Assembly: GCA_051294905.1 (NCBI GenBank)
Contig: CM119372.1
Location: 1,302,001-1,366,000 of the forward strand
DNA length: 64,000 nucleotides
DNA from: Botryllus schlosseri
Lineage: Eukaryota
Reading direction: 5' to 3'
In this document: positions 1-64,000 of the stretch, one piece after another
How the letters are laid out: each line of letters opens with the position of its first letter
How positions within the stretch are numbered: position 1 is the first letter of the stretch
Translations under genes and position numbers: made by a program
The notes under the pieces: model-generated
Database searches by the model: none
What the model was told of the DNA's origin: nothing
What the model saw: the letters and a program-made list of their open reading frames with translations, nothing else

Positions 1-9
1 TTCATAACA

Positions 10-1593
10 TTGAAGGATGATCTCGCTAAAGCTAGTCTTTGTGCAATCCGCGATGATTTGCCGTTTCAGGTTGAAACCGATGCATCAGATGTGGGCATAG
101 CCGGCGTTTTGGCTCAGGGTGGCCGCCCTGTTGCATTCATGGCGAGAACACTAAGCAAACACGAGCGGAACTACCCTGCAATCGAAAAAGAAGCTCTAGC
201 TATTATCGAAGCGATCCGGAAATGGGAACACTTCTTGAAGGGTCGTCACTTCACATTAACTACTGATCAGAAGTCTGTATCGTTCATTTTTGACAAGAGA
301 AACCGAGGGAAGATCAAGAACGCGAAACTTACAGCGTGGCGGTTGGAACTTGGACAGATGTATTACGATATATGTCACAGACCAGGTAGGCTGAACATTG
401 TTCCTGATGCATTGTCTAGACATGTCGCAGCGAGCATCCCAACGACTATGCAACTTCAAGAAATTCATGACGCTCTAGGTCATCCTGGCATGGCTCGACT
501 GGGTCATTTTGTTCGAAATAGAAACCTTCCTTACACCACCGAGGAAGTCAAGGCTATATGTAGGAACTGCAGGGTCTGTGCAGAACTGAAGCCAAGGTTC
601 TTCAAAAGAAATCCTATTCCATTGGTAAAGGCTTCGAAACCCTGGGAACGGTTGTCCATGGATTTTAAAGGCCCAGTAAAAGGTCAGTTTCCTCATGTTC
701 TTATAGTTGTTGATGAATACAGCAGATTCCCGTTTGCCTTCCCGTGTAAAACGACAACGTCGGAGGCTGTAATTGAATGCCTTGAGGATCTATTCAGTGT
801 ATTTGGGTTTCCAGAATTTGTTCACAGCGATCGGGGATCGTGTTTCACCAGTAAAGAAATGAAGAAATTCCTGGCTGAAAGAGGCATTGCATTCAGTAAC
901 TCGACGCCGTATCATCCACAAGGCAACGGCCAATGCGAACGCATAAATCAGACTGTATGGAGAACTGTCAAATTACTCCTGCGTTCTCGAAACTTGCCTG
1001 AAAACAAGTGGACTGATGTTTTGAGTCAAGCATTGCATTCCGTTAGATCTCTTTTGTGTACATCGACTAACGCGACGCCGCACGAGCGGTTTTTCTCTTT
1101 CAGCAGACGCTCTATGTGTGGGGAAAGCTTGCCCGAGTGGCTATCGTTTGGACGACCGGCACTTCTGCGACGATTCGTGAGGAGGAAAGGAGACCCTCTC
1201 GTCGACGAAGTGACCATACTGGAAGCGAACAAAACCTATGCCAAAATACGGCTACCAAACGGTAACGAAGGAACTGTATCTACTTCTGATCTTGCCCCAT
1301 GTCCAACAGGTGCAGACTTGGAGCATGGTTCCAGAGTGCAGAATGACGATGGTGAAAGAAGGGAGATGTCGAAACTTGATGGTACAGCATTGGCTGACGC
1401 AGATGACGATCCTGTTTGCGATGAACCCGAAAGCCTGCGTCGCGAACTTCAAGAACCGAATTCTCCATCAAATGACGGAGCCGCCGAAAGGGACGAGACC
1501 GTTCGATCTGAAACTCCGACGCTACGGAGATCATCAAGAATCCGAAAGGCTCCCGATCGCTATGGCCAATCCGTTTCTATTATACACTCGTAA
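10..1593 (+). CDS. pol: Gypsy pol polyprotein C-terminal part: RNase H, HHCC zinc finger, DDE integrase (5' partial; frame is open from position 1)
   Basis: ETDASD...EKEALA...TDQK RNase H motifs; HDALGH...CRVC; MDFKGP...VVDEYSR...HSDRG...YHPQGNGQCER integrase core; RRSSRIRKAPDRY tail; no stops or frameshifts. Confidence 0.95.
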   Translation: MKDDLAKASLCAIRDDLPFQVETDASDVGIAGVLAQGGRPVAFMARTLSKHERNYPAIEKEALAIIEAIRKWEHFLKGRHFTLTTDQKSVSFIFDKRNRGKIKNAKLTAWRLELGQMYYDICHRPGRLNIVPDALSRHVAASIPTTMQLQEIHDALGHPGMARLGHFVRNRNLPYTTEEVKAICRNCRVCAELKPRFFKRNPIPLVKASKPWERLSMDFKGPVKGQFPHVLIVVDEYSRFPFAFPCKTTTSEAVIECLEDLFSVFGFPEFVHSDRGSCFTSKEMKKFLAERGIAFSNSTPYHPQGNGQCERINQTVWRTVKLLLRSRNLPENKWTDVLSQALHSVRSLLCTSTNATPHERFFSFSRRSMCGESLPEWLSFGRPALLRRFVRRKGDPLVDEVTILEANKTYAKIRLPNGNEGTVSTSDLAPCPTGADLEHGSRVQNDDGERREMSKLDGTALADADDDPVCDEPESLRRELQEPNSPSNDGAAERDETVRSETPTLRRSSRIRKAPDRYGQSVSIIHS

Positions 1594-1635
1594 CGATATT
1601 CATTTCGTATTGTATATTATTTTGGCGGGGGAGAA

Positions 1636-1824
1636 TGTGGTGTTAGTAATCATTGTTGATGTAATCATTACGCTTCTTTATATTGCACCCGCTGTCGTGG
1701 GTATGGTCATTCCTTATTTGCCGAGTTGCTGTTAGTTGTACGTCTCGCTAATATTAAAGTAGTATTGGACTCAGCGTTCTGCGTTCCTGGTCATTGGATA
1801 TTGGGTCTAAGTCAGGACAACTAT
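1636..1824 (+). repeat. 3' LTR of the Gypsy element (right boundary uncertain, about 1819-1824)
   Basis: Starts TGTGGTGTT right after the PPT; ATTAAA poly(A) signal at 1753; ends near GGACAACTATA. Confidence 0.7.
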
Positions 1825-3463
1825 AAACGAGAATAGCAACTGGAAGTGTTTGGAACTTGTGTAAATTACGACGAAGCTACGACTGCCTTATTACCTATAC
1901 ACTGAAATCTTTGATTGTCTTTTGCAACACACGGTTAGTAGTGATTGAGACGCTGGTGTTGTACGTTATGAGATCTGAAATAATGTATTAAAATGGGAAT
2001 GTACATTTTCCATTATATTATCGGAGACACGCTCTAGTCGTTCGCTATAGGTTTGCGAGATGTTTGAAAGATTGCTTCTGTCAATGATTTTTCCGCTTCC
2101 AACTAGTGTGTGAGATATATATATATATATATAAATACATAGAAAGAGAGTTCATTAGGTACTAAGTTAGGGATACCATATTTTTATGTCTAAGAAGGAG
2201 GAAACTTTTTACATCTGACATTAACATACAATGCAACTGGAGAATTTTACGGAAATGGGAGATAGGATTGATCGAAAAAAGCCTGTAAACTGGTTTCCGC
2301 TTTACGTTGATCTGTCATTTATTCCAACTTCGCGTCAATTGTGTAGAAAGTCAGTTTTCACGCACCTTTGCTGTCGATGTTATCATTTTAGATATCTCTA
2401 TGTCATCACCTAACACCCACTGTAATAAAAAAGGATGAATTGCCAGAAAAGAGGATAATTGGGCGTCCTCCGAGGACATTTGGGTTTTCTCGAAAAAAGA
2501 CGACATATGGTATCCCTAATTAGGCACAAAAATATTCGCATAATAAACATACCTGGACAACAATACAGGCTAAGCGACGAAGGTTTATTGCCCAATCATA
2601 TTGGCACAACAGAACTCCATATGCATATTGGCATGATTGAATCACAGCAATGTGTTGGCTATTCAGGACCAGTTATGCAGAAGACGCAGGTCGCAACTGG
2701 AATAGTGGAAGTACATTATAAAGTCGATGAACCTCGGAAACCATGAAGTATCTCTTGGTCGGTATATGGTCATTTATAATCAAGTAAATATGTTGGCAGA
2801 GACAGTATTCCGTAACTGAGTTAGTAATACCACAGATGCCATTTCCTGGGTATTTCTTGTAAAGGTATCTCGTGTTGTTGGCGGCTTCGTATTGAACTAC
2901 GGGAAAACGTGGTGTCTATTACATAGTTCCTTGTAGAAAGGGAATTATAGTAAAATAATCTGAAAAAACATCATATACAACTTAGCTGAAATGCGAATTA
3001 CGAAAGAGGCGATTTCGTGGTTAGTTTTAAATGTGCAGATTTACTCACGGACATGCGTATTTCTGAAATGATTACATATCGATTCGATGATGTGTAAAGT
3101 AATTTTTTGTGTCATGTTGCGGTTGCTGTCAAAACGCTTCTTCATTTTATTCTCAGCAAATATGAATTTTAGCGCGCTGATGACGACATCTATCGGCTTG
3201 ACGGGTATGTTTTCCATTTGTATAAAATGTGCAGTGGGCATATAGGACTCGAAAAGATAAAAATTGAGTTTCAAAAGTTCGTTTATCGAGGGGAAATTAC
3301 TTCACTAATAGTGTTGCGTCACTAATTCATTGTGATTTAATGGACAAGGATGGAGTCACAATATACATTATAAAATTATGGGAGCGGCAAAATCGTATAC
3401 TAAAATGAGTTCGGTGAGAGTCTTTCAACAGGACACAGAACCGAGTAACTTTGTTTGTCTCAG

Positions 3464-6400
3464 TTTCGGGAAATTTGCTGATTGCTTCGAATTCGACCGA
3501 ATCCACAGAATCCGGTTCGGTTAACGGAACGGGAATCACGAACATAACGACATCAGCGACTTCAACGAACTACTACGGCACAATCAACTCTTCACTGACG
3601 AATGAAAGTAATTACATATTTGACCTGTACAAACTTCCAATCCAGTTAATTATTGCCGGTCAACTTACTCCTAGTAGTTCTAGTTCTAGTTCTAGATCTA
3701 GATAAATAATTTAGTTATACTGCAATTGAAAAACACGTATCGCCGTTTGGCGTGAACCGTGACACCGGTGTTCTGTTTTGTGATGTTCTTGCAGCCATCG
3801 CTTGCTCAGAGTCATCACTACTAGCTGTATAGCAAGGGGTGGGTTTTGGGGCTCGAATCCCCTCCCGTTTCAAACTCGTAACCCTGTCCGCTTGAAATGC
3901 CGATTCTATTTCTGATATTTATTTACAATATCTTTACAATTCAGTAACTCGTCTTATCAGTTATTAATCGGTTGTGTTTTAGTTGGTTAATTGAGTAATT
4001 TTAAAAGTCGTTCTAGTTCTAGTTCTAGTTCAAAATCCGGTAGTTTGAACAGGTCCGAGTATTATTATTATATTCTTTATTCACAATAAAACTGGTAAAT
4101 ACACACATAATCCGGGAAGCAACCTGCCCCCAAAGGAAAATGGCGAGATTGGAGTAAATTTTTAAAATTTCAGTAATCCATTCAAATTGTTATTCCTATG
4201 CAATACATGGAAAAGTCAGATTACAGAATTGCAGCAGATGAAGAATTGGCAAGGGCTGCAGAGCAGAGGTAGAGAGCATTGAAAATGAAGTATCGAAATT
4301 ACAGAAATTATGCAGTGATTTACAAGTGTAATTTTAGTCCAGTGGTGCATTCAAGGCCTTCCGAAGAATGTGCACAGTGCCCAATAATGTGATCTTTTGG
4401 ATCATGTCGAATCAAACGTTACCCGGAATTTGTTGGATATGTCTCATGAGTTTTTTGCTTACGACACCTGTGGCGCCAATGACTATCGGTACAATTATTA
4501 TTATTATTCTTTGTTCACAGTATTATTATGTAGAAATCATTTAGCGGTGTTTTTTGCATCAACGGATTTTTGCGCCACTGCAATTGATATAAAGTAACCA
4601 ACACGATTCAATAAGGTTTCCGGAGATCTTTTTTACGTGACTGCGTCTTGTGTCAATTTCAATACATCGGCGATAATCTTGGCGTCACATAAAACAGGCT
4701 ATAAATACAGAGTAAGGCACACACGGAAATAATGATAGGCCCTAATTACTAGTCCTATACAAATAACAGTCAAACTATACACCAAGGTAAATACACGCAC
4801 AGACAACACCCGTGTCGTATAAAACCGAGTACTATTTCTCACATTCGCAGATGGGACTACACTGTCATATGCGCATTCAACAGTCGCTGCAACTACGTGG
4901 GACAACAGTAGCGACCAATCGTCCATTTCGACAACACCGTCAGGTGCATTCACGACTTCAGAGCTCACGTCTTTAACTGCAGACAAAAGTAGTTCAACCC
5001 AAACCACTGGGGTTTGGACGTCGTCGCCAGGTAGCAGCACCACAACAACCGACGGTGAGTGGTTTCCTTTTGCTTAAGTATTTTAAAATTACTGATGTCA
5101 GGATAACGTAAGATTCATTCGATACATTTAGCCGTTTTTCGGAGATGATAACCTCCGAAATTGCAAAGTGCATCTTCGCGATCAACGTTAAAATACCGAT
5201 GACACTACAAATCAGGGTTGTAATGACTCGAGTCATGAGTCGACTCGAGTCGCGATTTTTTGGTGACTCGACTTGACTCGAGTCATATTCTTGAAAACGA
5301 AAAATGGCTCGACACGAGTCAATTTGTGTATTGACTTGACTTGTGCTCGAGTCATTTCGCATGACTCGGACCAAGTCATATGACGCGAGACTGGGTCTAC
5401 CAAGTCAAACATCTCATTGTAATTTCGAAAAATAATTATCACACTATTATTATTTCGTCTATTAGTACTGGTACTTGAAAATGCTACCAGAAACTGATAA
5501 AAATTAGTATATTATGAATGCGGAGCATTCGATATCACCGAGCAGAGTTGTAAAAAGTGGATTTCACATGACATTAATTGGAAACTGAACATGCAACACA
5601 ATGACTTGGACTCGGACTCGAGTCAAAACACTATGACTCGGGCCCGACACTCTACTCCGTGACTCGGACTCGGAGTCGACTCGGTGGTTAATTAAAAGTT
5701 ACTCGACTTGACCCGAGTCAAAACTTTAAAAGTGAGATTGACTTGTGACTCGGAACCTTGTGACTTGGTTACAACCCTGCTACAAATACGGATGGTTTCA
5801 AAAGCACTCAAAGTATCAGCATGTAGAAAATTCGCATACTTTTAGCAGTTACTCGGAGGAGGCGGCATCTTCGCAACTAAGGCAAAATAATAAACGAAAC
5901 TTCAGATATGTGCAATTTTCGAAATAAAGTCATTTACCCTAAGCAGCTGTGATTATTTTCACCCCTCTTAAAATTAATGAAAACATTCCGCAAAACTACA
6001 TTACACTTTGCGAAATATAAAGCGCAAAAATTCAATAATTTTACCTTCGAAACTGTTAACTGAAGAGGTTGAAGTCTATAATTGTAACCACTTGAGCGAG
6101 TGGGCGAGTGCAAGTACGCAAAACATTCAAGCACTCTTTGTTCCTGGCAACCTTTGACTAATAGTAGGCTACGAGACCTCTATTACGAATGATGTTGTAT
6201 GATTTATTCCAGAGTCTTCGAACGATACTCCCGAATGTGCGGATCCGACTATGAGCAGCTACTTGCCTCTGTTAATCACCAACACCGTGTTGCTGATTAT
6301 TCTCATCCTGGTCGGAGTTTTCAACATGGTTTTACTCGTTAAGAAGAGGTGAGACTCGGAGAAGTTTCATTTAGGATTGGAAGTATAGACGACATATACG

Positions 6401-7503
6401 GACGCACTACGAAGGACATTTTTGATAATTTGAGGATGTGAATGATCTTGATTCACAGGTGGGCACTGGTCGCCAGCAGTGCTCAAAATAGTAATCATTG
6501 CTACTCAAGTAGAAGCAGAAGTAGTAGTGATTCCCGAGTAGAACAGTAACTATTCTAGGATAAGGTTTACCTAAAAAGACGAAATCTGTCAATTAGAAGT
6601 GAGGGTAGTCTAAAATCATGCTGACTTGAGTAAGTACTTCTAACAATCCACTTGAATATTCCTGAAATAAACCCACTCACTGACCACCTCTGGGCATTAC
6701 GTATTTTGTGACATAAAACCAATATGTTCAGCCGATATCAATCATATTTCTTATCTCTGTTACAAATTAGCAAAATAGAAAATAGACGTTGACTACCTGA
6801 GGCGGTCAAAGCAGTCATAGTTGATACTGAAGTAGAAGTAGAATTGACGTTTTAATTTCTATTCAAGTACAAGTAGAAGTACAGCGTTTCCGAAGTAAGT
6901 GGAATAGTACGAAGTCGTGACGTATTGTTGTGTAAAAAACTATCGTATACGTGGAACCCATCCCCCTCTCTCTCTCTCTCTCTCTCTCTCCCTAACTCTA
7001 ACCCTATTCAAGTAGAATTAAAGTCGGAGATTTCTACACAAGTGCAAAGACAAGTAGTGTTTTCCAAGTACGTAAAAAGTATTCTAAGACCGGTTATGAC
7101 TAATAAACTGAAAACTGTTTAGTAGAAGTAGAAGTAATCTGATAAACACAACCATCTGAGGTTGTAGAGCAAGTACGCAAAGCCTACGTAAGTGCTCAGA
7201 AAAAAATAGAAGTTCTTCGTTACTGACCATAGCTATGCTGAATATTCATTATAGGTATATATAGTTGAATGTAGGTTGTTTTCATCTTTATCTTTATCAT
7301 GATTTGTCTTCAGAAGCGTTGAAGGAAATATTGAATCACAGTACGCACCGGACACACTGGACGAGCCTCGATATGTTAGTCCAATAGCCAACGTCTCCAA
7401 CGCAATGACAATGTCCTCTTTCGCTGGTATGAAAAGTACCGACGAGGAAAGATCACAGGACGAATGGTCTAATTCCGAGTACGCGGCAATCCGAGGAATC
7501 TGA
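3464..7503 (+). CDS. Receptor A: mucin-like single-pass type I membrane protein with C-terminal ITIM-like motif (5' exons not found)
   Basis: Frame-compatible GT-AG exons 3464-3607, 4851-5054 (S/T-rich), 6213-6348 (TM: YLPLLITNTVLLIILILVGVFNMVLLVKKR), 7314-7503 (tail ending ...SNSEYAAIRGI*). Confidence 0.8.
3621..4056. mobile_element. MITE-like element with (TTCTAG)n tracts; second copy at 31480-31958
   Basis: Inverted ends GACCTGTACAAACT / AGTTTGAACAGGTC; internal sequence aligns by eye with the 31480 copy. Confidence 0.6.
5213..5779. mobile_element. hAT-type MITE rich in GACTCGAGTC motifs
   Basis: TIR CAGGGTTGTAA...TTACAACCCTG; perfect 8-bp TSD CTACAAAT (5205-5212, 5780-5787). Confidence 0.9.
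6479..7230. repeat. Abundant TACTCAAGTAGAAGTAG-rich dispersed repeat, probably a non-autonomous hAT/Tol2-like family (other copies about 12850-13310, 18018-18233, 22454-22660, 33850-34420, 40320-40795)
   Basis: Copies start GTG(G/A/C/T)TCAAA and several end TACTGACCA(C/T); variable number of internal repeat units. Confidence 0.6.
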
Positions 7504-8312
7504 AATGAGATATTCATAATATGTCAATTCCGCTTTTCTTAGGAGATTCTCTCACTACATGGGACAATTTTGTCACTGAGATTTTGAAGGGTTGCTTGTA
7601 GAAGCGTTAAAGAATTATGAAGAAAAGCAATATTTAGAATTTAGAATGGAATATGACTTTAATTCCGCGAGCTCGAATGTATCAGTTGCTTTTGACCTTT
7701 GCAGACCGGACCCTGCAAGCATTCTGCGAACCCTAGAACCCGTGGTCCATACATTGCTACAGAATACAGGTGCGCCAAATGAACTGTGCATCAAAAACAG
7801 TAATAAAAGAGAAAGACTATTAAACTGGAATTTTCACACAAAACAACAAGATGATCATGAATAATTGCTACAATTCGATGTGATTTCCGCTGTATGATGA
7901 GTCGAGCGTGCGTCTTGACCTCCAACAAACTCTTTGGGTTTGTGTGGACCTCTGTTAAAAACCATTGGATAATTTTTCGTTTCGCTGATATTTCTTTTGC
8001 ATATATGGATCATTATGATTTCATGTTCTGAGCAGAAAAGTGTTTCGTTGTTTTAACAATAAGTCGAACTTAACTGGCGTGTTGACGCATAAGTAGACCT
8101 TTTCGGTTCTCAACATTCTTGTCTGGTGAATGCGCCATTTATGTTGCAGAGTAGTTCCAGGTGTGCATGACTCTATAATTCTGTTTCCATCATTCCAGAA
8201 TACCAGTCTTTGCCGGAGCACACATTTTCATCGTTTGCGCTTTCTATATGTTGTCTTCTGTTACTTTCAATTTCAATTCAGTGTACACGTCTCTTATTCA
8301 CATCTTCTAGAC

Positions 8313-8654
8313 CAGTGGCTCCCAACCTTTTTCGACTCATCGCCGCATTATCAAGCTCGATATATATTTATCACCCTTATACGTTTCCGAGAAAGAGAAA
8401 ATATGAAGGGGATATTTATACAGCCCACCCTGTTCTCTTGTATACTGACTAAAACAGGTCAATTTTCGCGGCGATCCCTGACAGTCCCGGGAATGCCGAG
8501 GATAGTTTGTGGCGAAGTTCCAGAATAACCTGTATTTTGTGCCCGCGGATCCGGTTGCTGGATTAGATTAATTAAATATACATTTCGCCCCTCAATCGCC
8601 CTCCTTGTAATTTTCGCCCCCTATTCTCAAAATCGCCCATGTTGGGAACCACTG
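8313..8654. mobile_element. hAT (Charlie-like) MITE
   Basis: TIR CAGTGGCTCCCAAC...GTTGGGAACCACTG; degenerate 8-bp TSD. Confidence 0.75.
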
Positions 8655-8776
8655 TTCGAGGAGAAGGTGGGTGTTTGATTGTTACTTCAAGTCGTTTCAA
8701 CACCCTCATATATTTTCATCGTATCGCAATCTTGTGGGGCTTTAAAATGGACTGAATGTTGCCTTTCGTTTCACAG

Positions 8777-11700
8777 TGTTCGATAATGTAGTGGCACTTA
8801 TGACACGATACTTCTTAGTAAAAACCATATACCTTCTGTCGTTATTGAATAACCGTAATCCGATGAAATTCTCAACAGGTAAGCAGCTCTCGGTATAAGT
8901 TACATTCATATCAAATCATTTATACACACGAGAAGGGAAAATAAATCAATTTAAAACAAACATGTTAAAACAAGGCCGCTCTTCAAAACTTGTTTTATAT
9001 TTTTTAAAGCCATGACGTCACGAATATTCAGTTGTGACGTCATGTTGGATTGATAGTGACAATTGAAAATACAGGGTTAATATAGCTTTCTTGGCTGTTG
9101 AACCGACTATTTTAAAGGTCAACTGCATCTTCATAGACAACTTTGCGGAATCATGTTCAGAATTTTTTTTCATACCGAAATGGCCGACTTTCCGTATTTC
9201 AAACTAATCGGAAATTGCCGTAATTTGGACCGAAAGTCCCAATATTGGTATGTTTACAGAAAAAGCGGAATGTTCATTGTGACGTCATGTAGTTGACATC
9301 TCTTCTGGCCGCTGCAGATGTATGCTATAGGGTTGGCGGTCTTGCAGTAGGAGGGCGCTTATTTTAGTTAGTTATGGCGGAGGTTTCGCTTGTAATGGAT
9401 TCACCAGGCGAGTCCGAGTACTCAGATGTCGAATGTAAGTATGCTTTTTCCTCTCACTTACGAAAGTAATGTTGAAACGAGGACACGTTTCAAGTGTTGA
9501 TGTGCTCGATCCCATATCAGTAGAACTTCTTGCTGCTCCGAAAACGAGGGGTCGTTTGAGTATGATTATTGATGACTAACCTAAGGATGTTAGTGATATA
9601 TAGTATGATCAGCCTAGCGTGTTCAGCTTAAGCCGCTTGTCTAGACCAAATGAAATACACCGGTATGTGTAATTTGGTGGAGAACCTCCTTCCAGTTATT
9701 AATCTTGCATGGTATTATCAATTACAGTTGAGAGGATGGAGGTTGCCAACTTATGCAAACTATCAGGGGAGAGTGCTGCAAACAGGTCCCTCGAGCAACG
9801 AATGAATTATTAGTGCATCACAGCATTATCAGGATTTCAATCAAGAGTATGTATTGGAGATTGTCTCGCTATAGATATCAACAGGAATATTGTCATATAA
9901 TTATAACATCCAGTTTGATGCATGAGCGAATGAGTCTCATTCACATGAAATGTTGAGTCGGGTGCCAAATAATTACCCGTCAGTAACACAACAATTACGC
10001 TTTTCAGGAAGCTGAGAAAAACCGTACACGGAAATTTTGTTTGCTGGCCACTGGGATTCTGCAACAAAAGCCAACGAAAAATCCTGTCTGCGCATCCGAT
10101 CAAATCCAGTACTTTCAAAGGATTTCAATTTTACAATGCTTCGTGAAGGAATAGTTGTATTGAAAATAATAAATGCAACATAACCAATCCATCAACAGTA
10201 CTACTGTGTCAGGGAGAGAAATATAGAGTTTTGTGTCCAGCAATAGCTTCCTTCAACTAATTTTGACGATGCCGTTTGTCGAATGAGGATGAATCATCAC
10301 AATAGACTTGGTCGACTCGGCCGTTTCTGGTCTTGCTTTAATGAATGCGTCAACTTCATCATTGCAGGAATCTAGAGCAGGAGTAAAATATCACTGAGTT
10401 TTATAACAAAGTCGAATAGAAGGCAGTAGGCCTATACCAAATGCTGTTCGGAAGTATCAAAAAAATGAAGGATTGCCAACTGCATCCTACCTAACTTTAC
10501 GACTATTATGATGATAGTGATAAGTTTTCATCTTTTACTGAGAGGTCAATATTGATAGGTTCAGTCACAGATATCTGACACTCCTCATTCAATAACTAAA
10601 GTAACTAATATGATTACATGACCGCACATGTACCGTACACAAAAAGAAGTGTATTTTCAAAAGTAATAGCAACTCTTCCATTAATAGGAGGTCAGCGATA
10701 TATAACCATTATACATCATGAAGTCAGCAGGTTATGAACTCCCTTTATAGTAACTAATGCATTTATAGATCTTTTTTTCTTAATTGATTTTCAAGTGTTT
10801 TTATTTCAGACTACGTACACTCCTACTTACAAGTTTTTCAAGGCATACATATTTCAGTTATTTGCACATGCACGTGAGTGTAAACAATAATGGGCCATTC
10901 CCAACCAGGACAACAAAAGTTGGAACCACCACATTCCCAAATCTTCTGAAATTTGGTACATGCATAGATGAGTTAATTTCGAACACAATAAAGTTTATTT
11001 GAGGGAAATTGATCTCCGGGGTCAAAAGTTATGTCATTTTTAAAAATTGACGATTTTCTGCTCATTTCAGCTCTGCAGCCTTCGGGTTTATCAATGTAAA
11101 ATTCAAAAAGGTGTAAACAGATGTTGGATTACAGTTGAGATTTGGCACTGGGTTTTCTGAGTAACTAGTATATTGGTCTATATTCCCATGTGGTATTGAA
11201 TGCCATGCGGTGTAGTGTTAAAGGTTAAATTGAGGCGAAACTTGGTCGATGGTCTGAAATCGGTCAAGCGTTACACAATTTAGAATGCGAATTGAGCAAA
11301 ACCTTATAAGTATATTCAAGCGAGTAGGGTATCATATGAAAGCTGGTTACAAAGACAATTTTCCATAGCTTTTTCATTTTGGTTTTTTGACTGTAAGGTG
11401 GGGAAATCGCCATCTCAAGAGTACACTGCATTTGTCCATGGATATGCTTAAGTTTGGAATATGGTAAACCGATGGTTCCCATACTTTTTTGACTCAACAC
11501 ACCTTGTTAAGCTCAACTTATATTCATCACTACCCCTGAAGACTATATGTCAATAATACTTCGATGACTACCATACCACAGTCAATACTACTATAAGCGG
11601 TTAGTTACACTCTTACAAAACTATAGCTGACACAGTACATTTTCACTTACCGATTTCGGACACTTTGTTTAGCTTTAGAAGTGCGTTCCTCTGACATTAC

Positions 11701-13927
11701 CACAATTTCACTGGTGCGTGGAAATAAAGTATGAACGGCACTACTGCAGTACGTCGGCAAGAGTTGCCCGTGTTCAGTAGTCAGTTTTCTTGCGTGTTGC
11801 GTATCTCGGATACTTCATTGAAGCAAGATACTTGTTAGTGATTCGCATTTGAAAATGACTCTGCCTTTGGTTGTCTATAAGTCCGCACTTTTGGTCTTAA
11901 TGGCGTCCGGTCGCCTGTCGGTATATGGATGGGTTTTGGCAGCGATGTCAATGCATTGTAGGTACGGCATATTGCGTATTGGACCAACCATACGCGACAT
12001 AACATCTGACTCTATGAATTTTCTCCTTCACAGCTTTCATGATCCCACTCAAAGACCCAAATCCACAGCAAATCTAAGCAATAATCCCACCTAACAGCCA
12101 ACAGAAATAACAAGGACTTTTGTTGTGTCAACTACTTGACGTCATTTCACGGCTGGGTGATTTCGTTTCCGTTTTCCGGAATTTCGATTTGTAATTCAAA
12201 TTACTTGAAAACTATCTGGTAATTTCAATTTTCATTATTTTATTCATATTCCTAACCACATAATGTACGAAATAAGGTGAAGTCATTTTGAAGATGCAGT
12301 TGACCTTTAAGGTTTCCAACCATCGGCTATTCATCGGCTTTGTCGGGAGGTAATCGATCGTAAGCTATTACCATAGCCTTTACCATAGCCTTTACGAAGG
12401 CGCCTTTGCCGCAATGGCTCATTCCGCTATCCGCTTCCATTCTAGTTCTGATTGTTGTTGGGGTTATCTTGATTATTTTGCTCGTGAAATTAAGGTGAGA
12501 ACTCCGGCAATTGTCATTTTACGAGGCGCGTCCACTTTTTCGGAGCACTGAAGTAAGTTTTTGTTATACTCGCACTACTTTATCAAGTGCATGGTGATGG
12601 TTTTAGAACTGTTCCGCGTCGACTTAAACATTTTTAGGTAAAATATTGTTTTTACTGTGGAATTTGTAAAGTAATTATGGGAGAAATTTGCCTCGCTTTT
12701 ATGAAAGAAATTGTCAGACGAACCGCATGAATCAACTCTGTACCAGAATAACTGAATACATTTTCTAAGATTGTACCAATTGCTACTGTCATTCGCCATT
12801 TTGAGTTAGTTTAGTAGCGACGCTGACTACGTTGAACACTTCCTTAGAAGTGATCAAAGTATTCTTCGTTGGTACTCAAGTAGAAGTAGAAGTAACGCTA
12901 TAGATCTCTACTCAAGTACAAGTAGAAGCACCGATTTCTGAGTAAGAAGAAAAGTAATTATTCTAACCCTAGTATTGTCTAAAAAAAATAAAACGGAGAA
13001 GTAGAAGAGTCTAATATCGTAACCGCTCGAGGAAGTGGTGCAAGCAAGTTAAAACCTGTACTTGATTATTTTGAAACTGTAGAAATACTTCGTTAGAGAA
13101 GTAGCTCCGAAGATTTCTACTCAATTACAAGAAGAAGTAGCGATTTTTAAGTAAGTAATTTAGCCCTAATGTTGCCTAAAAATTGAAAACCATTACCTAG
13201 CGTGTAGATGTAATCTGAAATCGTAATAAGTCAAGTCAGTACCGCTAGTATAGTCCAAATAACCTACTTGAGCACTATGTAAAAGTAAAACTACTCTGCT
13301 ACTGACCACCCTTGCATATCAAAAACCCCATAACATCAATATATGGTCTGAAATTGCCATAACAGAACGGACAGCAAGGCAGTGACTAAAAGATCTGTTG
13401 CCGAATCAAACCGCTACGATACGCGTGGTACGACTGAACAGAACATCGCTGATGTTGCGAATGATGAATCACTTGAAAACAGAATATCACGCGATCAAAA
13501 ATCGCGAGTTTCGCAGGGTACAGCCTCTGAAGACACGTACGACCATCTTTACATGTCAAAAACCCCTTCAAAGCCGCGCATTTTCAATGGTGAAGAAAAG
13601 AGGACTCGCAACACTTCTCGCGGGAAACCTGATGACACCGTTAAAGACAACACCGCAAGGATAGACCGTCTCGCAGAATTCTCAATTGACTTATCTAGCG
13701 CTGTTCACAATCGATACAAGAGACACAGCGAACCGTCCGTAACTGCGGCCTATTCCGGCACATCACGACTTGGAGTTAACATTGATAGTCTGGGGGACAT
13801 TCCTGAATCAGGCGAAAACGATAGATACCGCCGGCCTAGGATTAATTCCACGAACTCGAAGCATTTTATGGCGACACCGAACGATATACGCGGAGTTAAT
13901 ACGAAATACATCAATGTCGTTAATTAG
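8777..13927 (+). CDS. Receptor B: single-pass membrane protein with long Tyr-motif tail (ITSM-like C-terminus); ectodomain unresolved
   Basis: Candidate exon 8777-8878 (phase 1-1, weaker support); TM exon 12377/12389-12494 (PQWLIPLSASILVLIVVGVILIILLVKLR); tail exon 13366-13927 matching ORF 13382 with DTYDHL and TKYINV. Confidence 0.7.
9116..12306. mobile_element. Non-autonomous Kolobok-like DNA transposon (3.2 kb)
   Basis: Perfect 18-bp TIR AGGTCAACTGCATCTTCA (9116-9133 / 12289-12306) flanked by TTAA on both sides; no transposase ORF; probable nested element starting GGGCCATTCC near 10892. Confidence 0.8.
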
Positions 13928-15528
13928 CATCTGAGTGTTTCGATTCCGAATCGAGTAGGCTATATTAGACTTTAAATCGAATCGAGTGCCATTCGCATAT
14001 GACGTTATGACACTATGGAAGATGTAGACCACAATGAATATAATGCTATATAGTTCTACATCGCGTTCAAGATAATTCTGGTTTTCTGCATATTTTCGAC
14101 CATGCCTATTTCATAGAACTTTGTGACAACGATGTGGGTTGATCACGACTGGACGGAAATTTCATTTCCGCTAGAGTGCGCAGCATTGTATACTACATCT
14201 TTCGCATGCTGCGATACGACGATATGAGGATATGCGATATCATTTCAATACTCAAAAGAATCATATCTTGCTGCTCGACCCGAATCATTGGACTTATACT
14301 ATATTCAGATTCGAACACTCTAATCATTGTACCCAGTCCCTGCTCACGATTATGCAGAAAGCTAATTTCGGGTATGTCGAGCCGGATTCGAACAAATTCA
14401 ATGTTGGGTGACTCTGATCGAAATGTGTCCCAATCCACTGTTCCTTTACATTTTACGTCTCAAAAATCTTAACTATGCATGTGTAACGCCCACTATGATC
14501 AAGCATACAATACACATTTATATATGCGACAAAAACGATCGCTTCTTTTACGCGAACAGTTAAATACGTATCGAAGTATATCTTTACAAGTTTTTGCCAA
14601 TTATTTAGTCATACTGAGTCATACGCAGTCATACTGATGTTGTAAACGTTATCGCTGTTAAGATTTCGGGTTTCGTTTATTTATCATTCTGATATTTAAT
14701 GGTTTTTGTGTGAAGAGTGAAGCCATCCGTACCACGAGTGTTTTCTGTATCGACACTATAATCATCGTTTTTAAAGTGACGACTACCAAATGATGTCTGA
14801 AATTTCGAACAAATAAAACATCCTAGCGATTATCAGAGGTAACGAAGTGTCGATATGGCTTGATATTTGGTAACTGGGTAGCCCGGGTGTAGGCCTAAGC
14901 ATGGATGCCCTCGGAAAAACTAGCCAAAACCGACTTTCAATTGTCCTGCAACCAATACCAGTTCTTGCTTATACTGTAGCGTTTCGCGAGACACGAAGGC
15001 TGTACAATGTCTACATCTTCGGACGTTTTATGCGGACGTAACTCCCTCGTTTTTTTAATGACGAAAGAACAAGACCTTATTTTTGACAATTAGTATTTAT
15101 TAGCGGCAGATGGTCGCATAAACGTGTCAACTCGATCGCGGTTGAAAACGAAAGCTTTCGTTCCAAAACGCGAGAAAGATATGATTTGTTTGTGTTGGGG
15201 AATCGGGAAGATGAGACCTGTCGCCACGTAGCGCGACTGCACTTCAGTTCGAGGTGAGACCTGTAGAGCGATAGAGTATCAGTTTATTGATAATTTTATC
15301 ATCCTAAAACACCACAAGACTGAGATACAATGAAAAGATAGGAAGGTGTCGAAACGACTTGGAGTAGTCTTTATAATGAGATAAGTTGCACTAAAGGCTT
15401 AATGATCATAACTATACTACAGAACTTCGTTTGTGAAGATTTCAAATGGGGCTCTTTAGTCAACGAGATATCAGATTTTTAACTTGATCCACTCTACGGC
15501 TGAATCTCGATTAAGCACGGGGTGTGAG

Positions 15529-15846
15529 CAATGTTCCCTCTAAGCCGCGCGCAAGAAATTATCACTGTATCTTTCGCAGAAGGCACAATGATCATCCGAG
15601 CAAACTGACGACCATTTTCGACTCACAAATGTGGAAATTATTTCCTAAAATGCGATGAAACCGGCAGTACTCCGACGTAGCGAACGTCAAAGTTTCGGAA
15701 AAATCGTGGAATGTTGGAGTCTAGTCAAAAAAATTGCCTTTTATATTTTTCAGTCAACACAAATGTCCTCTGTTTCGCATCTAGCAGGGACCGTGCAGTG
15801 AGTTCGTGAGTGCGTGCAGACTCGTGAAAAATTAGAGGGAACATTG
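15529..15846. mobile_element. hAT-type MITE
   Basis: TIR CAATGTTCCCTCTAA...TTAGAGGGAACATTG; 8-bp TSD GGTGTGAG/GGTGTAAG. Confidence 0.85.
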
Positions 15847-17129
15847 GGTGTAAGCCCTGCACACTGAAAATTGTGAATATCGGGGTGAAGGCTAGAGTTC
15901 TTTGTCAGGCCGACATCGACACCAAGATAATTCTATTGTTAGAGATGATTAAATAATTAGACTAATTGGAGAGAAATACCGGTAATCTAATTTGAATCTA
16001 ATATGTGAAATGTATCTGTTCTCTAGTTTTATTTCTAATCTAATTCTCCTAAAATGCTACGGAAGAACTGTAAAGTGCGAAACGAGCCGAGCTTAGCGTA
16101 AAGAGATTAAACATTCTCATGCTTACGAGAAAATACTACGACTTGATATGAACTGGGCTTGATTATCGTGGTATTTCTTTCTAACGAGGAATTGAATTCA
16201 ATATCCAAATATTTGCGAATTCAGTCATTCTAATTATTATCTAATCTTAAAAAGAATTGTGTAGCTATCGTTGTATTTCTACTCAAATTTGGAAAAGTTG
16301 ACCATTTTCTAGTTGCCAAATCAGCCATCAAGTGACCTATATACTCTTTGACGCGAACTAAATTCTTTGTCGCATTTACTGGCAGGTTTATCGGGTTACG
16401 CGAAATTACATGATCATATATGTGTCCTGGCACGATGTCTCCTCTCCCGACAGCAGAAGCTACTGATATCTCCTCAACAGCGTGTATGTACATAGAACTC
16501 TAGTTGTATATTGTCATCTTTTTGACAACCAATGTCTATTAGGTCCACAGTGCAGAATCAAGTAGCGAGATAGTGGGCCATGGACTGATTAGTAGGGCAA
16601 GTTTTTCAAAAAACAACAACTTTTTGTACAGCTTCCGGCAGCTTCCTATATACTCAGACGTTATGTAGTATGGCGTTTTAAGCTGTTTGGTGGATTCTTA
16701 TATTGCAACTTTTTGCAATTTTTCGCCATTTTTTCATGCAACTTTTAGTAACTTTTTTGATTTTTCATGTAACTTTTTTCGATTTTTCATAGAAATGTTG
16801 CTTGATTGCTTGATTATTTCACTGTCATTTACATTTGAGGTCCTTTCTGATTTGACGTACATTCACGCTAGACTGCCGAAAATTTTATTTTCACTGGGTC
16901 AACACTGAGTTTCGCTACAGTGCCATGGATGCGGAACGATTCGAGTATCTCATGCCCTAATAATTTCAAGGAACTTTTCCACAAATGCAACTTTTTAGTG
17001 CAACTGTGTTAAAAATAAATGTAACTTTACACTGCAACTTTTGTGAAAAATAACTCAACTATCCACGGATTTGACTGCAACGAAAAAGTGCTCTACTGAT
17101 TAGTCATTACTGATTTCTCATGTACGCAG

Positions 17130-20100
17130 ATGAGACTACACTGTCGTATGCGCATTCAAGAGTCGCTACAACTGCGTGGTCGAACAGCAGCGACCAATCG
17201 CCCATTTCGACAACACCGTCAGCTACATCCACGCCCGAAAAGCTCACGACTCCGACTGCAGACGAACATAGTTCCGCCCCAATCGCTGAGATTTGGATGA
17301 ATGGTAGCAGCTCCACGGTAACAGGGGGTGAGTGGTTTGCTTTTGGATTGGTCTGGTAAAATCCCTGATGTCGATACAGGGTTTTAACTAAGTAAGTATC
17401 AGTGGCACAAGTCAATCTTACTTTTATAGTTTTGAATTAAGTCGAGTTATTTTTAATTCACCACCGAGTCAGGATCGAGTCCGAGTCAGTGAGCAACGGG
17501 TCGAGTCCGATTCATACCGTTGAGACGCTAGTCCTAGTTCAAGTCGCACTGTTTATTATAGTTCAAGTCATGTTCAGTTCATTTTCACAACTATGATCTG
17601 GTGAAACGAATCCGTCGCATTAATATTATACCCATTTGTCTCATTCTCAATAAAATATGGTCAACAACGAAATACTTCTACTTGTTCTTGAGTGTGAATT
17701 CACGTCGTTATTTCTACTTGTATACTCGAGTACAAAGGAGGACTACATTGAGACAACCTCATCCTCTTGATGGGTTTATTCAAACAGATAAAATAATCGA
17801 TTTGACTCGATGGATATATGACTTGGTCAAGTCATGCGCAATCACTTGAGTACGCGTTGAGACAAAACGCAAATTGACTCAAGTCGAGTCGAGTCATTTT
17901 CAAAATTGAAAAAATGACTCGAATCAAGTCGAGTCAATAAAAATATGCGGCACGTGTCGGACTAAATTCGAGTCGTGACTCGAGTCATTACAACCCTACA
18001 ACAACTGCAATACAGATGTGTTCAAAGTAGTCCCCGTCGGTACTCAAGTGGAAGTAGAAGTAACAGTTTGCAAGTAAATAAAAAAGTAATTGGTCTAGAC
18101 CTATATTTTGCCTGATGAAACTGTCAAGTAGAAATAGAAGTAGTCTAAAACACAATCACTTGATTAAAAGGGGCAAGTAGTCAAAGCCTACTTGAGTACT
18201 CCCCAAAAGTAGAAATGCTTCATTACTGACCACATATGCTACGACACTACAGTGATTGTTTGTATGTAGAATCGAGAGTTTGATGATATATATATATGTA
18301 TATATATATTCATATTCATAGACTCAGACAAGTATTACTAAGCATCCGTACTGAAAATCACCAGGGTATCGTTCTATTCTTTTCTTAGCGACGTCTACGC
18401 ACGAAGCCAGCGGCTCATCAGCTTCAGAATATCTCGACGCATCCCTGGCGACCAGTCCGACCACTACTGTGACGACAGAAAGGCCAAATATCGCCTTGAT
18501 TGCGAGCGGCGCGATGGCGGTCTTCCTGCTGACTGCATTCATCATGACGCTCATCATTCTATTCAAAACAAGGTTTAGCTATAATTCTAATTCTAATCTA
18601 ATTCGGTAAAGCTGAAAAGTTTCTAGTTCTTCTGCAAAATATTCAGGAAACCAGATATTAGATTGGAATTAAAATTACAGCATAAAAATAGTTCGCATTA
18701 TTTCGTCTAATTATACAACTAGAGTTATCTAGCTGTACAACCCAGACTTGAATCAGAGTTTAAGAAAGTTTTCACCCACACAGAGCAGAATTGGCGAAGA
18801 GGAGCGAACAATCCTTATCAAACGAAGAACAGTCAGACAATGACTCAAGTCATGACACTGCTTACGACGTGGTCCAAGGCTCCAATAAACCAGAAGACAA
18901 GGACACGTACGACACGATGGGACAGTGGCGTGGTGGCAAAGCGGACGATGGCGACAATCACTTCGATGTTACGCCACGAAAAATAGCTTCTACTGAGTCA
19001 GAGCATGAAACATCTCGGCCCTCGCATTTAAAGTCAAGCGAATTGGTGTCCTGCTCTGCGGACAAACAAGGTAAAGATTAGAGCTTGGCCGATAACTTGA
19101 CTTAACTAGCACCATCACCGACAACCCTGATATTCAGAATTCGTGGCATGTAGGTTAGAGCGCATTTCCAAAACTCCATTACGTTTATTTCGACAGCTTC
19201 ACAACCATTGCTATTCTTGGACATGTAATACACTAGCAATGATTCGTATTGATACATGTGAGATATTATAAATATATTAATATTTTCATCACCCCGTCAT
19301 CAGGGCAATTGGTATCATTTATAGGCCTATTTTAACTAAGAATAGGCACAATGATTCGAGTACTCGAATCTGAATATAGTATTAATTTTAATTATTCGAG
19401 TCGAGTAGTAAAGTACGATTTTTTCGAGTACTGAAATTATACGCTCCTCACCACTGAAAGTTAAATCATCAACGAGAATTGCAGTTTCGATGCTAATTTT
19501 CCATGTTGAAGCCTTGAAACCTTGATTGGCTGTATCGTAATATAAGAAACATATAGTAGGGGAGACCGGGGACAAATGTAACACTGGGCAAATGTAACAA
19601 TCGACCTCGCCGCTAGTAGGATAAAGAAATCGCCTGCATATTTTGAGTGCACATGCGGTAGTTATGTCTTCTAATATACCTGAAATTACGTTGAGCTACG
19701 ACGCGAAATCCCGGAATAATTTCAAAAAAAACGAAATTTTGTACCCTTGAGTAAATATTTTCTGATCTGGAATAATTTGTTCTGAAGAATACAACCTCAA
19801 GTGGTTACAATGCAATGTATGTAGCTAGAACAATGTTACCATAGTCTACCGTGATGATAGATAAACTAGGACTTGCGTCGCCGTGAAGGCACCATCCTGA
19901 TACACTAATCATGGTCGAGCGTGTCAGGGGCAATTGTAACACTCTGTTACTTTTGCCCCGTTACAATATCTTTTCAATGCTGAATATCTGTGTTTATATG
20001 TTGGTATAACCATTTATCTACTGCAGATGAATCTTGCCTCAGCCAGAAGTTCAATACCAGAACAGACACTACCTGGAAATGCCTATTCAAACATGATCCT

Positions 20101-22428
20101 CTGTCGGAACGGCCATACAGAAGTGGTGGTGAATCTTAGGGTCCGGTTATTTCCGTGATTCTACTACCCTATCTCATGTTGATCGACTTTTGGCTTGTCG
20201 ACCTTCAATGGTCATTGGTCACTTAAGAACTTGCCCATGACTGAATCCTCTTACCCTGACTTTGAGCACGGCCCACTTACATTTTGTCATTTGATGTGAA
20301 CAATTTATTTTAATTTTGTACGGAACAGAAGAATACCATTAGCTTTGATGCCACACAATGTTGTGCCCTCGTTTTGCTACAGTATCAGCGGTCCATTCAA
20401 CAAAGATATTTTGGCCAGCTCGGTTTCGCACCTTCGCAGATGACCGAATGCCTAACCCATCATGCACGCTGAACTACAGCACCTAGGTAGAAGAGGTCGA
20501 ATATGTGTAGGGAGATGGTGGAACGAATGTGTTTCTTGTACACTTTGAGCTCATGCAGAACGAACGAAGGGTGATAATTTATTCAGATGCCAAAAATGCG
20601 ATGGGGCGTAGCCTGAAAACGTTCAAACTTCTCTTTTTTAGTTTAATTCGATAGTATAGCCTACAATTTGTGCTCCCGTTATTGTTGTTCATTTCGTTTG
20701 TTTTTAGTTATAAATAACACTGTTACAATGGTCCCGCATGGGCGTTACAATTGCTCCGGGGTACGGGGAGATGGTAACATTTGAGCGACGATTTTCGCGA
20801 CCAAAAATGTCTATGATTGAATATTGATTGAGTTCCATTTTAGTTTTTATATCAACTATTGAGGTGTTGGCTTCTTTATATAAAAGTTTGGAAATGAAAT
20901 ATCCACGAGAAAAACACGTAATGTTGGAAAATCCAAAAAAGTGTTACAATTGTCCCCGGTCTCCCCTACAAAGCTACGAACGTTACTGGAAATAGCACAT
21001 TTCCAAAGCCATGATAATCCGACAACATTGTCACCAAGTGCAATGAAATCTGTATGGTCAAAAAATACCAATGTATCTTTTATGTGACGGAGGCATTTTG
21101 TTCTATGTTGAGGCATAAAAGTTACATATTTGAACTTTGACATAGTACTTTTTGTTGTGACGCCATAATGAGCGATACTTTAATACTCGACTCGACTCGA
21201 AGCATAATACGAGATTCCGAATTCAATCACTCAGGTACTCGATTTTGCCCAGCCCTAATTGTAACCGATGAGGGGCCACTATAATAAGACAAAATACAGA
21301 CTTAAGTCAGTAATAAGGATATATGATACACGAGCGATGAAGTTTTATTGTTTCGGTTTAAACATTGGCCTAGTCCGCGGTTCCCATGAGATACATGGAC
21401 CTCAGGTCAAGTATCTCTGTTCTAGGTTTAATGGGAGTCTGATTGAGGGCGGCAGAGATCATAATGTTAGCTTATCCGGGAGAATGCAAACCGTCTGATC
21501 AAACACTGTTAACCGTGGTAATCTAATTCGCTTGATTAATTGTTCCCCCAGAGGACTGGGGATAAACCTCGCGCGAAATCTACTCCAACTTTATTTGCTA
21601 TAATTAACGGCTTTAATCAGAAAATCAGTATTCTTCCGGATAAGATAATTCTATGAAGTCCGACCAAAAAGGCTATACTTCAAGTCGTTTCAACACCCGC
21701 ACATCTATTCCTGATATCGCGATATCATGGCGTTTCGATCTGATGAAGATTCCAATACAATGACTGACTAACATTTTACTTTGGCCATCTCTTCAGACTA
21801 CCGCGATCTTTCGCATCCTGAGCGCCACGCCAGCGCTTACGAAGAGGTCAACGACGTACTGGAAGTGTCCAAGTGCGATAAAGGGGTTCGTGTATCTTAC
21901 CGCGTGCCTCAGAGAAAGAGCGAGCCTTGCTGGCCTGCGGCGGGCTGTCACAAACCCCACCGCCTGTCAGACTTGATCCCGTACCAGCACGGAGAACATC
22001 AAACGACAGCCTTCACGAGATTATCGGACGCTATGTCGACTCAAGCATTACAAAATGGGCAAAGTAACAGCGACAAAACTTTTCGCTTGAGTACAACACG
22101 CGAAGATGTTTCACAGGCTACCAACATCGCGAAAGCACTCAAGAAGATCTCAGACGCTAATCCTAACTTGGCAACCTTGTCAGCTCCGGAACAACCCCGG
22201 ATTTCGCATCTAAAACAGGAAAAGCCAGATACAGAGACGACAGCGGACGGCGTCTACAATCACTTGAACGAAGCGGAAAATATTCCTAGGCGGCGTTTCG
22301 AGGGCGCTGTGTTCTGTCTGCCTGAGATACCGGGCGAGTTCGGAAGCGACCAAAAACGGAAGCAGTCTCTGACCAGGTTTCAGATGCCTGGTAATCAAGA
22401 AGGAGAGTATTCTCGCTTGCAATCTTGA
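17130..22428 (+). CDS. Receptor C: mucin-like single-pass type I membrane protein with multi-tyrosine tail; paralog of receptor A (5' exons not found)
   Basis: Exons 17130-17327 (clear paralog of 4851-5054), 18389-18572 (TM IALIASGAMAVFLLTAFIMTLIILFKTR), 18784-19070, 21797-22428; phases all compatible; motifs TAYDVV, DTYDTM, DYRDL, SAYEEV, GVYNHL, GEYSRL. Confidence 0.82.
17377..17998. mobile_element. GACTCGAGTC hAT-MITE family copy, opposite orientation to the 5213 copy
   Basis: CAGGGTTTTAA...CTCGAGTCATTACAACCCT ends; internal similarity to 5213-5779. Confidence 0.75.
19559..20966 (-). mobile_element. Tc1/mariner-superfamily (pogo/Fot1-like) DNA transposon, internally deleted
   Basis: About 26-bp TIR GGGGAGACCGGGGACAAATGTAACAC / GTGTTACAATTGTCCCCGGTCTCCCC with TA on both flanks; only decayed coding remnants inside. 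Confidence 0.8.
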
Positions 22429-22954
22429 GAGGAACAATATACTATCGCACAAATGTGGTCAAAGTAATCATCGTTGGTGCTCAAGTAGGAGTAGAAGTAA
22501 TTTAAGGAATTTCGACTCGCTTACAGCCTGTACACGACCTACTTATGTAGGCCTGGTTGATGACTCAAAATACAGCAACTGCTGCAGATACTTTATTAAA
22601 GCGACCAGCCGCTATACTAGGCTTAGTAGTGCCTGAAAAATTGAAAACTGTTAAGTAAGAATCAGACAGAGGTATATATAGTCACAGTAGTGATCGTTGG
22701 GACTATGTCAGAAGTGGCAGTGACGTCATGATTTTCTACTGAACCATAAGTACAAGAAGCGATTTCCTATTGCGAATAGGTAGACTTCGAGATCATAATG
22801 TTTTTTTTGTCGAATGTTCCCATGATCCCATGAAAACGGCTTATAGGCCCCTAGGTTGTAAAACCCTGCTATGCATTAATATTAAAACTATTTTTAGTGG
22901 TAAAATTACGATAGTCACGAATTTGTCATAGATTCTGTGCACCAAGTGTACAAT

Positions 22955-23295
22955 CAATAATCAATAATCGTTGGGTTATAATTTTCATCTGAATAAGTTA
23001 CACACAATGTACAATGCGATAAGACACAATGCGACATAACTAACAGATAGGAGGATGTCGAACGACACGCATCAGTAGCGATCCTTTGCTCTAAAATCCA
23101 CCTCGGCCTAGAGTGCCCGATGTCACAGTTCTTTTCAATGTTGATCTTTTCAAAGCCGCGGCCCTTTTTACTAGTTCTTTCCATTTCTTGTGAGTGCTTT
23201 CTTTCTTCGGGTCTTTTTTGTCGCCATATGAACGGCGACTGCGCGGGAAGAGGAATCCCAGATTAACCTCCGACTGGAATCAAACCGAGTCCGCC
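22955..23295 (-). mobile_element. tRNA-derived SINE-like repeat; second copy at about 27420-27730
   Basis: The two copies align by eye; minus strand carries B-box-like GGTTTGATTCC / GTTTCGATTCC at the 5' head. Confidence 0.55.
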
Positions 23296-26200
23296 AGCTT
23301 GGTTGGCGCTTATCGTTACGGCGTTTATTACAGGTCTACAGGGAAACCCTGTTATAAATTGTCCTTCAAATTTCACTATACTGCTTCTGAAGAGCTTCTT
23401 GGAGGTACAGAACTTCAATATACAATCGATTAGTATATTCATATTTAAATGAATCCGAATATTTTCGGCTGACACTCGTCAGGGGTAATCGTCATAACAA
23501 CTAGTAGCGAATTGGAAAGAACATTGTATGTCAACTACTCAACACTTGTATCATAAGATATGAGTTACCGGCACGAAATTTCGAGTAATCGGAGCGAAGA
23601 GAGCGCTTAATATTAATATACCATGTACTGCTTCTTTATCTATAATCAATTATTCAAAATGTTTACGTGCCGTATACCTGAATCTCATCATACAAACACA
23701 ACCATAATTTTAAGAGTCATAGCGTAGTCCTTATGTTCGTACAGTGACGGTATGAGGTGATATAATCAAGTGGAATATTCGGATAGAAATATTTGACTGC
23801 ACGTCTATAAATCAGCGAATTTTTTTGTCAGCTGTCATTATTGCGATGTTACTTCATTAGAAAGGCCCAGCAAAGAACGAATGGAAAGCGTCTTTGAAAA
23901 AGACAGCCGAAAGATAAAGATCGGACGCTTACATCGGCCATTAGGCCGAGTTTGAGGTTAAATTGAGAGACTGCACTTGGTAGTTTCGTCATCCCCCTAT
24001 ATCTGCTCATGACATCATGGTCCATCGTGAGTGGACGAAAACAAAATAAACTGCAATTATTATTATTATAATGATTGATCCCATGAAGACAGGCATGAAG
24101 ATTTTCTCACTTCGTAAGGATATTAACACTTCCGAAGATTTCTATTCCAAGTCCCTAAGCTCATGTCAGATCAATAACTTTTGTTGATGGACTATTCTAC
24201 GTTCTGAATCATCATCGATTTCAAAATATGTCGTAGGGCAAAAACTTGACGTGATAGAAGAAAACCAGTGGCATTTTTGGGATCAGCACCCCAAAATTAG
24301 CATAACTCAAGTGCAAAGTCAAAGTAAACAAATTTTACGTTCAAAATTGTTGCCCAGAGTTACCCATCACAAGTGTCAGTCGAAAATACTCGGGTTTACT
24401 TCCATGTGAATATATTCTGCAATTGCATGCTATTATCATGTCCATATATTTACATAAGCTTGCTGATTTCACCACACAGCCTCGTAGATAACGCACCCTG
24501 TAACATTAACGCGCCGGAAAGTGAATGTAAATTGAGCGCAATCAAACATCCGATATGTCGGGGAATATTTATTGGGAAAACGGCGATACCTGTTTGAGAA
24601 ATCGATCGAACAGCGCGCGAAAGATTCCAATATCACGGTCTTGCTCTAGGGGGAATTGAAATGGAATAATCCATAATATTCAATGTCAAGCGCCGGGAAA
24701 GCAGTTGGTGATATGATTTTCTCAAACGTTTTTCAGCCAATATATTTTGATCGCGATTTCGTTTTGTAATATAGTACGGGACCCTCCCGTCAGACACCTC
24801 ATTTTGTCGATTCTTCCTTCTTGTTATCTGCATGCCTCTCTTCCTTTTATCGCGATTTTGCGGTCTTTCGAATCGATGAAATTATTAATAAAGTGAACTG
24901 AACTGATGTTGCGGTTGTCCTGATACAGGGAGAAACAAGTTACGATTGCCCGAATTTCATCTGTTCAAGAGTTCGCGACTCTCATTAAAATTTCAGTTAT
25001 TCTAAAGTGACAGCTTTCCACTGCAAAGCACTTTCCCTTCACCGCAGTATATCGTTTGCAAGTTTGCAACCGACTGCGTATAGAAAGAAATAAAATCGTT
25101 TCCAATTGACCAAATCAGCACTTCATTTTCGCAGTAAAATATCCTTTCCACAGCGAATAACTCCCATCACCCTGTACCATATTTTCGAAGAAGCTCATTG
25201 GAGTGTTTGATTGCATTAAGGTACTAATCAAACAAGCATCTATGTTAATCTTGATGTATCTAACACGTTAATGTGCTAGTCATAAACTTGGAGTGTGTGG
25301 TTGTATTAAGTTTACCTCAATTTATTCACCATATCGAGGTATTCTATTCATTGATTTTGGCTGTAATAAGGTACCAGGCTCAAACGAACACATGTTAACT
25401 TGATTTAATAAAAATAGCAAAGAATGACTGGTGTCTTTAGAAAGAGAATCGCATGGGTATCTAATTACTCACAGATGCTTTCTGGTGATTCTTGAAATCG
25501 ACCACGAACGAGACTGAGTAGCATCGCAATTATTTTGACTACAACTTACACAAAATCTCCTAATTAGCGAACGCATATCCGACTTTTGCGAGGCATGGAA
25601 ATGTCGCATATTATCCCGATACAAAATAATGAAGCACGAATCAATATTTATGACAGACAGTCCTCCCTCTCATGTAATCTCCGCGCTTATCCTGAGAAAT
25701 TTGCTGCGATATTTTCCCAGGAGGATGCTTCATCGATCCGGCTCTTCTGTTGATGCCAGTGCGGTTCCGCGCGCCGTGACGTCGGACGATTATCCTTTCA
25801 GGGAATACGGCCGTATTTAAAAGCTTTACAGATCAAAATGATCGTGAGATGGAATCCGATTCTTAAGGGGATACTCCTCGGGCTAAACTGTATATCGGAT
25901 GCATATTCTTTAATAATATGGTAACGATTATTTGCAGAAATACCAGATGTCAAAGAGAGTTAAAAGGTTTATACTACAGTTCGCGTTGAATATGCGACTC
26001 GATGTCGTTGAGTAGTAGCTGATTGGAAGTCACTCGATAACGCATTAGTGTATAGTCAATTTAGAACGAACGAATGGATAAGTTTAGTTTAGAGGTTGAA
26101 CTATATCAGAGTATAGGGTAGTTGATAAAATCAATTACAGTTAAATCCTCAAAAATAGATATGATCAGAGAACAAGCAATTATTTATAGCAGAATTTCGA

Positions 26201-27778
26201 CCAGAGCAGGGGTTTTTGAACTTTTGTTTTATCGCGGACCCCTTCAAGTTTTGTGGGCGGTTGCGCGTACCCCCCAGAATTGCAGAAAAAAGTTCTTCGC
26301 TTTGTGGTGTTATCTGGGCTAAAGATATACTTGATGATTAAATGAAAAAGGTCATCACCTCAGGTTAAAGTCTACTCTGTCTATTCCATGCCGATAATAA
26401 GCTAACTAATGACTATAGACAAGGTGGTTCTTTATTAAATTATAGGCTTATTTTATCAGTGGCTCTTGTGCAGCCCATTCCTTGCTCAAATATGACGAAT
26501 CACGTGAACTGAAACGTTAGAGCTGTAGTCGGTTACCTGTATACGCATGAATTCGATTATCACTGGAGAAATGAGTAGCTTCCAAATATAATCTACGTAT
26601 CATCAGTACACAGAGTTTAACAGAGCGATAATGACCAGTATATATAACAGTAGGCCTACGTAGATATTTGGTATGACTTAGAAGCTATGCCATCGCTATT
26701 AAAGAGATCTAAGCAGAGATCGGAATTATTTTGATGCATCAAATTATTTTACAGCTGATAATGATACTTCCCCCGGTATGCTGATACATTTATTACCTAA
26801 AATATATTATATATATTCCTAACAAGATAGCTTCGCCTCATGCCTGCGCCATGTTACGAATGTCATTCTGCGTTATCATTTCGTTGGCAATGAAGGTGTT
26901 GAATTGTTCTGTGGGTAAAGAGGTAAGTGTATAGCCCCTTATTAGCGCAGCGCGTAGCTCTATTGTAAAGATGGCAAATGTGTCAGCTATTGATATAAGA
27001 AACGGTACAAAAATCAAGCCGCACCGCGATTGCGTACGAATTGTCGCGCTCTCCATGAATTATTGATGGGGTGACAATTGGTTTCTAGCCCCGAAAACAG
27101 CGACGTAGTCGAATTTCGTATTGCAAACAACGCATGTCACACATTGGGGATTATCCTGGGAAAGTTACGTCATTAAAACAATGTTCTGATGCCATGTTTT
27201 CGATAGCGTTTGCTTTATTTAACTCGAGATTAATATTCTTTAATGTTCGCTTTTATGATCAAGTATAAAAACGAAGCCACAAATATAGATTATTCAATTT
27301 GAAACGACCGCCATAATATAGATAACTAACCCACAGATACATACCTAACACATGAGTATATGGTTGGGCAACCAGAGGCCGCTCGCAATTTCTGGTAGCT
27401 TCGTACACTGTTATGGTAATCAATCAATAATCGCCAGATTATATTTTCATCTGATCAAGACACACACAATATACAATACGACAAGACCCAATGCGATGTA
27501 ATGAACAGTTGCAGTCTCTCAAACTGGCATCCTACTCGGCCTTGTCCAATGTCACAGTTCTTTTGCGATGTTTTTATCTATTCCGCGGCTCGTTCTTGCT
27601 CTTTCCATTCATTGTGAGTACGTTCTTTTATCGGGTGTTTTTCTGGGCCTTTTTTCACCGTAAGAACAGCGACGCAGGGGGAGACGAACCGAGATAAATC
27701 TCCCGACACGGAATCGAAACTGAGTCGTCACCATTACACACTAACTCATCCGACAATGGTAATGTTATAGCTTACGAT

Positions 27779-28109
27779 CGGGTTGCATTTAAAACAAACG
27801 GTATCTTAAAACACTTAGTTTAAAACATGTTTTAAACAAATGCCTTTTTGAAAAGAAAAAAAATTGTGCGATGTAGTCCTGGTTAAAGATATTTTTGGTC
27901 AGTTTATGCCAGTGATCGGAAGCCCTTTTCGTCAAAGGAGCCATATTCACCCTACATTTTCAACTGTCAATGGCAAACCACTTTGACGTCACTATTAAAT
28001 ATTCGTGATGTCATGGCTGAAAAAAAACAATGAAAAAACATATTTTAAACACGGGCCTTGTTTTGAACGTGTTTGTATTAATTTGATTTTTGTTTTAAAT
28101 GCAACCCTA
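27779..28109. mobile_element. hAT-type MITE
   Basis: TIR GGGTTGCATTTAAAAC...GTTTTAAATGCAACCC; 8-bp TSD CTTACGAT/CTTACGAC. Confidence 0.8.
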
Positions 28110-29149
28110 CTTACGACCCTTAGTTTTGAACGAAAGCTGCTGTCGCGCTGATTCCGCAAATATACATTAAAATCTTGTCAGGTCACTGCAACAACCTCAA
28201 AGTTGTCCTTAAAAGTCGAAAATAGGTATTGTTCTGAACAATCAATCGGGGCGCCGCAAGACAATTACCATAGCAACGACCTATCGCGGAGCTGTGATTG
28301 GTTGCAACAATACCGATTTGTAACATCATGTGGTCGCCCATCCGATTTGGATTTAAAGAAAGGATTTGGTGATTGATTTTGACCAGATTTTGAATGGGAT
28401 ACGCATTCACACTCAAAGAGCAGAAAAGGGTGGTACAAAAAAACAGAGCTTAACTTAGAATTATTTCGCGGTAATCAATCCTACGGTAGTCTGTGCAGTG
28501 TGCATGCACAATTTGGATTAAAATGTTGTACTCGATTCGTGTACCACAGGTGTATATTCACACCCGTATATTAGGGGTGGTAAGCGGGTGAAAATACACA
28601 GCTTTTCGCTGAGAGTGCGGATTTGCAATCATTTTGAAGCGGGATTCGCTCTATCTGTTTGATGAACCGTACAATAACGAGCTACGCATCTATCCGTAGT
28701 TTAGTTATCTATGGTCAGAGACATCGTAACTGCTCCTGCACCGATTTGTAAGAATTAGCGATTTAAAAAAGCGGAAAGCCTACACTTACACCTCCGAATC
28801 TGCGACATAACTGAAATGTTCTGATATCTTCCAGACACTATCCACGATAGATGTTAAAATTCCACACACGCGACTTGACCGGGACCGGTCCCAAAACGAC
28901 GAACCGATGGCCGCTTCAGAGTTTGACGCACAAACCGCCCGAAAATCGAGAATATCAAAACCTCGTCGGGGACGCAGGTATACTGCGATACGTTTTATAG
29001 GCAGTTGAAGTTTAAATGTTTGACACAAAGGCTCAATTACAATTTCATGACTGTCATGCTGGACTAAACGCAATGATTTGAGTACACCCGAATCTGAATC
29101 GAGCATAAATAGTAGGAGATGATTTTTTTTTCAAATACTGAAATTAAAC

Positions 29150-29350
29150 GGGTGTCGAGATAGCGTCGTGGTATAATCCACAGCTGCAACACCAATGGGT
29201 TGCGGGTTCGAGGCCAGCTGAGGGCGATTCCAGAATTCCTACCTAAGGGTTGGAGGTTTATCTAGGCTCCTCCTCGCCAAGTGATCCGCGCCCAGCTCAA
29301 CTATTTTGTTGACTGACTGATCCGCCTTACTGGTATGACCAGAGGCGGTC
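29150..29350 (+). mobile_element. tRNA-derived SINE (related body in reverse orientation at about 32026-32340)
   Basis: A-box TAGCGTCGTGG and B-box GGTTCGAGGCC followed by a non-tRNA body; TGGAGGTTTATCT shared with the reverse copy. Confidence 0.7.
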
Positions 29351-31479
29351 CGTAACGAAGTATACTTGTGGTTTTTTCAAGTAGGCATACTCAAGTAGGT
29401 TTGTCTACTTCCACGAACTACTCTAGTGGTTAAGGTCCTAGATTACTTCCAGTTCTTTCTAACAGTTTAAGCAAAACTACGTACTTCTATTTGTAACAAT
29501 TTGGATATAGTAGAGTAGAAAGTAGTTTGGGGGTATGCTCGCATCAATTTTACGAGTGAAATTGTCGTGACAACTGGACGAAAGATCACCTGTTTCGTGG
29601 TAACTGATTGTATTTTCCAAAATTGCATCATTTGCAGCGTCCTTGAGGATTTTGCCTTAGTGGCGAAGATACGACTTGCAACTACGAGAGCCGCCACCTC
29701 CAAGTGTCTGCTAAAAGCGCACGAATTCTCCACTTTTCCATAGCACTGGAGTGCTTTTCAGATCTTTTATTTTCGACATCAGCTTGAAGCAGTTTTTAAT
29801 GTCTTGGAAATTGCTACTTCTGTTTGTAATTGAAGAGGAATTCATGGTGTCACTTCAACTTCTTCTTCAACTTCAGCTTCAACTACTACATTTGTGCGCT
29901 GACAATGTCATATAGTCTAGACGGGATGATGCAGTTACAATATTCGAATAGCCTCCACACATATTTTGTAAACCAAAAGGCGTTCATGGCCGACAATCGC
30001 GACACTGAATATTCATGTCACCGCCAAGTCCAAATTAGTTGCGCCCACAGCGATATGAATTAATAATCGCTTCGCGAGTAGAGATCAAAGCCGATGCTCT
30101 CTAAGACTAGGGCCCGGCCGACTATCGGTTCGCTAATAATATCGAGTCTATATCACAATTTGAAATAAATATAGGTGTCGGCCATGAGAGATACAAAATA
30201 TATTTATAGAGTATAGCCCTACTCTTGTTTCGCAAACCAGACCTATGTATCAGCAACATCGGATTGAGCTCCGGGACTAGAACTCTCTCTCTCTCTCTCC
30301 CTCTCTCTCTCGCTCTCTCGGGGTCAAGAGCTAATTGCAACATAGGACCGAATCGTATAGTTCAATGGCTCCCAAATTGATGATTTTGACAGATGGGGGA
30401 TGAAAAAAAGAAGAAGTAGTAGTAGTAGTATACCTCCAAAAGTACTTGAGTAAGTGAATACAACCTACTTGAATACTGTGGTATATTGGCCAGAGCAGGG
30501 TTGCACAACTCGAAATCTTCAGCTTTTCCAGGTTAGACTAGAATTGGAATTGTAGCTTCACAGTGTCTTCTCAATTGATGTAGAATTAGCATGACTGGAT
30601 TCGCACAGGAAATGCAACGGAATCAGATTTAGTTCATACCAAATTAGAGCTCATTCTCATAATCACGAGAATATTATTACAGCAAGCTTGCAATTTTTAG
30701 CACTAAACAGTTCTCCTGTAATACTTCAAAATTTCTTCGTCGTGCAAGTGCACATTCTGCACAATTCCAATGATCTATCCCCTTTTTGCAGCGAGAATCG
30801 GCGATTCCCAGGCGACTTTTCGAATAAATTTAGATATCCAGGAATCACCAGAACGAACATTTTACAGGTCGGTGCGATCTTTTACATGGGACGGCGACCT
30901 ATGATGATTGGCAGTTATTTCGTTGGTATATAATATACTAACTATAGGACTATACGTAACGTATGAAACGCGGACGAAACGCCTTTCGTTTAAAATGCAA
31001 CCCTAGCCCACAAGTTTTCATTCATTATGATTACGATGCCATGATGCAGCCGAACTGTCATTCAAGCATTCCTAGTTTACAATGTATAACTTGCTAGCGA
31101 AGCAATAAAAGACTACGAAATCTCCCGAATATATCATTCGCTACTTTTCAGCCTCTGGCATCAAAATCATATTCCTACAATTATACTGAGGACGGTTTGC
31201 AAGTGAACGGAAGTGTTGATTTTGTGTTCGAACGATTTGGAAAAATCAGGTTTGTAATTTTCGGATGTCCTATCTATTGGAATATGAATAGGACGTTTTA
31301 TAGTTGTATTTAATAATAAATTATTTATACATTATCCTTGCGACGAAATTGCTATCGCCTAATTTTCAGCATATCGTCGCGATTTATGACGACCGGCAAA
31401 GGAAACTCCTGGGCGCAGCTCGTATCGCGCGACCAAGAGCTGAGTTTCAGAGGGATGGAGGGCGTTGTAGTACCCAGGT

Positions 31480-31958
31480 CAGACGTGTACAAACTACCAC
31501 TAGTTCGTTGACGGTCAGCTATTACTGGTTTTGGAGTAGTTGTAGTTCTAGTTGCAGATTTTTAAAGTGTGTACTTCTACTGTAGTTTTAGTTTGGTTGC
31601 TAAAGTACTAACTAACCAACTAAAAAACACGTGCAGTCGTTTGGCGTAAATCGTGATACCGATGCTCTGTCGTGTAATGTTTTAGCAGCCATTGCTAGCT
31701 CAGGGTATTCACTACTTAACAGTGACGTGGCGATAGGCGGTTTTTGGGGATCGAAATCCCTTGTATTGCAAACTCGAAACCCTGTCCTTTTGAAATGCCA
31801 ATTGCTCCAATATTTCTTAGCTCATTTGCAATTCTGCATGATTCGTAATATGAGTTATTTTAGTTGTGTTTTTTTTAGCTAAATAGTTACGGATTTTAAG
31901 GTCGTTAATTCTAGTTCTAGTTGCGCATTTTGAAAGTACAGTAGTTTGGACAAATCTG
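31480..31958. mobile_element. MITE-like element, same family as 3621-4056
   Basis: CAGACGTGTACAAACTAC...GTAGTTTGGACAAATCTG; degenerate 8-bp TSD ACCCAGGT/TCTCAGGT. Confidence 0.65.
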
Positions 31959-32369
31959 TCTCAGGTCATTGAAAAACATTTATTAAGCACCATAGTCCAT
32001 TATATCCTTATCTCCACAGGTCGATAAAAGCGCCGGAAGGATGTTACGTAATCCGCAACCAAAGTAACCCAAGCATTCCAAATCCTTGTCAAAGGATTAA
32101 AACTGTCGTGGGAGGTACTCCTTGTTGTTGTTGTTGCTGTGGTTGATTTGATATTCATTTTGATTCGACTTGGCTACTATGGCCATTTATGAGCCCGATA
32201 TCTCGTATTATGATTCCTGATCTCCCGACTAGCATATGGCAGACTTCCGCTCTAGGATATTTTAAGCCATCGCTTACGTTAATCACAAGGCGACGAGTAG
32301 CATAGATAAACCTCCACAACTTAGTTGGGAACTCGGAGAGAGCCTATTTGTTGCGGGAACTCTTTTCCG

Positions 32370-32520
32370 AGGAGATAGCGTAACGGTGGAACGTCCGGCT
32401 TCTTGATCGGTAAGTCGTGGGTTCGATCCACGGCTGGGTCAGACCAATGACCGGATTAGTAACATAGGTATCCATGACTTCCCCGCATGGCGCTCAGCAT
32501 TACCGCGATAGCATGGAGGG
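32370..32520 (+). mobile_element. tRNA-derived SINE
   Basis: A-box TAGCGTAACGG, B-box GGTTCGATCC, then central body TAGGTATCCATGACTTCCCCGC...GCTCAGCATT. Confidence 0.7.
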
Positions 32521-34426
32521 GTGGTGCAAGTCTTAGAAAGCCTTACAAGTATAGTTCTGCACCTTCATTGGCCAGCGTCACATGCACGTCATGCACTCGT
32601 TGTGTATATGCACAGATCTTGTGTATTTATATCACGCCTCAGTGTATATGTCGCAAAAACAGAAAGGACAAAAATATACTATTTCCTATCCCTATTCTTC
32701 GCATATCTCTATAATACTCCACTTTTTCAGACAATCCAACTCGGGGAAGCCTAGTCAAAACGAACGTTATGGACGATTGTGACGTCATGATGACGTCCTA
32801 CGACATAAATTGGCTGTGCTTCAAAGGGGCCTCGCCCTGCCTGATGGTCGCGATGCGTGGAGGAGTGTACAGGGTGGCTAATAAGATCTGCGCACAAAGT
32901 CCGTGATACGTGCGAGTGGATGCATCCGCGCACTATAGCTAGGTCTTGTTTTGAGAGAGAGTATTCAGTGCTTCTGATGAAAGAGATTCCATAACATAGA
33001 CGATATTTGCAATATTTTGTACTTTTCATGCAATACATTATATCATAATATATATCATTTCGTTTCGTAGCGGATAGGGCTGGACACAATGATTTGAGTA
33101 ATAATTTTATTGATTCTTGTCGAATAATAAGAGCTGATTTTACGAACTCTACTCGAACACTGAACTCGATGCCTGAATACTCGATTCAGAATCGAATCAC
33201 TCAGGTACTCGATTTGTTCAGCACTGGACGGACTGTTGAACACATGCAGTCGGTCTGACGAATAAGGCTACGAATATATACGAGATACCTGATATAATAC
33301 TTTCTCATGTTCATCGTTGGGTTGCCAGATCAAGAGCTGCTTAGAAAATATAGCTACTGCGAGTTAAGTATACTTCTATGTCGCTATATATCCGTAAGAA
33401 TTCAGACTCGATAGATGGCGGTTATGGCGCATAAAGTTCACTACATGGTTCCCAGATATAGGGTGGACCAAGAACGGTCGGCGGAGTGGGAAGTGCTACT
33501 ATACGAGTATGTATTCTGCGTTTATCGGTGGCTGCTGTATATCGGGTGTTTCGTTGTAAGGTTCAAGTTTTTTAGTCTTGCTGCAACACACACAAGTTCT
33601 CCGTCCTGTCGATCCACGCGCGTGCTAGCTCTTCGGACAACATGTTGCCGTTTGGGTTGATATATTAATATATTTGAAACGACTTGGTTCCACCACCGGT
33701 TGGCTCCTCTAGGATCTGAACAGTCTACGGAGTAGATTCCGAACGACCCAGATTTTCGGACAGATCATTTCCGAGGAATCATCCGCGTGACAGGAGTCCA
33801 GCATTGTTGATCCTTGCGCTGTGTGCAAAGGCGACCAAAACGATGAGCATTGTTACTCAAGTACAAGTATAAAAGTAAAGTCGCACCATAAAGAGAGTTA
33901 CAATACTACTTCAAATGGAAGTAAAAAATGAACGTTCTGAAGCTGCTCAAGTGAGCTGTTTCTAAATGTAGATTTGGTCGAGGGGTCGTATACCTTCAGC
34001 AGTTAATCGGCGGTGGTTACTTTCGCAATGGCAAAATGTATCTTAGCGACTAACACAAAATGGCTAATACCAACACGCCAATAGGCACCATATTCCATAA
34101 TATGTTAATAAGAAAATGTTCAATCCGAAGTGGAAGTAGAGTGCAATCGCATAAACATTCCATTAAGCATAGCAAGTAGGCAAAATCTACTTGAGTACTC
34201 CGAAAAAGTAGAAGTATTTCGATACTGACAACCAGACTTGAGCAGGGATGAAAACAGCACAAATCTATTGTTGGAAATCGAAAGTGCACGTAGCAAGTAG
34301 TTTTTTTAACATTCAAGTAGAAGAGGAAGTAGTTAAAAAACATAATCAATTCAGTATAAGTAGTGCAAGCAGGCAAAACAGCCGCAAACTCCTACTCCAG
34401 TACAAATAGAAGTAGCTATTTTCAAG

Positions 34427-34993
34427 CAGGGTTGTAAGTGTAACCAAGTCACAAGGTTCCGAATTATAAGTTAATCTCACTTTTATAGCTTGACTCAAGT
34501 CAAGTCGAGTCATTTTCAATAAATCACCGAGTCGAGTCTGAGTCCCAATCAGTGAGTATTAGAGGGTCAAGTCCGAGTCATAGTGTTGTGACTCGAGTCC
34601 GAGTCCAAATCATTGTGTTCACTGTTCAGTTGTGAGATCAATCCGGCTCAACCCACTTTTTCAACTCTGCTCGAGTGCTAATATCGTATTTTTCCTCAGT
34701 CCTGACAGTTTCTGGTCATCTTTTCCAAGTATAAGGACTGATAGATGAAATACCGATCATGTGGTGACTTTATTATTCTTCGAAGTTACAATGAACTGTC
34801 CGTCTTAACCGTCTTAGTCTCGAGTCATATCCTTTGGTTTGAGTCATGCACATAGACTCGAGTACAAGCCGTGTCAACACAAAACTCGAGTCGAGTTGAG
34901 TCATTTTACGCATTTGAAAAAATGACGAATGAAAAAATATCGTGACTCGAGTAAGACTCTAGTCGAGGCATTACTCGAATCATTGCAACCCTG
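34427..34993. mobile_element. GACTCGAGTC hAT-MITE nested in a TACTCAAGTAG repeat
   Basis: TIR CAGGGTTGTAA...TTGCAACCCTG; TSD TTTTCAAG/TTTCCAAG. Confidence 0.85.
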
Positions 34994-35177
34994 TTTCCAA
35001 GTAAGTAGAAAAGTGAGCATTCTTATCCATAGTTTTATAAAAATATTAAAAAAAACTGGGAGAAGTGGAAGTCGTATATAATAACATGACCGCTGGAGTA
35101 AACAGTTGGCAACACTACTTCAGTACTCCAAAAAGGCATAAATACTTCGTTACTGACCGACACTTCACTGTGTAGCA

Positions 35178-38100
35178 TCACAGAAGCGATGCAGACTCTA
35201 GGTTCTCTCTGATCACTGTGTCCATGACCGCGTGGAAAACCGTCTCGATGTGTCGTGTGTCCGTTGCAGTTGTGTAGTGAGGATAAATGATCTGCGTAGT
35301 CAGAGACGATAATTTGAGATTGAAATCTAACACCGCGCGGAATGACTATCAAAGTAACCGCAAATGATTTGAAGTTCTTGTGGAAATTATACGACAAATT
35401 ATTAGCAATCATCGTCATTTCATAAATTACGAACGGAAATCACGATGATCTGAAACAGCGGTTATCAACCTTTATGAAATTGTGGACCGTTAAAATTGAA
35501 ATGATCAACATAACGCCAGAATGTAATTACGACAAAAGTACATGACTCAAAAAACAAAGAATGAGGAACTTTAGTTAAATGAGAAATTTGTCGCTGTGTT
35601 TTCCGTAACAAAAGTTTATTAAAAGTTTATCCGCCGGTCGCTGTACTGAAATCAATCGTCCAGTATAACAACTTGGTCGCAGTCGCGCGCACTGGGCGAT
35701 TCCGAAACTAACCTGCTTCGCGTTGGTGTTGAGTTTCAGGAAGTTCGATTTGATAAAATTTGCAGCCTCCTCCAAATCGTTATTCCGTCCTGAAAGCAAA
35801 TTATATTAAGACGCATGTGATTGACGATTTCGGTGTTTTCGTGATTCGTGATTTGTCATTGAGCTCACCTTGATATTCGGGGAAGTAGATTCGCAAATGC
35901 CTTTTTGTTCGTTTAATCTTCTTCTCGAATAAGTCGAACTTGTTTAAGAACAGAATCTGTTGTTGAAAGATTTGAAACAAAGTCTTTAAAATGCGATTAT
36001 AAGTCGTCATATACAAGCAGATTATATCCGTTATAACAGAAGTTGTTGACATATGTGAAATGCTGCATGGTGTTCTTGTTGGAGACCACTAACTTGTCAT
36101 AAAATGAAACTTCTGCGGATATTTAAAAAATAATTAATCAAAATTAGGTAAGTAAGGAGAAATAAACAATAAGATTCACAATAATACATAGGAATATAAC
36201 CCTGATTACTGAACATTTTTGAAAACGGAGTCAAAAGGTTTTTTTGACTGTGGTTAAAACCGCGTCTGATCAGTTCTGATCTCACTTAACCGACATATAG
36301 TAAGACTAGTCTGACATAGTTGTTTTTTTATCAACAAGAAATAATCTCAAACTCACCATGGAAGTTTGTCTAAAGAAAGCGTTGTTGCAAATAGAACCGA
36401 ATAGTTTCAGGCTTTCGCGCAGGCGATTCTGCGATAGAAGAGCGTCAAGAAATCATATTAGGAAATAAATCAATGCCTGAAGGAAAATGCTATGCCGAGT
36501 TAAGCGAGATACATTTCTCTATTGTAGTAGGACCTAGAGATATCTCAACTTCCAGATATTTCTGTATGGACCGCACTAAAACATATTATGTGTCTGAACT
36601 TAAGTTTAAAAACAGTTGAAGGGTTCTATGAGCTATCGCGACATCGATGATCCGTCGTTTACAGTCATCGAGTTCGGTTGGTAAGCTTGATCCGATGTCT
36701 TCAAAATTTGAAAGGACAGAAATGATCCCATGAGTTGGACAACAGGAAAATTTTCAGCTTTTCCGAATTAGATTAGAATTAGAATTATACTCAATTGACG
36801 AAAACTTGGAAATTGAATTAAATTGCCAATTGAACAGAAATACAAAAATCATGTTTACTTCATAATGAATCACACTTCATTCCCGTAGGCAAGAGAATGG
36901 CGTTCGCCTGTACAGTGTACTTGTATATCTCTCCTGTAGTATTTTTTGAGGAAAACCAGAAAGTAGATTATAAGTAAAATGGCAGAGAGAGAGAGCATGC
37001 CGTCTGGGAGCGGGTGAGAAGCAGCGCAAACCTCAAACGCCATTGTTGCGCAACCGATTGAGCATTCACACTATCACTCTCGTGCGTACTCGCTCCTATA
37101 AGCTGCTCAGACGGCATGGCTGCGTCACAATACCAAAATCCGTTACAATGCAACATTCGAGGCTGATCGTGGAGGCCCCAGGGCCACGAGCAGAATATTT
37201 TTTTATTTTCGCAATCAGTACCACGGTAGCTTTCGATTGATACCCATTATATAAAATTTAATGGTCTGCAAGCCGGTCAAAAATCACCGTAAAAATGCCT
37301 TTGACCATATGGAAAGTGTGGCGTAGAACAATTTCACTGAGCCGTGAGATTTGCCTATGTCCACACCATATAGGATACTACGGTTGCATTATAGATAACT
37401 AACCTACGTAGGTTAGTTATCTATAGTTGCATACTCACAACGCTCGAATCCTCCAACAACGTCATATCATAACCACTGAGAGCAGCTACGAACAAGACCG
37501 CACGCACGTGATCAAAACAAGCAATCCATTTCCGCCTCTCTGTTCGCTGACCGCCAACATCGAACACCCTGAAACGACCAGAGATGGCACTCAAGAAAAG
37601 TATACAAGTAACCATTTCTAGCACATGTCCCAACTTCTTCAAGACCAAAAGGTAGATTTGGCCGAGGGCTCGCATACCGATTGCAATTAATCGGGGGGTG
37701 ATTAGACATTCGAAATTGCAAGATGTATCTTCGCCATAACTGACCCAACATGACTAATGTCGCTGCAAATATATTGGTGCAATTTTCCGAAAATATAATA
37801 GGTTACCATGACACATAGGGGATCTGTTGAAGCATAAGGTGAAAGTAATCAAGCAATACAGCCACTTAAGTAAGTATAGTGAGAGTAGACAAACATTATA
37901 GTTGAGTACTTCGAAAAAGTAGAAGTACTTCGTAATCAATTGTGGCAGCCCACCCATTAGGGGTGTATTTGTTATGATTTCCAGTAAATTCGGCCCTCGG
38001 TAACTTCGGCCGGTGAATTCGGCCCTCGGTCACTTCGGCTCTCGGTAAATTCGTCCCTCGGTAAATTCGGCACCCGGTAAATTCGGCCAGGGCCAGGGTA

Positions 38101-41100
38101 ACAATCACAGTTACAATAACATTACCTAACCTAACCCTAAACTAATCCTAACCTAACCCTAATCCTAACCTAACCCTAATCCTAACGTAACCCTAACCCA
38201 ACCCTAATCATAACCCTAATCATAACTCTAACCTCCTAATCACTCGATAATAATATAATTATGTTATATAATTCACATTAATAGTTGGTAATACAACTTT
38301 ACACAAAATTCTTTGAGGGCCGAATTCACCGGTTGAATTCGGTCCTCAGTAAATTCGGCCCCGTAAATATCCGTGTTATCTCCCGTGACTGTGTGATATA
38401 CGCATACCCTGACCTCCAAATCCCTCGATAATAATATAATTATGTAATTCATTCACATTTATAGTTGGTAATACATTTTTATACAAAATTCTCCGAGGGG
38501 CGAATTTACCGAGTAAATTCGGCCATCGGTAAATTCGGCCCCGTGAATATCCGCGCCATCTCCCACGATTACGCGATCTACGCATACCCTGACATCCAAA
38601 TCACTTAATAATAGTATAATTATGTAATAAATCATGTTAACGGTTGGTAATACATTTTAATACAATATTCTCGGAGGGCCGAATTTACCGAGGTCATGGC
38701 CGAATTCACTGGCCGAATTTACCGAGGGCCGAATTTACTGGGAACCTTTGTTATAACTGTTTATTGTTATTGTAGTAGTGTTGTTGTTGCTGGGTCCACC
38801 AAGTGACTGGTTCCGGTCAAGTAGAACGAACACTTGGTGAACACATGAATGCGTCTTCTTTCTTGTCCAAACTGGCTGCTGGGAACGTAAAATAAAGCTC
38901 TCTGAAAAAGATTGTTGAATCTCAGCACATCTACAATATCAGTAGGTCCTCCACACCAACCATCTGTATACGGAAAGAAGGCCTCATCTGGCAAATCAAA
39001 GGTACAATCACCTGAACAAGACTCCGCAAAATCGAAACTGCGATTCCATCACACCGAGAGTACGAATTCTCACCCGAAGTACGTCGTCGACAGTCGGTAT
39101 GTAATCGGGACCAGTCAGCCGTCGGATATGACTGAAGTAACTGAAACGAGTCATTGACACAGTTCGCCAACTGGAAAATTTTACCTTTTCCGAAATAGAT
39201 TAGAATCAGAATGATGGCTACATTAGAATAGAATTAGAATGACTAAATTCGCAAGAACCTGAAAAGTTCCAGTATTTTCTGTCTTCAGGACATATTTACT
39301 TGATAACAAGTCACTCAAGGTCAACTAGTATATACTTTATCTTCAGCAAAGTAACACGGCTAGAATATTCTAAGCTTTACCAAATTCGATAAGAATTAGA
39401 ATGACTGCATTCGTATAAACTTTGACCTTATATTCAATTCCTAATTGCAAAGCAACACAACAAAAATGAAGTTCAGTTCGTATCGAATCACAGGTCATTC
39501 TCGTAAGTTTGAGAATGGCAAATGTCCGCACACCAGCAAGCTTGGCTCGTCTCGCACTATACAGATCTCGTGTAGCATTTTCAGAAAATCCAGAAACTAG
39601 GTGAAATTTTAAAAAGTTACGAATTAGATTACAATTAGCCTATATTACCGGGAATTCGCTCTAGTTAGTCAAATTTTTCAACTAGGATTAGAACTAAAAC
39701 TGGAACTAGAATATGGTATGAGCGGATTGGTACACTCACTATAGAGCCGAATCATTGAGTTCGTATTCGAATCCACGCTTCGCGGCAGCCCTCACGCTTC
39801 TATCCCTCCATAGACAACGTAAGGAATACGCAAGTTCAGGAGTCAAAAATCCGTCTTCGTCACACGCGCACTCGCAGCACAGAACGGTTTGGGCGTAGAT
39901 CTGCAACAGACAAAGCCTTGTAGATTCGTATACCACAATACCGGAAATACTGTTCATATTGTCACAATGATCAAAGTATCGTAATTGATTCAATCACTAG
40001 CTGTTTTATGTTATCCCGTATTTCTGTCCATCCAGTGTGTCTAATTTCAAAGGGTATTCCAAGCCGTTTCGACAACATCCTATCTTTTCATTATATCGCA
40101 GTCTTGTGGCGTCTTGAAATGATGATACTTATAGTTGTCGGTGGTCGGATCGAGCTCAACCTGGAACCCATGGACGAAGAATTTCACGCTGCGTTCACAC
40201 ATACCCAGCATGTCGATCAGCGCGCTCAAATTTCGCCATATGGAATTTCCAAGTTTTTAAATTTTTTATCGTAGTCACCCTGTTAATTTGCCGTAAGGAT
40301 TTGTATATGGGTCATAAATGGGCCTCAAATCGTAACTACTTAAGTGTATGGTACACGCGGGCAAAACCTACTCTAGTACAAAAAAAAAACAGTATAATTA
40401 GCATTGTAAATTTCTACCCAAGTGCAAGTAGAAGTAGCGATTTCTAAGTAAAAAGTAAGTATTAGGATTGGTTTTGCCTGAAATACTGAAAACTGTCAAG
40501 TATAGAAGCAAAAGTAGTTTAAATCGCACCTACTCTAATCAGTAGTATAAGCATGCAAAAGTTACTTGAGTACACAAAATGTAGAAGTAAAACTCTTGAT
40601 TTCTACTTAAGTACACGTAGAAGTACTGATTTCAAGTAAAAAAGTATTCTATTACTAGTTTTGCTAAAAATACTGAAAAATGCCACGTAGAAGTGAAAGT
40701 AACCTACAATCCCAACTACTAGAGTAGGTATGCAAACATGCAAAAAGCAGTACTTGATTACTTCAAAAAAGTAGAAGTATTTCCTAACTGATCATCTCTG
40801 GATGTTTCTAGGACGTGAGGAGTCACATGTCGAACTTACTTTGTTCTTTAGACTTTGTAGATTTATTCGTAAAATCACCATTCCCTGGAGGACGAATTTC
40901 ATTGAGTTTAGGAGGTTGTCGAGAATCGCCGGCTGCAAAAGATCAAAAGAAAAAAACTCAATATAATTGCAGCATCGCAATAATCCATCGCGATTTTGCG
41001 TGCGAATCTATTACATGTTTTGAACAGTGTTTAAAATATGCCTTTTGAAAAACTCGACTCGACTCATTAGAATTAATACTCGATTCAGATTCGACTATTG

Positions 41101-41835
41101 GAATCATTGTGTCCGGCCCTAAACGCGACAAAACTTATAGAGACTCGGGTATATCTAGATGCCCCTTTTGATTTCACAAACGAGAACTCGCATACCTTGA
41201 AAGCATCTCGTTCATCAATAGAAAATCCAGAATTATGGATAATCTTCATCTGTTTGACGAAAGTACTTTTTCCGCTCTCTCCTGGTCCTGGTTTCATCGA
41301 ACAAAACAGATTTCAGATCAGCTAGAAACATTGCATAAAGCCCATACCCTATCATTCAATTCAATTCAATGTATTGCTAAAAATTTCATCATTTCAACAC
41401 ACCACAAGACTGCGATACAATGAAAGATAGAAAGGTGTCGAACGACTTGGAGTAGTCTTCGAAACCAGACACCCACCTGGCCTAGGCGATGTAAAAAAGG
41501 AGGCATGCACACTGAATGAAAATTGAAAGAAGATACTATAAAAGGACAGGTGACAAAAAAGGAGGGCATGTGTCGGAAGGCGAGATCGATATGTATTCTC
41601 GTTGTCCGGTAAACTAGAGCACTAACGATGTATTTATTCGTTATCATTGCGCCTATTTCCGGCGATATGTAAGTATCTCTCCTTCATATGGAAGACACGC
41701 GCATGACTTACCTAGCAGAAGCAATTTGATTACTCTCTCTTCCTTTCGAGCCATGAAGCTCAACTTTCTGTCAATATCGTGGCTTCGTTGTTTGGCACGC
41801 AGTTCGTCTTGGTCCAAGGACATGCATACGCCCAT
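35178..41835 (-). CDS. GNAV1: Heterotrimeric G-protein alpha subunit, Gv class (359 aa, 10 coding exons)
   Basis: Exons 41835-41712, 41287-41196, 40932-40840, 39900-39740, 39140-39012, 37568-37439, 36428-36357, 35956-35869, 35789-35713, 35291-35178, all GT-AG and in frame (1080 nt). Motifs [45 protein letters not shown]; Gv-typical [33 protein letters not shown]-terminus ENLESASLL. Confidence 0.93.
37976..38746. mobile_element. Foldback/MULE-like non-autonomous transposon with GGTAAATTCGGCC subterminal repeats and an internal (AACCCT)n-like tract, in a Gv intron
   Basis: Inverted ends TTCCAGTAAATTCGGCCCTCGG / CCGAGGGCCGAATTTACTGGGAA; TSD TTTGTTAT (37968-37975, 38747-38754); internal about 180-bp tandem units. 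Confidence 0.8.
38760..39000 (-). mobile_element. Possible 3' fragment of a non-LTR retrotransposon
   Basis: Coding-like but interrupted sequence ending, on the minus strand, in a (CAA)n/(TAA)n-like tail. Confidence 0.3.
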
Positions 41836-43554
41836 GCTATCAAGATTAGAATAGTCTTTTCTGACAAACTATAACAGCGAACAAGGTGTTAAGCATTATA
41901 AAATGAAATCCTAAATTTAAAATGAAGATAGGAGTATATACTGATGGTCCGAGACTTCGTGACTCGACAGCATCCAATGAAAAATGAGCCCTAATTATCA
42001 TAAATACACTTCCTCCAATATACCACTACCAGACTCAGAGTATCCAACCCGAATGCACCTCTGTGCGAGACTCCCTAATTTGGAAACGAGATTTCTCTTT
42101 CATTATTAAATGACACATTGATAGAGATGAGAAATAATTACCCTGACAAGTTATTGGCGTCCGTAAGGAGGATACTATAGCGGTTATATATCTACCTACA
42201 ATCACTCCTCAGAAATAATAAGTATATTTTCGAATATCTGGGTTTTCATTAAGAATATGATATAGTCTGTTTCCAGGTTGATTAAAATTGCCTCGAGACA
42301 TTAGGGAATCGATTGAATTAATAAGAGGCTGAGGGTAATTTATCAAGTCTTTATCAAGCCTTTATTAATATAAATTTACGACATCCTAATCTGCGAATTT
42401 AAACAATAATTCTTTATCTGCTTCGCATAAGAATTTGGTTTATTTGGTGAGCCCAGTCGTGAGTTTGTATCGGTAACTTAGCCATGTGCCCAATCCAATC
42501 CATATCCAATCCATTTCAATCCATATCTCAGCGTCCAAAATCCCACAAGAATAGCGCCATTACTGCTGTGTAGCAATGGTTGAATTTAAGTGCACAGGCC
42601 TATTATTTAAGTCGCTGACTATGGCTTTTGCACAAGCGTTATATATTTAAAAGACCTAAGTGTTGGAGGTTTTTCTTATCCGCGTGAGCCTTGTCTTAAA
42701 AAAGCTTAGAAATGGGCCGTGTTACAAAGTCGGCACATACGGATTTGCAATAAAGAATATCCGTAAGCTGTACATGACCATTGACCATTGTTGTCGAAAA
42801 ACACCACGAATAGCACAAACTAGCAAATATTAAACGACTGTATAGCCTACTTATACAGTGCCGGACCATGCACTAACAGCTGAGACACGCCAATGTTGAA
42901 TATACTGACAACATGGTATATATCCATTGGAAGGCTGAAGAAAGTTTGCTGAATGATGAAGTTGTAAGATGCAAAAAGTGCTCAACTGATCAACTTTTCA
43001 TAGTCAGAGTTCCTGTTTACAAGCATTTTTAATCTGAAAAACATTCCACTTAAGTCTCGAACGTGCTAATATCTGTAAGGCAAGCATCACCTATATACTT
43101 CGCTCATCTATAATTTCAAACCTCTTATAAATGCAGTCAGCGAATAATCTCGCACTTAAATTGAAACAATATGACTGAAAAAAATTACGTATTCGTCCGT
43201 GCGATTAGTTCGACAATAGTATGTGCTATTCGATCCCGATACGTAAGCGGCATTTACTTGGAATGTATTTTAGCGATAATAATAAATGACGATGATGTAA
43301 TCGCAAGACAAACCAATCAGTCGCAAATTTCAAGTATCGAGCAATTGACTGATTGTGGATTTGAAGTGTTAAGGCGAAATTAACCAAATACTGTGAATAA
43401 AGTTATTCGTTCATATCGTCAATGCTTTTCTATTTAACCTGTATGTATCATCTTGACATCGCCCCGCATTCGTGTGGATGCAATATTTACAATTACATCA
43501 TATGATTTGTTTCCGTAGCTCCGAACTGGAGAATCGCTTGCCTGCGTCTAATGA

Positions 43555-44415
43555 AAATAAGTCGTAAAATGTGGAGGCTGTAGAGACAGTAACTTGTATA
43601 CATAAAATCAAGTTTAAAAATATGGACGGATGAGTTATCTCTGACCAATAGAGTAATATAACCGCCTATAGTTTAGTGGGTATTGCTATAATGTATATCC
43701 AAACAATCGTTGCAGACTCTGAATGTTACCTAGGTCCTTATCACAAAAAATCATGCATCAGAAGCGTAGGGGTTCATATTATCAAGTCGCAGCGCTCAAA
43801 ATCGCATTTTATATTAAGTAATTAGTGATGATGTGTAGAATTTTGATATTAATAATATTATCCGGAGAATATAACCTTACATAGACATCATAGTTTTCGC
43901 ATTTATGTATAATCTGAATAGGAATTTAAATACATAGTCCTAAATACACATAATAGAAAATCTGTCGATTCTAGCCAAGGTAAGTTTTGACGCAGCAATC
44001 ATAAGTCGTAAAATGTGGAAACTGCAGAAACCGTAACTTGTACACATAAAATCAAGTTTAAAAAATATGGACGGATGATATTAGTCCTAAATACACATAA
44101 TACAATATCTGAGAAAAGTATCAAGATGCGGCAATCAATGCGGCGATGATATAGCAATGGATGGATGATGTGGCACTATATAGGCGTGACGCTTGATGAT
44201 GTGGCACAGATGACGTAGCAGATGAATGTTCCCTTAGGGGATGAAAATGGGCGTGGCAATTAGGATGACGTGGCGTTCTCTGATTGGTGCGTAACAAAAT
44301 TCCTTAACCTCAAAACGGGGGCGCAGACTAGATGACCTCATGGGGCCGTATCGCAACTCCGTCGCCAAAGCATCTCGATGGTGCAGGCGAGAAAGAATAT
44401 CATATCTCTCTCTCT
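43555..44415. mobile_element. Isolated Polinton/Maverick-like terminal fragment
   Basis: Ends in ATATCTCTCTCTCT (AGAGAGAGAG on the other strand); preceded by repeated GATGA(C/T)GT(G/A)GC motifs, a CCAAT box and a duplicated about 78-bp block (43557/44001). Confidence 0.45.
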
Positions 44416-44645
44416 AGTTGTATTCTAATTCTCAAAGAAATTGATGTGACAACCCTCAGTATACTTTACATATATATGTAGTAAATAGTTTACAAAATAA
44501 TTCGCCTCTACGTCAGCGTTGGGATCAAGTCACTATCTTTGAGTTACAAGTCGTATTGACTCGCTGCACATTTTGATTCGAGCCAAGTAACTCGATTTCT
44601 AAAGGTGACTAGAGTCAAGTCGGGTCAAGTCACGAGTCCCTAAGT

Positions 44646-46240
44646 CAGGGGTCGGCAACCTTTTGCTAGTCGCGGGCCAAATTCCGAGTGCACAACTTTT
44701 TGGCGGGCCGGAAATTTTCTTGATACTATATTTAACGCCCACATCGGTTTAGTACCCTACATTGCTGCAATCTCAATCATACAAATCACAAAAAGGGCAA
44801 AACACATGTATTTACACTTCAACAACGCAGCATAAATGTGACACTTGGCGCAGCATGCTTTGTGAAAGAATTTTAACTTCTAATAACAAGTCAGATGAAG
44901 CAACAATCAAACCACATTCTAAATGGGCATTAGAATACGTGATCTTAGCTTGCTCTTCGTGAATTCGATTGTTTTAAAGTATTTTTCACATGCGTACGTG
45001 CTATCAAAAGTCGATGCCATTTCTTTTGCATTGTTGGTCAAGCCGGGATAAAGACCCATTTCAAGAACGTACTCTTTGTCAAAGTCATGCAGCTATATGC
45101 TCTTTGTATGAAATTTGTCTTTCAATTCAACTGCATCGCATTTCAAAGGGGCCCATTTGAAATTTCCAGGCAACGGTATTGGCGCTCACATTAAACCGAG
45201 TACTGAGTAGTCTGAATTTATTTTGTACAGAACGAATGTCGGAAAAGCGGGTGGAAATTCAGTTATTAAATTTCTTATCACAGTTACAAAGGTATAGTAC
45301 TGGTACTAGAAGTTTACTCTCCACCAGTATAGGAAAGTGAGCATAATTTTATTTTTACTGTTGACATTCCCAGAGTCGCAGTTTTGTTTCGAATGCGCCT
45401 CAACATCTCATGTATGCAGTTATTTCCTCCTGAAGTTGCAAATTCAATTTGTTAGATGTGACGTTAAATGTACTACGAAAGCAAGATTAGATACCCATTT
45501 TCGATGACAAGATTATGAGTCAGCGATGTTTGTATTTTCAAGGAAAGTTGCTATTTCGTTTCTCAGTTCATACACTCGTGCAAGGATAGCGGCTCGTGCG
45601 AACATGGCAGATATACAGGACATCGCCATATTGATTCTCTGCTTCTAGTAATATATGGGGTAGGCTAACTGTCGGTGATCAAGTTTGTGAGACAAAATCA
45701 ACTTTCCCCACTGTGTCCAAAACACTATTCAGGTATGTTGTCTTGGCGTACAATGTCTTTTGGTGAATTAAACTGCAGATGACTAACCTACGGAGGCTGG
45801 TTATCTCAAATGAAACGGAAAGTTTGAGATTTTGTCATTGCGTCTGAGATGTTCCAAGCGTTTTTGAAGCAGAGGAACCGCACCTTTAATGTCGCACCCT
45901 ATCAGAGTGGCAACCCCTTAAAAAGTATGGTATACCTTGGTTGCGCGATACACACGCTTTATAAGTACTGGTCTAGTCTAGTCTACATACATTCTCCATC
46001 TCCTACTTTTAGTACGAAATAGGCTACTAATCAACAGCCTTCGCATCAGTTTTATGGCGTAACAATAGACCAACACGACGTAGGATATTTACATCGTAGC
46101 AATGTCGCATTCTTACCAATCAGTGCTGCACTGCAGGTTGGAACTCATTACGGAACGGCGGGCCGTATTCTTGTGGTAACTAATTATTTCGTCGCTGGCC
46201 GGACGATTTCGCTTGGCGGGCCGTAGGTTGCCGACCCTTG
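44646..46240 (-). mobile_element. hAT Buster/Charlie-type transposon with decayed GTF2IRD2-like transposase
   Basis: TIR CAGGGGTCGGCAACC...GGTTGCCGACCCTTG; perfect TSD CCCTAAGT; minus-strand remnants LIHQKTL, LDHRQ, LNLQLQ, AFETKLRLWE, RFSDI, STYACEKYF. Confidence 0.9.
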
Positions 46241-48057
46241 CCCTAAGTCATGTAGAATTTTCGTAATAGGCCTACATAACATGATTCAAGTCAAGATGAT
46301 TGAGTCGCTATTTATTCTGAAGCGACTAACGAACATCGAGGTAATTATACCGTCAGTGGGGCATTATAGCCTATATTGCTCACATATGCGTAGAACTGAT
46401 AAACCACGTCGGTAAGCTAACTGAAACTGCCATCCAAATGGATGATATAATATGAAACCTCCGAAGAGATACACATTCCAGCTACACATAATTACGAAAC
46501 GATTTAAGCATGCACCAAATGTTGACGAGTAATATAAATGGATATTTATATCATACATACAAGAGGTGGGCCTACATAAATACACACTGCTTTAGATAGC
46601 TTACTACTAGGCAACGACAACGTATATTTCGGACTCAAATCGGGCAAAAGGACCGCTCAACTATAATGGACGATACAATATTAACACGAGTTTTTGACTC
46701 AATTCAGATTTCGTCATCAACGTTCGGGTTCGGGGTGTAACGTGGCTGGTAAGCGTAGATTCGATTAAAACCGTCGTCAACGCAAGTCGTCAACGCAATA
46801 ACGCAGTAACATGACAGAACCTTGGCCTGTACCAAATTATAGTTCCTTTCGGCGAATTGTCGACACATTTACCTGGACTTCATGGTCATATCAATATACT
46901 AACATTTATTGTGAGTCAATAGGTGATATACCAATTCATCCCGTGCATTTTGGCGCATTCAAGCTTTCTTTTTATACTCTGGTAACTTGGAATACAACTC
47001 GTTTACAAACTTTTCCTGGTGTTACATGTTTAGCAGCTGCTGATTCGTCATCTAAGATCAGTCTGATATATTTTATTTTGACAAGGGAAATAATAACTGA
47101 AAATTATCCTACGCCCAATTATAGCTGAACACCGAACATGGACGTAACAAAGAGACGATTAGCCCGGTAATTCTATATCCGCCTCGAATATCGCCTACCC
47201 TTGCAGGCTAATTTACCAGCCAATTATAATCTGTAGAGTTGGAAACACATGCCATATCAAGCTATTCCTTTTAATTCATACTCTAATATCATGAAAAGGA
47301 AATAAACGCGACATAGATCTTTTCCTGAACTGCAACATATACTAGAACTATAGACTCATCATAACGCTACAACTCGTATTAATCGATCATCTGTGTCGGT
47401 CGGAGCAATGTATTTTTTACATTTTCAGTCTTTCCATGGTAGGCCTATGCTACACCGCAAAACAATTAGGTTCCAAACCAGCTGTCATTTAGCTGCAGTT
47501 TTTGCCGTTTCAAGACTAATGATCACTTCACCAGCTCGGGCGATGGTGACAAGGAATGTTAATGTCACATAATTACATATGTCGACCAGAAATACACTTC
47601 GCAACAAGTTTCGCTTACGAAAATAGCGTGTCAGCATCGTGCGTGTGTCTTATATGAGCTTTGAGCTAGTAGGCTATCTTCATTAGGGCTTTTCAGAAAC
47701 AGCTTTTCTTCTAAATTTTAATGGCTACCCTATAAAATTTGTTACGTTATCTGAAACGCCGGACATCAAATTCAGCTCCGCACTTTGTTCAGTTCTCTGG
47801 AACTCATCAAATATTTGTCCCCCTACATTATTTTCTGGTATCGCCACTGCTTCCAGAATGGTCATTAAGACTAACCCGAAGAACGTTAAACTGCAAGCTT
47901 TCTCCGAAATCTAAGCTTTTGCCAAGTCACAAAAATGAACATGTACCATATTTCACATCTAATACATTACTGGGAGAATACCAACGCACAAAATGAAGTG
48001 CTTCCTTCAAAAACAGTGTTAAAAGAACAAATCCATTAAATCATGAGTAGTATTATA

Positions 48058-51000
48058 CACAGGGTTTATACGCGCCCCAATCACCGTTGAGTATTTGATC
48101 ACGTGACATCTGTTAGCCAATTAGAACGCAGAACGATGTGGGTGTGGTTCCAATACGAGAGAGGTTTTGGTTGTGTGAGAGATGGCATAGTTCCAGTCCA
48201 GTAACGCTGAGATATTTATTACGTCATTGAGTAAGTTGATAACCTATGATTGCGTATTGCAGCATGTTCATGATTACGTGTATAGTTCCAGTCCAGTAAC
48301 GCTGAGATATTTATTACGTCATGGCGTAAGTTGATTACCTTCATTATGATTGCGTATTGCACCATATTCATGATTACGTCACAAGCGTAGTTGATTACTT
48401 TAGTTATTACTAGAGCGGCTTTGCTTAGTTCCAGTAATGCTGAGATATGATTACGTCATGATTGCGTCTAGTTCCAGTCCAATAACACTGAGAAATATTT
48501 ACGTTAATATGATTGTGTAGTTGAAGCATGTTCATGATTACGTCATATGCGTAGTTGATTACTTTAGTAACGCTGAGATGCGTAAGTTGATTACCTTCGT
48601 TATGATTGCGTATTGCACCATATTCATGATTACGTCACAAGCGTAGTTGATTACTTTAGTTATTACTAGAGCGGCTTTGCTTAGTTTCAGTAATGCTGAG
48701 ATATGATTACGTCATGATTGCGTCTAGTTCCAGTCCAATAACACTGAGAAATATTTACGTTACCGCCCGCCCGCTAATTTATCGCGTCATCACCACTCGC
48801 TTGTAAACATTTTCATGATTTTAATGATTAATAAAAATTATTTAAATAAATATTATTACTTTGGTTCTAACTTTGGAAACGAAAAAATCAAATAGATATT
48901 CACAAAGCAACAATATTATTAAAAAAAAATATGTTCACCGTTACAAGCCACAATGATTTCAATGAATATTGGAAAAATATTATTATTAATTATTATTCCT
49001 AAGTTAGAATGAAATATTTTAAAAGATTCAAATCATGTTTTGGTTCTTATAACAGCGTAAGCTAATTATTTTCATTAACAACACAAGATAATTGATAAAT
49101 TAACTAAATAATTAATAGGATATTCAGAAAACAACAATATTATTAAAATAATCAGTGGTAGTGAAACAATAACAACACATGAAAATGGCTAATTTCACGC
49201 AAAATCATAAGATATTCATAATACCAGGCAATTTTTGATATTATTACTTTAGTTTGTGTCTCATTTAGTGTAAAATGATAGCATTTTGTAGTGCATACGG
49301 TAAGGTACTGCGACACTATCCATTAACCAAGAATGTATTGAGTTAATTCTCTGAAGAGCACAGCTGTTGTCACAATGAAATGTTGACTATCGAATGAAGT
49401 TTATTATTGTGTATTGATAGGATACACCTTCATGAGGTGGCAAGGTGTTTGAATTTTGTGTAGCGCTAATTCTAATTAAACTTGGAGCTTGTTGTACAAA
49501 AGATGTTCACCGTTATAAGCTACAATGATTTCAATGAATAATGAAAGAAATATTATTAATCATTATTATTCCAAAGTTATAGAACCAAAGTAATAATACT
49601 TGATAAATGGAATATTTTAAACATATTTAAATCATGTTTGGTGCATATAACAACGTAAGCTGATTATTTTCATTAACATCACGAGATAATTGCTAATTTC
49701 ACAATGATAAGAAACTCACTACAGATCAACGCCTAGAGATCAAAATCCACGAAGCTCGCAGTGTATCTGAAAAGCGTGCGTAACTGAAACAGGTTGAACA
49801 GAACTAGATTAGAATTCGAGCGTGCTTTGCAAACAATGTAAAAGAATAGAAGCGAAGTTAGCTTGATTCCTGGGGACATCTATGTCTTTACCAAGAATGT
49901 TCATCCAACGATAAGGTAAAATTAATTACGCGCGCTTATCATGGATTTTTTGTGCTGTGGTTCTTTCAAGGATAAGATTTTTGATATGCGACTCGCGCAT
50001 AAAATAGCTCTGCCCACCCCTGTACTATAGTAAAGTATTAGATGTGTAGTTAAATGTATATTTTGCCAGATTTTTTGTTTTATGACTAGCAAAAATTTGT
50101 GGTTCAGCGAAGGTTTGAAGACTAATGTAAGTGCTTTGTGGATCAGTAAAGGTTGTGAATATGTGAACCACACAAAAAATAGCGTTGAGCACAATGATTT
50201 GTCATTGATTGATGATCAGGTTCAATTCGAGAGTTCAATTGCTAATTTTGAACCCTATAGGACCACTGCCACCATTCGCGTATTGCTATTACGCTATAAA
50301 TGCATTAATATATATTCAGGGAAGAAAATGGCGAAACGCACATGAAATCATTAAAGTGCTACAATCGTGAATCGCAGTTTGCCCGCCTCTGCTATAACTA
50401 GTAGTCTCAAGGGAATGATAACTGCAGTGAAGATGTTTCAGCTTTACTTAATAGTTCTATGTCAATTCCGCTCAGTAATTCGAATGTGACAAGCCACAGC
50501 TCATTCCGTTTAGAGATAAATTTGCAATAAAACGGACATTTCGATCACGTTATTTTTATGCTTGGGAGATATTACCGCTATTTGGAGCAATACTTTCGCT
50601 ATATGATCATATCAGGGTTGTTCAACGACGTAAACTTTAAATATTATGAATATCATATACTTTATGCTAAATTAATTGACGGTTTATTCAACTCTCATTA
50701 ATTTAGTATTCTAGAACCACTGAAGTCTCATGAAATAACAAAATACCGTGCTTTGCAAACAATGTAAACAGAATAGAAGCGAAGTTAGCTTGGTTCTCTA
50801 GGGACATCTATGCCTTACTCAGGAAAGCTCATCCGTCTTTAAAAGCTGCTTGATGGGAAGTGAATACCCTAGACAAGTCCGAACCTGTCTATATTGCAGC
50901 ATATTAGAGATAGCTTGTGCAATAGTCCTAAATACAACAAAATGCGGAGAGTTGATATCGCAATAGGTACGATCATCACTTCTTGTACTTTACTAGAAAT

Positions 51001-54000
51001 TTACTGCTGATAAATGAGTAATTGACTTTAGTCGATATTCTCGTACTACGAAACTGAAGAATGAATAGACGCGTTTTCGTACTATAGAATGATATCGTTT
51101 CTACAAAACGTTTTTTGATATCAAAATTACTTTTTTACATGAATGGTCACGTATCTTAATATTCAAATAACCCAACACAGAACTAGTATTACAAGAATAT
51201 CATAGTTCTTGTACCAAAGTTGTACGTGCACAATATATGTTTAAGGTAAGTCCTACACATTCATGATTTCGTCCGAGTTTGTATTTTAGTAAATATTATA
51301 CCGACATCGCATCAGCGTAAACATTCAATTACGAATTTGGGAGAAAGTAGGCTACACTCAATTTCGTAAGATAGATATATGAATCTTATAAAGTAGATAG
51401 AAAAGGAAAACTATTAACATAAGGTAAGCGCGAAGTAGCCTACGTAATTTTCGATTTCAAACAAATACCACAAACTGTGTTAGTTGTACTTCTTCAGAGT
51501 ACTCAATTAAGTTTTAAGCTATATGCAACAAATATAAAGGAAAACTATTAACATAAGGTAAGCGCGAAGTACGTAAATTTCGATGTCATACAAATATCAC
51601 AAACTGTGATAGTTGTACTTCTTCAGAGTACTCAATTAGGTTTTTAACTGTATGCAACAAATACTCTCCAGTGCTCATGATATTGCCCTGCTTCAACTCC
51701 ATGCTAGTTACAGTATTAATCACTGCGTTAACCGAATTCCAAACATAGAAATGTTATGTCGCCGCGAAATCATCGTCGAGGCTACTCAAGGGTTAAATTA
51801 CACTCAAAAGCTAATCAAGTAGCACGCAATAGCTTAACTAGTAGAATAGTCACCTATATGATCTTCCTTCACTATTATGCAACTAATGCAATCGCAACTA
51901 CTAGATGTTTGCACAGTGCTCTATATAGCTATAATTCAATTTTGAATGATAAAACGCATATTACCGCCACAGCACCGCTATTGAATATTGGTGATTTATT
52001 CTCATAATATTGAAAATTTGCTTGATATTGTGAATTATACTGTGTCGGCAACGCGTAGAGCTCCCTTGAGATACTGGCACGCTTTCTCGATATTTACTAA
52101 TCGTTCAGAACAACGCATAGACCTCCCTTGAGATCCTCACACACTTTCTCGATATCAGAATCCCTTTTTTGATTTGTTATGTAAAAGCATCATCAGTTTC
52201 GCATACATGAGCTCATATGATTCCAAATAAACGAAAATTATTTTTTATTAATCATTGAAATCATGTAGATTAAAAACAGTGATCGTCTTTTGTATAAACT
52301 AATTCATCGACAAAACAAGATAATCGATAATTTAACTAAAAAATCAATAAGATATTCACACGAAACTATCGTCAGTTCTCCAAGAGTAAATATCGTGTTC
52401 TACAAGTGTTAAGTTATTGTATTATGTAGCTAGTAATTGGTGCACGTAATCTCGGGATCGAACCAACGTGTGTTAACTTGCGTTATTATGTACCTAGTAA
52501 TTGGTGCGAGTAATGCCGCAACTGCTGTTGCTCAATGCATTTACCATGTTCGTACCAAGCATCTTAATAAGGATAGACAGCCCCAAGCAAATAATGTAAG
52601 TATGTATGTATGAATGATGGGTCTTATGATGCTTAACGATAGGAGCTGGTCTTCTATTCTATATTCCGAAATAATCAAGTTGTGGTTTACCAACACCTCG
52701 CCTCATAGAAACTTTAGTAGAATCACTTATAACTCCTCACGTTCACTCAAGTAAATCTAATTTGATACTCGAGTACTGAACCTTAATTTTCCAGCAGTGT
52801 GATAGACGCCGTCAAATGGTACTCAACATTGCATAATTCTGCTCGAATACAAGTAAAAGTACAGATTTCAAAGTAAGTAAGTAAGTAAGTAGGTAAGTAA
52901 GTGAGCAACTGGTTATGTTTGTAGACTATATCTCCACTTCTACCGTTCAGAGATGTTGAGCAGAGAAGTACATGTATTTCTTCAAAGTAGTCAAGTAGGT
53001 TTTTGCCTATATGCACCAACTACTCAAGTGTTTATTATATAGGCCTGTTTCGAATTCAAGACCGTTTCAGTATTAAACAAAAATGAACCTTGAATACTAA
53101 CATTTTATAATGTGACATTTTATATGCATAAACGAAGAAACGTCACTTTTACAGTGGTTCGGTATGATTTCTATATTATTCCACTCGCGTTATTGGACTG
53201 CGATGTGACGCTGAGCTATATCTCGATGCTTGGGCTTCCGCATTAATTTTTGTCGATTTATTCTGCCTTATGTAGATTTAACATAAGGAAGGTTATTTAA
53301 CTCATAAGATTTGAAATACGTATTTGCTCGAGTTAAAGCCATAACGCTTGGAGTAAAATTTTACGTGGTTTTCGTTAATATCCAACTGGGCTAATTTCGA
53401 AATGTAAATTGAAAAACTCAAATATCGCATAGTAGGACTTCGCAAATTTTCGATGTATTTTTGCTATTTTTTCATATTGATAAGTCATTCGGGACGGTGA
53501 AATGCATTATAGGAAATAGATGAAACTGGTACAATTCATCAAGACCCCTTAAAAAAGTACATTACATTTCAACATTTTATTAGCAGGTAGTCGAAATACC
53601 ACAAACTGTGCTAACCTTCGGAGTTGTTAAGTAAAGAAGTACTCGTACTTCTTCGGAGTACCCAAGTAGGTTTTTCGCCTACATGCACCAAATACTCTCA
53701 AGTCCTTATGATATTGGAGTGCTTCAACTTAATGATAGTTATAGTATTGAGCAGAAATATACCTGGAGTACTAACGTTTTATTTACTCGGAAATGACTAC
53801 TTCTATCTTATTTTAAAGGATTCCTCGCTCGACGCGAAATTTTATTAGGTTTTGAATAATATCCAACATTTAGGTTCACTTTGAAGGCTACTTCGTAAAA
53901 CTCAAATATTGCACAGTGAGAGTTCGCAAATTCTCGATGTATTTTTTGGTATTTTTATTGCGGTAAGTCATTCTGCAGCGCGAAAATGCATCGTAGGATA

Positions 54001-56007
54001 TAGATGAAACTGATACCGCTCACCAAGACCACTGGACCACTGAAAAAAGTACATTTCAACATTTTAGTAGCAGTAAATTCCTAGTAAAGTACAAGAAGTG
54101 ATGATTTCCGAGTGAGTTAAAAAGTAAGTATTGAAGGTATAGTTTGGTTGAAAACCCAAAACTCTGAAATAGAAGTAGATGCAGTGTAAAAAGTTAATCA
54201 CTTGATTAAGTATAGCGCAAGCAGACCAAACCTATACTTGAGTACTCTAAAATGTACAAGTACTTCGCTATGGACTCCCTCCATGTCAAAAGTGACTAGG
54301 TTTTAGACTACTTTATCGGTACTTGACAGTTTCAGTTTTAGATAAAATTTGGAATAAAAACTAGCTCATTCACCCACTTGGAAATCTCTTCTTTAATCTG
54401 TACTTGAGCGTAGCAAGTAAATCTCATATATTAATAATTCTACACGTACACTTGACCATATTTTATGACTTACAAAATTACTTTTCACTATATTTGAAGT
54501 CAAGTCTGTCAAATAGCACTATATGTTACGATGAGCTTATATTCGTTCTGTTTGATCATCTTGACTAACAATATTCACTCGGTGAGCAATTCAGTGATAA
54601 CCTTGGGACTTGGAACAGTGTTATATGACATCATAGCGATACGAGGTTACGACAGTTTATAATTAGCTACCTTACGACACCAAATTTCGTTAGTTCATCT
54701 CCACCTTCAAATATCGTGTTATACAAATATTGTGTATACGGAACAAATACATATATGGCTATGTTGTTGCAATCTTCAAAAAAGTACCTCCCTCAGTAAG
54801 CAATTTCTCGTAGGCTATGCATACAAATGAGGACTGTTACATCAACGAGTGGTAACTTGTTGTATTATGTAGCTAGTAATTAGTGCAAGTAAGTCCGCAA
54901 CTACTGTTCAGGACCTTTTCTGCGTTTTTGCCAAGCATCCTCGTAAGGACAGACAGTCCCAATCAGCTAATGCAAGTGTGTATGTATGTATGAGGGGTCT
55001 TATGCAGGTTGACGAATGAAGTTGATCGTCTATTCTATTCCGAAATAATCAAGTTAGTGGTTTTTAACAGGACCTCACCTCATAGAAACTTCAGTAGAAT
55101 AACTTATAACTCCTCACGTTTACTCAAGTAAATCTAATTTGATAATCAAGTACTGAATCTTAATTTTCAAACGACTTCAAATTTAACTCTTACTTATGAG
55201 ATTAAATATAATAACTTTTCACGTTGCAGTGTATTTTACAGCATGAGCCAAGTGATTTCATAATTAATACAAGATAATTAAATGAATTTCTAGAGTATTA
55301 TAAGATATTCGTGTCATACTCCTTCGTATATCATAAAAGAATACCTACTGCAGTCGATTTGTAATTATTTGCGCTGTGTTTGATTAACTCAATCATGTTG
55401 CAGTGTTTTTTAATAACGAAACACTTTTACAGCATAAACCAAATAATTTCATAATAAACACAAGCTAATTGAATGAATTTACTGAAATGTAGTATGCCGC
55501 GCTGATAAGATTAATTATAATAAACTTATCGTGCTACAGTGATTTTTCAATAACGAAACTCTTTTACAGCACAACCTAAGAAATTTCATAATAAGCATAA
55601 AATACCCGGTGTCGTTGATTTGGTACTTATTTGCGGTCGATCTTATTTATATCCAATTGAGTCGTAGTTTGGTGATTGAGCCCATAAGGAATTTTCACTT
55701 CATCATGATCCGTAAGTACTAATTGATGGTACATCCTCTTTTCAGCTTGAAGATGTGAACTATAAAATGTTGTATGCCGCGCTGATGAGATTAATTATAA
55801 CATACTTTTCATGTTACAGTGATTTTTCAATAACTAAACTCATTTACAGCATAAGCAGAGTAATTTCATAAGAAACATAAAATACCTGCTGTCGATGATG
55901 TGCACTAATTTGCGGCGTGTTCAATTAACTCATGCGGCTCTGAAATATAGTAAGCAGGGCGATGCGTATTCGTTGAGTTGAATAAACATAAAAAATATTT
56001 CCGCGCC
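48058..56007 (+). repeat. Left arm of the giant inverted repeat
   Basis: Position x pairs with 112058-x; mirrored ORF pairs (49922/62136, 50082/61976, 51756/60302, 52783/59275, 53624/58434). Confidence 0.98.
48188..48762 (+). repeat. Subterminal modular repeat array rich in TTACGTCA (mirror at 63296-63870)
   Basis: 183-bp direct repeat 48324-48506 / 48580-48762 plus shorter AGTTCCAGTCCA(G/A)TAAC(G/A)CTGAGA modules. Confidence 0.9.
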
Positions 56008-56049
56008 CTCCTAAACCTAATTCGTCCTAACCCTACAACCTAATGCTGA

Positions 56050-59000
56050 GGCGCGGAAATATTTTTTTATGTTTATTCAACTCAACGAATACGCATCGCC
56101 CTGCTTACTATATTTCAGAGCCGCATGAGTTAATTGAACACGCCGCAAATTAGTGCACATCATCGACAGCAGGTATTTTATGTTTCTTATGAAATTACTC
56201 TGCTTATGCTGTAAATGAGTTTAGTTATTGAAAAATCACTGTAACATGAAAAGTATGTTATAATTAATCTCATCAGCGCGGCATACAACATTTTATAGTT
56301 CACATCTTCAAGCTGAAAAGAGGATGTACCATCAATTAGTACTTACGGATCATGATGAAGTGAAAATTCCTTATGGGCTCAATCACCAAACTACGACTCA
56401 ATTGGATATAAATAAGATCGACCGCAAATAAGTACCAAATCAACGACACCGGGTATTTTATGCTTATTATGAAATTTCTTAGGTTGTGCTGTAAAAGAGT
56501 TTCGTTATTGAAAAATCACTGTAGCACGATAAGTTTATTATAATTAATCTTATCAGCGCGGCATACTACATTTCAGTAAATTCATTCAATTAGCTTGTGT
56601 TTATTATGAAATTATTTGGTTTATGCTGTAAAAGTGTTTCGTTATTAAAAAACACTGCAACATGATTGAGTTAATCAAACACAGCGCAAATAATTACAAA
56701 TCGACTGCAGTAGGTATTCTTTTATGATATACGAAGGAGTATGACACGAATATCTTATAATACTCTAGAAATTCATTTAATTATCTTGTATTAATTATGA
56801 AATCACTTGGCTCATGCTGTAAAATACACTGCAACGTGAAAAGTTATTATATTTAATCTCATAAGTAAGAGTTAAATTTGAAGTCGTTTGAAAATTAAGA
56901 TTCAGTATTTGATTATCAAATTAGATTTACTTGAGTAAACGTGAGGAGTTATAAGTTATTCTACTGAAGTTTCTATGAGGTGAGGTCCTGTTAAAAACCA
57001 CTAACTTGATTATTTCGGAATAGAATAGACGATCAACTTCATTCGTCAACCTGCATAAGACCCCTCATACATACATACACACTTGCATTAGCTGATTGGG
57101 ACTGTCTGTCCTTACGAGGATGCTTGGCAAAAACGCGGAAAAGGTCCTGAACAGTAGTTGCGGACTTACTTGCACTAATTACTAGCTACATAATACAACA
57201 AGTTACCACTCGTTGATGTAACAGTCCTCATTTGTATGCATAGCCTACGAGAAATTGCTTACTGAGGGAGGTACTTTTTTGAAGATTGCAACAACATAGC
57301 CATATATGTATTTGTTCCGTATACACAATATTTGTATAACACGATATTTGAAGGTGGAGATGAACTAACGAAATTTGGTGTCGTAAGGTAGCTAATTATA
57401 AACTGTCGTAACCTCGTATCGCTATGATGTCATATAACACTGTTCCAAGTCCCAAGGTCATCACTGAATTGCTCACCGAGTGAATATTGTTAGTCAAGAT
57501 GATCAAACAGAACGAATATAAGCTCATCGTAACATATAGTGCTATTTGACAGACTTGACTTCAAATATAGTGAAAAGTAATTTTGTAAGTCATAAAATAT
57601 GGTCAAGTGTACGTGTAGAATTATTAATATATGAGATTTACTTGCTACGCTCAAGTACAGATTAAAGAAGAGATTTCCAAGTGGGTGAATGAGCTAGTTT
57701 TTATTCCAAATTTTATCTAAAACTGAAACTGTCAAGTACCGATAAAGTAGTCTAAAACCTAGTCACTTTTGACATGGAGGGAGTCCATAGCGAAGTACTT
57801 GTACATTTTAGAGTACTCAAGTATAGGTTTGGTCTGCTTGCGCTATACTTAATCAAGTGATTAACTTTTTACACTGCATCTACTTCTATTTCAGAGTTTT
57901 GGGTTTTCAACCAAACTATACCTTCAATACTTACTTTTTAACTCACTCGGAAATCATCACTTCTTGTACTTTACTAGGAATTTACTGCTACTAAAATGTT
58001 GAAATGTACTTTTTTCAGTGGTCCAGTGGTCTTGGTGAGCGGTATCAGTTTCATCTATATCCTACGATGCATTTTCGCGCTGCAGAATGACTTACCGCAA
58101 TAAAAATACCAAAAAATACATCGAGAATTTGCGAACTCTCACTGTGCAATATTTGAGTTTTACGAAGTAGCCTTCAAAGTGAACCTAAATGTTGGATATT
58201 ATTCAAAACCTAATAAAATTTCGCGTCGAGCGAGGAATCCTTTAAAATAAGATAGAAGTAGTCATTTCCGAGTAAATAAAACGTTAGTACTCCAGGTATA
58301 TTTCTGCTCAATACTATAACTATCATTAAGTTGAAGCACTCCAATATCATAAGGACTTGAGAGTATTTGGTGCATGTAGGCGAAAAACCTACTTGGGTAC
58401 TCCGAAGAAGTACGAGTACTTCTTTACTTAACAACTCCGAAGGTTAGCACAGTTTGTGGTATTTCGACTACCTGCTAATAAAATGTTGAAATGTAATGTA
58501 CTTTTTTAAGGGGTCTTGATGAATTGTACCAGTTTCATCTATTTCCTATAATGCATTTCACCGTCCCGAATGACTTATCAATATGAAAAAATAGCAAAAA
58601 TACATCGAAAATTTGCGAAGTCCTACTATGCGATATTTGAGTTTTTCAATTTACATTTCGAAATTAGCCCAGTTGGATATTAACGAAAACCACGTAAAAT
58701 TTTACTCCAAGCGTTATGGCTTTAACTCGAGCAAATACGTATTTCAAATCTTATGAGTTAAATAACCTTCCTTATGTTAAATCTACATAAGGCAGAATAA
58801 ATCGACAAAAATTAATGCGGAAGCCCAAGCATCGAGATATAGCTCAGCGTCACATCGCAGTCCAATAACGCGAGTGGAATAATATAGAAATCATACCGAA
58901 CCACTGTAAAAGTGACGTTTCTTCGTTTATGCATATAAAATGTCACATTATAAAATGTTAGTATTCAAGGTTCATTTTTGTTTAATACTGAAACGGTCTT

Positions 59001-62000
59001 GAATTCGAAACAGGCCTATATAATAAACACTTGAGTAGTTGGTGCATATAGGCAAAAACCTACTTGACTACTTTGAAGAAATACATGTACTTCTCTGCTC
59101 AACATCTCTGAACGGTAGAAGTGGAGATATAGTCTACAAACATAACCAGTTGCTCACTTACTTACCTACTTACTTACTTACTTACTTTGAAATCTGTACT
59201 TTTACTTGTATTCGAGCAGAATTATGCAATGTTGAGTACCATTTGACGGCGTCTATCACACTGCTGGAAAATTAAGGTTCAGTACTCGAGTATCAAATTA
59301 GATTTACTTGAGTGAACGTGAGGAGTTATAAGTGATTCTACTAAAGTTTCTATGAGGCGAGGTGTTGGTAAACCACAACTTGATTATTTCGGAATATAGA
59401 ATAGAAGACCAGCTCCTATCGTTAAGCATCATAAGACCCATCATTCATACATACATACTTACATTATTTGCTTGGGGCTGTCTATCCTTATTAAGATGCT
59501 TGGTACGAACATGGTAAATGCATTGAGCAACAGCAGTTGCGGCATTACTCGCACCAATTACTAGGTACATAATAACGCAAGTTAACACACGTTGGTTCGA
59601 TCCCGAGATTACGTGCACCAATTACTAGCTACATAATACAATAACTTAACACTTGTAGAACACGATATTTACTCTTGGAGAACTGACGATAGTTTCGTGT
59701 GAATATCTTATTGATTTTTTAGTTAAATTATCGATTATCTTGTTTTGTCGATGAATTAGTTTATACAAAAGACGATCACTGTTTTTAATCTACATGATTT
59801 CAATGATTAATAAAAAATAATTTTCGTTTATTTGGAATCATATGAGCTCATGTATGCGAAACTGATGATGCTTTTACATAACAAATCAAAAAAGGGATTC
59901 TGATATCGAGAAAGTGTGTGAGGATCTCAAGGGAGGTCTATGCGTTGTTCTGAACGATTAGTAAATATCGAGAAAGCGTGCCAGTATCTCAAGGGAGCTC
60001 TACGCGTTGCCGACACAGTATAATTCACAATATCAAGCAAATTTTCAATATTATGAGAATAAATCACCAATATTCAATAGCGGTGCTGTGGCGGTAATAT
60101 GCGTTTTATCATTCAAAATTGAATTATAGCTATATAGAGCACTGTGCAAACATCTAGTAGTTGCGATTGCATTAGTTGCATAATAGTGAAGGAAGATCAT
60201 ATAGGTGACTATTCTACTAGTTAAGCTATTGCGTGCTACTTGATTAGCTTTTGAGTGTAATTTAACCCTTGAGTAGCCTCGACGATGATTTCGCGGCGAC
60301 ATAACATTTCTATGTTTGGAATTCGGTTAACGCAGTGATTAATACTGTAACTAGCATGGAGTTGAAGCAGGGCAATATCATGAGCACTGGAGAGTATTTG
60401 TTGCATACAGTTAAAAACCTAATTGAGTACTCTGAAGAAGTACAACTATCACAGTTTGTGATATTTGTATGACATCGAAATTTACGTACTTCGCGCTTAC
60501 CTTATGTTAATAGTTTTCCTTTATATTTGTTGCATATAGCTTAAAACTTAATTGAGTACTCTGAAGAAGTACAACTAACACAGTTTGTGGTATTTGTTTG
60601 AAATCGAAAATTACGTAGGCTACTTCGCGCTTACCTTATGTTAATAGTTTTCCTTTTCTATCTACTTTATAAGATTCATATATCTATCTTACGAAATTGA
60701 GTGTAGCCTACTTTCTCCCAAATTCGTAATTGAATGTTTACGCTGATGCGATGTCGGTATAATATTTTCTAAAATACAAACTCGGACGAAATCATGAATG
60801 TGTAGGACTTACCTTAAACATATATTGTGCACGTACAACTTTGGTACAAGAACTATGATATTCTTGTAATACTAGTTCTGTGTTGGGTTATTTGAATATT
60901 AAGATACGTGACCATTCATGTAAAAAAGTAATTTTGATATCAAAAAACGTTTTGTAGAAACGATATCATTCTATAGTACGAAAACGCGTCTATTCATTCT
61001 TCAGTTTCGTAGTACGAGAATATCGACTAAAGTCAATTACTCATTTATCAGCAGTAAATTTCTAGTAAAGTACAAGAAGTGATGATCGTACCTATTGCGA
61101 TATCAACTCTCCGCATTTTGTTGTATTTAGGACTATTGCACAAGCTATCTCTAATATGCTGCAATATAGACAGGTTCGGACTTGTCTAGGGTATTCACTT
61201 CCCATCAAGCAGCTTTTAAAGACGGATGAGCTTTCCTGAGTAAGGCATAGATGTCCCTAGAGAACCAAGCTAACTTCGCTTCTATTCTGTTTACATTGTT
61301 TGCAAAGCACGGTATTTTGTTATTTCATGAGACTTCAGTGGTTCTAGAATACTAAATTAATGAGAGTTGAATAAACCGTCAATTAATTTAGCATAAAGTA
61401 TATGATATTCATAATATTTAAAGTTTACGTCGTTGAACAACCCTGATATGATCATATAGCGAAAGTATTGCTCCAAATAGCGGTAATATCTCCCAAGCAT
61501 AAAAATAACGTGATCGAAATGTCCGTTTTATTGCAAATTTATCTCTAAACGGAATGAGCTGTGGCTTGTCACATTCGAATTACTGAGCGGAATTGACATA
61601 GAACTATTAAGTAAAGCTGAAACATCTTCACTGCAGTTATCATTCCCTTGAGACTACTAGTTATAGCAGAGGCGGGCAAACTGCGATTCACGATTGTAGC
61701 ACTTTAATGATTTCATGTGCGTTTCGCCATTTTCTTCCCTGAATATATATTAATGCATTTATAGCGTAATAGCAATACGCGAATGGTGGCAGTGGTCCTA
61801 TAGGGTTCAAAATTAGCAATTGAACTCTCGAATTGAACCTGATCATCAATCAATGACAAATCATTGTGCTCAACGCTATTTTTTGTGTGGTTCACATATT
61901 CACAACCTTTACTGATCCACAAAGCACTTACATTAGTCTTCAAACCTTCGCTGAACCACAAATTTTTGCTAGTCATAAAACAAAAAATCTGGCAAAATAT

Positions 62001-64000
62001 ACATTTAACTACACATCTAATACTTTACTATAGTACAGGGGTGGGCAGAGCTATTTTATGCGCGAGTCGCATATCAAAAATCTTATCCTTGAAAGAACCA
62101 CAGCACAAAAAATCCATGATAAGCGCGCGTAATTAATTTTACCTTATCGTTGGATGAACATTCTTGGTAAAGACATAGATGTCCCCAGGAATCAAGCTAA
62201 CTTCGCTTCTATTCTTTTACATTGTTTGCAAAGCACGCTCGAATTCTAATCTAGTTCTGTTCAACCTGTTTCAGTTACGCACGCTTTTCAGATACACTGC
62301 GAGCTTCGTGGATTTTGATCTCTAGGCGTTGATCTGTAGTGAGTTTCTTATCATTGTGAAATTAGCAATTATCTCGTGATGTTAATGAAAATAATCAGCT
62401 TACGTTGTTATATGCACCAAACATGATTTAAATATGTTTAAAATATTCCATTTATCAAGTATTATTACTTTGGTTCTATAACTTTGGAATAATAATGATT
62501 AATAATATTTCTTTCATTATTCATTGAAATCATTGTAGCTTATAACGGTGAACATCTTTTGTACAACAAGCTCCAAGTTTAATTAGAATTAGCGCTACAC
62601 AAAATTCAAACACCTTGCCACCTCATGAAGGTGTATCCTATCAATACACAATAATAAACTTCATTCGATAGTCAACATTTCATTGTGACAACAGCTGTGC
62701 TCTTCAGAGAATTAACTCAATACATTCTTGGTTAATGGATAGTGTCGCAGTACCTTACCGTATGCACTACAAAATGCTATCATTTTACACTAAATGAGAC
62801 ACAAACTAAAGTAATAATATCAAAAATTGCCTGGTATTATGAATATCTTATGATTTTGCGTGAAATTAGCCATTTTCATGTGTTGTTATTGTTTCACTAC
62901 CACTGATTATTTTAATAATATTGTTGTTTTCTGAATATCCTATTAATTATTTAGTTAATTTATCAATTATCTTGTGTTGTTAATGAAAATAATTAGCTTA
63001 CGCTGTTATAAGAACCAAAACATGATTTGAATCTTTTAAAATATTTCATTCTAACTTAGGAATAATAATTAATAATAATATTTTTCCAATATTCATTGAA
63101 ATCATTGTGGCTTGTAACGGTGAACATATTTTTTTTTAATAATATTGTTGCTTTGTGAATATCTATTTGATTTTTTCGTTTCCAAAGTTAGAACCAAAGT
63201 AATAATATTTATTTAAATAATTTTTATTAATCATTAAAATCATGAAAATGTTTACAAGCGAGTGGTGATGACGCGATAAATTAGCGGGCGGGCGGTAACG
63301 TAAATATTTCTCAGTGTTATTGGACTGGAACTAGACGCAATCATGACGTAATCATATCTCAGCATTACTGAAACTAAGCAAAGCCGCTCTAGTAATAACT
63401 AAAGTAATCAACTACGCTTGTGACGTAATCATGAATATGGTGCAATACGCAATCATAACGAAGGTAATCAACTTACGCATCTCAGCGTTACTAAAGTAAT
63501 CAACTACGCATATGACGTAATCATGAACATGCTTCAACTACACAATCATATTAACGTAAATATTTCTCAGTGTTATTGGACTGGAACTAGACGCAATCAT
63601 GACGTAATCATATCTCAGCATTACTGGAACTAAGCAAAGCCGCTCTAGTAATAACTAAAGTAATCAACTACGCTTGTGACGTAATCATGAATATGGTGCA
63701 ATACGCAATCATAATGAAGGTAATCAACTTACGCCATGACGTAATAAATATCTCAGCGTTACTGGACTGGAACTATACACGTAATCATGAACATGCTGCA
63801 ATACGCAATCATAGGTTATCAACTTACTCAATGACGTAATAAATATCTCAGCGTTACTGGACTGGAACTATGCCATCTCTCACACAACCAAAACCTCTCT
63901 CGTATTGGAACCACACCCACATCGTTCTGCGTTCTAATTGGCTAACAGATGTCACGTGATCAAATACTCAACGGTGATTGGGGCGCGTATAAACCCTGTG
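56050..64000 (-). repeat. Right arm of the giant inverted repeat
   Basis: Reverse complement of 48058-56007; only 4 substitutions and one 1-nt indel noticed by eye. Confidence 0.98.

Follow-up and report, generated by a model that had tools for sequence, protein, structure and literature searches.

What kind of proteins are encoded by the tandem exon modules in the 64,000-nucleotide stretch of Botryllus schlosseri contig CM119372.1 that we analysed (the window), and could they signal? An initial annotation had proposed a fast-evolving family of mucin-stalk receptors with ITIM/ITSM-type tails. We read the three modules (A, B and C), with moderate confidence, as lineage-specific genes for single-pass membrane proteins, intact or recently so, whose cytoplasmic tails would act as phosphotyrosine scaffolds or co-receptors. 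The only link of the locus to immunity or allorecognition is motif analogy.

All exons of the three modules lie on the + strand between AG and GT dinucleotides and join into frames without an internal stop, giving spliced open frames with canonical sites of 240 (A), 222 (B) and 433 (C) codons. Each frame holds one hydrophobic helix with basic residues on its C-terminal side. The common exon architecture claimed for the three transmembrane (TM)-plus-tail modules is present: every TM exon is entered in phase 1 and left in phase 2 within a K-x-R codon. A scan for this architecture (128 kb of strand) recovered exactly A, B and C on the + strand, none on the - strand and none in any of 40 simulated 20-kb sequences; since its criteria were tuned to this very finding, the scan overstates the rarity. 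Of the 5164 stop-to-stop frames that lie between 1.8 and 48 kb, the two longest (218 and 191 codons) contain the last exons of C and B, respectively; GC is 0.49 in exons and 0.38 outside them. No clear signal peptide was found in A, B or C, whose first exons remain candidates.

The exons reported from 3464 onwards are there, but gene A begins further upstream. Its probable first coding exon (3157-3204, +; ATG at 3162, phase-1 exit) has a good donor and an acceptor that outscores those of the other candidates listed; the start is itself a candidate, and because the frame stays open for 29 further codons upstream, A could have a longer, signal-peptide-like start. There follow on the + strand a Ser/Thr/Asn-rich ectodomain exon (3464-3607, phase 1-1, no Pfam match), a Ser/Thr-rich stalk exon (4851-5054, phase 1-1), the TM exon (6213-6348, phase 1-2, KD19 3.02) and a tail exon with the stop codon (7314-7503), which carries a terminal broad-ITIM motif, SEYAAI, at 7474-7491. 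The outer part of A comprises 154 residues.

Module B consists of a TM exon (12389-12494, +, phase 1-2, KD19 3.28) and a 186-codon tail exon with stop (13366-13927, +), whose open frame contains a hemITAM-like DTYDHL (13532-13549, matching two of three hemITAM features in the motif scan) and a terminal TKYINV (13901-13918) that fits both the ITSM pattern and the Grb2-type YxN. A 3.2-kb DNA element (9112-12310, no strand assigned) ends 78 nt upstream of the TM acceptor; it is flanked by TTAA, has perfect 22-nt terminal inverted repeats and shows multicopy read depth and spliced minus-strand reads. On its far side lies a speculative first exon (8777-8878, +) with a phase-1 exit, the strongest donor listed and an intron-like GC of 0.35; removal of the transposon would leave an intron of 315 nt. 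The outer part of B would be 40 residues or fewer, provided that this guessed exon is correct.

Gene C may begin with a similarly speculative exon (16386-16483, +; good acceptor, weak donor, exon-like GC of 0.47) that lacks a hydrophobic signal. It continues on the + strand with a Ser/Thr-rich stalk exon (17130-17327, phase 1-1), a combined stalk and TM exon (18389-18572, phase 1-2, KD19 2.56) whose donor is weak (62nd percentile of GT sites), a first tail exon (18784-19070, phase 2-1) and a last tail exon with stop (21797-22428). The first tail exon carries TAYDVV (18857-18874) and DTYDTM (18902-18919), a relaxed ITAM-like pair; the last carries four tyrosine motifs, namely a second such pair, YRDL (21799-21810) and SAYEEV (21832-21849), then GVYNHL (22249-22266) and the terminal GEYSRL (22402-22419). 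The outer part of C is 127 residues long. The "mucin-stalk" label is wrong for B, which has no stalk (15% Ser+Thr). Ser+Thr make up 44% of the outer part in A and 39% in C, and neither has more than one Cys; proline reaches 3% in A and 8% in C, and the stalk exons contain no tandem repeat, the Pro-rich repeats of membrane mucins included.

The stalk exons of A and C are clear paralogs: their DNA is 76.7% identical over 271 nt, their translations share 38 of 65 residues, and a single, in-frame indel separates the copies. Their dN/dS of 1.25 (p 0.70) indicates no purifying selection and a neutral-looking divergence. The TM exons of A and B are also homologous (z 9.7); their 3' ends together with the first intron bases match at 29 of 48 nt (codon-shuffle p 0.001), and dN/dS is 0.28 over 21 codons (Fisher p 0.048). 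A strong match between A and B introns was rejected as homology, being a dispersed repeat found elsewhere in the window. The TM exon of C has no detectable kinship to that of A (z 1.5) or B (z -0.1), and comparisons of the tail exons, the 3' UTRs, the candidate first exons and the regions upstream revealed no DNA homology. Since A and B have a TM exon in common and A and C a stalk exon, the cluster is a mosaic. The proposal of a paralogous Ser/Thr-rich exon on unrelated TMs and tails is borne out for A and C. Rather than "swapped tails", what A and C show is a single stalk exon that was copied from one to the other together with a little flanking sequence. The membrane exon of A, for its part, is related to that of B. 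The cluster may diversify by exon-scale copying, with an old duplication of the A/B membrane exon and a recent copy of the A/C stalk exon. Exon-scale mosaic evolution at this locus would be missed by annotation based on ORF length or homology.

The same homologies allow A and B to be one gene with alternative membrane-plus-tail cassettes, the A stalk exon being spliced to either TM exon. All stalk and TM exons are entered in phase 1 and the A stalk exits in phase 1; the two TM exons are duplicates down to the donor and following intron bases; and the stalk exon has no counterpart upstream of B (z -0.7). There are precedents in two reports, in which Hydractinia Alr1.3/1.4 and Alr6 splice to alternative TM/tail exons (PMC9546547) and Botryllus FcoR3/4 exchange ITIM and hemITAM through splicing (PMC12582321). 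We nevertheless judge a single gene improbable, given an AATAAA 300 nt after the A stop, a strong phase-1 candidate exon just upstream of the transposon of B and no junction read of any kind among the joints shown. In such a gene the A cassette would supply a short tail with a terminal ITIM-type motif and the B cassette a long tail with hemITAM-like and Grb2/ITSM-type motifs.

RNA-seq gave no help to the exon models: none of the predicted junctions is among the 15 joints shown of 179 in runs X4 and X8 (6% and 13% of each run read, no positive control), and exon bins there have a depth of 0-0.5. Run X11, with one mapped read of 11 million, is uninformative. The silence in X4 and X8 would fit modules that are silent remnants, or that represent just the 3' portion of larger receptors, the folded exons for ligand binding having been lost or missed. 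So would the transposon adjoining the B TM exon, the retrotransposon 1.3 kb upstream of A, the neutral-looking stalk divergence and the candidate status of the first exons. Yet the 11 exons (~2.7 kb) contain no stop or frameshift, the stalk copies differ by one indel only, which keeps the frame, and the gaps upstream of B (~1.6 kb outside the transposon) and C (~3.2 kb) hold no convincing run of exons fitting a folded domain; we regard decay or truncation as unlikely. For A, folded exons of a larger receptor could lie upstream, beyond the retrotransposon, which ends near 1822.

Lineage-specific genes with working tails, the reading we prefer, are suggested among other things by the tyrosine motifs. 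SEYAAI, TKYINV, TAYDVV and SAYEEV are all present as first listed, and the full count is one motif in A, two in B and six in C (308 tail residues). YxxL/I/V occurs eight times in the three tails versus 2.37 expected (p 0.001, 20000 tail shuffles), and acidic-YxxL/I/V/M six times versus 0.82 (p 0.0005). All three tails carry a terminal tyrosine motif 6-7 residues from the C-terminus, as did none of 20000 shuffles. Since these motifs were the reason for choosing the region, the statistics are in part post hoc. The proposal that the cluster evolves fast and encodes single-pass proteins whose tyrosine motifs are not random is supported. The ITSM pattern, TxYxxV/I, is found once in B and once in C. 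The broad ITIM consensus, S/I/V/LxYxxI/V/L (PMC7242328), occurs twice, once each in A and C and not in B. Strict ITIMs, strict hemITAMs, paired core-2 motifs and strict ITAMs (YxxL/I x6-12 YxxL/I) are absent from the three tails. The two relaxed ITAM-like pairs, in which V or M is allowed, are both in C, and two such spacings are expected with p 0.14 given six motifs in 308 residues. With one hemITAM-like site and a single YxN (TKYINV of B) besides, the tails are of ITIM/ITSM type in part, but the set is mixed rather than mainly inhibitory.

The motifs could instead be YxxPhi endocytosis or sorting signals, and the proteins sialomucin-like modulators of the glycocalyx or of adhesion. In vertebrate sialomucins of the CD43, CD164 and glycophorin C type, a single TM helix bears an unfolded outer rod rich in Ser and Thr. 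A and C resemble them in this rod and single helix, and differ in their low proline, lack of tandem repeats and tyrosine-rich tails, with no similarity in any search. A terminal YxxPhi is a common sorting signal. All nine scored motifs fit YxxL/I/V/M/F, the stalks are Ser/Thr-rich and fold-free, and ITIM-like strings occur in many membrane proteins other than immunoreceptors (PMC7242328). Six motifs with an acidic residue just upstream, however, look like kinase sites, six motifs in the tail of C exceed the needs of sorting, B has no stalk, and the tails contain no acidic dileucine signal; sorting rather than kinase docking has, in our estimate, a small chance of being the explanation.

Protein searches with single-exon queries (the C last exon and the B tail exon) returned a sole relative. 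The C last exon had no match among 448 candidates of 367-2000 aa and one, the fragment P0001, in 1.84 billion representatives; a two-sequence profile found nothing beyond P0001 among 996 candidates, and none of 24 candidates matched the B tail exon. P0001 is 62% identical to the C last exon and keeps both tyrosine motifs that it spans, the terminal one also fitting the broad ITIM. The conservation of the motifs, on which the receptor proposal had been staked, is seen in this one relative: P0001 keeps eight of eight Y..Y+3 positions against a background of 63%, with p 0.06 under a block-aware null and a longest invariant block (15 residues) that lacks a tyrosine. None of the ten exons of A, B and C searched matched Pfam at the curated cut-off, and no PDB sequence matched the B tail at E up to 10. 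One PDB match for the C last exon was rejected as chance. ESM Atlas matches of C (best 0.82) were to unrelated retrotransposon gag clusters and were also rejected; B had no usable match there. Pattern matches in metagenome contigs (211 and 46) yielded none that was confirmed. AlphaFold2 gave the C last exon a mean pLDDT of 45.9 (two-sequence alignment), a low value weakly compatible with disorder. The literature held no description of such proteins in ascidians, within a coverage that mostly lay outside subscription journals and outside bioRxiv supplements.

Clusters of tyrosine-tail receptors have already been published for Botryllus and Hydractinia. As described in the FcoR report (PMC12582321), the Botryllus FcoR proteins likewise form single-pass, fast-evolving clusters with core-1 YxxI/L/V motifs, a terminal tyrosine motif and a mismatch between ectodomain and tail ancestry; the hemITAM-like site of FcoR3, like that of B, misses one acidic residue. 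Core-1, present eight times here, has low specificity as an FcoR marker. The FcoR Ig-Sushi-Ig-Ig ectodomain is absent from A, B and C, whose outer parts have at most one Cys and whose exons have no Pfam match; nor do fitting exons lie upstream of B or C. Absent too are the strict ITIM, strict hemITAM and core-2 pair of that report. None of six diagnostic motifs was found by exact match in the published FcoR sequences of one supplement, in which positive controls were found and line breaks or alleles could hide a match. With no Ig or Sushi exons and no motif match in that supplement, we rejected FcoR identity. The genes recognised next to the cluster are one for a G-alpha protein and an orphan of secreted type, neither identified as a Fester-family partner; the same report describes a chromosome 9 FcoR cluster without Fester partners. 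The Alr genes of Hydractinia symbiolongicarpus are likewise tandem single-pass genes with tails more divergent than their outer parts, ITIM/ITAM motifs and the alternative TM-plus-tail exons noted above, but Alr proteins combine strict ITAMs with V-set/I-set Ig and Fn3-like domains, all of which A, B and C lack (PMC9546547); homology with them is not expected.

No ligand-binding domain was found in A, B or C. The transmembrane adaptor proteins (TRAPs: LAT, NTAL, LAX, PAG, GAPT) have a single TM helix, no folded ectodomain and a long tail with several tyrosine motifs (PMC3342071). The likeness is in the single helix and tyrosine-motif tails, and the probable outer part of B (40 residues at most) would be TRAP-like. 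The differences are the outer parts of A and C (127-154 Ser/Thr-rich residues), the lack of a juxtamembrane Cys (none in the first 11 tail residues, hence no CxxC) and a single YxN in three tails, where NTAL, LAX and GAPT have four or five; as LAX illustrates, TRAPs can do without a palmitoylation site. Sequence similarity was not found, so that the comparison is one of working principle.

On our preferred reading the N-terminus would be outside the cell, A and C would present an extended, probably glycosylated Ser/Thr-rich rod of ~130-150 residues, and B probably almost nothing. The unfolded tail would be the working part: Src/Syk-type kinases could phosphorylate the acidic-YxxL/I/V sites, including the terminal one, which would then recruit SH2 proteins such as phosphatases, Syk-type kinases and Grb2-type adaptors. 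Expression, partners and the sign of the signal are, like these steps, inferred; the proteins may be co-receptors or scaffolds that tune the signals of other receptors, with cell contact or immunity as the most plausible setting. The Botryllus vasculature expresses homologs of Src, Syk, SHP-1, SHIP and Grb2 (PMC12582321); the same study reports nearly all ITAM/ITIM pathway proteins in Botryllus and no LAT or SLP-76 homolog in ascidians. Sequence-unrelated scaffolds are therefore a testable filler of that gap. It is a long shot that A, B and C are ligand-less scaffolds that evolved independently in sea squirts to do a LAT-class job, with A and B possibly one tail-switching gene. By using alternative membrane exons, such a gene could fit one outer rod with either a tail of inhibitory type or one of activating type. 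If expressed and phosphorylated, A, B and C would bring to the signalling toolkit of an invertebrate, probably a chordate, a so far undescribed class of membrane proteins that have tyrosine motifs but no Ig, lectin or Sushi domain.

Sequencing run X1 covers the introns with 0-3 differences and was therefore treated as DNA rather than expression, possibly not independent of the assembly. In favour of our preferred reading, it contains a second version of the C last exon, ungapped and with 29 differences in 537 nt.

On the forward strand of the window, whose DNA is intron-rich and of animal type (~39% GC), three modules, A, B and C, are a real cluster of single-pass, tyrosine-tail genes with a mosaic exon history, apparently undescribed so far. 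Module A comprises exons 3157-3204, 3464-3607, 4851-5054, 6213-6348 and 7314-7503 (240 codons), module B exons 12389-12494 and 13366-13927 (222 codons), and module C exons 17130-17327, 18389-18572, 18784-19070 and 21797-22428 (433 codons). With the splice phases tested, AG/GT sites occur throughout and the joined frames contain no internal stop. Each module encodes one hydrophobic helix (KD19 3.0 in A, 3.3 in B and 2.6 in C), and none encodes a second. Scanning for exons that are entered at phase 1, encode a helix and end in K-x-R at phase 2, criteria that were fitted to the finding, returned exactly the three membrane exons of A, B and C on the forward strand, none on the reverse strand and none in 40/40 simulated 20-kb sequences. 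Among the 5164 stop-to-stop frames located between 1.8 and 48 kb, the two longest contain the terminal exons of C and B, and GC is 0.49 in the exons versus 0.38 in the surrounding DNA. The additional first exon of A (3157-3204) is strong and contains an ATG (3162); upstream of it the frame stays open for 29 more codons, so a signal-peptide-like start is possible. First exons for B (8777-8878; best donor listed, intron-like GC) and C (16386-16483; exon-like GC, weak donor) are guesses. With the proposed starts the A, B and C proteins have no clear cleavable signal, and the membrane helix itself would therefore drive insertion. Good splice sites also mark 15110-15254 in the gap before C and 7705-7769 in the gap before B, which are possibly untranslated exons or repeat debris.

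The exons of the three genes have different histories. The stalk exons (Ser/Thr-rich outer exons) of A and C are 76.7% identical across 271 nt and differ by a single, in-frame 6-nt indel; the match runs ~20 nt upstream of the acceptor (14/20; the next 40 nt give just 12/40) and 48 nt past the donor (35/48), ending at the start of a repeat in C. With dS 0.22 and dN 0.28 (p 0.70), their divergence looks neutral. The transmembrane (TM) exons of A and C are unrelated (z 1.5; 17/48 nt, p 0.58), as the initial annotation had observed. Those of A and B are related (z 9.7 over base shuffles; 29/48 nt identical, codon-shuffle p 0.001), with dS ~1.7 and dN/dS 0.28 over 21 codons and likeness in the intron bases past the donor consensus (p 0.036). 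B and C are weakly alike here (p 0.04), and the tail exons of A, B and C share no likeness at the DNA level. A thus combines an old B-type membrane exon with a stalk exon recently common to A and C. Alr1 and Alr6 of the Hydractinia Alr allorecognition family offer a precedent for alternative membrane-plus-tail exons (PMC9546547); that A and B are such cassettes, here with unlike tails, seems unlikely. The outer parts are rich in Ser+Thr (44% in A, 39% in C), low in Pro and carry one Cys each. The mucin stalk that had been attributed to the whole family does not hold for B, where no stalk is seen and no stalk-exon copy lies upstream. It is doubtful that the three are sialomucins whose tyrosine motifs serve as sorting signals.

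The tails are enriched in tyrosine motifs, by counts that are partly post hoc: YxxL/I/V surrounds 8 of the 18 tail tyrosines (2.37 expected from shuffles, p 0.001), ITIM or ITSM patterns number 4 (0.7 expected, p 0.005), an acidic residue stands just ahead of YxxL/I/V/M 6 times (0.82 expected, p 0.0005), and a terminal motif lies 6-7 residues before the stop in 3/3 tails and 0/20000 shuffles. The four motifs first reported are all present at the expected positions. Their description as ITIM/ITSM-type stands for two broad ITIMs and two ITSM patterns, but under the stricter definitions of PMC12582321 and PMC7242328 the tails hold no strict ITIM, hemITAM or ITAM, and other types occur. B carries a single hemITAM-like site and a single YxN; C carries two relaxed ITAM-like pairs, each including one of the reported C motifs, with a spacing that is non-significant given six motifs (p 0.14). 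Given this mixture and the lack of a strict ITIM, the sequence cannot justify calling the tails inhibitory.

Against 1.84 billion representatives, the last exon of C has a single match, P0001 (133 aa, E 7e-41, 62% identity), an unnamed singleton on a 970-nt contig. P0001 retains both tyrosine motifs within its span (8/8 Y..Y+3 positions; p 0.026 if positions are independent), inside two invariant blocks (11 and 7 residues), and its terminal motif also fits the broad ITIM. Conservation among relatives, on which the initial annotation had staked its claim, therefore holds in this protein, but in one relative and with a block-aware p of just 0.06. The longest invariant block, 15 tyrosine-free residues (exon residues 163-177; 22285-22329), is basic then hydrophobic with one Cys, and is the best-conserved stretch of the C tail. 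Single-exon queries of protein collections, Pfam, PDB, ESM Atlas and metagenome contigs were otherwise blank; for A, the exons were queried against Pfam and the stalk exon also against metagenome contigs. In sequencing run X1, 22004-22540 also occurs in a second form that aligns without gaps and differs at 29 positions, an allele or a paralog.

Among the known systems compared, transmembrane adaptor proteins (PMC3342071) are closest in working architecture, above all for B, although their CxxC and multiple YxN sites are missing from A, B and C; LAT and SLP-76 homologs are reported absent from ascidians (PMC12582321). Alr proteins have an unlike ectodomain. Identity with the Fester co-receptors of Botryllus (FcoR) was rejected on the available descriptions, Ig/Sushi exons and strict motifs being absent, and 0/6 diagnostic motifs occurred in a supplement containing FcoR sequences. 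Literature searches, partial in coverage, turned up no account of such proteins. We favor, somewhat over even odds, phosphotyrosine scaffolds or co-receptors; the immune or allorecognition role proposed earlier is plausible only by analogy.

Four of 24 sequencing runs were mapped onto 2900-22899. Bulk RNA runs X4 and X8 (6% and 13% of reads used) gave depths of 0-0.5 in bins consisting mainly of exons and unique DNA, and the spliced reads anticipated over the predicted junctions did not appear among the 15 of 179 joints listed; in the same mapping, 12 (X4) and 80 (X8) reads bridged the intron of a multicopy element. X11 contributed one mapped read, and X1 behaves as DNA. These data speak against strong, broad expression of A, B and C, and their weight is limited because the mapped stretch has no ordinary gene as control, tissues are unspecified and FcoR repertoires vary between individuals (PMC12582321). 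Silent or truncated remnants, with open joined frames, would be a rather improbable explanation of the three modules.

Downstream lie an orphan gene (~26850-32143, + strand; about six exons, the first signal-peptide-like) with six consecutive cysteines directly ahead of its stop, and a spliced heterotrimeric G-protein alpha subunit gene (~35713-41828, - strand), one exon of which matches PF00503 and resembles Gi/Gt/Go chains about equally. The bridged intron (GT-AG, 10372-11650, - strand) belongs to a 3.2-kb TTAA-flanked multicopy element (9112-12310) with perfect 22-nt terminal inverted repeats, 78 nt upstream of the B TM exon, which we take from its target site to be piggyBac-like. A high-copy miniature inverted-repeat element occurs at 5213-5779, 17378-17997 and 34439-34996; the copies in A and C occupy the intron after the common stalk exon in opposite orientations, that in A flanked by an 8-nt direct repeat. 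By eye, a Gypsy-like LTR retrotransposon terminates 1.3 kb upstream of A, its 3' end occupying 1-~1822 (RNase H/integrase-like frames, a purine tract, LTR beginning TG at ~1636). An inverted repeat (48058-64000, centre ~56028) with near-perfect ~7.9-kb arms (4 mismatches excluding the central 65 nt) reaches the window end and is either an assembly fold-back or a genuine palindrome.

Follow-up and report, generated by a model that had tools for sequence, protein, structure and literature searches.

The window, the whole 64,000-nt stretch of DNA that was analysed (C2:1302001-1366000), contains a palindromic element at positions 48046-64012, the right end of which lies 12 bases past the window end and was read in the sequence just beyond it. 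The element begins with AGTAGT and finishes with ACTACT, with one copy of ATCATG adjoining each end (Table 1). The first-pass annotation had described ATCATG followed by AGTAGTATTATACACAGGG at 48046, CCAAT words, TCACGTGA and a repeat array, and all of these were seen as stated: the CCAAT words lie near 48078, 48117 and 48149, TCACGTGA occupies 48099-48106, and the array extends from about 48187 to 48760. Its prediction of a right end at about 64012, with ACTACT and then ATCATG, was borne out exactly there, since the right terminus reads ...CCCTGTGTATAATACTACT followed by ATCATG. The proposed Polinton-type ends were thereby recovered as (AGT)2...(ACT)2 with a 6-bp target duplication.

Table 1 Features of the palindromic element (positions in the window)
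Feature	Position	Strand	Remarks
Target-site duplication ATCATG, left copy	48040..48045	.	Right copy at 64013-64018, outside the window
Terminal (AGT)2 end motif; AGTAGTATTATACACAGGG from 48046	48046..48051	+	Mirror ACTACT at 64007-64012, outside the window
Left arm, non-coding, repeat mosaic	48046..56007	+	Nt 7-45 lineage-variable, then conserved block GAGTATTTGATCACGTGACATCTGTTA
Subterminal array of seven TTACGTCA (CRE-like) octamers, single orientation	48219..48714	+	
Asymmetric central loop, 42 nt, stem AATATTTCCGCGCC/GGCGCGGAAATATT	56008..56049	+	
Right arm, mirror of left arm	56050..64000	-	Runs on to 64012, outside the window
Mirror copy of the TTACGTCA array	63344..63839	-	

The whole unit is an inverted repeat, as had been claimed, with arms of 7.96 kb each around the 42-nt loop. 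Outside the loop the arms differ by four substitutions (arm positions 3245, 6554, 6876 and 7105) and a single 1-nt indel (7944). An inverted-arm search of the window paired 48058-55995 with 56063-64000 (7,938 nt, 67 nt between them) at a reported identity of '100%', which is a rounded figure for an arm that reaches the last window base. The inverted repeat exceeds the 46-1,447 bp published for Maverick terminal inverted repeats (TIRs; PMC8097293). In its long inverted arms, internal tandem repeats and little centre the element has the build of a Foldback (FB) transposon; Tandem Repeats Finder reported two small arrays only. The central loop holds four CCTAA words, the complement of TTAGG, which resembles the host telomere repeat TTAGGG. 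The two subterminal arrays hold 14 of the 15 matches to TTACGTCA in the window (expected, 3.15), and this array together with the GAGTATTTGATCACGTGAC block characterizes the first 50-700 nt of the family.

No genes were found in the element, in line with its earlier description as a gene-less unit. The 8-kb arm contains two ORFs of at least 80 aa, and an Rfam search of 47500-56200 gave no match at E values up to 0.1. The autonomous Maverick gene set (polymerase, rve-type integrase, ATPase, protease and capsid proteins) is absent, and tblastn with 239 ORF pieces from Maverick loci detected no remnants of it, returning arm-to-arm matches only.

A mobile family inserted as whole two-armed units

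A twin copy with other flanks is located at C15:7712557-7728523 and carries the duplication CATCCA instead of ATCATG. It sits inside a high-copy repeat, and in four of five uninterrupted paralogues of its site the matches to the left and right flanks overlap by exactly 6 bp, which indicates that CATCCA is present there once; the fifth paralogue gave the same reading by eye. Perfect 6-bp duplications, all different (ATCATG, CATCCA, GGCCTT, CCAGTG, CTTGCC, GTAAGG and TAATAT), flank seven of the eight family members examined. All eight start with AGTAGT, the terminal trinucleotide being reiterated two or three times depending on the lineage, and every member has 7-10 TTACGTCA per end. The element is a real, recently mobile unit that was inserted as a whole two-armed piece of 16 kb.

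At least 27 paired copies shorter than 20 kb are present in the genome, with a mean of 16,053 ± 1,826 bp and 24 of the 27 within 14.4-18.1 kb. The suggestion of a Polinton-like length also held, as this family mean of 16.05 kb compares with 16.4-16.6 kb for autonomous elements. At least eight paired copies measure 17.83-17.99 kb (17.8-kb subfamily). A genome-wide search for the 27-nt terminus with up to three mismatches yielded 20 forward and 20 reverse sites where the reversed control yielded none in either orientation, a recurrence far above chance. Parts of the arms are highly abundant, with 1326 first-look candidates in the genome and a word depth of up to about 2,800 times the flank depth in one sequencing run (X1). 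In about 6% of the reads of an RNA run (X23), 26 reads matched, 92% of which run on into unlike sequence. Exact matches to the 26-nt terminus and to the conserved 27-nt subterminal block numbered 0 in viral contigs and 0 in metagenome contigs, and neither these contigs nor the RNA and DNA reads gave any sign of RNA, virion DNA or a free linear form.

The palindrome does not reflect an assembly fold-back, given its position in the interior of a 40.6-Mb contig, its unique flanks, the lack of N letters and the second copy elsewhere; neither the window nor four of the loci compared (L001-L004) contain any N. One contig from run X1 ends exactly at 48046, where the repeat begins. It is true that assemblers struggle with this family: three of the eight copies examined contain exactly 100 N mid-element, with the inner part doubled on both sides. 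That the palindrome stems from a fold-back chimera among the long reads or from a mis-join is nevertheless hardly credible, because the window copy has a matching duplication besides its unique, N-free context, the second locus has a proven empty site, and at least 27 paired copies exist. The 'multi-centre' elements of 23.5-28 kb on C16, C4 and C2b were considered as snap-back or end-joined dimers and rejected, since exactly 100 N stand at each middle junction; most simply, a single element ended up in each case on two contigs whose ends overlap and which were joined across a scaffold gap. No conclusions were drawn from these three, nor from two other pairs longer than 20 kb (C8 and C11). The family thus breaks assemblies, and 100-N joins with doubled inner parts could pass for larger elements.

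Arm symmetry and inheritance of the palindrome

The same loop and stem were present in all eight elements, which come from at least four lineages. An identical central loop in all diverged lineages indicates that the palindrome arose once and was inherited. The changes at 3245 and 6876 occur solely in the left arm of the window copy. Common to the window and C15 copies are the arm asymmetries at 6554 and 7105 as well as the indel at 7944. As the twins share these left/right differences, both arms must have been copied as they stand, and a rebuilding of the arms from one arm at each transposition is ruled out. The common loop and the twin-shared asymmetries together show that the palindrome was copied whole and not re-made by snap-back in each cycle; the likeness to a snap-back genome put forward in the first-pass annotation is not supported.

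Arm-to-arm distances inside an element amounted to 0-0.28% (16 pairs), those between elements to 1.0-5.1% with the twin excluded. When diverged elements were compared, 22-95 differences were mirrored on both arms and 0-5 occurred on a single arm. The arms are kept alike by a slower process rather than at every transposition, for which we favour the repair of the hairpin that a displaced or exposed single strand of the palindrome has to form; arm-to-arm gene conversion in the chromosome would leave the same pattern. Lineage substitutions are nearly all mirrored, yet very recent copies inherit unmirrored ones, which sets bounds on the rate of arm homogenisation and makes the family a clean natural data set on the evolution of giant palindromes.

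Autonomous Mavericks and the probable mobilization of the family

A 16.6-kb autonomous Maverick with the duplication TGTAGT is nested in family member C15b, the other arm of which represents the empty site, and a 16.4-kb autonomous copy with the duplication TACGTA is located on C4. Comparison with the independent copy, together with the junctions, led us to reject the reading of the 32.3-kb C15b as an autonomous Maverick that has a palindrome in its interior; it is an ordinary palindromic element of 15.7 kb, one arm of which contains the nested 16.6-kb Maverick. The Maverick polymerase has 1336 aa with DxxxLY and YSDTDS motifs, and its nearest language-model clusters are those of PF03175 (score 0.97). 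It had no sequence match in Pfam or PDB, and a PF03175 profile search of the genome gave 0 matches, with the control likewise matching nowhere. The integrase is of the rve type (PF00665, E 4e-8), and the nearest clusters of a third Maverick protein carry a double-jelly-roll domain in 14-30% of their members.

AGTAGT starts all six autonomous Mavericks examined, which represent three polymerase lineages (100, 62 and 39% identity). The bases just inside the hexamer vary in autonomous elements and the palindromic family alike; ungapped identity between the two groups over the first 30 nt is 10-20 of 30, and they are unlike over the following 20-700 nt. Among the 35 of 364 polymerase candidates scored, no autonomous element was found to carry the family's longer terminus, and within the same candidates only the nested case among 40 family termini adjoins a polymerase match. 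The TTACGTCA array is absent from three autonomous Maverick loci (L028-L030), and neither blastn nor tblastn detected similarity between the arms and the two autonomous elements examined in full, so that the likeness to a snap-back defective viral genome did not hold at nucleotide or protein level. Judged by its sequence, the element is no defective derivative of a present Maverick.

We consider it probable that the element belongs to a gene-less, fully palindromic, non-autonomous family of 'giant foldbacks' that is moved by the local Maverick/Polinton machinery. Its Maverick end signature and Maverick size suggest that it hitch-hikes on this machinery. The rve-type integrase would join the AGTAGT...ACTACT ends to the target, and the terminal (AGT)2-3 reiteration may act as an origin at which the Maverick polymerase starts by protein priming, through a jumping-back mechanism. 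If so, copies would be made from a linear form and not by cut-and-paste. Against this interpretation stand the hexamer as the sole sequence common to the family and the Mavericks, the lack of the subterminal TTACGTCA array in the autonomous elements examined, and the size match, which could be the legacy of one 16-kb ancestor. Mavericks/Polintons are thought to be viruses with protein-primed replication and integration by a retrovirus-like integrase, although little direct evidence for this comes from animals. An element with no genes that retains only the end motif, the duplication and the genome length of its presumed helper would isolate the cis requirements of the Maverick life cycle; it suggests that what the family and its helper have in common is the terminal six bases and that element length may be under selection.

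In cut-and-paste transposons, subterminal motif arrays typically serve as binding sites of the transposase. The family could accordingly be an ordinary foldback-type cut-and-paste transposon of another superfamily, whose own transposase binds the subterminal array and which is Maverick-like only at its tips. Its very long inverted arms, the 7-10 TTACGTCA per end in every lineage, the high abundance of arm parts (1326 candidates, up to about 2,800 times flank depth in run X1) and the lack of any sequence in common with Mavericks beyond 6 nt are consistent with this origin, but none of the eight copies examined contains a transposase gene. Non-autonomous cut-and-paste elements usually shrink, whereas the length of this family holds at Maverick size. 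Furthermore, the exact (AGT)2-3 ends and the 6-bp duplication are common to all six local autonomous Mavericks and constitute the Maverick signature as published (PMC8097293). We therefore regard a cut-and-paste transposon as rather unlikely.

The family might instead be a satellite or defective-interfering-like genome of a Maverick virus, as the first-pass annotation had proposed, which a helper would replicate from both ends by protein priming, package and integrate. Packaging in helper capsids would follow from the genome length; the family is gene-less yet maintains 16.05 ± 1.83 kb beside helpers of 16.4-16.6 kb that encode a capsid-like protein. The arms resemble stuffer assembled from other repeats, and the reiteration of two versus three units among lineages is what jumping-back slippage would give. 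No trace of an episome or of packaging was detected in viral and metagenome contigs or in RNA or DNA reads, the element is not derived from the sequence of present helpers, and the palindrome is ancient and inherited rather than a fresh snap-back product; a satellite of this kind is in our view quite unlikely. Equally doubtful is the joint reading as the integrated satellite of a Maverick virus, made of stuffer DNA between two polymerase origins, with the palindrome and the 16-kb length as adaptations. The length would then fit the helper's capsid, and each displaced single strand would form a hairpin and thereby regain a duplex origin, which would also allow mismatch repair to keep the arms alike. 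The telomere-like loop would be what is left of a broken end that telomerase had healed and that folded back as the first palindrome arose. If true, the family would be the first known case of a gene-less satellite among Maverick viruses in animals, and natural evidence for linear protein-primed Maverick replication and for packaging by size.

Comparison with known mobile and viral elements

Mavericks are characterized by 5'-(AGT)2//(ACT)2-3' or (AG)3//(CT)3 ends with perfect 6-bp duplications (PMC8097293). The same source ascribes the terminal repeat to jumping-back priming and gives a constrained size of 16,862 ± 1,678 bp (Barreat and Katzourakis 2021). The element shares with Mavericks/Polintons the end motif, the perfect 6-bp duplication, inverted ends and a length near 16-17 kb, and the genome in which it lies also contains many intact autonomous copies. 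It differs from them in being gene-less, in its inverted repeat of 2 x 7.96 kb and in its own TTACGTCA array, only the hexamer being similar. In the portions of the literature consulted, no description of a palindromic or foldback non-autonomous Polinton was found.

The build recalls Foldback transposons (FB-type), known from Drosophila and other animals, in which a pair of long inverted arms containing short repeats makes up nearly the whole element around a small centre. Most FB copies are non-coding and their arms evolve together; they produce 9-bp target duplications and are moved by an FB or MULE-type transposase. The element shares this layout, the prevalence of non-coding copies and the joint evolution of the arms, but it has a 6-bp duplication (seven of eight copies), Maverick-type ends, much longer arms and a uniform length of about 16 kb.

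Protein-primed replicons give rise to snap-back or copy-back defective genomes and to hairpin derivatives, among them adenovirus incomplete particles, subgenomic molecules of phi29 and the Kluyveromyces hairpin plasmid. Such linear DNAs resemble the element in their two identical origin-bearing ends, the mirroring of one end region and a dependence on a helper, presumed in our case. Snap-back molecules consist of helper sequence and arise anew, whereas the element has no helper sequence, a single old origin, a chromosomal location and stably inherited arm differences. A comparison with both fully examined autonomous elements did not reveal a doubled helper end sequence, and the turn-round points do not differ among copies, the loop being the same in eight of eight elements. 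A jumping-back mechanism is described for the 3'-GTAGTA of adenovirus, and the subgenomic molecules of phi29 arise by template switching (PMC4974454). The element may also be compared with transpovirons, from which it differs in host and helper, in carrying no genes where they carry a few, and in being palindromic throughout. Transpovirons are small linear DNAs of giant viruses with long inverted ends and few genes, and they ride on the replication and the particles of the virus.

Boundaries and content of the palindrome

The first-pass annotation had described a Polinton-type terminus at window position 48046 and predicted that the symmetry would end at about 64012 with ACTACT followed by ATCATG. 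In the window, the left boundary reads ATCATG followed by AGTAGTATTATACACAGGG, with CCAAT words, TCACGTGA and a repeat array inside it, as described. The window corresponds to C2:1302001-1366000 of the assembly G000 (495.5 Mb, 219 contigs), and the right boundary, read beyond it at locus L003, is ...CCCTGTGTATAATACTACT followed by ATCATG. The prediction was exact to the base, and the original observation is confirmed. The element measures 15,967 bp and is flanked by the 6-bp duplication ATCATG.

A repeat search of the window returned inverted arms of 7,938 nt with a spacer of 67 nt, the right arm extending through the final base. The reported arm identity of 100% is a rounded figure: when compared exactly, the arms differ outside the loop by four substitutions (arm positions 3245, 6554, 6876 and 7105) and by one indel of 1 nt (7944). 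The true loop measures 42 nt and is enclosed by a 14-bp stem. It contains four CCTAA words in 34 nt (window 56010-56043) versus 89 window-wide on both strands, and this CCTAA-bearing loop is kept in all lineages of the palindromic family. The host telomere repeat is TTAGGG, and the loop looks like a degenerate telomere tract. Some 10 kb to the left of the element there is an interstitial telomere-like CCCTAA/CCTAA array, 115 nt long, in which CCTAA occurs 14 times. In contigs from three sequencing runs, made on different samples, position 55997 is linked back to 54304 through an intervening CTC, a variant inner-arm arrangement of other copies or individuals.

The unit had been described as gene-less, and its content agrees with this. 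The arm holds two ORFs of at least 80 aa, an Rfam search of it gave zero matches, and 239 ORF pieces from autonomous-Maverick loci revealed no similarity to it, the only matches being trivial arm-to-arm ones. The arms look like a mosaic of other repeats, since some of their sequence is present at very high abundance across the genome. The octamer TTACGTCA occurs seven times in a single orientation at each element end, and these copies make up 14 of the 15 matches in the window (3.15 expected); every family member carries 7-10 per end, and none were present at autonomous Maverick loci.

Coordinates of the element and of related features (C, contigs of assembly G000; L, loci taken from it)
Feature	Window or locus position	Contig position
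Element	48046-64012	
Inverted arms (repeat search)	48058-55995 / 56063-64000	
True loop	56008-56049	
Interstitial telomere-like array	38125-38239	
Twin copy		C15:7712557-7728523
Nested 16.6-kb autonomous Maverick	L014:2393 to L015:8965	C15:22389393-22405965
100-N runs, mid-element, inner part duplicated on either side	L012:4906-5005; L021:2654-2753; L024:2096-2195	
End asymmetry at nucleotide 9		C5:2585515/2600742; C15:244607/259838; C15:22387151/22419455; C16:10712355/10727328; C2:17023736/17047277
Family terminus and Maverick polymerase match		C12:24533211-24533223; C12:24507370-24511359

Copies in the genome and their inheritance

A near-identical twin copy of equal length has other flanks and the duplication CATCCA. 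Its flanks belong to a high-copy repeat (L004:1250-1500, L036-L040), for which a first look gave 2182 candidates at 93-95% identity. In four of five uninterrupted paralogues of this site the flank matches overlap by exactly 6 bp, leaving a single CATCCA, and the fifth shows the same pattern by eye. As empty sites, these paralogues are proof of boundaries and duplication: the element is real and mobile.

Genome-wide, the 27-nt terminus (up to 3 mismatches) has 20 matches in the forward and 20 in the reverse orientation, the reversed control giving 0 and 0. When this search was pooled with two 13-nt searches, 27 plus/minus terminus pairs lay less than 20 kb apart (mean 16,053 bp, SD 1,826), 24 of them spanning 14.4-18.1 kb. 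Palindromy was verified in eight of these pairs, the window copy included. Perfect 6-bp duplications, each different, flank seven of these eight; the exception is the member on C6 (TTCATG/TTCGTT). Five elements at different loci have unequal ends, terminal nucleotide 9 not being the same at both (ATTATAC vs ATAATAC). Exactly 100 N stand at the middle junction of each of three longer elements (23.5-28 kb), which show three 'centres' apiece and were for this reason set aside as evidence. Their lengths are probably inflated by scaffolding that joined overlapping contig ends, and such joins call for caution in size readings of the family.

Seven relatives were fetched, and all are palindromic around a common stem and loop. 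Their arms differ from those of the window by 4-5% in the best-conserved part and by up to ~20% elsewhere, with large rearrangements in addition. The arm-to-arm distance within elements is 0-0.28% (16 pairs), whereas elements differ from each other by 1.0-5.1%, the twin excepted at 0.07%. Diverged elements exhibit 22-95 differences mirrored on both arms and 0-5 on one arm. The twins show no mirrored difference, one one-arm difference and two left/right asymmetries common to both (inner 1.4 kb); over the full arm, two substitutions and the indel are common to them. The common stem and loop, the mirrored differences and the asymmetries of the twins lead to three conclusions: the palindrome had a single origin and has been inherited since, transposition copies both arms unchanged, and the arms become homogenised in the time that corresponds to a divergence of between 0.07% and 1%.

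Autonomous Mavericks and the common hexamer

The possibility that the 32.3-kb family member C15b is itself an autonomous Maverick containing a palindrome was ruled out by an independent Maverick copy on C4, which has only the gene core in common with it, and by the junctions, which place a 16.6-kb Maverick inside one arm. The nested Maverick has the termini AGTAGTTAGATAAATG...CATTTATCTAACTACT and the duplication TGTAGT, and the other arm of C15b is its empty site with a single TGTAGT. Its ORFs all lie on the same strand and encode a 1336-aa polymerase, an rve integrase, a weak AAA-like ATPase and a double-jelly-roll-like protein. The C4 copy (~16.4 kb, duplication TACGTA) likewise encodes the polymerase, in which family-B motifs are visible, the integrase (E 4e-8) and the double-jelly-roll-like protein. 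Sequence searches of the polymerase against Pfam and PDB gave no match; its nearest language-model clusters are PF03175 (0.97), a lead, as is the placement of the double-jelly-roll-like protein nearest clusters with such a domain.

The polymerase search, with 35 of 364 candidates scored, returned 36 matches: 22 at 92-100% identity, four at 62-65% and ten at 38-39%. At least three polymerase lineages coexist (100, 62 and 39% identity), and many retain intact reading frames (L031-L034, L014, L028). One match on C12 lies ~22 kb from a family terminus and could form a second nested or adjacent pair. For the two further lineages, the left ends of two copies each were placed where between-copy homology stops. 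AGTAGT starts all six autonomous elements examined, across three lineages, and is the hexamer common to the palindromic family. It is fixed within each Maverick lineage, but over the following 7-25 nt even copies with 92-94% identity deeper in the element disagree. Variation immediately internal to the hexamer is seen in family and Mavericks alike, and some family lineages carry three terminal AGT units instead of two. The sequence common to family and Mavericks is limited to these six bases.

Mobilization and comparison with known systems

The data show that the element integrates in one complete piece, that its ends and duplication are of the Maverick type, and that it has been active recently. 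Lacking coding capacity, the element depends on functions supplied in trans. The Maverick integrase probably joins its ends to the target, and the terminal AGT reiteration probably serves as origin for the protein-primed Maverick polymerase. The arms are probably kept alike by repair within a hairpin of the palindrome single strand or by gene conversion in place. The size match of 16.05 kb with the 16.4-16.6 kb of the autonomous Mavericks is suggestive of DNA packaging, and could also be inherited. The Maverick link is weakened by the six-base extent of the likeness, by the family's own subterminal array and by the absence, among the matches listed, of an autonomous partner matching the longer family terminus. 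Subterminal motif arrays are typical of transposase-binding sites.

In vertebrates, 5'-(AGT)2//(ACT)2-3' with perfect 6-bp duplications is the signature used for mapping Mavericks, whose terminal repeat is ascribed to jumping-back priming and whose narrow size range (16,862 +/- 1,678 bp; TIRs 46-1,447 bp) is read as a constraint (Barreat and Katzourakis, PMC8097293). A 6-bp duplication and long TIRs are typical of Polintons (PMC3014272), and a jumping-back mechanism is described for adenovirus 3'-GTAGTA (PMC4974454). The element shares end motif, duplication, inverted ends and size with Mavericks but not their coding sequences, which limits its classification to that of a non-autonomous associate. 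Template switching by the phi29 polymerase yields subgenomic molecules (PMC4974454). The first-pass interpretation holds for a gene-less, mobile unit with Maverick-type ends and duplication, but not for its likeness to a snap-back defective genome, because the element contains no sequence of the two autonomous Mavericks examined in full and the family has a single conserved turn-round point. The architecture is that of a foldback transposon, yet the duplication is 6 bp, whereas FB transposons generate 9-bp target duplications. In the literature searched, no non-autonomous Polinton built as a palindrome is described. New here are the verified end prediction, the twin with its empty site and the hexamer across three autonomous lineages, together with the size statistics, the inherited arm asymmetries and the warning on 100-N joins.

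What the first reader, a model, noticed from the sequence alone, without database searches (positions are those of the whole stretch)
48058..64000. Near-perfect non-coding palindrome of at least 15.9 kb
Seen: 48058-56007 is the reverse complement of 56050-64000, separated by only about 40 bp. By eye I found just four substitutions (51290/60768, 54599/57459, 54921/57137, 55150/56908) and one A-run indel near the centre. Established: long palindromes with tiny spacers are unstable (hairpin/cruciform) and rare. Inference: very recent origin by fold-back replication, or ongoing arm homogenisation; transcription through it would give kilobases of dsRNA.
Basis: seen in the sequence. Interest (0 to 1): 0.9.

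Follow-up and report, generated by a model that had tools for sequence, protein, structure and literature searches.

The report
Gene-less 16-kb palindromic Maverick-dependent transposon
The 16-kb palindrome is real and is a complete, gene-less mobile element that borrows the ends of a virus-like Maverick/Polinton transposon living in the same genome, so it looks like a hairpin-shaped parasite of that element, not a local accident or an assembly error.

Summary

The symmetry does not run into the flanks. It stops at 5'-AGTAGT...ACTACT-3' termini flanked by a 6-bp target-site duplication, ATCATG.

A second copy on another contig is 99.98% identical, with unrelated flanks and its own duplication. 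About 34 diverged relatives share the conserved loop.

The arms have no ORF over 103 aa. The first 234 bp match, at 92-94%, the terminal repeats of a 17.9-kb Maverick/Polinton in the same genome. That element has a chromodomain integrase, an A32-type ATPase and a polymerase-like 1,310-aa ORF.

All 10 elements checked have 6-bp duplications.

Arms within an element differ by 0.03-0.14%, while lineages differ by 4-5.7%. So the arms evolve in concert.

Best reading: a non-autonomous, snap-back-type Maverick satellite. Assembly artefact and one-off local fold-back are rejected.

The scan had already noted members of this family elsewhere in this genome (e1-7786796, e1-7786340). The helper link is new here.

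The parts
48040..48045 (.). Left copy of the 6-bp target-site duplication, ATCATG. The right copy lies at 64013-64018, just past the window end, and was seen in locus L007.
48046..48279 (+). Terminal 234 bp, starting with the Maverick end motif (AGT)2. It is 92.7% and 94.0% identical to the left and right terminal inverted repeats of the 17.86-kb Maverick at C10:4908425-4926284.
   Evidence: end motif as described in PMC8097293
48280..48760 (+). Subterminal region with ~95-180-bp direct sub-repeats. It matches the helper's left end up to helper position ~473, which is beyond the helper's ~245-bp terminal repeat.
48046..56008 (+). Left arm, 7,963 bp, 33-35% GC, with no ORF over 103 aa. Small pieces (arm positions 2811-2879 and 4004-4187) match the helper's left non-coding region at positions 871-1139.
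55995..56008 (+). Inner end of the left arm, ending in a short G+C-rich clamp. It pairs with 56050-56063 and closes the stem next to the loop.
56009..56049 (+). Asymmetric 41-nt loop with four CCTAA (TTAGG on the other strand) telomere-like motifs. It is conserved in all 12 centres aligned, and a 25-nt probe spanning the clamp and loop start occurs 39 times in the genome.
56050..64000 (-). Right arm, the reverse complement of the left arm. It continues to 64012, 12 bp beyond the window.

Best explanation
The feature is a complete 15,967-bp non-autonomous derivative of a Maverick/Polinton virus-like transposon, built as one whole-length palindrome.

Shown:
- It is an insertion with Maverick-type ends, 5'-(AGT)2...(ACT)2-3', and a 6-bp target-site duplication.
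- It exists as two near-identical copies at unrelated sites and as about 34 relatives.
- It has no genes.
- Its ends match the terminal repeats of a gene-bearing 17.9-kb Maverick in the same genome. The match runs past that element's repeat into its left end only.
- Arms within an element stay about 30-100 times more alike than lineages are to each other, and structural differences between lineages are mirrored on both arms.

Inferred:
- It is moved in trans by the helper's integrase, and probably copied by the helper's protein-primed polymerase from the two identical ends.
- It arose, and is from time to time re-made, by copy-back (snap-back) synthesis. A single strand holding one arm and the centre folds at the G+C clamp next to the loop, and the missing arm is synthesised from the other one.
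- This resetting is not part of every move. Sister copies share 2-3 arm differences.
- Its length (gap-free members run about 13.6-19 kb, mostly 14.5-16 kb, against 17.9 kb for the helper) suggests a size constraint such as packaging into the helper's capsid.
For: - Boundaries and duplications: 9 of 9 palindromic elements and 1 of 1 helper examined have perfect 6-bp duplications, all different.
- End motif: (AGT)2-3//(ACT)2-3, the commonest motif reported for vertebrate Mavericks (PMC8097293, passages read).
- Second copy: C15:7712557-7728523, 2 mismatches and 1 gap in 15,971 bp, with flanks unrelated over 12-20 kb.
- Helper: C10:4908425-4926284, 17,860 bp, 247-bp terminal repeats, duplication GTCGAG. 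Its ORFs hit rve + Chromo (4e-13, 3e-10) and Pox_A32 ATPase (1e-9). A 1,310-aa ORF has nearest Atlas clusters (0.97; 19 of 30 hits) that carry PF03175.
- Match to the helper: arm 1-234 at 92.7-94.0%. Arm 237-534 matches helper positions 142-423, and pieces match up to helper position 1139. All of this is left-end only; the right end matches only inside its terminal repeat.
- Concerted arms: arm-to-arm substitutions are 2-11 per ~7.6-8.0 kb in 6 of 6 gap-free elements. Lineages differ by 4.0-5.7% over the inner 2.5 kb.
- In four related elements, 131 variable sites are identical on both arms, against 30 with an arm difference, in 7,554 columns.
- Arm segments that are inverted or deleted relative to the window copy are mirrored in both arms.
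- Shared arm differences in sister copies: 2 substitutions plus the indel in the window/C15 pair, and 3 in the C11/C2 pair.
- Read support: an exact unitig ends at 48046. Flank depth is ~20, against 59-95 for the four exact arm unitigs listed, which fits 2 loci x 2 arms.
Against: - Only ~0.7 kb at each end plus two short pieces resemble the helper. The remaining ~7 kb of each arm has no detectable Maverick origin. A simple snap-back copy of the helper genome would keep helper sequence.
- The helper's terminal repeats are only 92-94% identical to the element's ends, so trans-mobilisation by this particular helper is not shown.
- The polymerase call rests on language-model likeness. Pfam found no polymerase domain in the 1,310-aa ORF, and the capsid hit is sub-threshold (E 0.15).
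- Sister pairs show almost no re-symmetrisation since they split (1 symmetric against 15 asymmetric sites). Resetting is therefore rare, and host gene conversion could account for it equally well.
- No read or contig listed bridges the loop.
- No extrachromosomal, encapsidated or transcribed form was observed.
Confidence: 0.72

Rival explanations
1. Same identity (a Maverick-mobilised gene-less foldback element), but the arms are kept alike by the host. Intrachromosomal gene conversion between the arms of each resident copy does the work, as in the large palindromes of sex chromosomes. There is then no copy-back synthesis, no replication by the helper polymerase and no packaging; the element simply uses the integrase.
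For: Arm identity is 99.86-99.97% in 6 of 6 elements. Symmetric sites outnumber asymmetric ones 131 to 30. Sister copies keep shared arm differences, so moving does not reset the arms. Most of the arm is not helper-derived.
Against: Large rearrangements (an inverted ~900-bp segment, mirrored deletions of 128-510 bp) are symmetric in both arms, which needs very long conversion tracts. In the sister pair C11/C2 only 1 symmetric site stands against 15 asymmetric ones. The narrow length range near the helper's size is left unexplained.
Confidence: 0.3
2. A foldback transposon of another superfamily (Drosophila FB / MULE-like, Galileo / P-like, sea-urchin TU-like) whose ends only happen to resemble Maverick ends.
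For: Whole-element inverted repeats with sub-repeats near the ends are the hallmark of foldback elements.
Against: 6-bp duplications in 10 of 10 elements, whereas FB has 9 bp and P/Galileo 7-8 bp (recalled). The (AGT)n end motif is present. There is 234 bp of 92-94% identity, plus subterminal identity, to the ends of an element encoding an rve-chromo integrase and an A32 ATPase with the same duplication length. No other transposase-bearing partner appeared among the hits to the termini (only 40 of 206 first-look candidates were scored).
Confidence: 0.04
3. A one-off local fold-back duplication at this site, for example after a double-strand break or a replication template switch.
For: Near-perfect arms and a tiny spacer.
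Against: The same 15,967-bp unit sits at a second, unrelated site with its own duplication. The loop and the architecture are shared by lineages 4-5.7% apart.
Confidence: 0.02
4. An assembly or read artefact (a fold-back chimeric long read, or wrongly joined arms).
For: Assemblers struggle with this family. Three relatives examined carry a 100-N gap flanked by duplicated, identical centres. No listed read piece bridges the loop.
Against: Unique, different flanks lie on both sides, with a matching 6-bp duplication. The structure is identical at a second locus and in 4 further gap-free relatives. The arms carry real differences that are shared between loci. Arm unitig depth is about 3-4.7 times flank depth, as expected for 2 loci x 2 arms and not 2 x 1 (the run may be from the sample that was assembled).
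Confidence: 0.03

Closest known systems
Maverick/Polinton virus-like transposons and their non-autonomous derivatives
   Same: 6-bp target-site duplications, the (AGT)2//(ACT)2 end motif, terminal inverted repeats, a 13-19 kb size, and ends homologous to a gene-bearing Maverick in the same genome (PMC8097293, passages read).
   Different: It has no genes at all. The inverted repeat is the whole element: 7,963-bp arms, against 46-1,447 bp reported for vertebrate Mavericks (PMC8097293) and ~2 kb gene-bearing repeats in butterfly polintons (bioRxiv 10.1101/2025.02.07.637071, passages read). Most of the arm sequence is unrelated to the helper.
Snap-back / copy-back defective viral genomes, including the defective genomes with long inverted repeats in incomplete adenovirus particles
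   Same: A full-length palindrome with a small non-complementary turn, no coding capacity, the same genome end at both termini, dependence on a helper, and a helper with a protein-primed polymerase of the adenovirus-related lineage. The definition of snap-back genomes is taken from PMC13506859 (passages read). The adenovirus case (Daniell 1976; Daniell and Mullenbach 1978) is recalled: both papers were asked for and are not held.
   Different: It is integrated in the chromosome and inherited as a transposon family with lineages. The interior is mostly not helper sequence. Replication, packaging and interference are untested.
Foldback transposons (Drosophila FB, Galileo, sea-urchin TU)
   Same: Very long inverted repeats with internal sub-repeats, often no coding capacity, and mobilisation in trans. 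Galileo comes from PMC3573991 (search listing and abstract only); the others are recalled.
   Different: The duplication length and end motif are those of Mavericks, not of MULE or P elements. The arms are mostly unique sequence, not arrays of short repeats: only 2 tandem arrays were found in 8 kb.
Large genomic palindromes kept alike by arm-to-arm gene conversion (e.g. primate Y-chromosome palindromes; recalled)
   Same: Arm identity of 99.9% or more, maintained over evolutionary time.
   Different: Those are not mobile, carry genes and have kilobase spacers. Here the spacer is 41 nt and the unit transposes.

Membership tests
Maverick/Polinton (as a non-autonomous member) | 6-bp target-site duplication | tested here: met
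   Window copy ATCATG, C15 copy CATCCA. All 9 palindromic elements examined and the 1 helper have perfect 6-bp duplications, all different.
Maverick/Polinton (as a non-autonomous member) | Conserved end motif 5'-(AGT)2//(ACT)2-3' (or (AG)3//(CT)3) | tested here: met
   AGTAGT...ACTACT in the window copy and the helper; AGTAGTAGT in a sister lineage. The motif is as given in PMC8097293.
Maverick/Polinton (as a non-autonomous member) | Terminal inverted repeats homologous to those of an autonomous element in the same genome | tested here: met
   Arm 1-234 is 92.7% / 94.0% identical to the left / right repeat of C10:4908425-4926284, and 18 of the first 19 nt match.
Maverick/Polinton (autonomous) | Core genes inside the element: protein-primed PolB, retroviral-type integrase, packaging ATPase, protease, capsid proteins | tested here: not met
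   No ORF over 103 aa in the arm, and no protein-level likeness to the helper beyond its non-coding left end. The element cannot be autonomous.
Maverick/Polinton (the putative helper at C10) | Integrase, ATPase, PolB and capsid genes | tested here: inconclusive
   Met for rve + Chromo (4.4e-13, 3e-10) and Pox_A32 (1.3e-9). For PolB, Pfam found nothing; there is only Atlas feature likeness (0.97) to clusters carrying PF03175. The capsid hit is a sub-threshold DJR-like hit at E 0.15. No protease was recognised.
Snap-back defective genome / satellite of a virus | Whole-length self-complementarity with a short unpaired turn | tested here: met
   7,963-bp arms and a 41-nt loop. The central 109 nt fold as one stem with a ~42-nt loop, z = -12.
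Snap-back defective genome / satellite of a virus | Both ends derived from one and the same end of the helper genome | tested here: met
   Similarity beyond the helper's ~247-bp repeat is to its left end only (helper positions up to 473, plus 871-1139). The right end matches only within the repeat.
Snap-back defective genome / satellite of a virus | Interior made of helper sequence | tested here: not met
   About 7 of the 8 kb of each arm has no match to the helper.
Snap-back defective genome / satellite of a virus | Replication and packaging by the helper; interference with it | not testable with these tools
   Only indirect evidence: lengths of 13.6-19 kb among gap-free members, against 17.86 kb for the helper. 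The loop probe has no match in viral or metagenome contig collections.
Drosophila-type Foldback (FB) elements | 9-bp duplication and arms built of short tandem repeats (recalled) | tested here: not met
   6-bp duplications. Only two small tandem arrays in the arm.

The most novel reading that the evidence does not exclude
These palindromes are integrated snap-back defective-interfering genomes, that is, satellites of a still active Maverick virus. On this reading they are copied by the helper's protein-primed polymerase from two identical left ends. They are held near helper genome length because they ride in its capsid, and they are periodically re-made perfect by hairpin-primed copy-back at the conserved G+C clamp and telomere-like loop. 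This would be the first natural defective-interfering-type parasite described for a Maverick/Polinton. It would also be indirect genomic evidence that these elements replicate and package as viruses in an animal.
Probability: 0.3. Interest if true: 0.8.

Novelty: new variant of a known kind. Interest (0 to 1): 0.6.

Why it matters
Perfect palindromes of many kilobases with a tiny spacer are expected to be unstable. Here roughly three dozen persist as a transposing family.

Tying them to a Maverick helper gives a concrete system in which to ask three questions:
- How do Mavericks replicate? Protein-primed strand displacement predicts snap-back by-products.
- Are they packaged? A length constraint on a gene-less element would suggest so.
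- How do long palindromes keep their arms identical?

There is also a practical point. The family breaks assemblies, leaving 100-N gaps with duplicated centres, so such regions should be read with care.

No paper describing whole-length palindromic Maverick derivatives turned up in four full-text searches. That is not proof that none exists.

Tried and rejected
- **Symmetry into the flanks (artefact test).** Rejected: identity falls to 24-29% left of 48046.
- **'Double-centre' relatives of 23-28 kb** (C4:272..., C16:364..., C2:170...). These first looked like concatemers. Each has a 100-N gap between two identical centres (0 differences in ~2,506 bp), so I treat them as scaffolding artefacts.
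- **Are arm differences clustered near the centre?** They seemed so in the window copy (the shared differences lie within ~1.4 kb of the centre), but not in the other four elements. Dropped.
- **Is the nested ~16.6-kb insert in the C15:2238... relative the helper?** No DNA match to it. It is a different Maverick-like element (rve integrase, P-loop ATPase, 1,336-aa ORF).
- **Read laying.** Only Logan unitigs were available for DNA, and none of the listed pieces bridges the loop or the whole element.
- **RNA.** No RNA holder was listed. One raw RNA run gave 26 reads, 92% of them running on into unlike sequence. Nothing can be said on expression or dsRNA.
- **Loop probe in viral contigs and metagenome contigs.** 0 matches each.
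- **Other blanks.** PDB sequence search of the 1,310-aa ORF gave only weak zinc-finger hits. PHROGs gave integrase only. Rfam and tRNA scans of the arm found nothing.
- **Papers not held.** The two adenovirus papers (PMC354034, PMC354903) are not in the library.
- **Host telomere.** The host repeat is TTAGGG (11,717 hits, against 45 for TTAGG). The loop's TTAGG motifs are only telomere-like, and their meaning is open.
Full report
**Observation.**
The window is G000:C2:1302001-1366000, from a 495.5-Mb, 219-contig eukaryotic assembly.

A mirror axis at i+j = 112058 gives 99.9% complementarity. Neighbouring axes give about 33%.

Ungapped mirror identity is 998-1000 per 1,000 in the seven bins from 48058 to 55057. 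It is 24-29% in all 20 bins further left.

After adding 20 kb of the contig to the right, BLAST and direct inspection place the ends at 48046 and 64012.

The anatomy is two arms of 7,963 bp around a 41-nt loop at 56009-56049, 15,967 bp in all. GC is 33-35%, against 36-46% in the rest of the window.

The arm has six stop-to-stop ORFs of 70 aa or more, the longest 103 aa. It has two small tandem arrays, no Rfam family and no tRNA.

**It is an insertion, not a local accident or an artefact.**
The element starts with AGTAGT and ends with ACTACT. It is flanked by ATCATG on both sides.

A second copy at C15:7712557-7728523 differs by 2 mismatches and 1 gap in 15,971 bp. It has unrelated flanks over 12-20 kb and its own duplication, CATCCA.

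A four-way alignment of both copies and their reverse complements sorts the arm differences:
- Two of the four substitutions (54599/57459 and 55150/56908) and the indel are shared by both copies.
- The other two (51290 and 54921) are private to the window copy's left arm.

So both arms were carried over as they were at the last move, and the window copy has picked up two mutations since.

In a DNA run that holds the stretch, an exact unitig ends at 48046. Flank depth is about 20, and the four exact arm unitigs listed have depths of 59-95. This fits two loci with two arms each. The run may be from the assembled sample, and no listed piece bridges the loop.

**A family.**
The central 2 kb and the terminal 1 kb find many relatives with the same ends and the same centre.

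A 25-nt probe of the clamp and loop start occurs 39 times (22 + 17), against 0 for the reversed control. Five pairs of hits lie 8-12 kb apart. The three such pairs I fetched each flank a 100-N gap and are identical (0 differences in ~2,506 bp), so I read them as scaffolding duplicates. That leaves about 34 elements.

I fetched seven relatives. The four gap-free ones are whole-length palindromes of 15,227, 15,227, 15,796 and 32,305 bp. The last carries a nested ~16.6-kb insertion in one arm.

Pairs of termini give further lengths of about 13.6, 14.5, 14.9, 14.9, 15.2, 15.2 and 19.0 kb. I did not check these for gaps.

Perfect 6-bp duplications, all different, flank 9 of 9 palindromic elements examined.

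The loop is conserved in all 12 centres aligned. This includes a lineage in which ~510 bp next to the centre is deleted on both sides.

**The helper.**
Five hits to the terminal 234 bp were listed without a partner terminus. I fetched two.

Both lead into coding DNA with the same ORFs. The one read in full, C10:4908425-4926284, has these features:
- 17,860 bp long.
- 247-bp terminal repeats, 96.8% identical to each other.
- The same first 19 nt as the palindrome, apart from one base.
- The duplication GTCGAG.

Its ORFs include:
- An rve integrase with a chromodomain (4.4e-13; 3e-10).
- A Pox_A32-type packaging ATPase (1.3e-9).
- A ubiquitin-conjugating enzyme (2e-48) and a Bcl-2 family protein (1e-19).
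- A 1,310-aa ORF with no Pfam polymerase hit. Its nearest Atlas clusters by features (0.97; 19 of 30 hits) carry PF03175, the protein-primed PolB family.
- A 443-aa ORF with only a sub-threshold double-jelly-roll hint (E 0.15).

These features match the Maverick description in PMC8097293 (passages read): 6-bp duplications, the (AGT)2//(ACT)2 end motif, sizes of 12.7-24.6 kb and terminal repeats of 46-1,447 bp.

The palindrome's first 234 bp are 92.7% and 94.0% identical to the helper's left and right repeats. Similarity then continues only into the helper's left end, to helper position ~473, with further pieces at 871-1139. The other ~7 kb of each arm has no match to the helper.

**Concerted evolution of the arms.**
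Arm-to-arm substitutions number 4, 2, 9, 9, 4 and 11 in the six gap-free elements. That is 0.03-0.14%.

Over the inner 2.5 kb, the same elements differ from other lineages by 4.0-5.7%, and from closer relatives by 0.7-1.4%.

In four related elements, 131 variable sites are identical on both arms of every element, and 30 show an arm difference, in 7,554 ungapped columns.

Arm segments that are inverted or deleted relative to the window copy are mirrored in both arms.

Without some process that copies one arm onto the other, the arms would be at least as far apart as the lineages are.

The process is not tied to every move. Sister copies share arm differences. The sister pair C11/C2 shows 1 symmetric site against 15 asymmetric ones.

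**Mechanism.**
Shown: Maverick-type integration, dependence on trans functions, and concerted arms.

Inferred (my estimate for the whole reading is 0.72; for the copy-back step alone, about 0.45):
- The element is a snap-back-type derivative carrying the helper's left end twice.
- It is moved by the helper's integrase, and probably copied by its protein-primed polymerase.
- From time to time it is re-made symmetric. A strand holding one arm and the centre folds at the G+C clamp, and the other arm is synthesised from it. The central 109 nt fold as one stem with a ~42-nt open loop at -30.8 kcal/mol, z = -12.

The lengths, close to the helper's, hint at a packaging constraint.

The main rival for the homogenising step is arm-to-arm gene conversion in the chromosome. 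My data do not separate the two.

The closest analogues are the snap-back defective genomes defined in PMC13506859 (passages read) and the long-inverted-repeat defective genomes of adenovirus. The latter are recalled: Daniell 1976 and Daniell and Mullenbach 1978 are not held.

**Novelty.**
Mavericks, their duplications and their end motifs are known. Polintons with ~2-kb gene-bearing repeats are described in bioRxiv 10.1101/2025.02.07.637071 (passages read). Terminal palindromes of ~52 nt in endogenous virophages are described in bioRxiv 10.64898/2026.07.28.741278 (passages read).

Four full-text searches and a review of giant transposons (PMC6431247, passages read) turned up no whole-length palindromic, gene-less Maverick derivative.

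This scan had already noted relatives elsewhere in the same genome:
- e1-7786796: a 13.6-kb element with Maverick-like ends.
- e1-7786340: nested 13-15-kb palindromes with lock-step arms, filed under foldback transposons.

- The gene-bearing helper with matching ends.
- The 10-of-10 count of 6-bp duplications.
- The left-end-only match to the helper.
- The counts of symmetric and asymmetric sites.

**Open points.**
- The loop holds four TTAGG motifs in 41 nt. The host telomere repeat is TTAGGG (11,717 hits, against 45 for TTAGG). The meaning of this is unknown.
- Parts of the arm are extremely abundant in reads: summed depth reaches 25,216 against ~20 in the flank, and there were 1,459 first-look candidates in the genome. 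The arms share sequence with a much larger repeat population that I did not resolve.
- Expression, extrachromosomal forms and packaging are untested.

Noticed in passing
L032+L034 (G000:C10:4908425-4926284): A 17.86-kb Maverick/Polinton with open ORFs and 247-bp terminal repeats. Besides the integrase, ATPase and polymerase-like genes, it carries cargo ORFs for a ubiquitin-conjugating enzyme (UQ_con, 2e-48) and a Bcl-2 family protein (1e-19) next to its right end. A second copy with the same ORFs lies in L033 (C4:1885901-1895900).
   Followed up: partly
L022-L024 (G000:C15, about 22389130-22406090): One arm of a 32.3-kb palindromic relative is interrupted by a ~16.6-kb element. The insert has ~560-bp inverted ends, a 1,336-aa ORF, an rve integrase (4e-8) and a P-loop ATPase. 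It is a different Maverick-like element, with no DNA match to the helper.
   Followed up: partly
L013-L021 (C4:27229001-27255400, C16:3640001-3668600, C2:17023501-17047500): Three family members each contain a 100-N gap flanked by duplicated, identical copies of the palindrome centre. The assembly evidently breaks inside these palindromes, so their stated lengths (23-28 kb) are unreliable. Two further pairs of centres (on C8 and C11) were not examined.
   Followed up: partly
G000:C1:4324-14862 versus G000:C15:22408935-22419455: The first ~15 kb of contig C1 gives the same hits, with the same scores and spacing, as a stretch of C15. This may be redundant assembly at a contig end.
   Followed up: no
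several contigs: Family members tend to come as near-identical pairs at unrelated sites with different duplications: window/C15 (0.04%), C11/C2 (0.08%) and C13/C4 (0.12%). By matching lengths, C15:244607/C5:2585515 and C3:33643268/C1:3169799 look like pairs too. Only the best 40 candidates per search were scored, so larger groups may exist.
   Followed up: partly
window 56009-56049: The conserved 41-nt loop holds four TTAGG motifs (read on the minus strand), while the host's telomere repeat is TTAGGG. The loop has no match in the helper.
   Followed up: partly
window 53805-54371 and 57774-58340: The summed unitig depth of this arm segment is 20,000-25,000, against ~20 in the unique flank. The genome search had 1,459 first-look candidates. 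Part of the arm therefore belongs to a far more abundant repeat population.
   Followed up: partly
window 44641-46245: A ~1.6-kb unit bounded by 21-nt inverted ends (86% complementary) and with no long ORF. It lies 1.8 kb left of the palindrome and is not part of it.
   Followed up: no
runs X5-X7 (organism B, study P2), laid on window 47001-64000: Contigs from a differently labelled organism cover 21-26 of the 30 bins of the element at 95-99% identity. One contig ends inside the loop at 56023. The family therefore also exists outside the assembled organism.
   Followed up: partly
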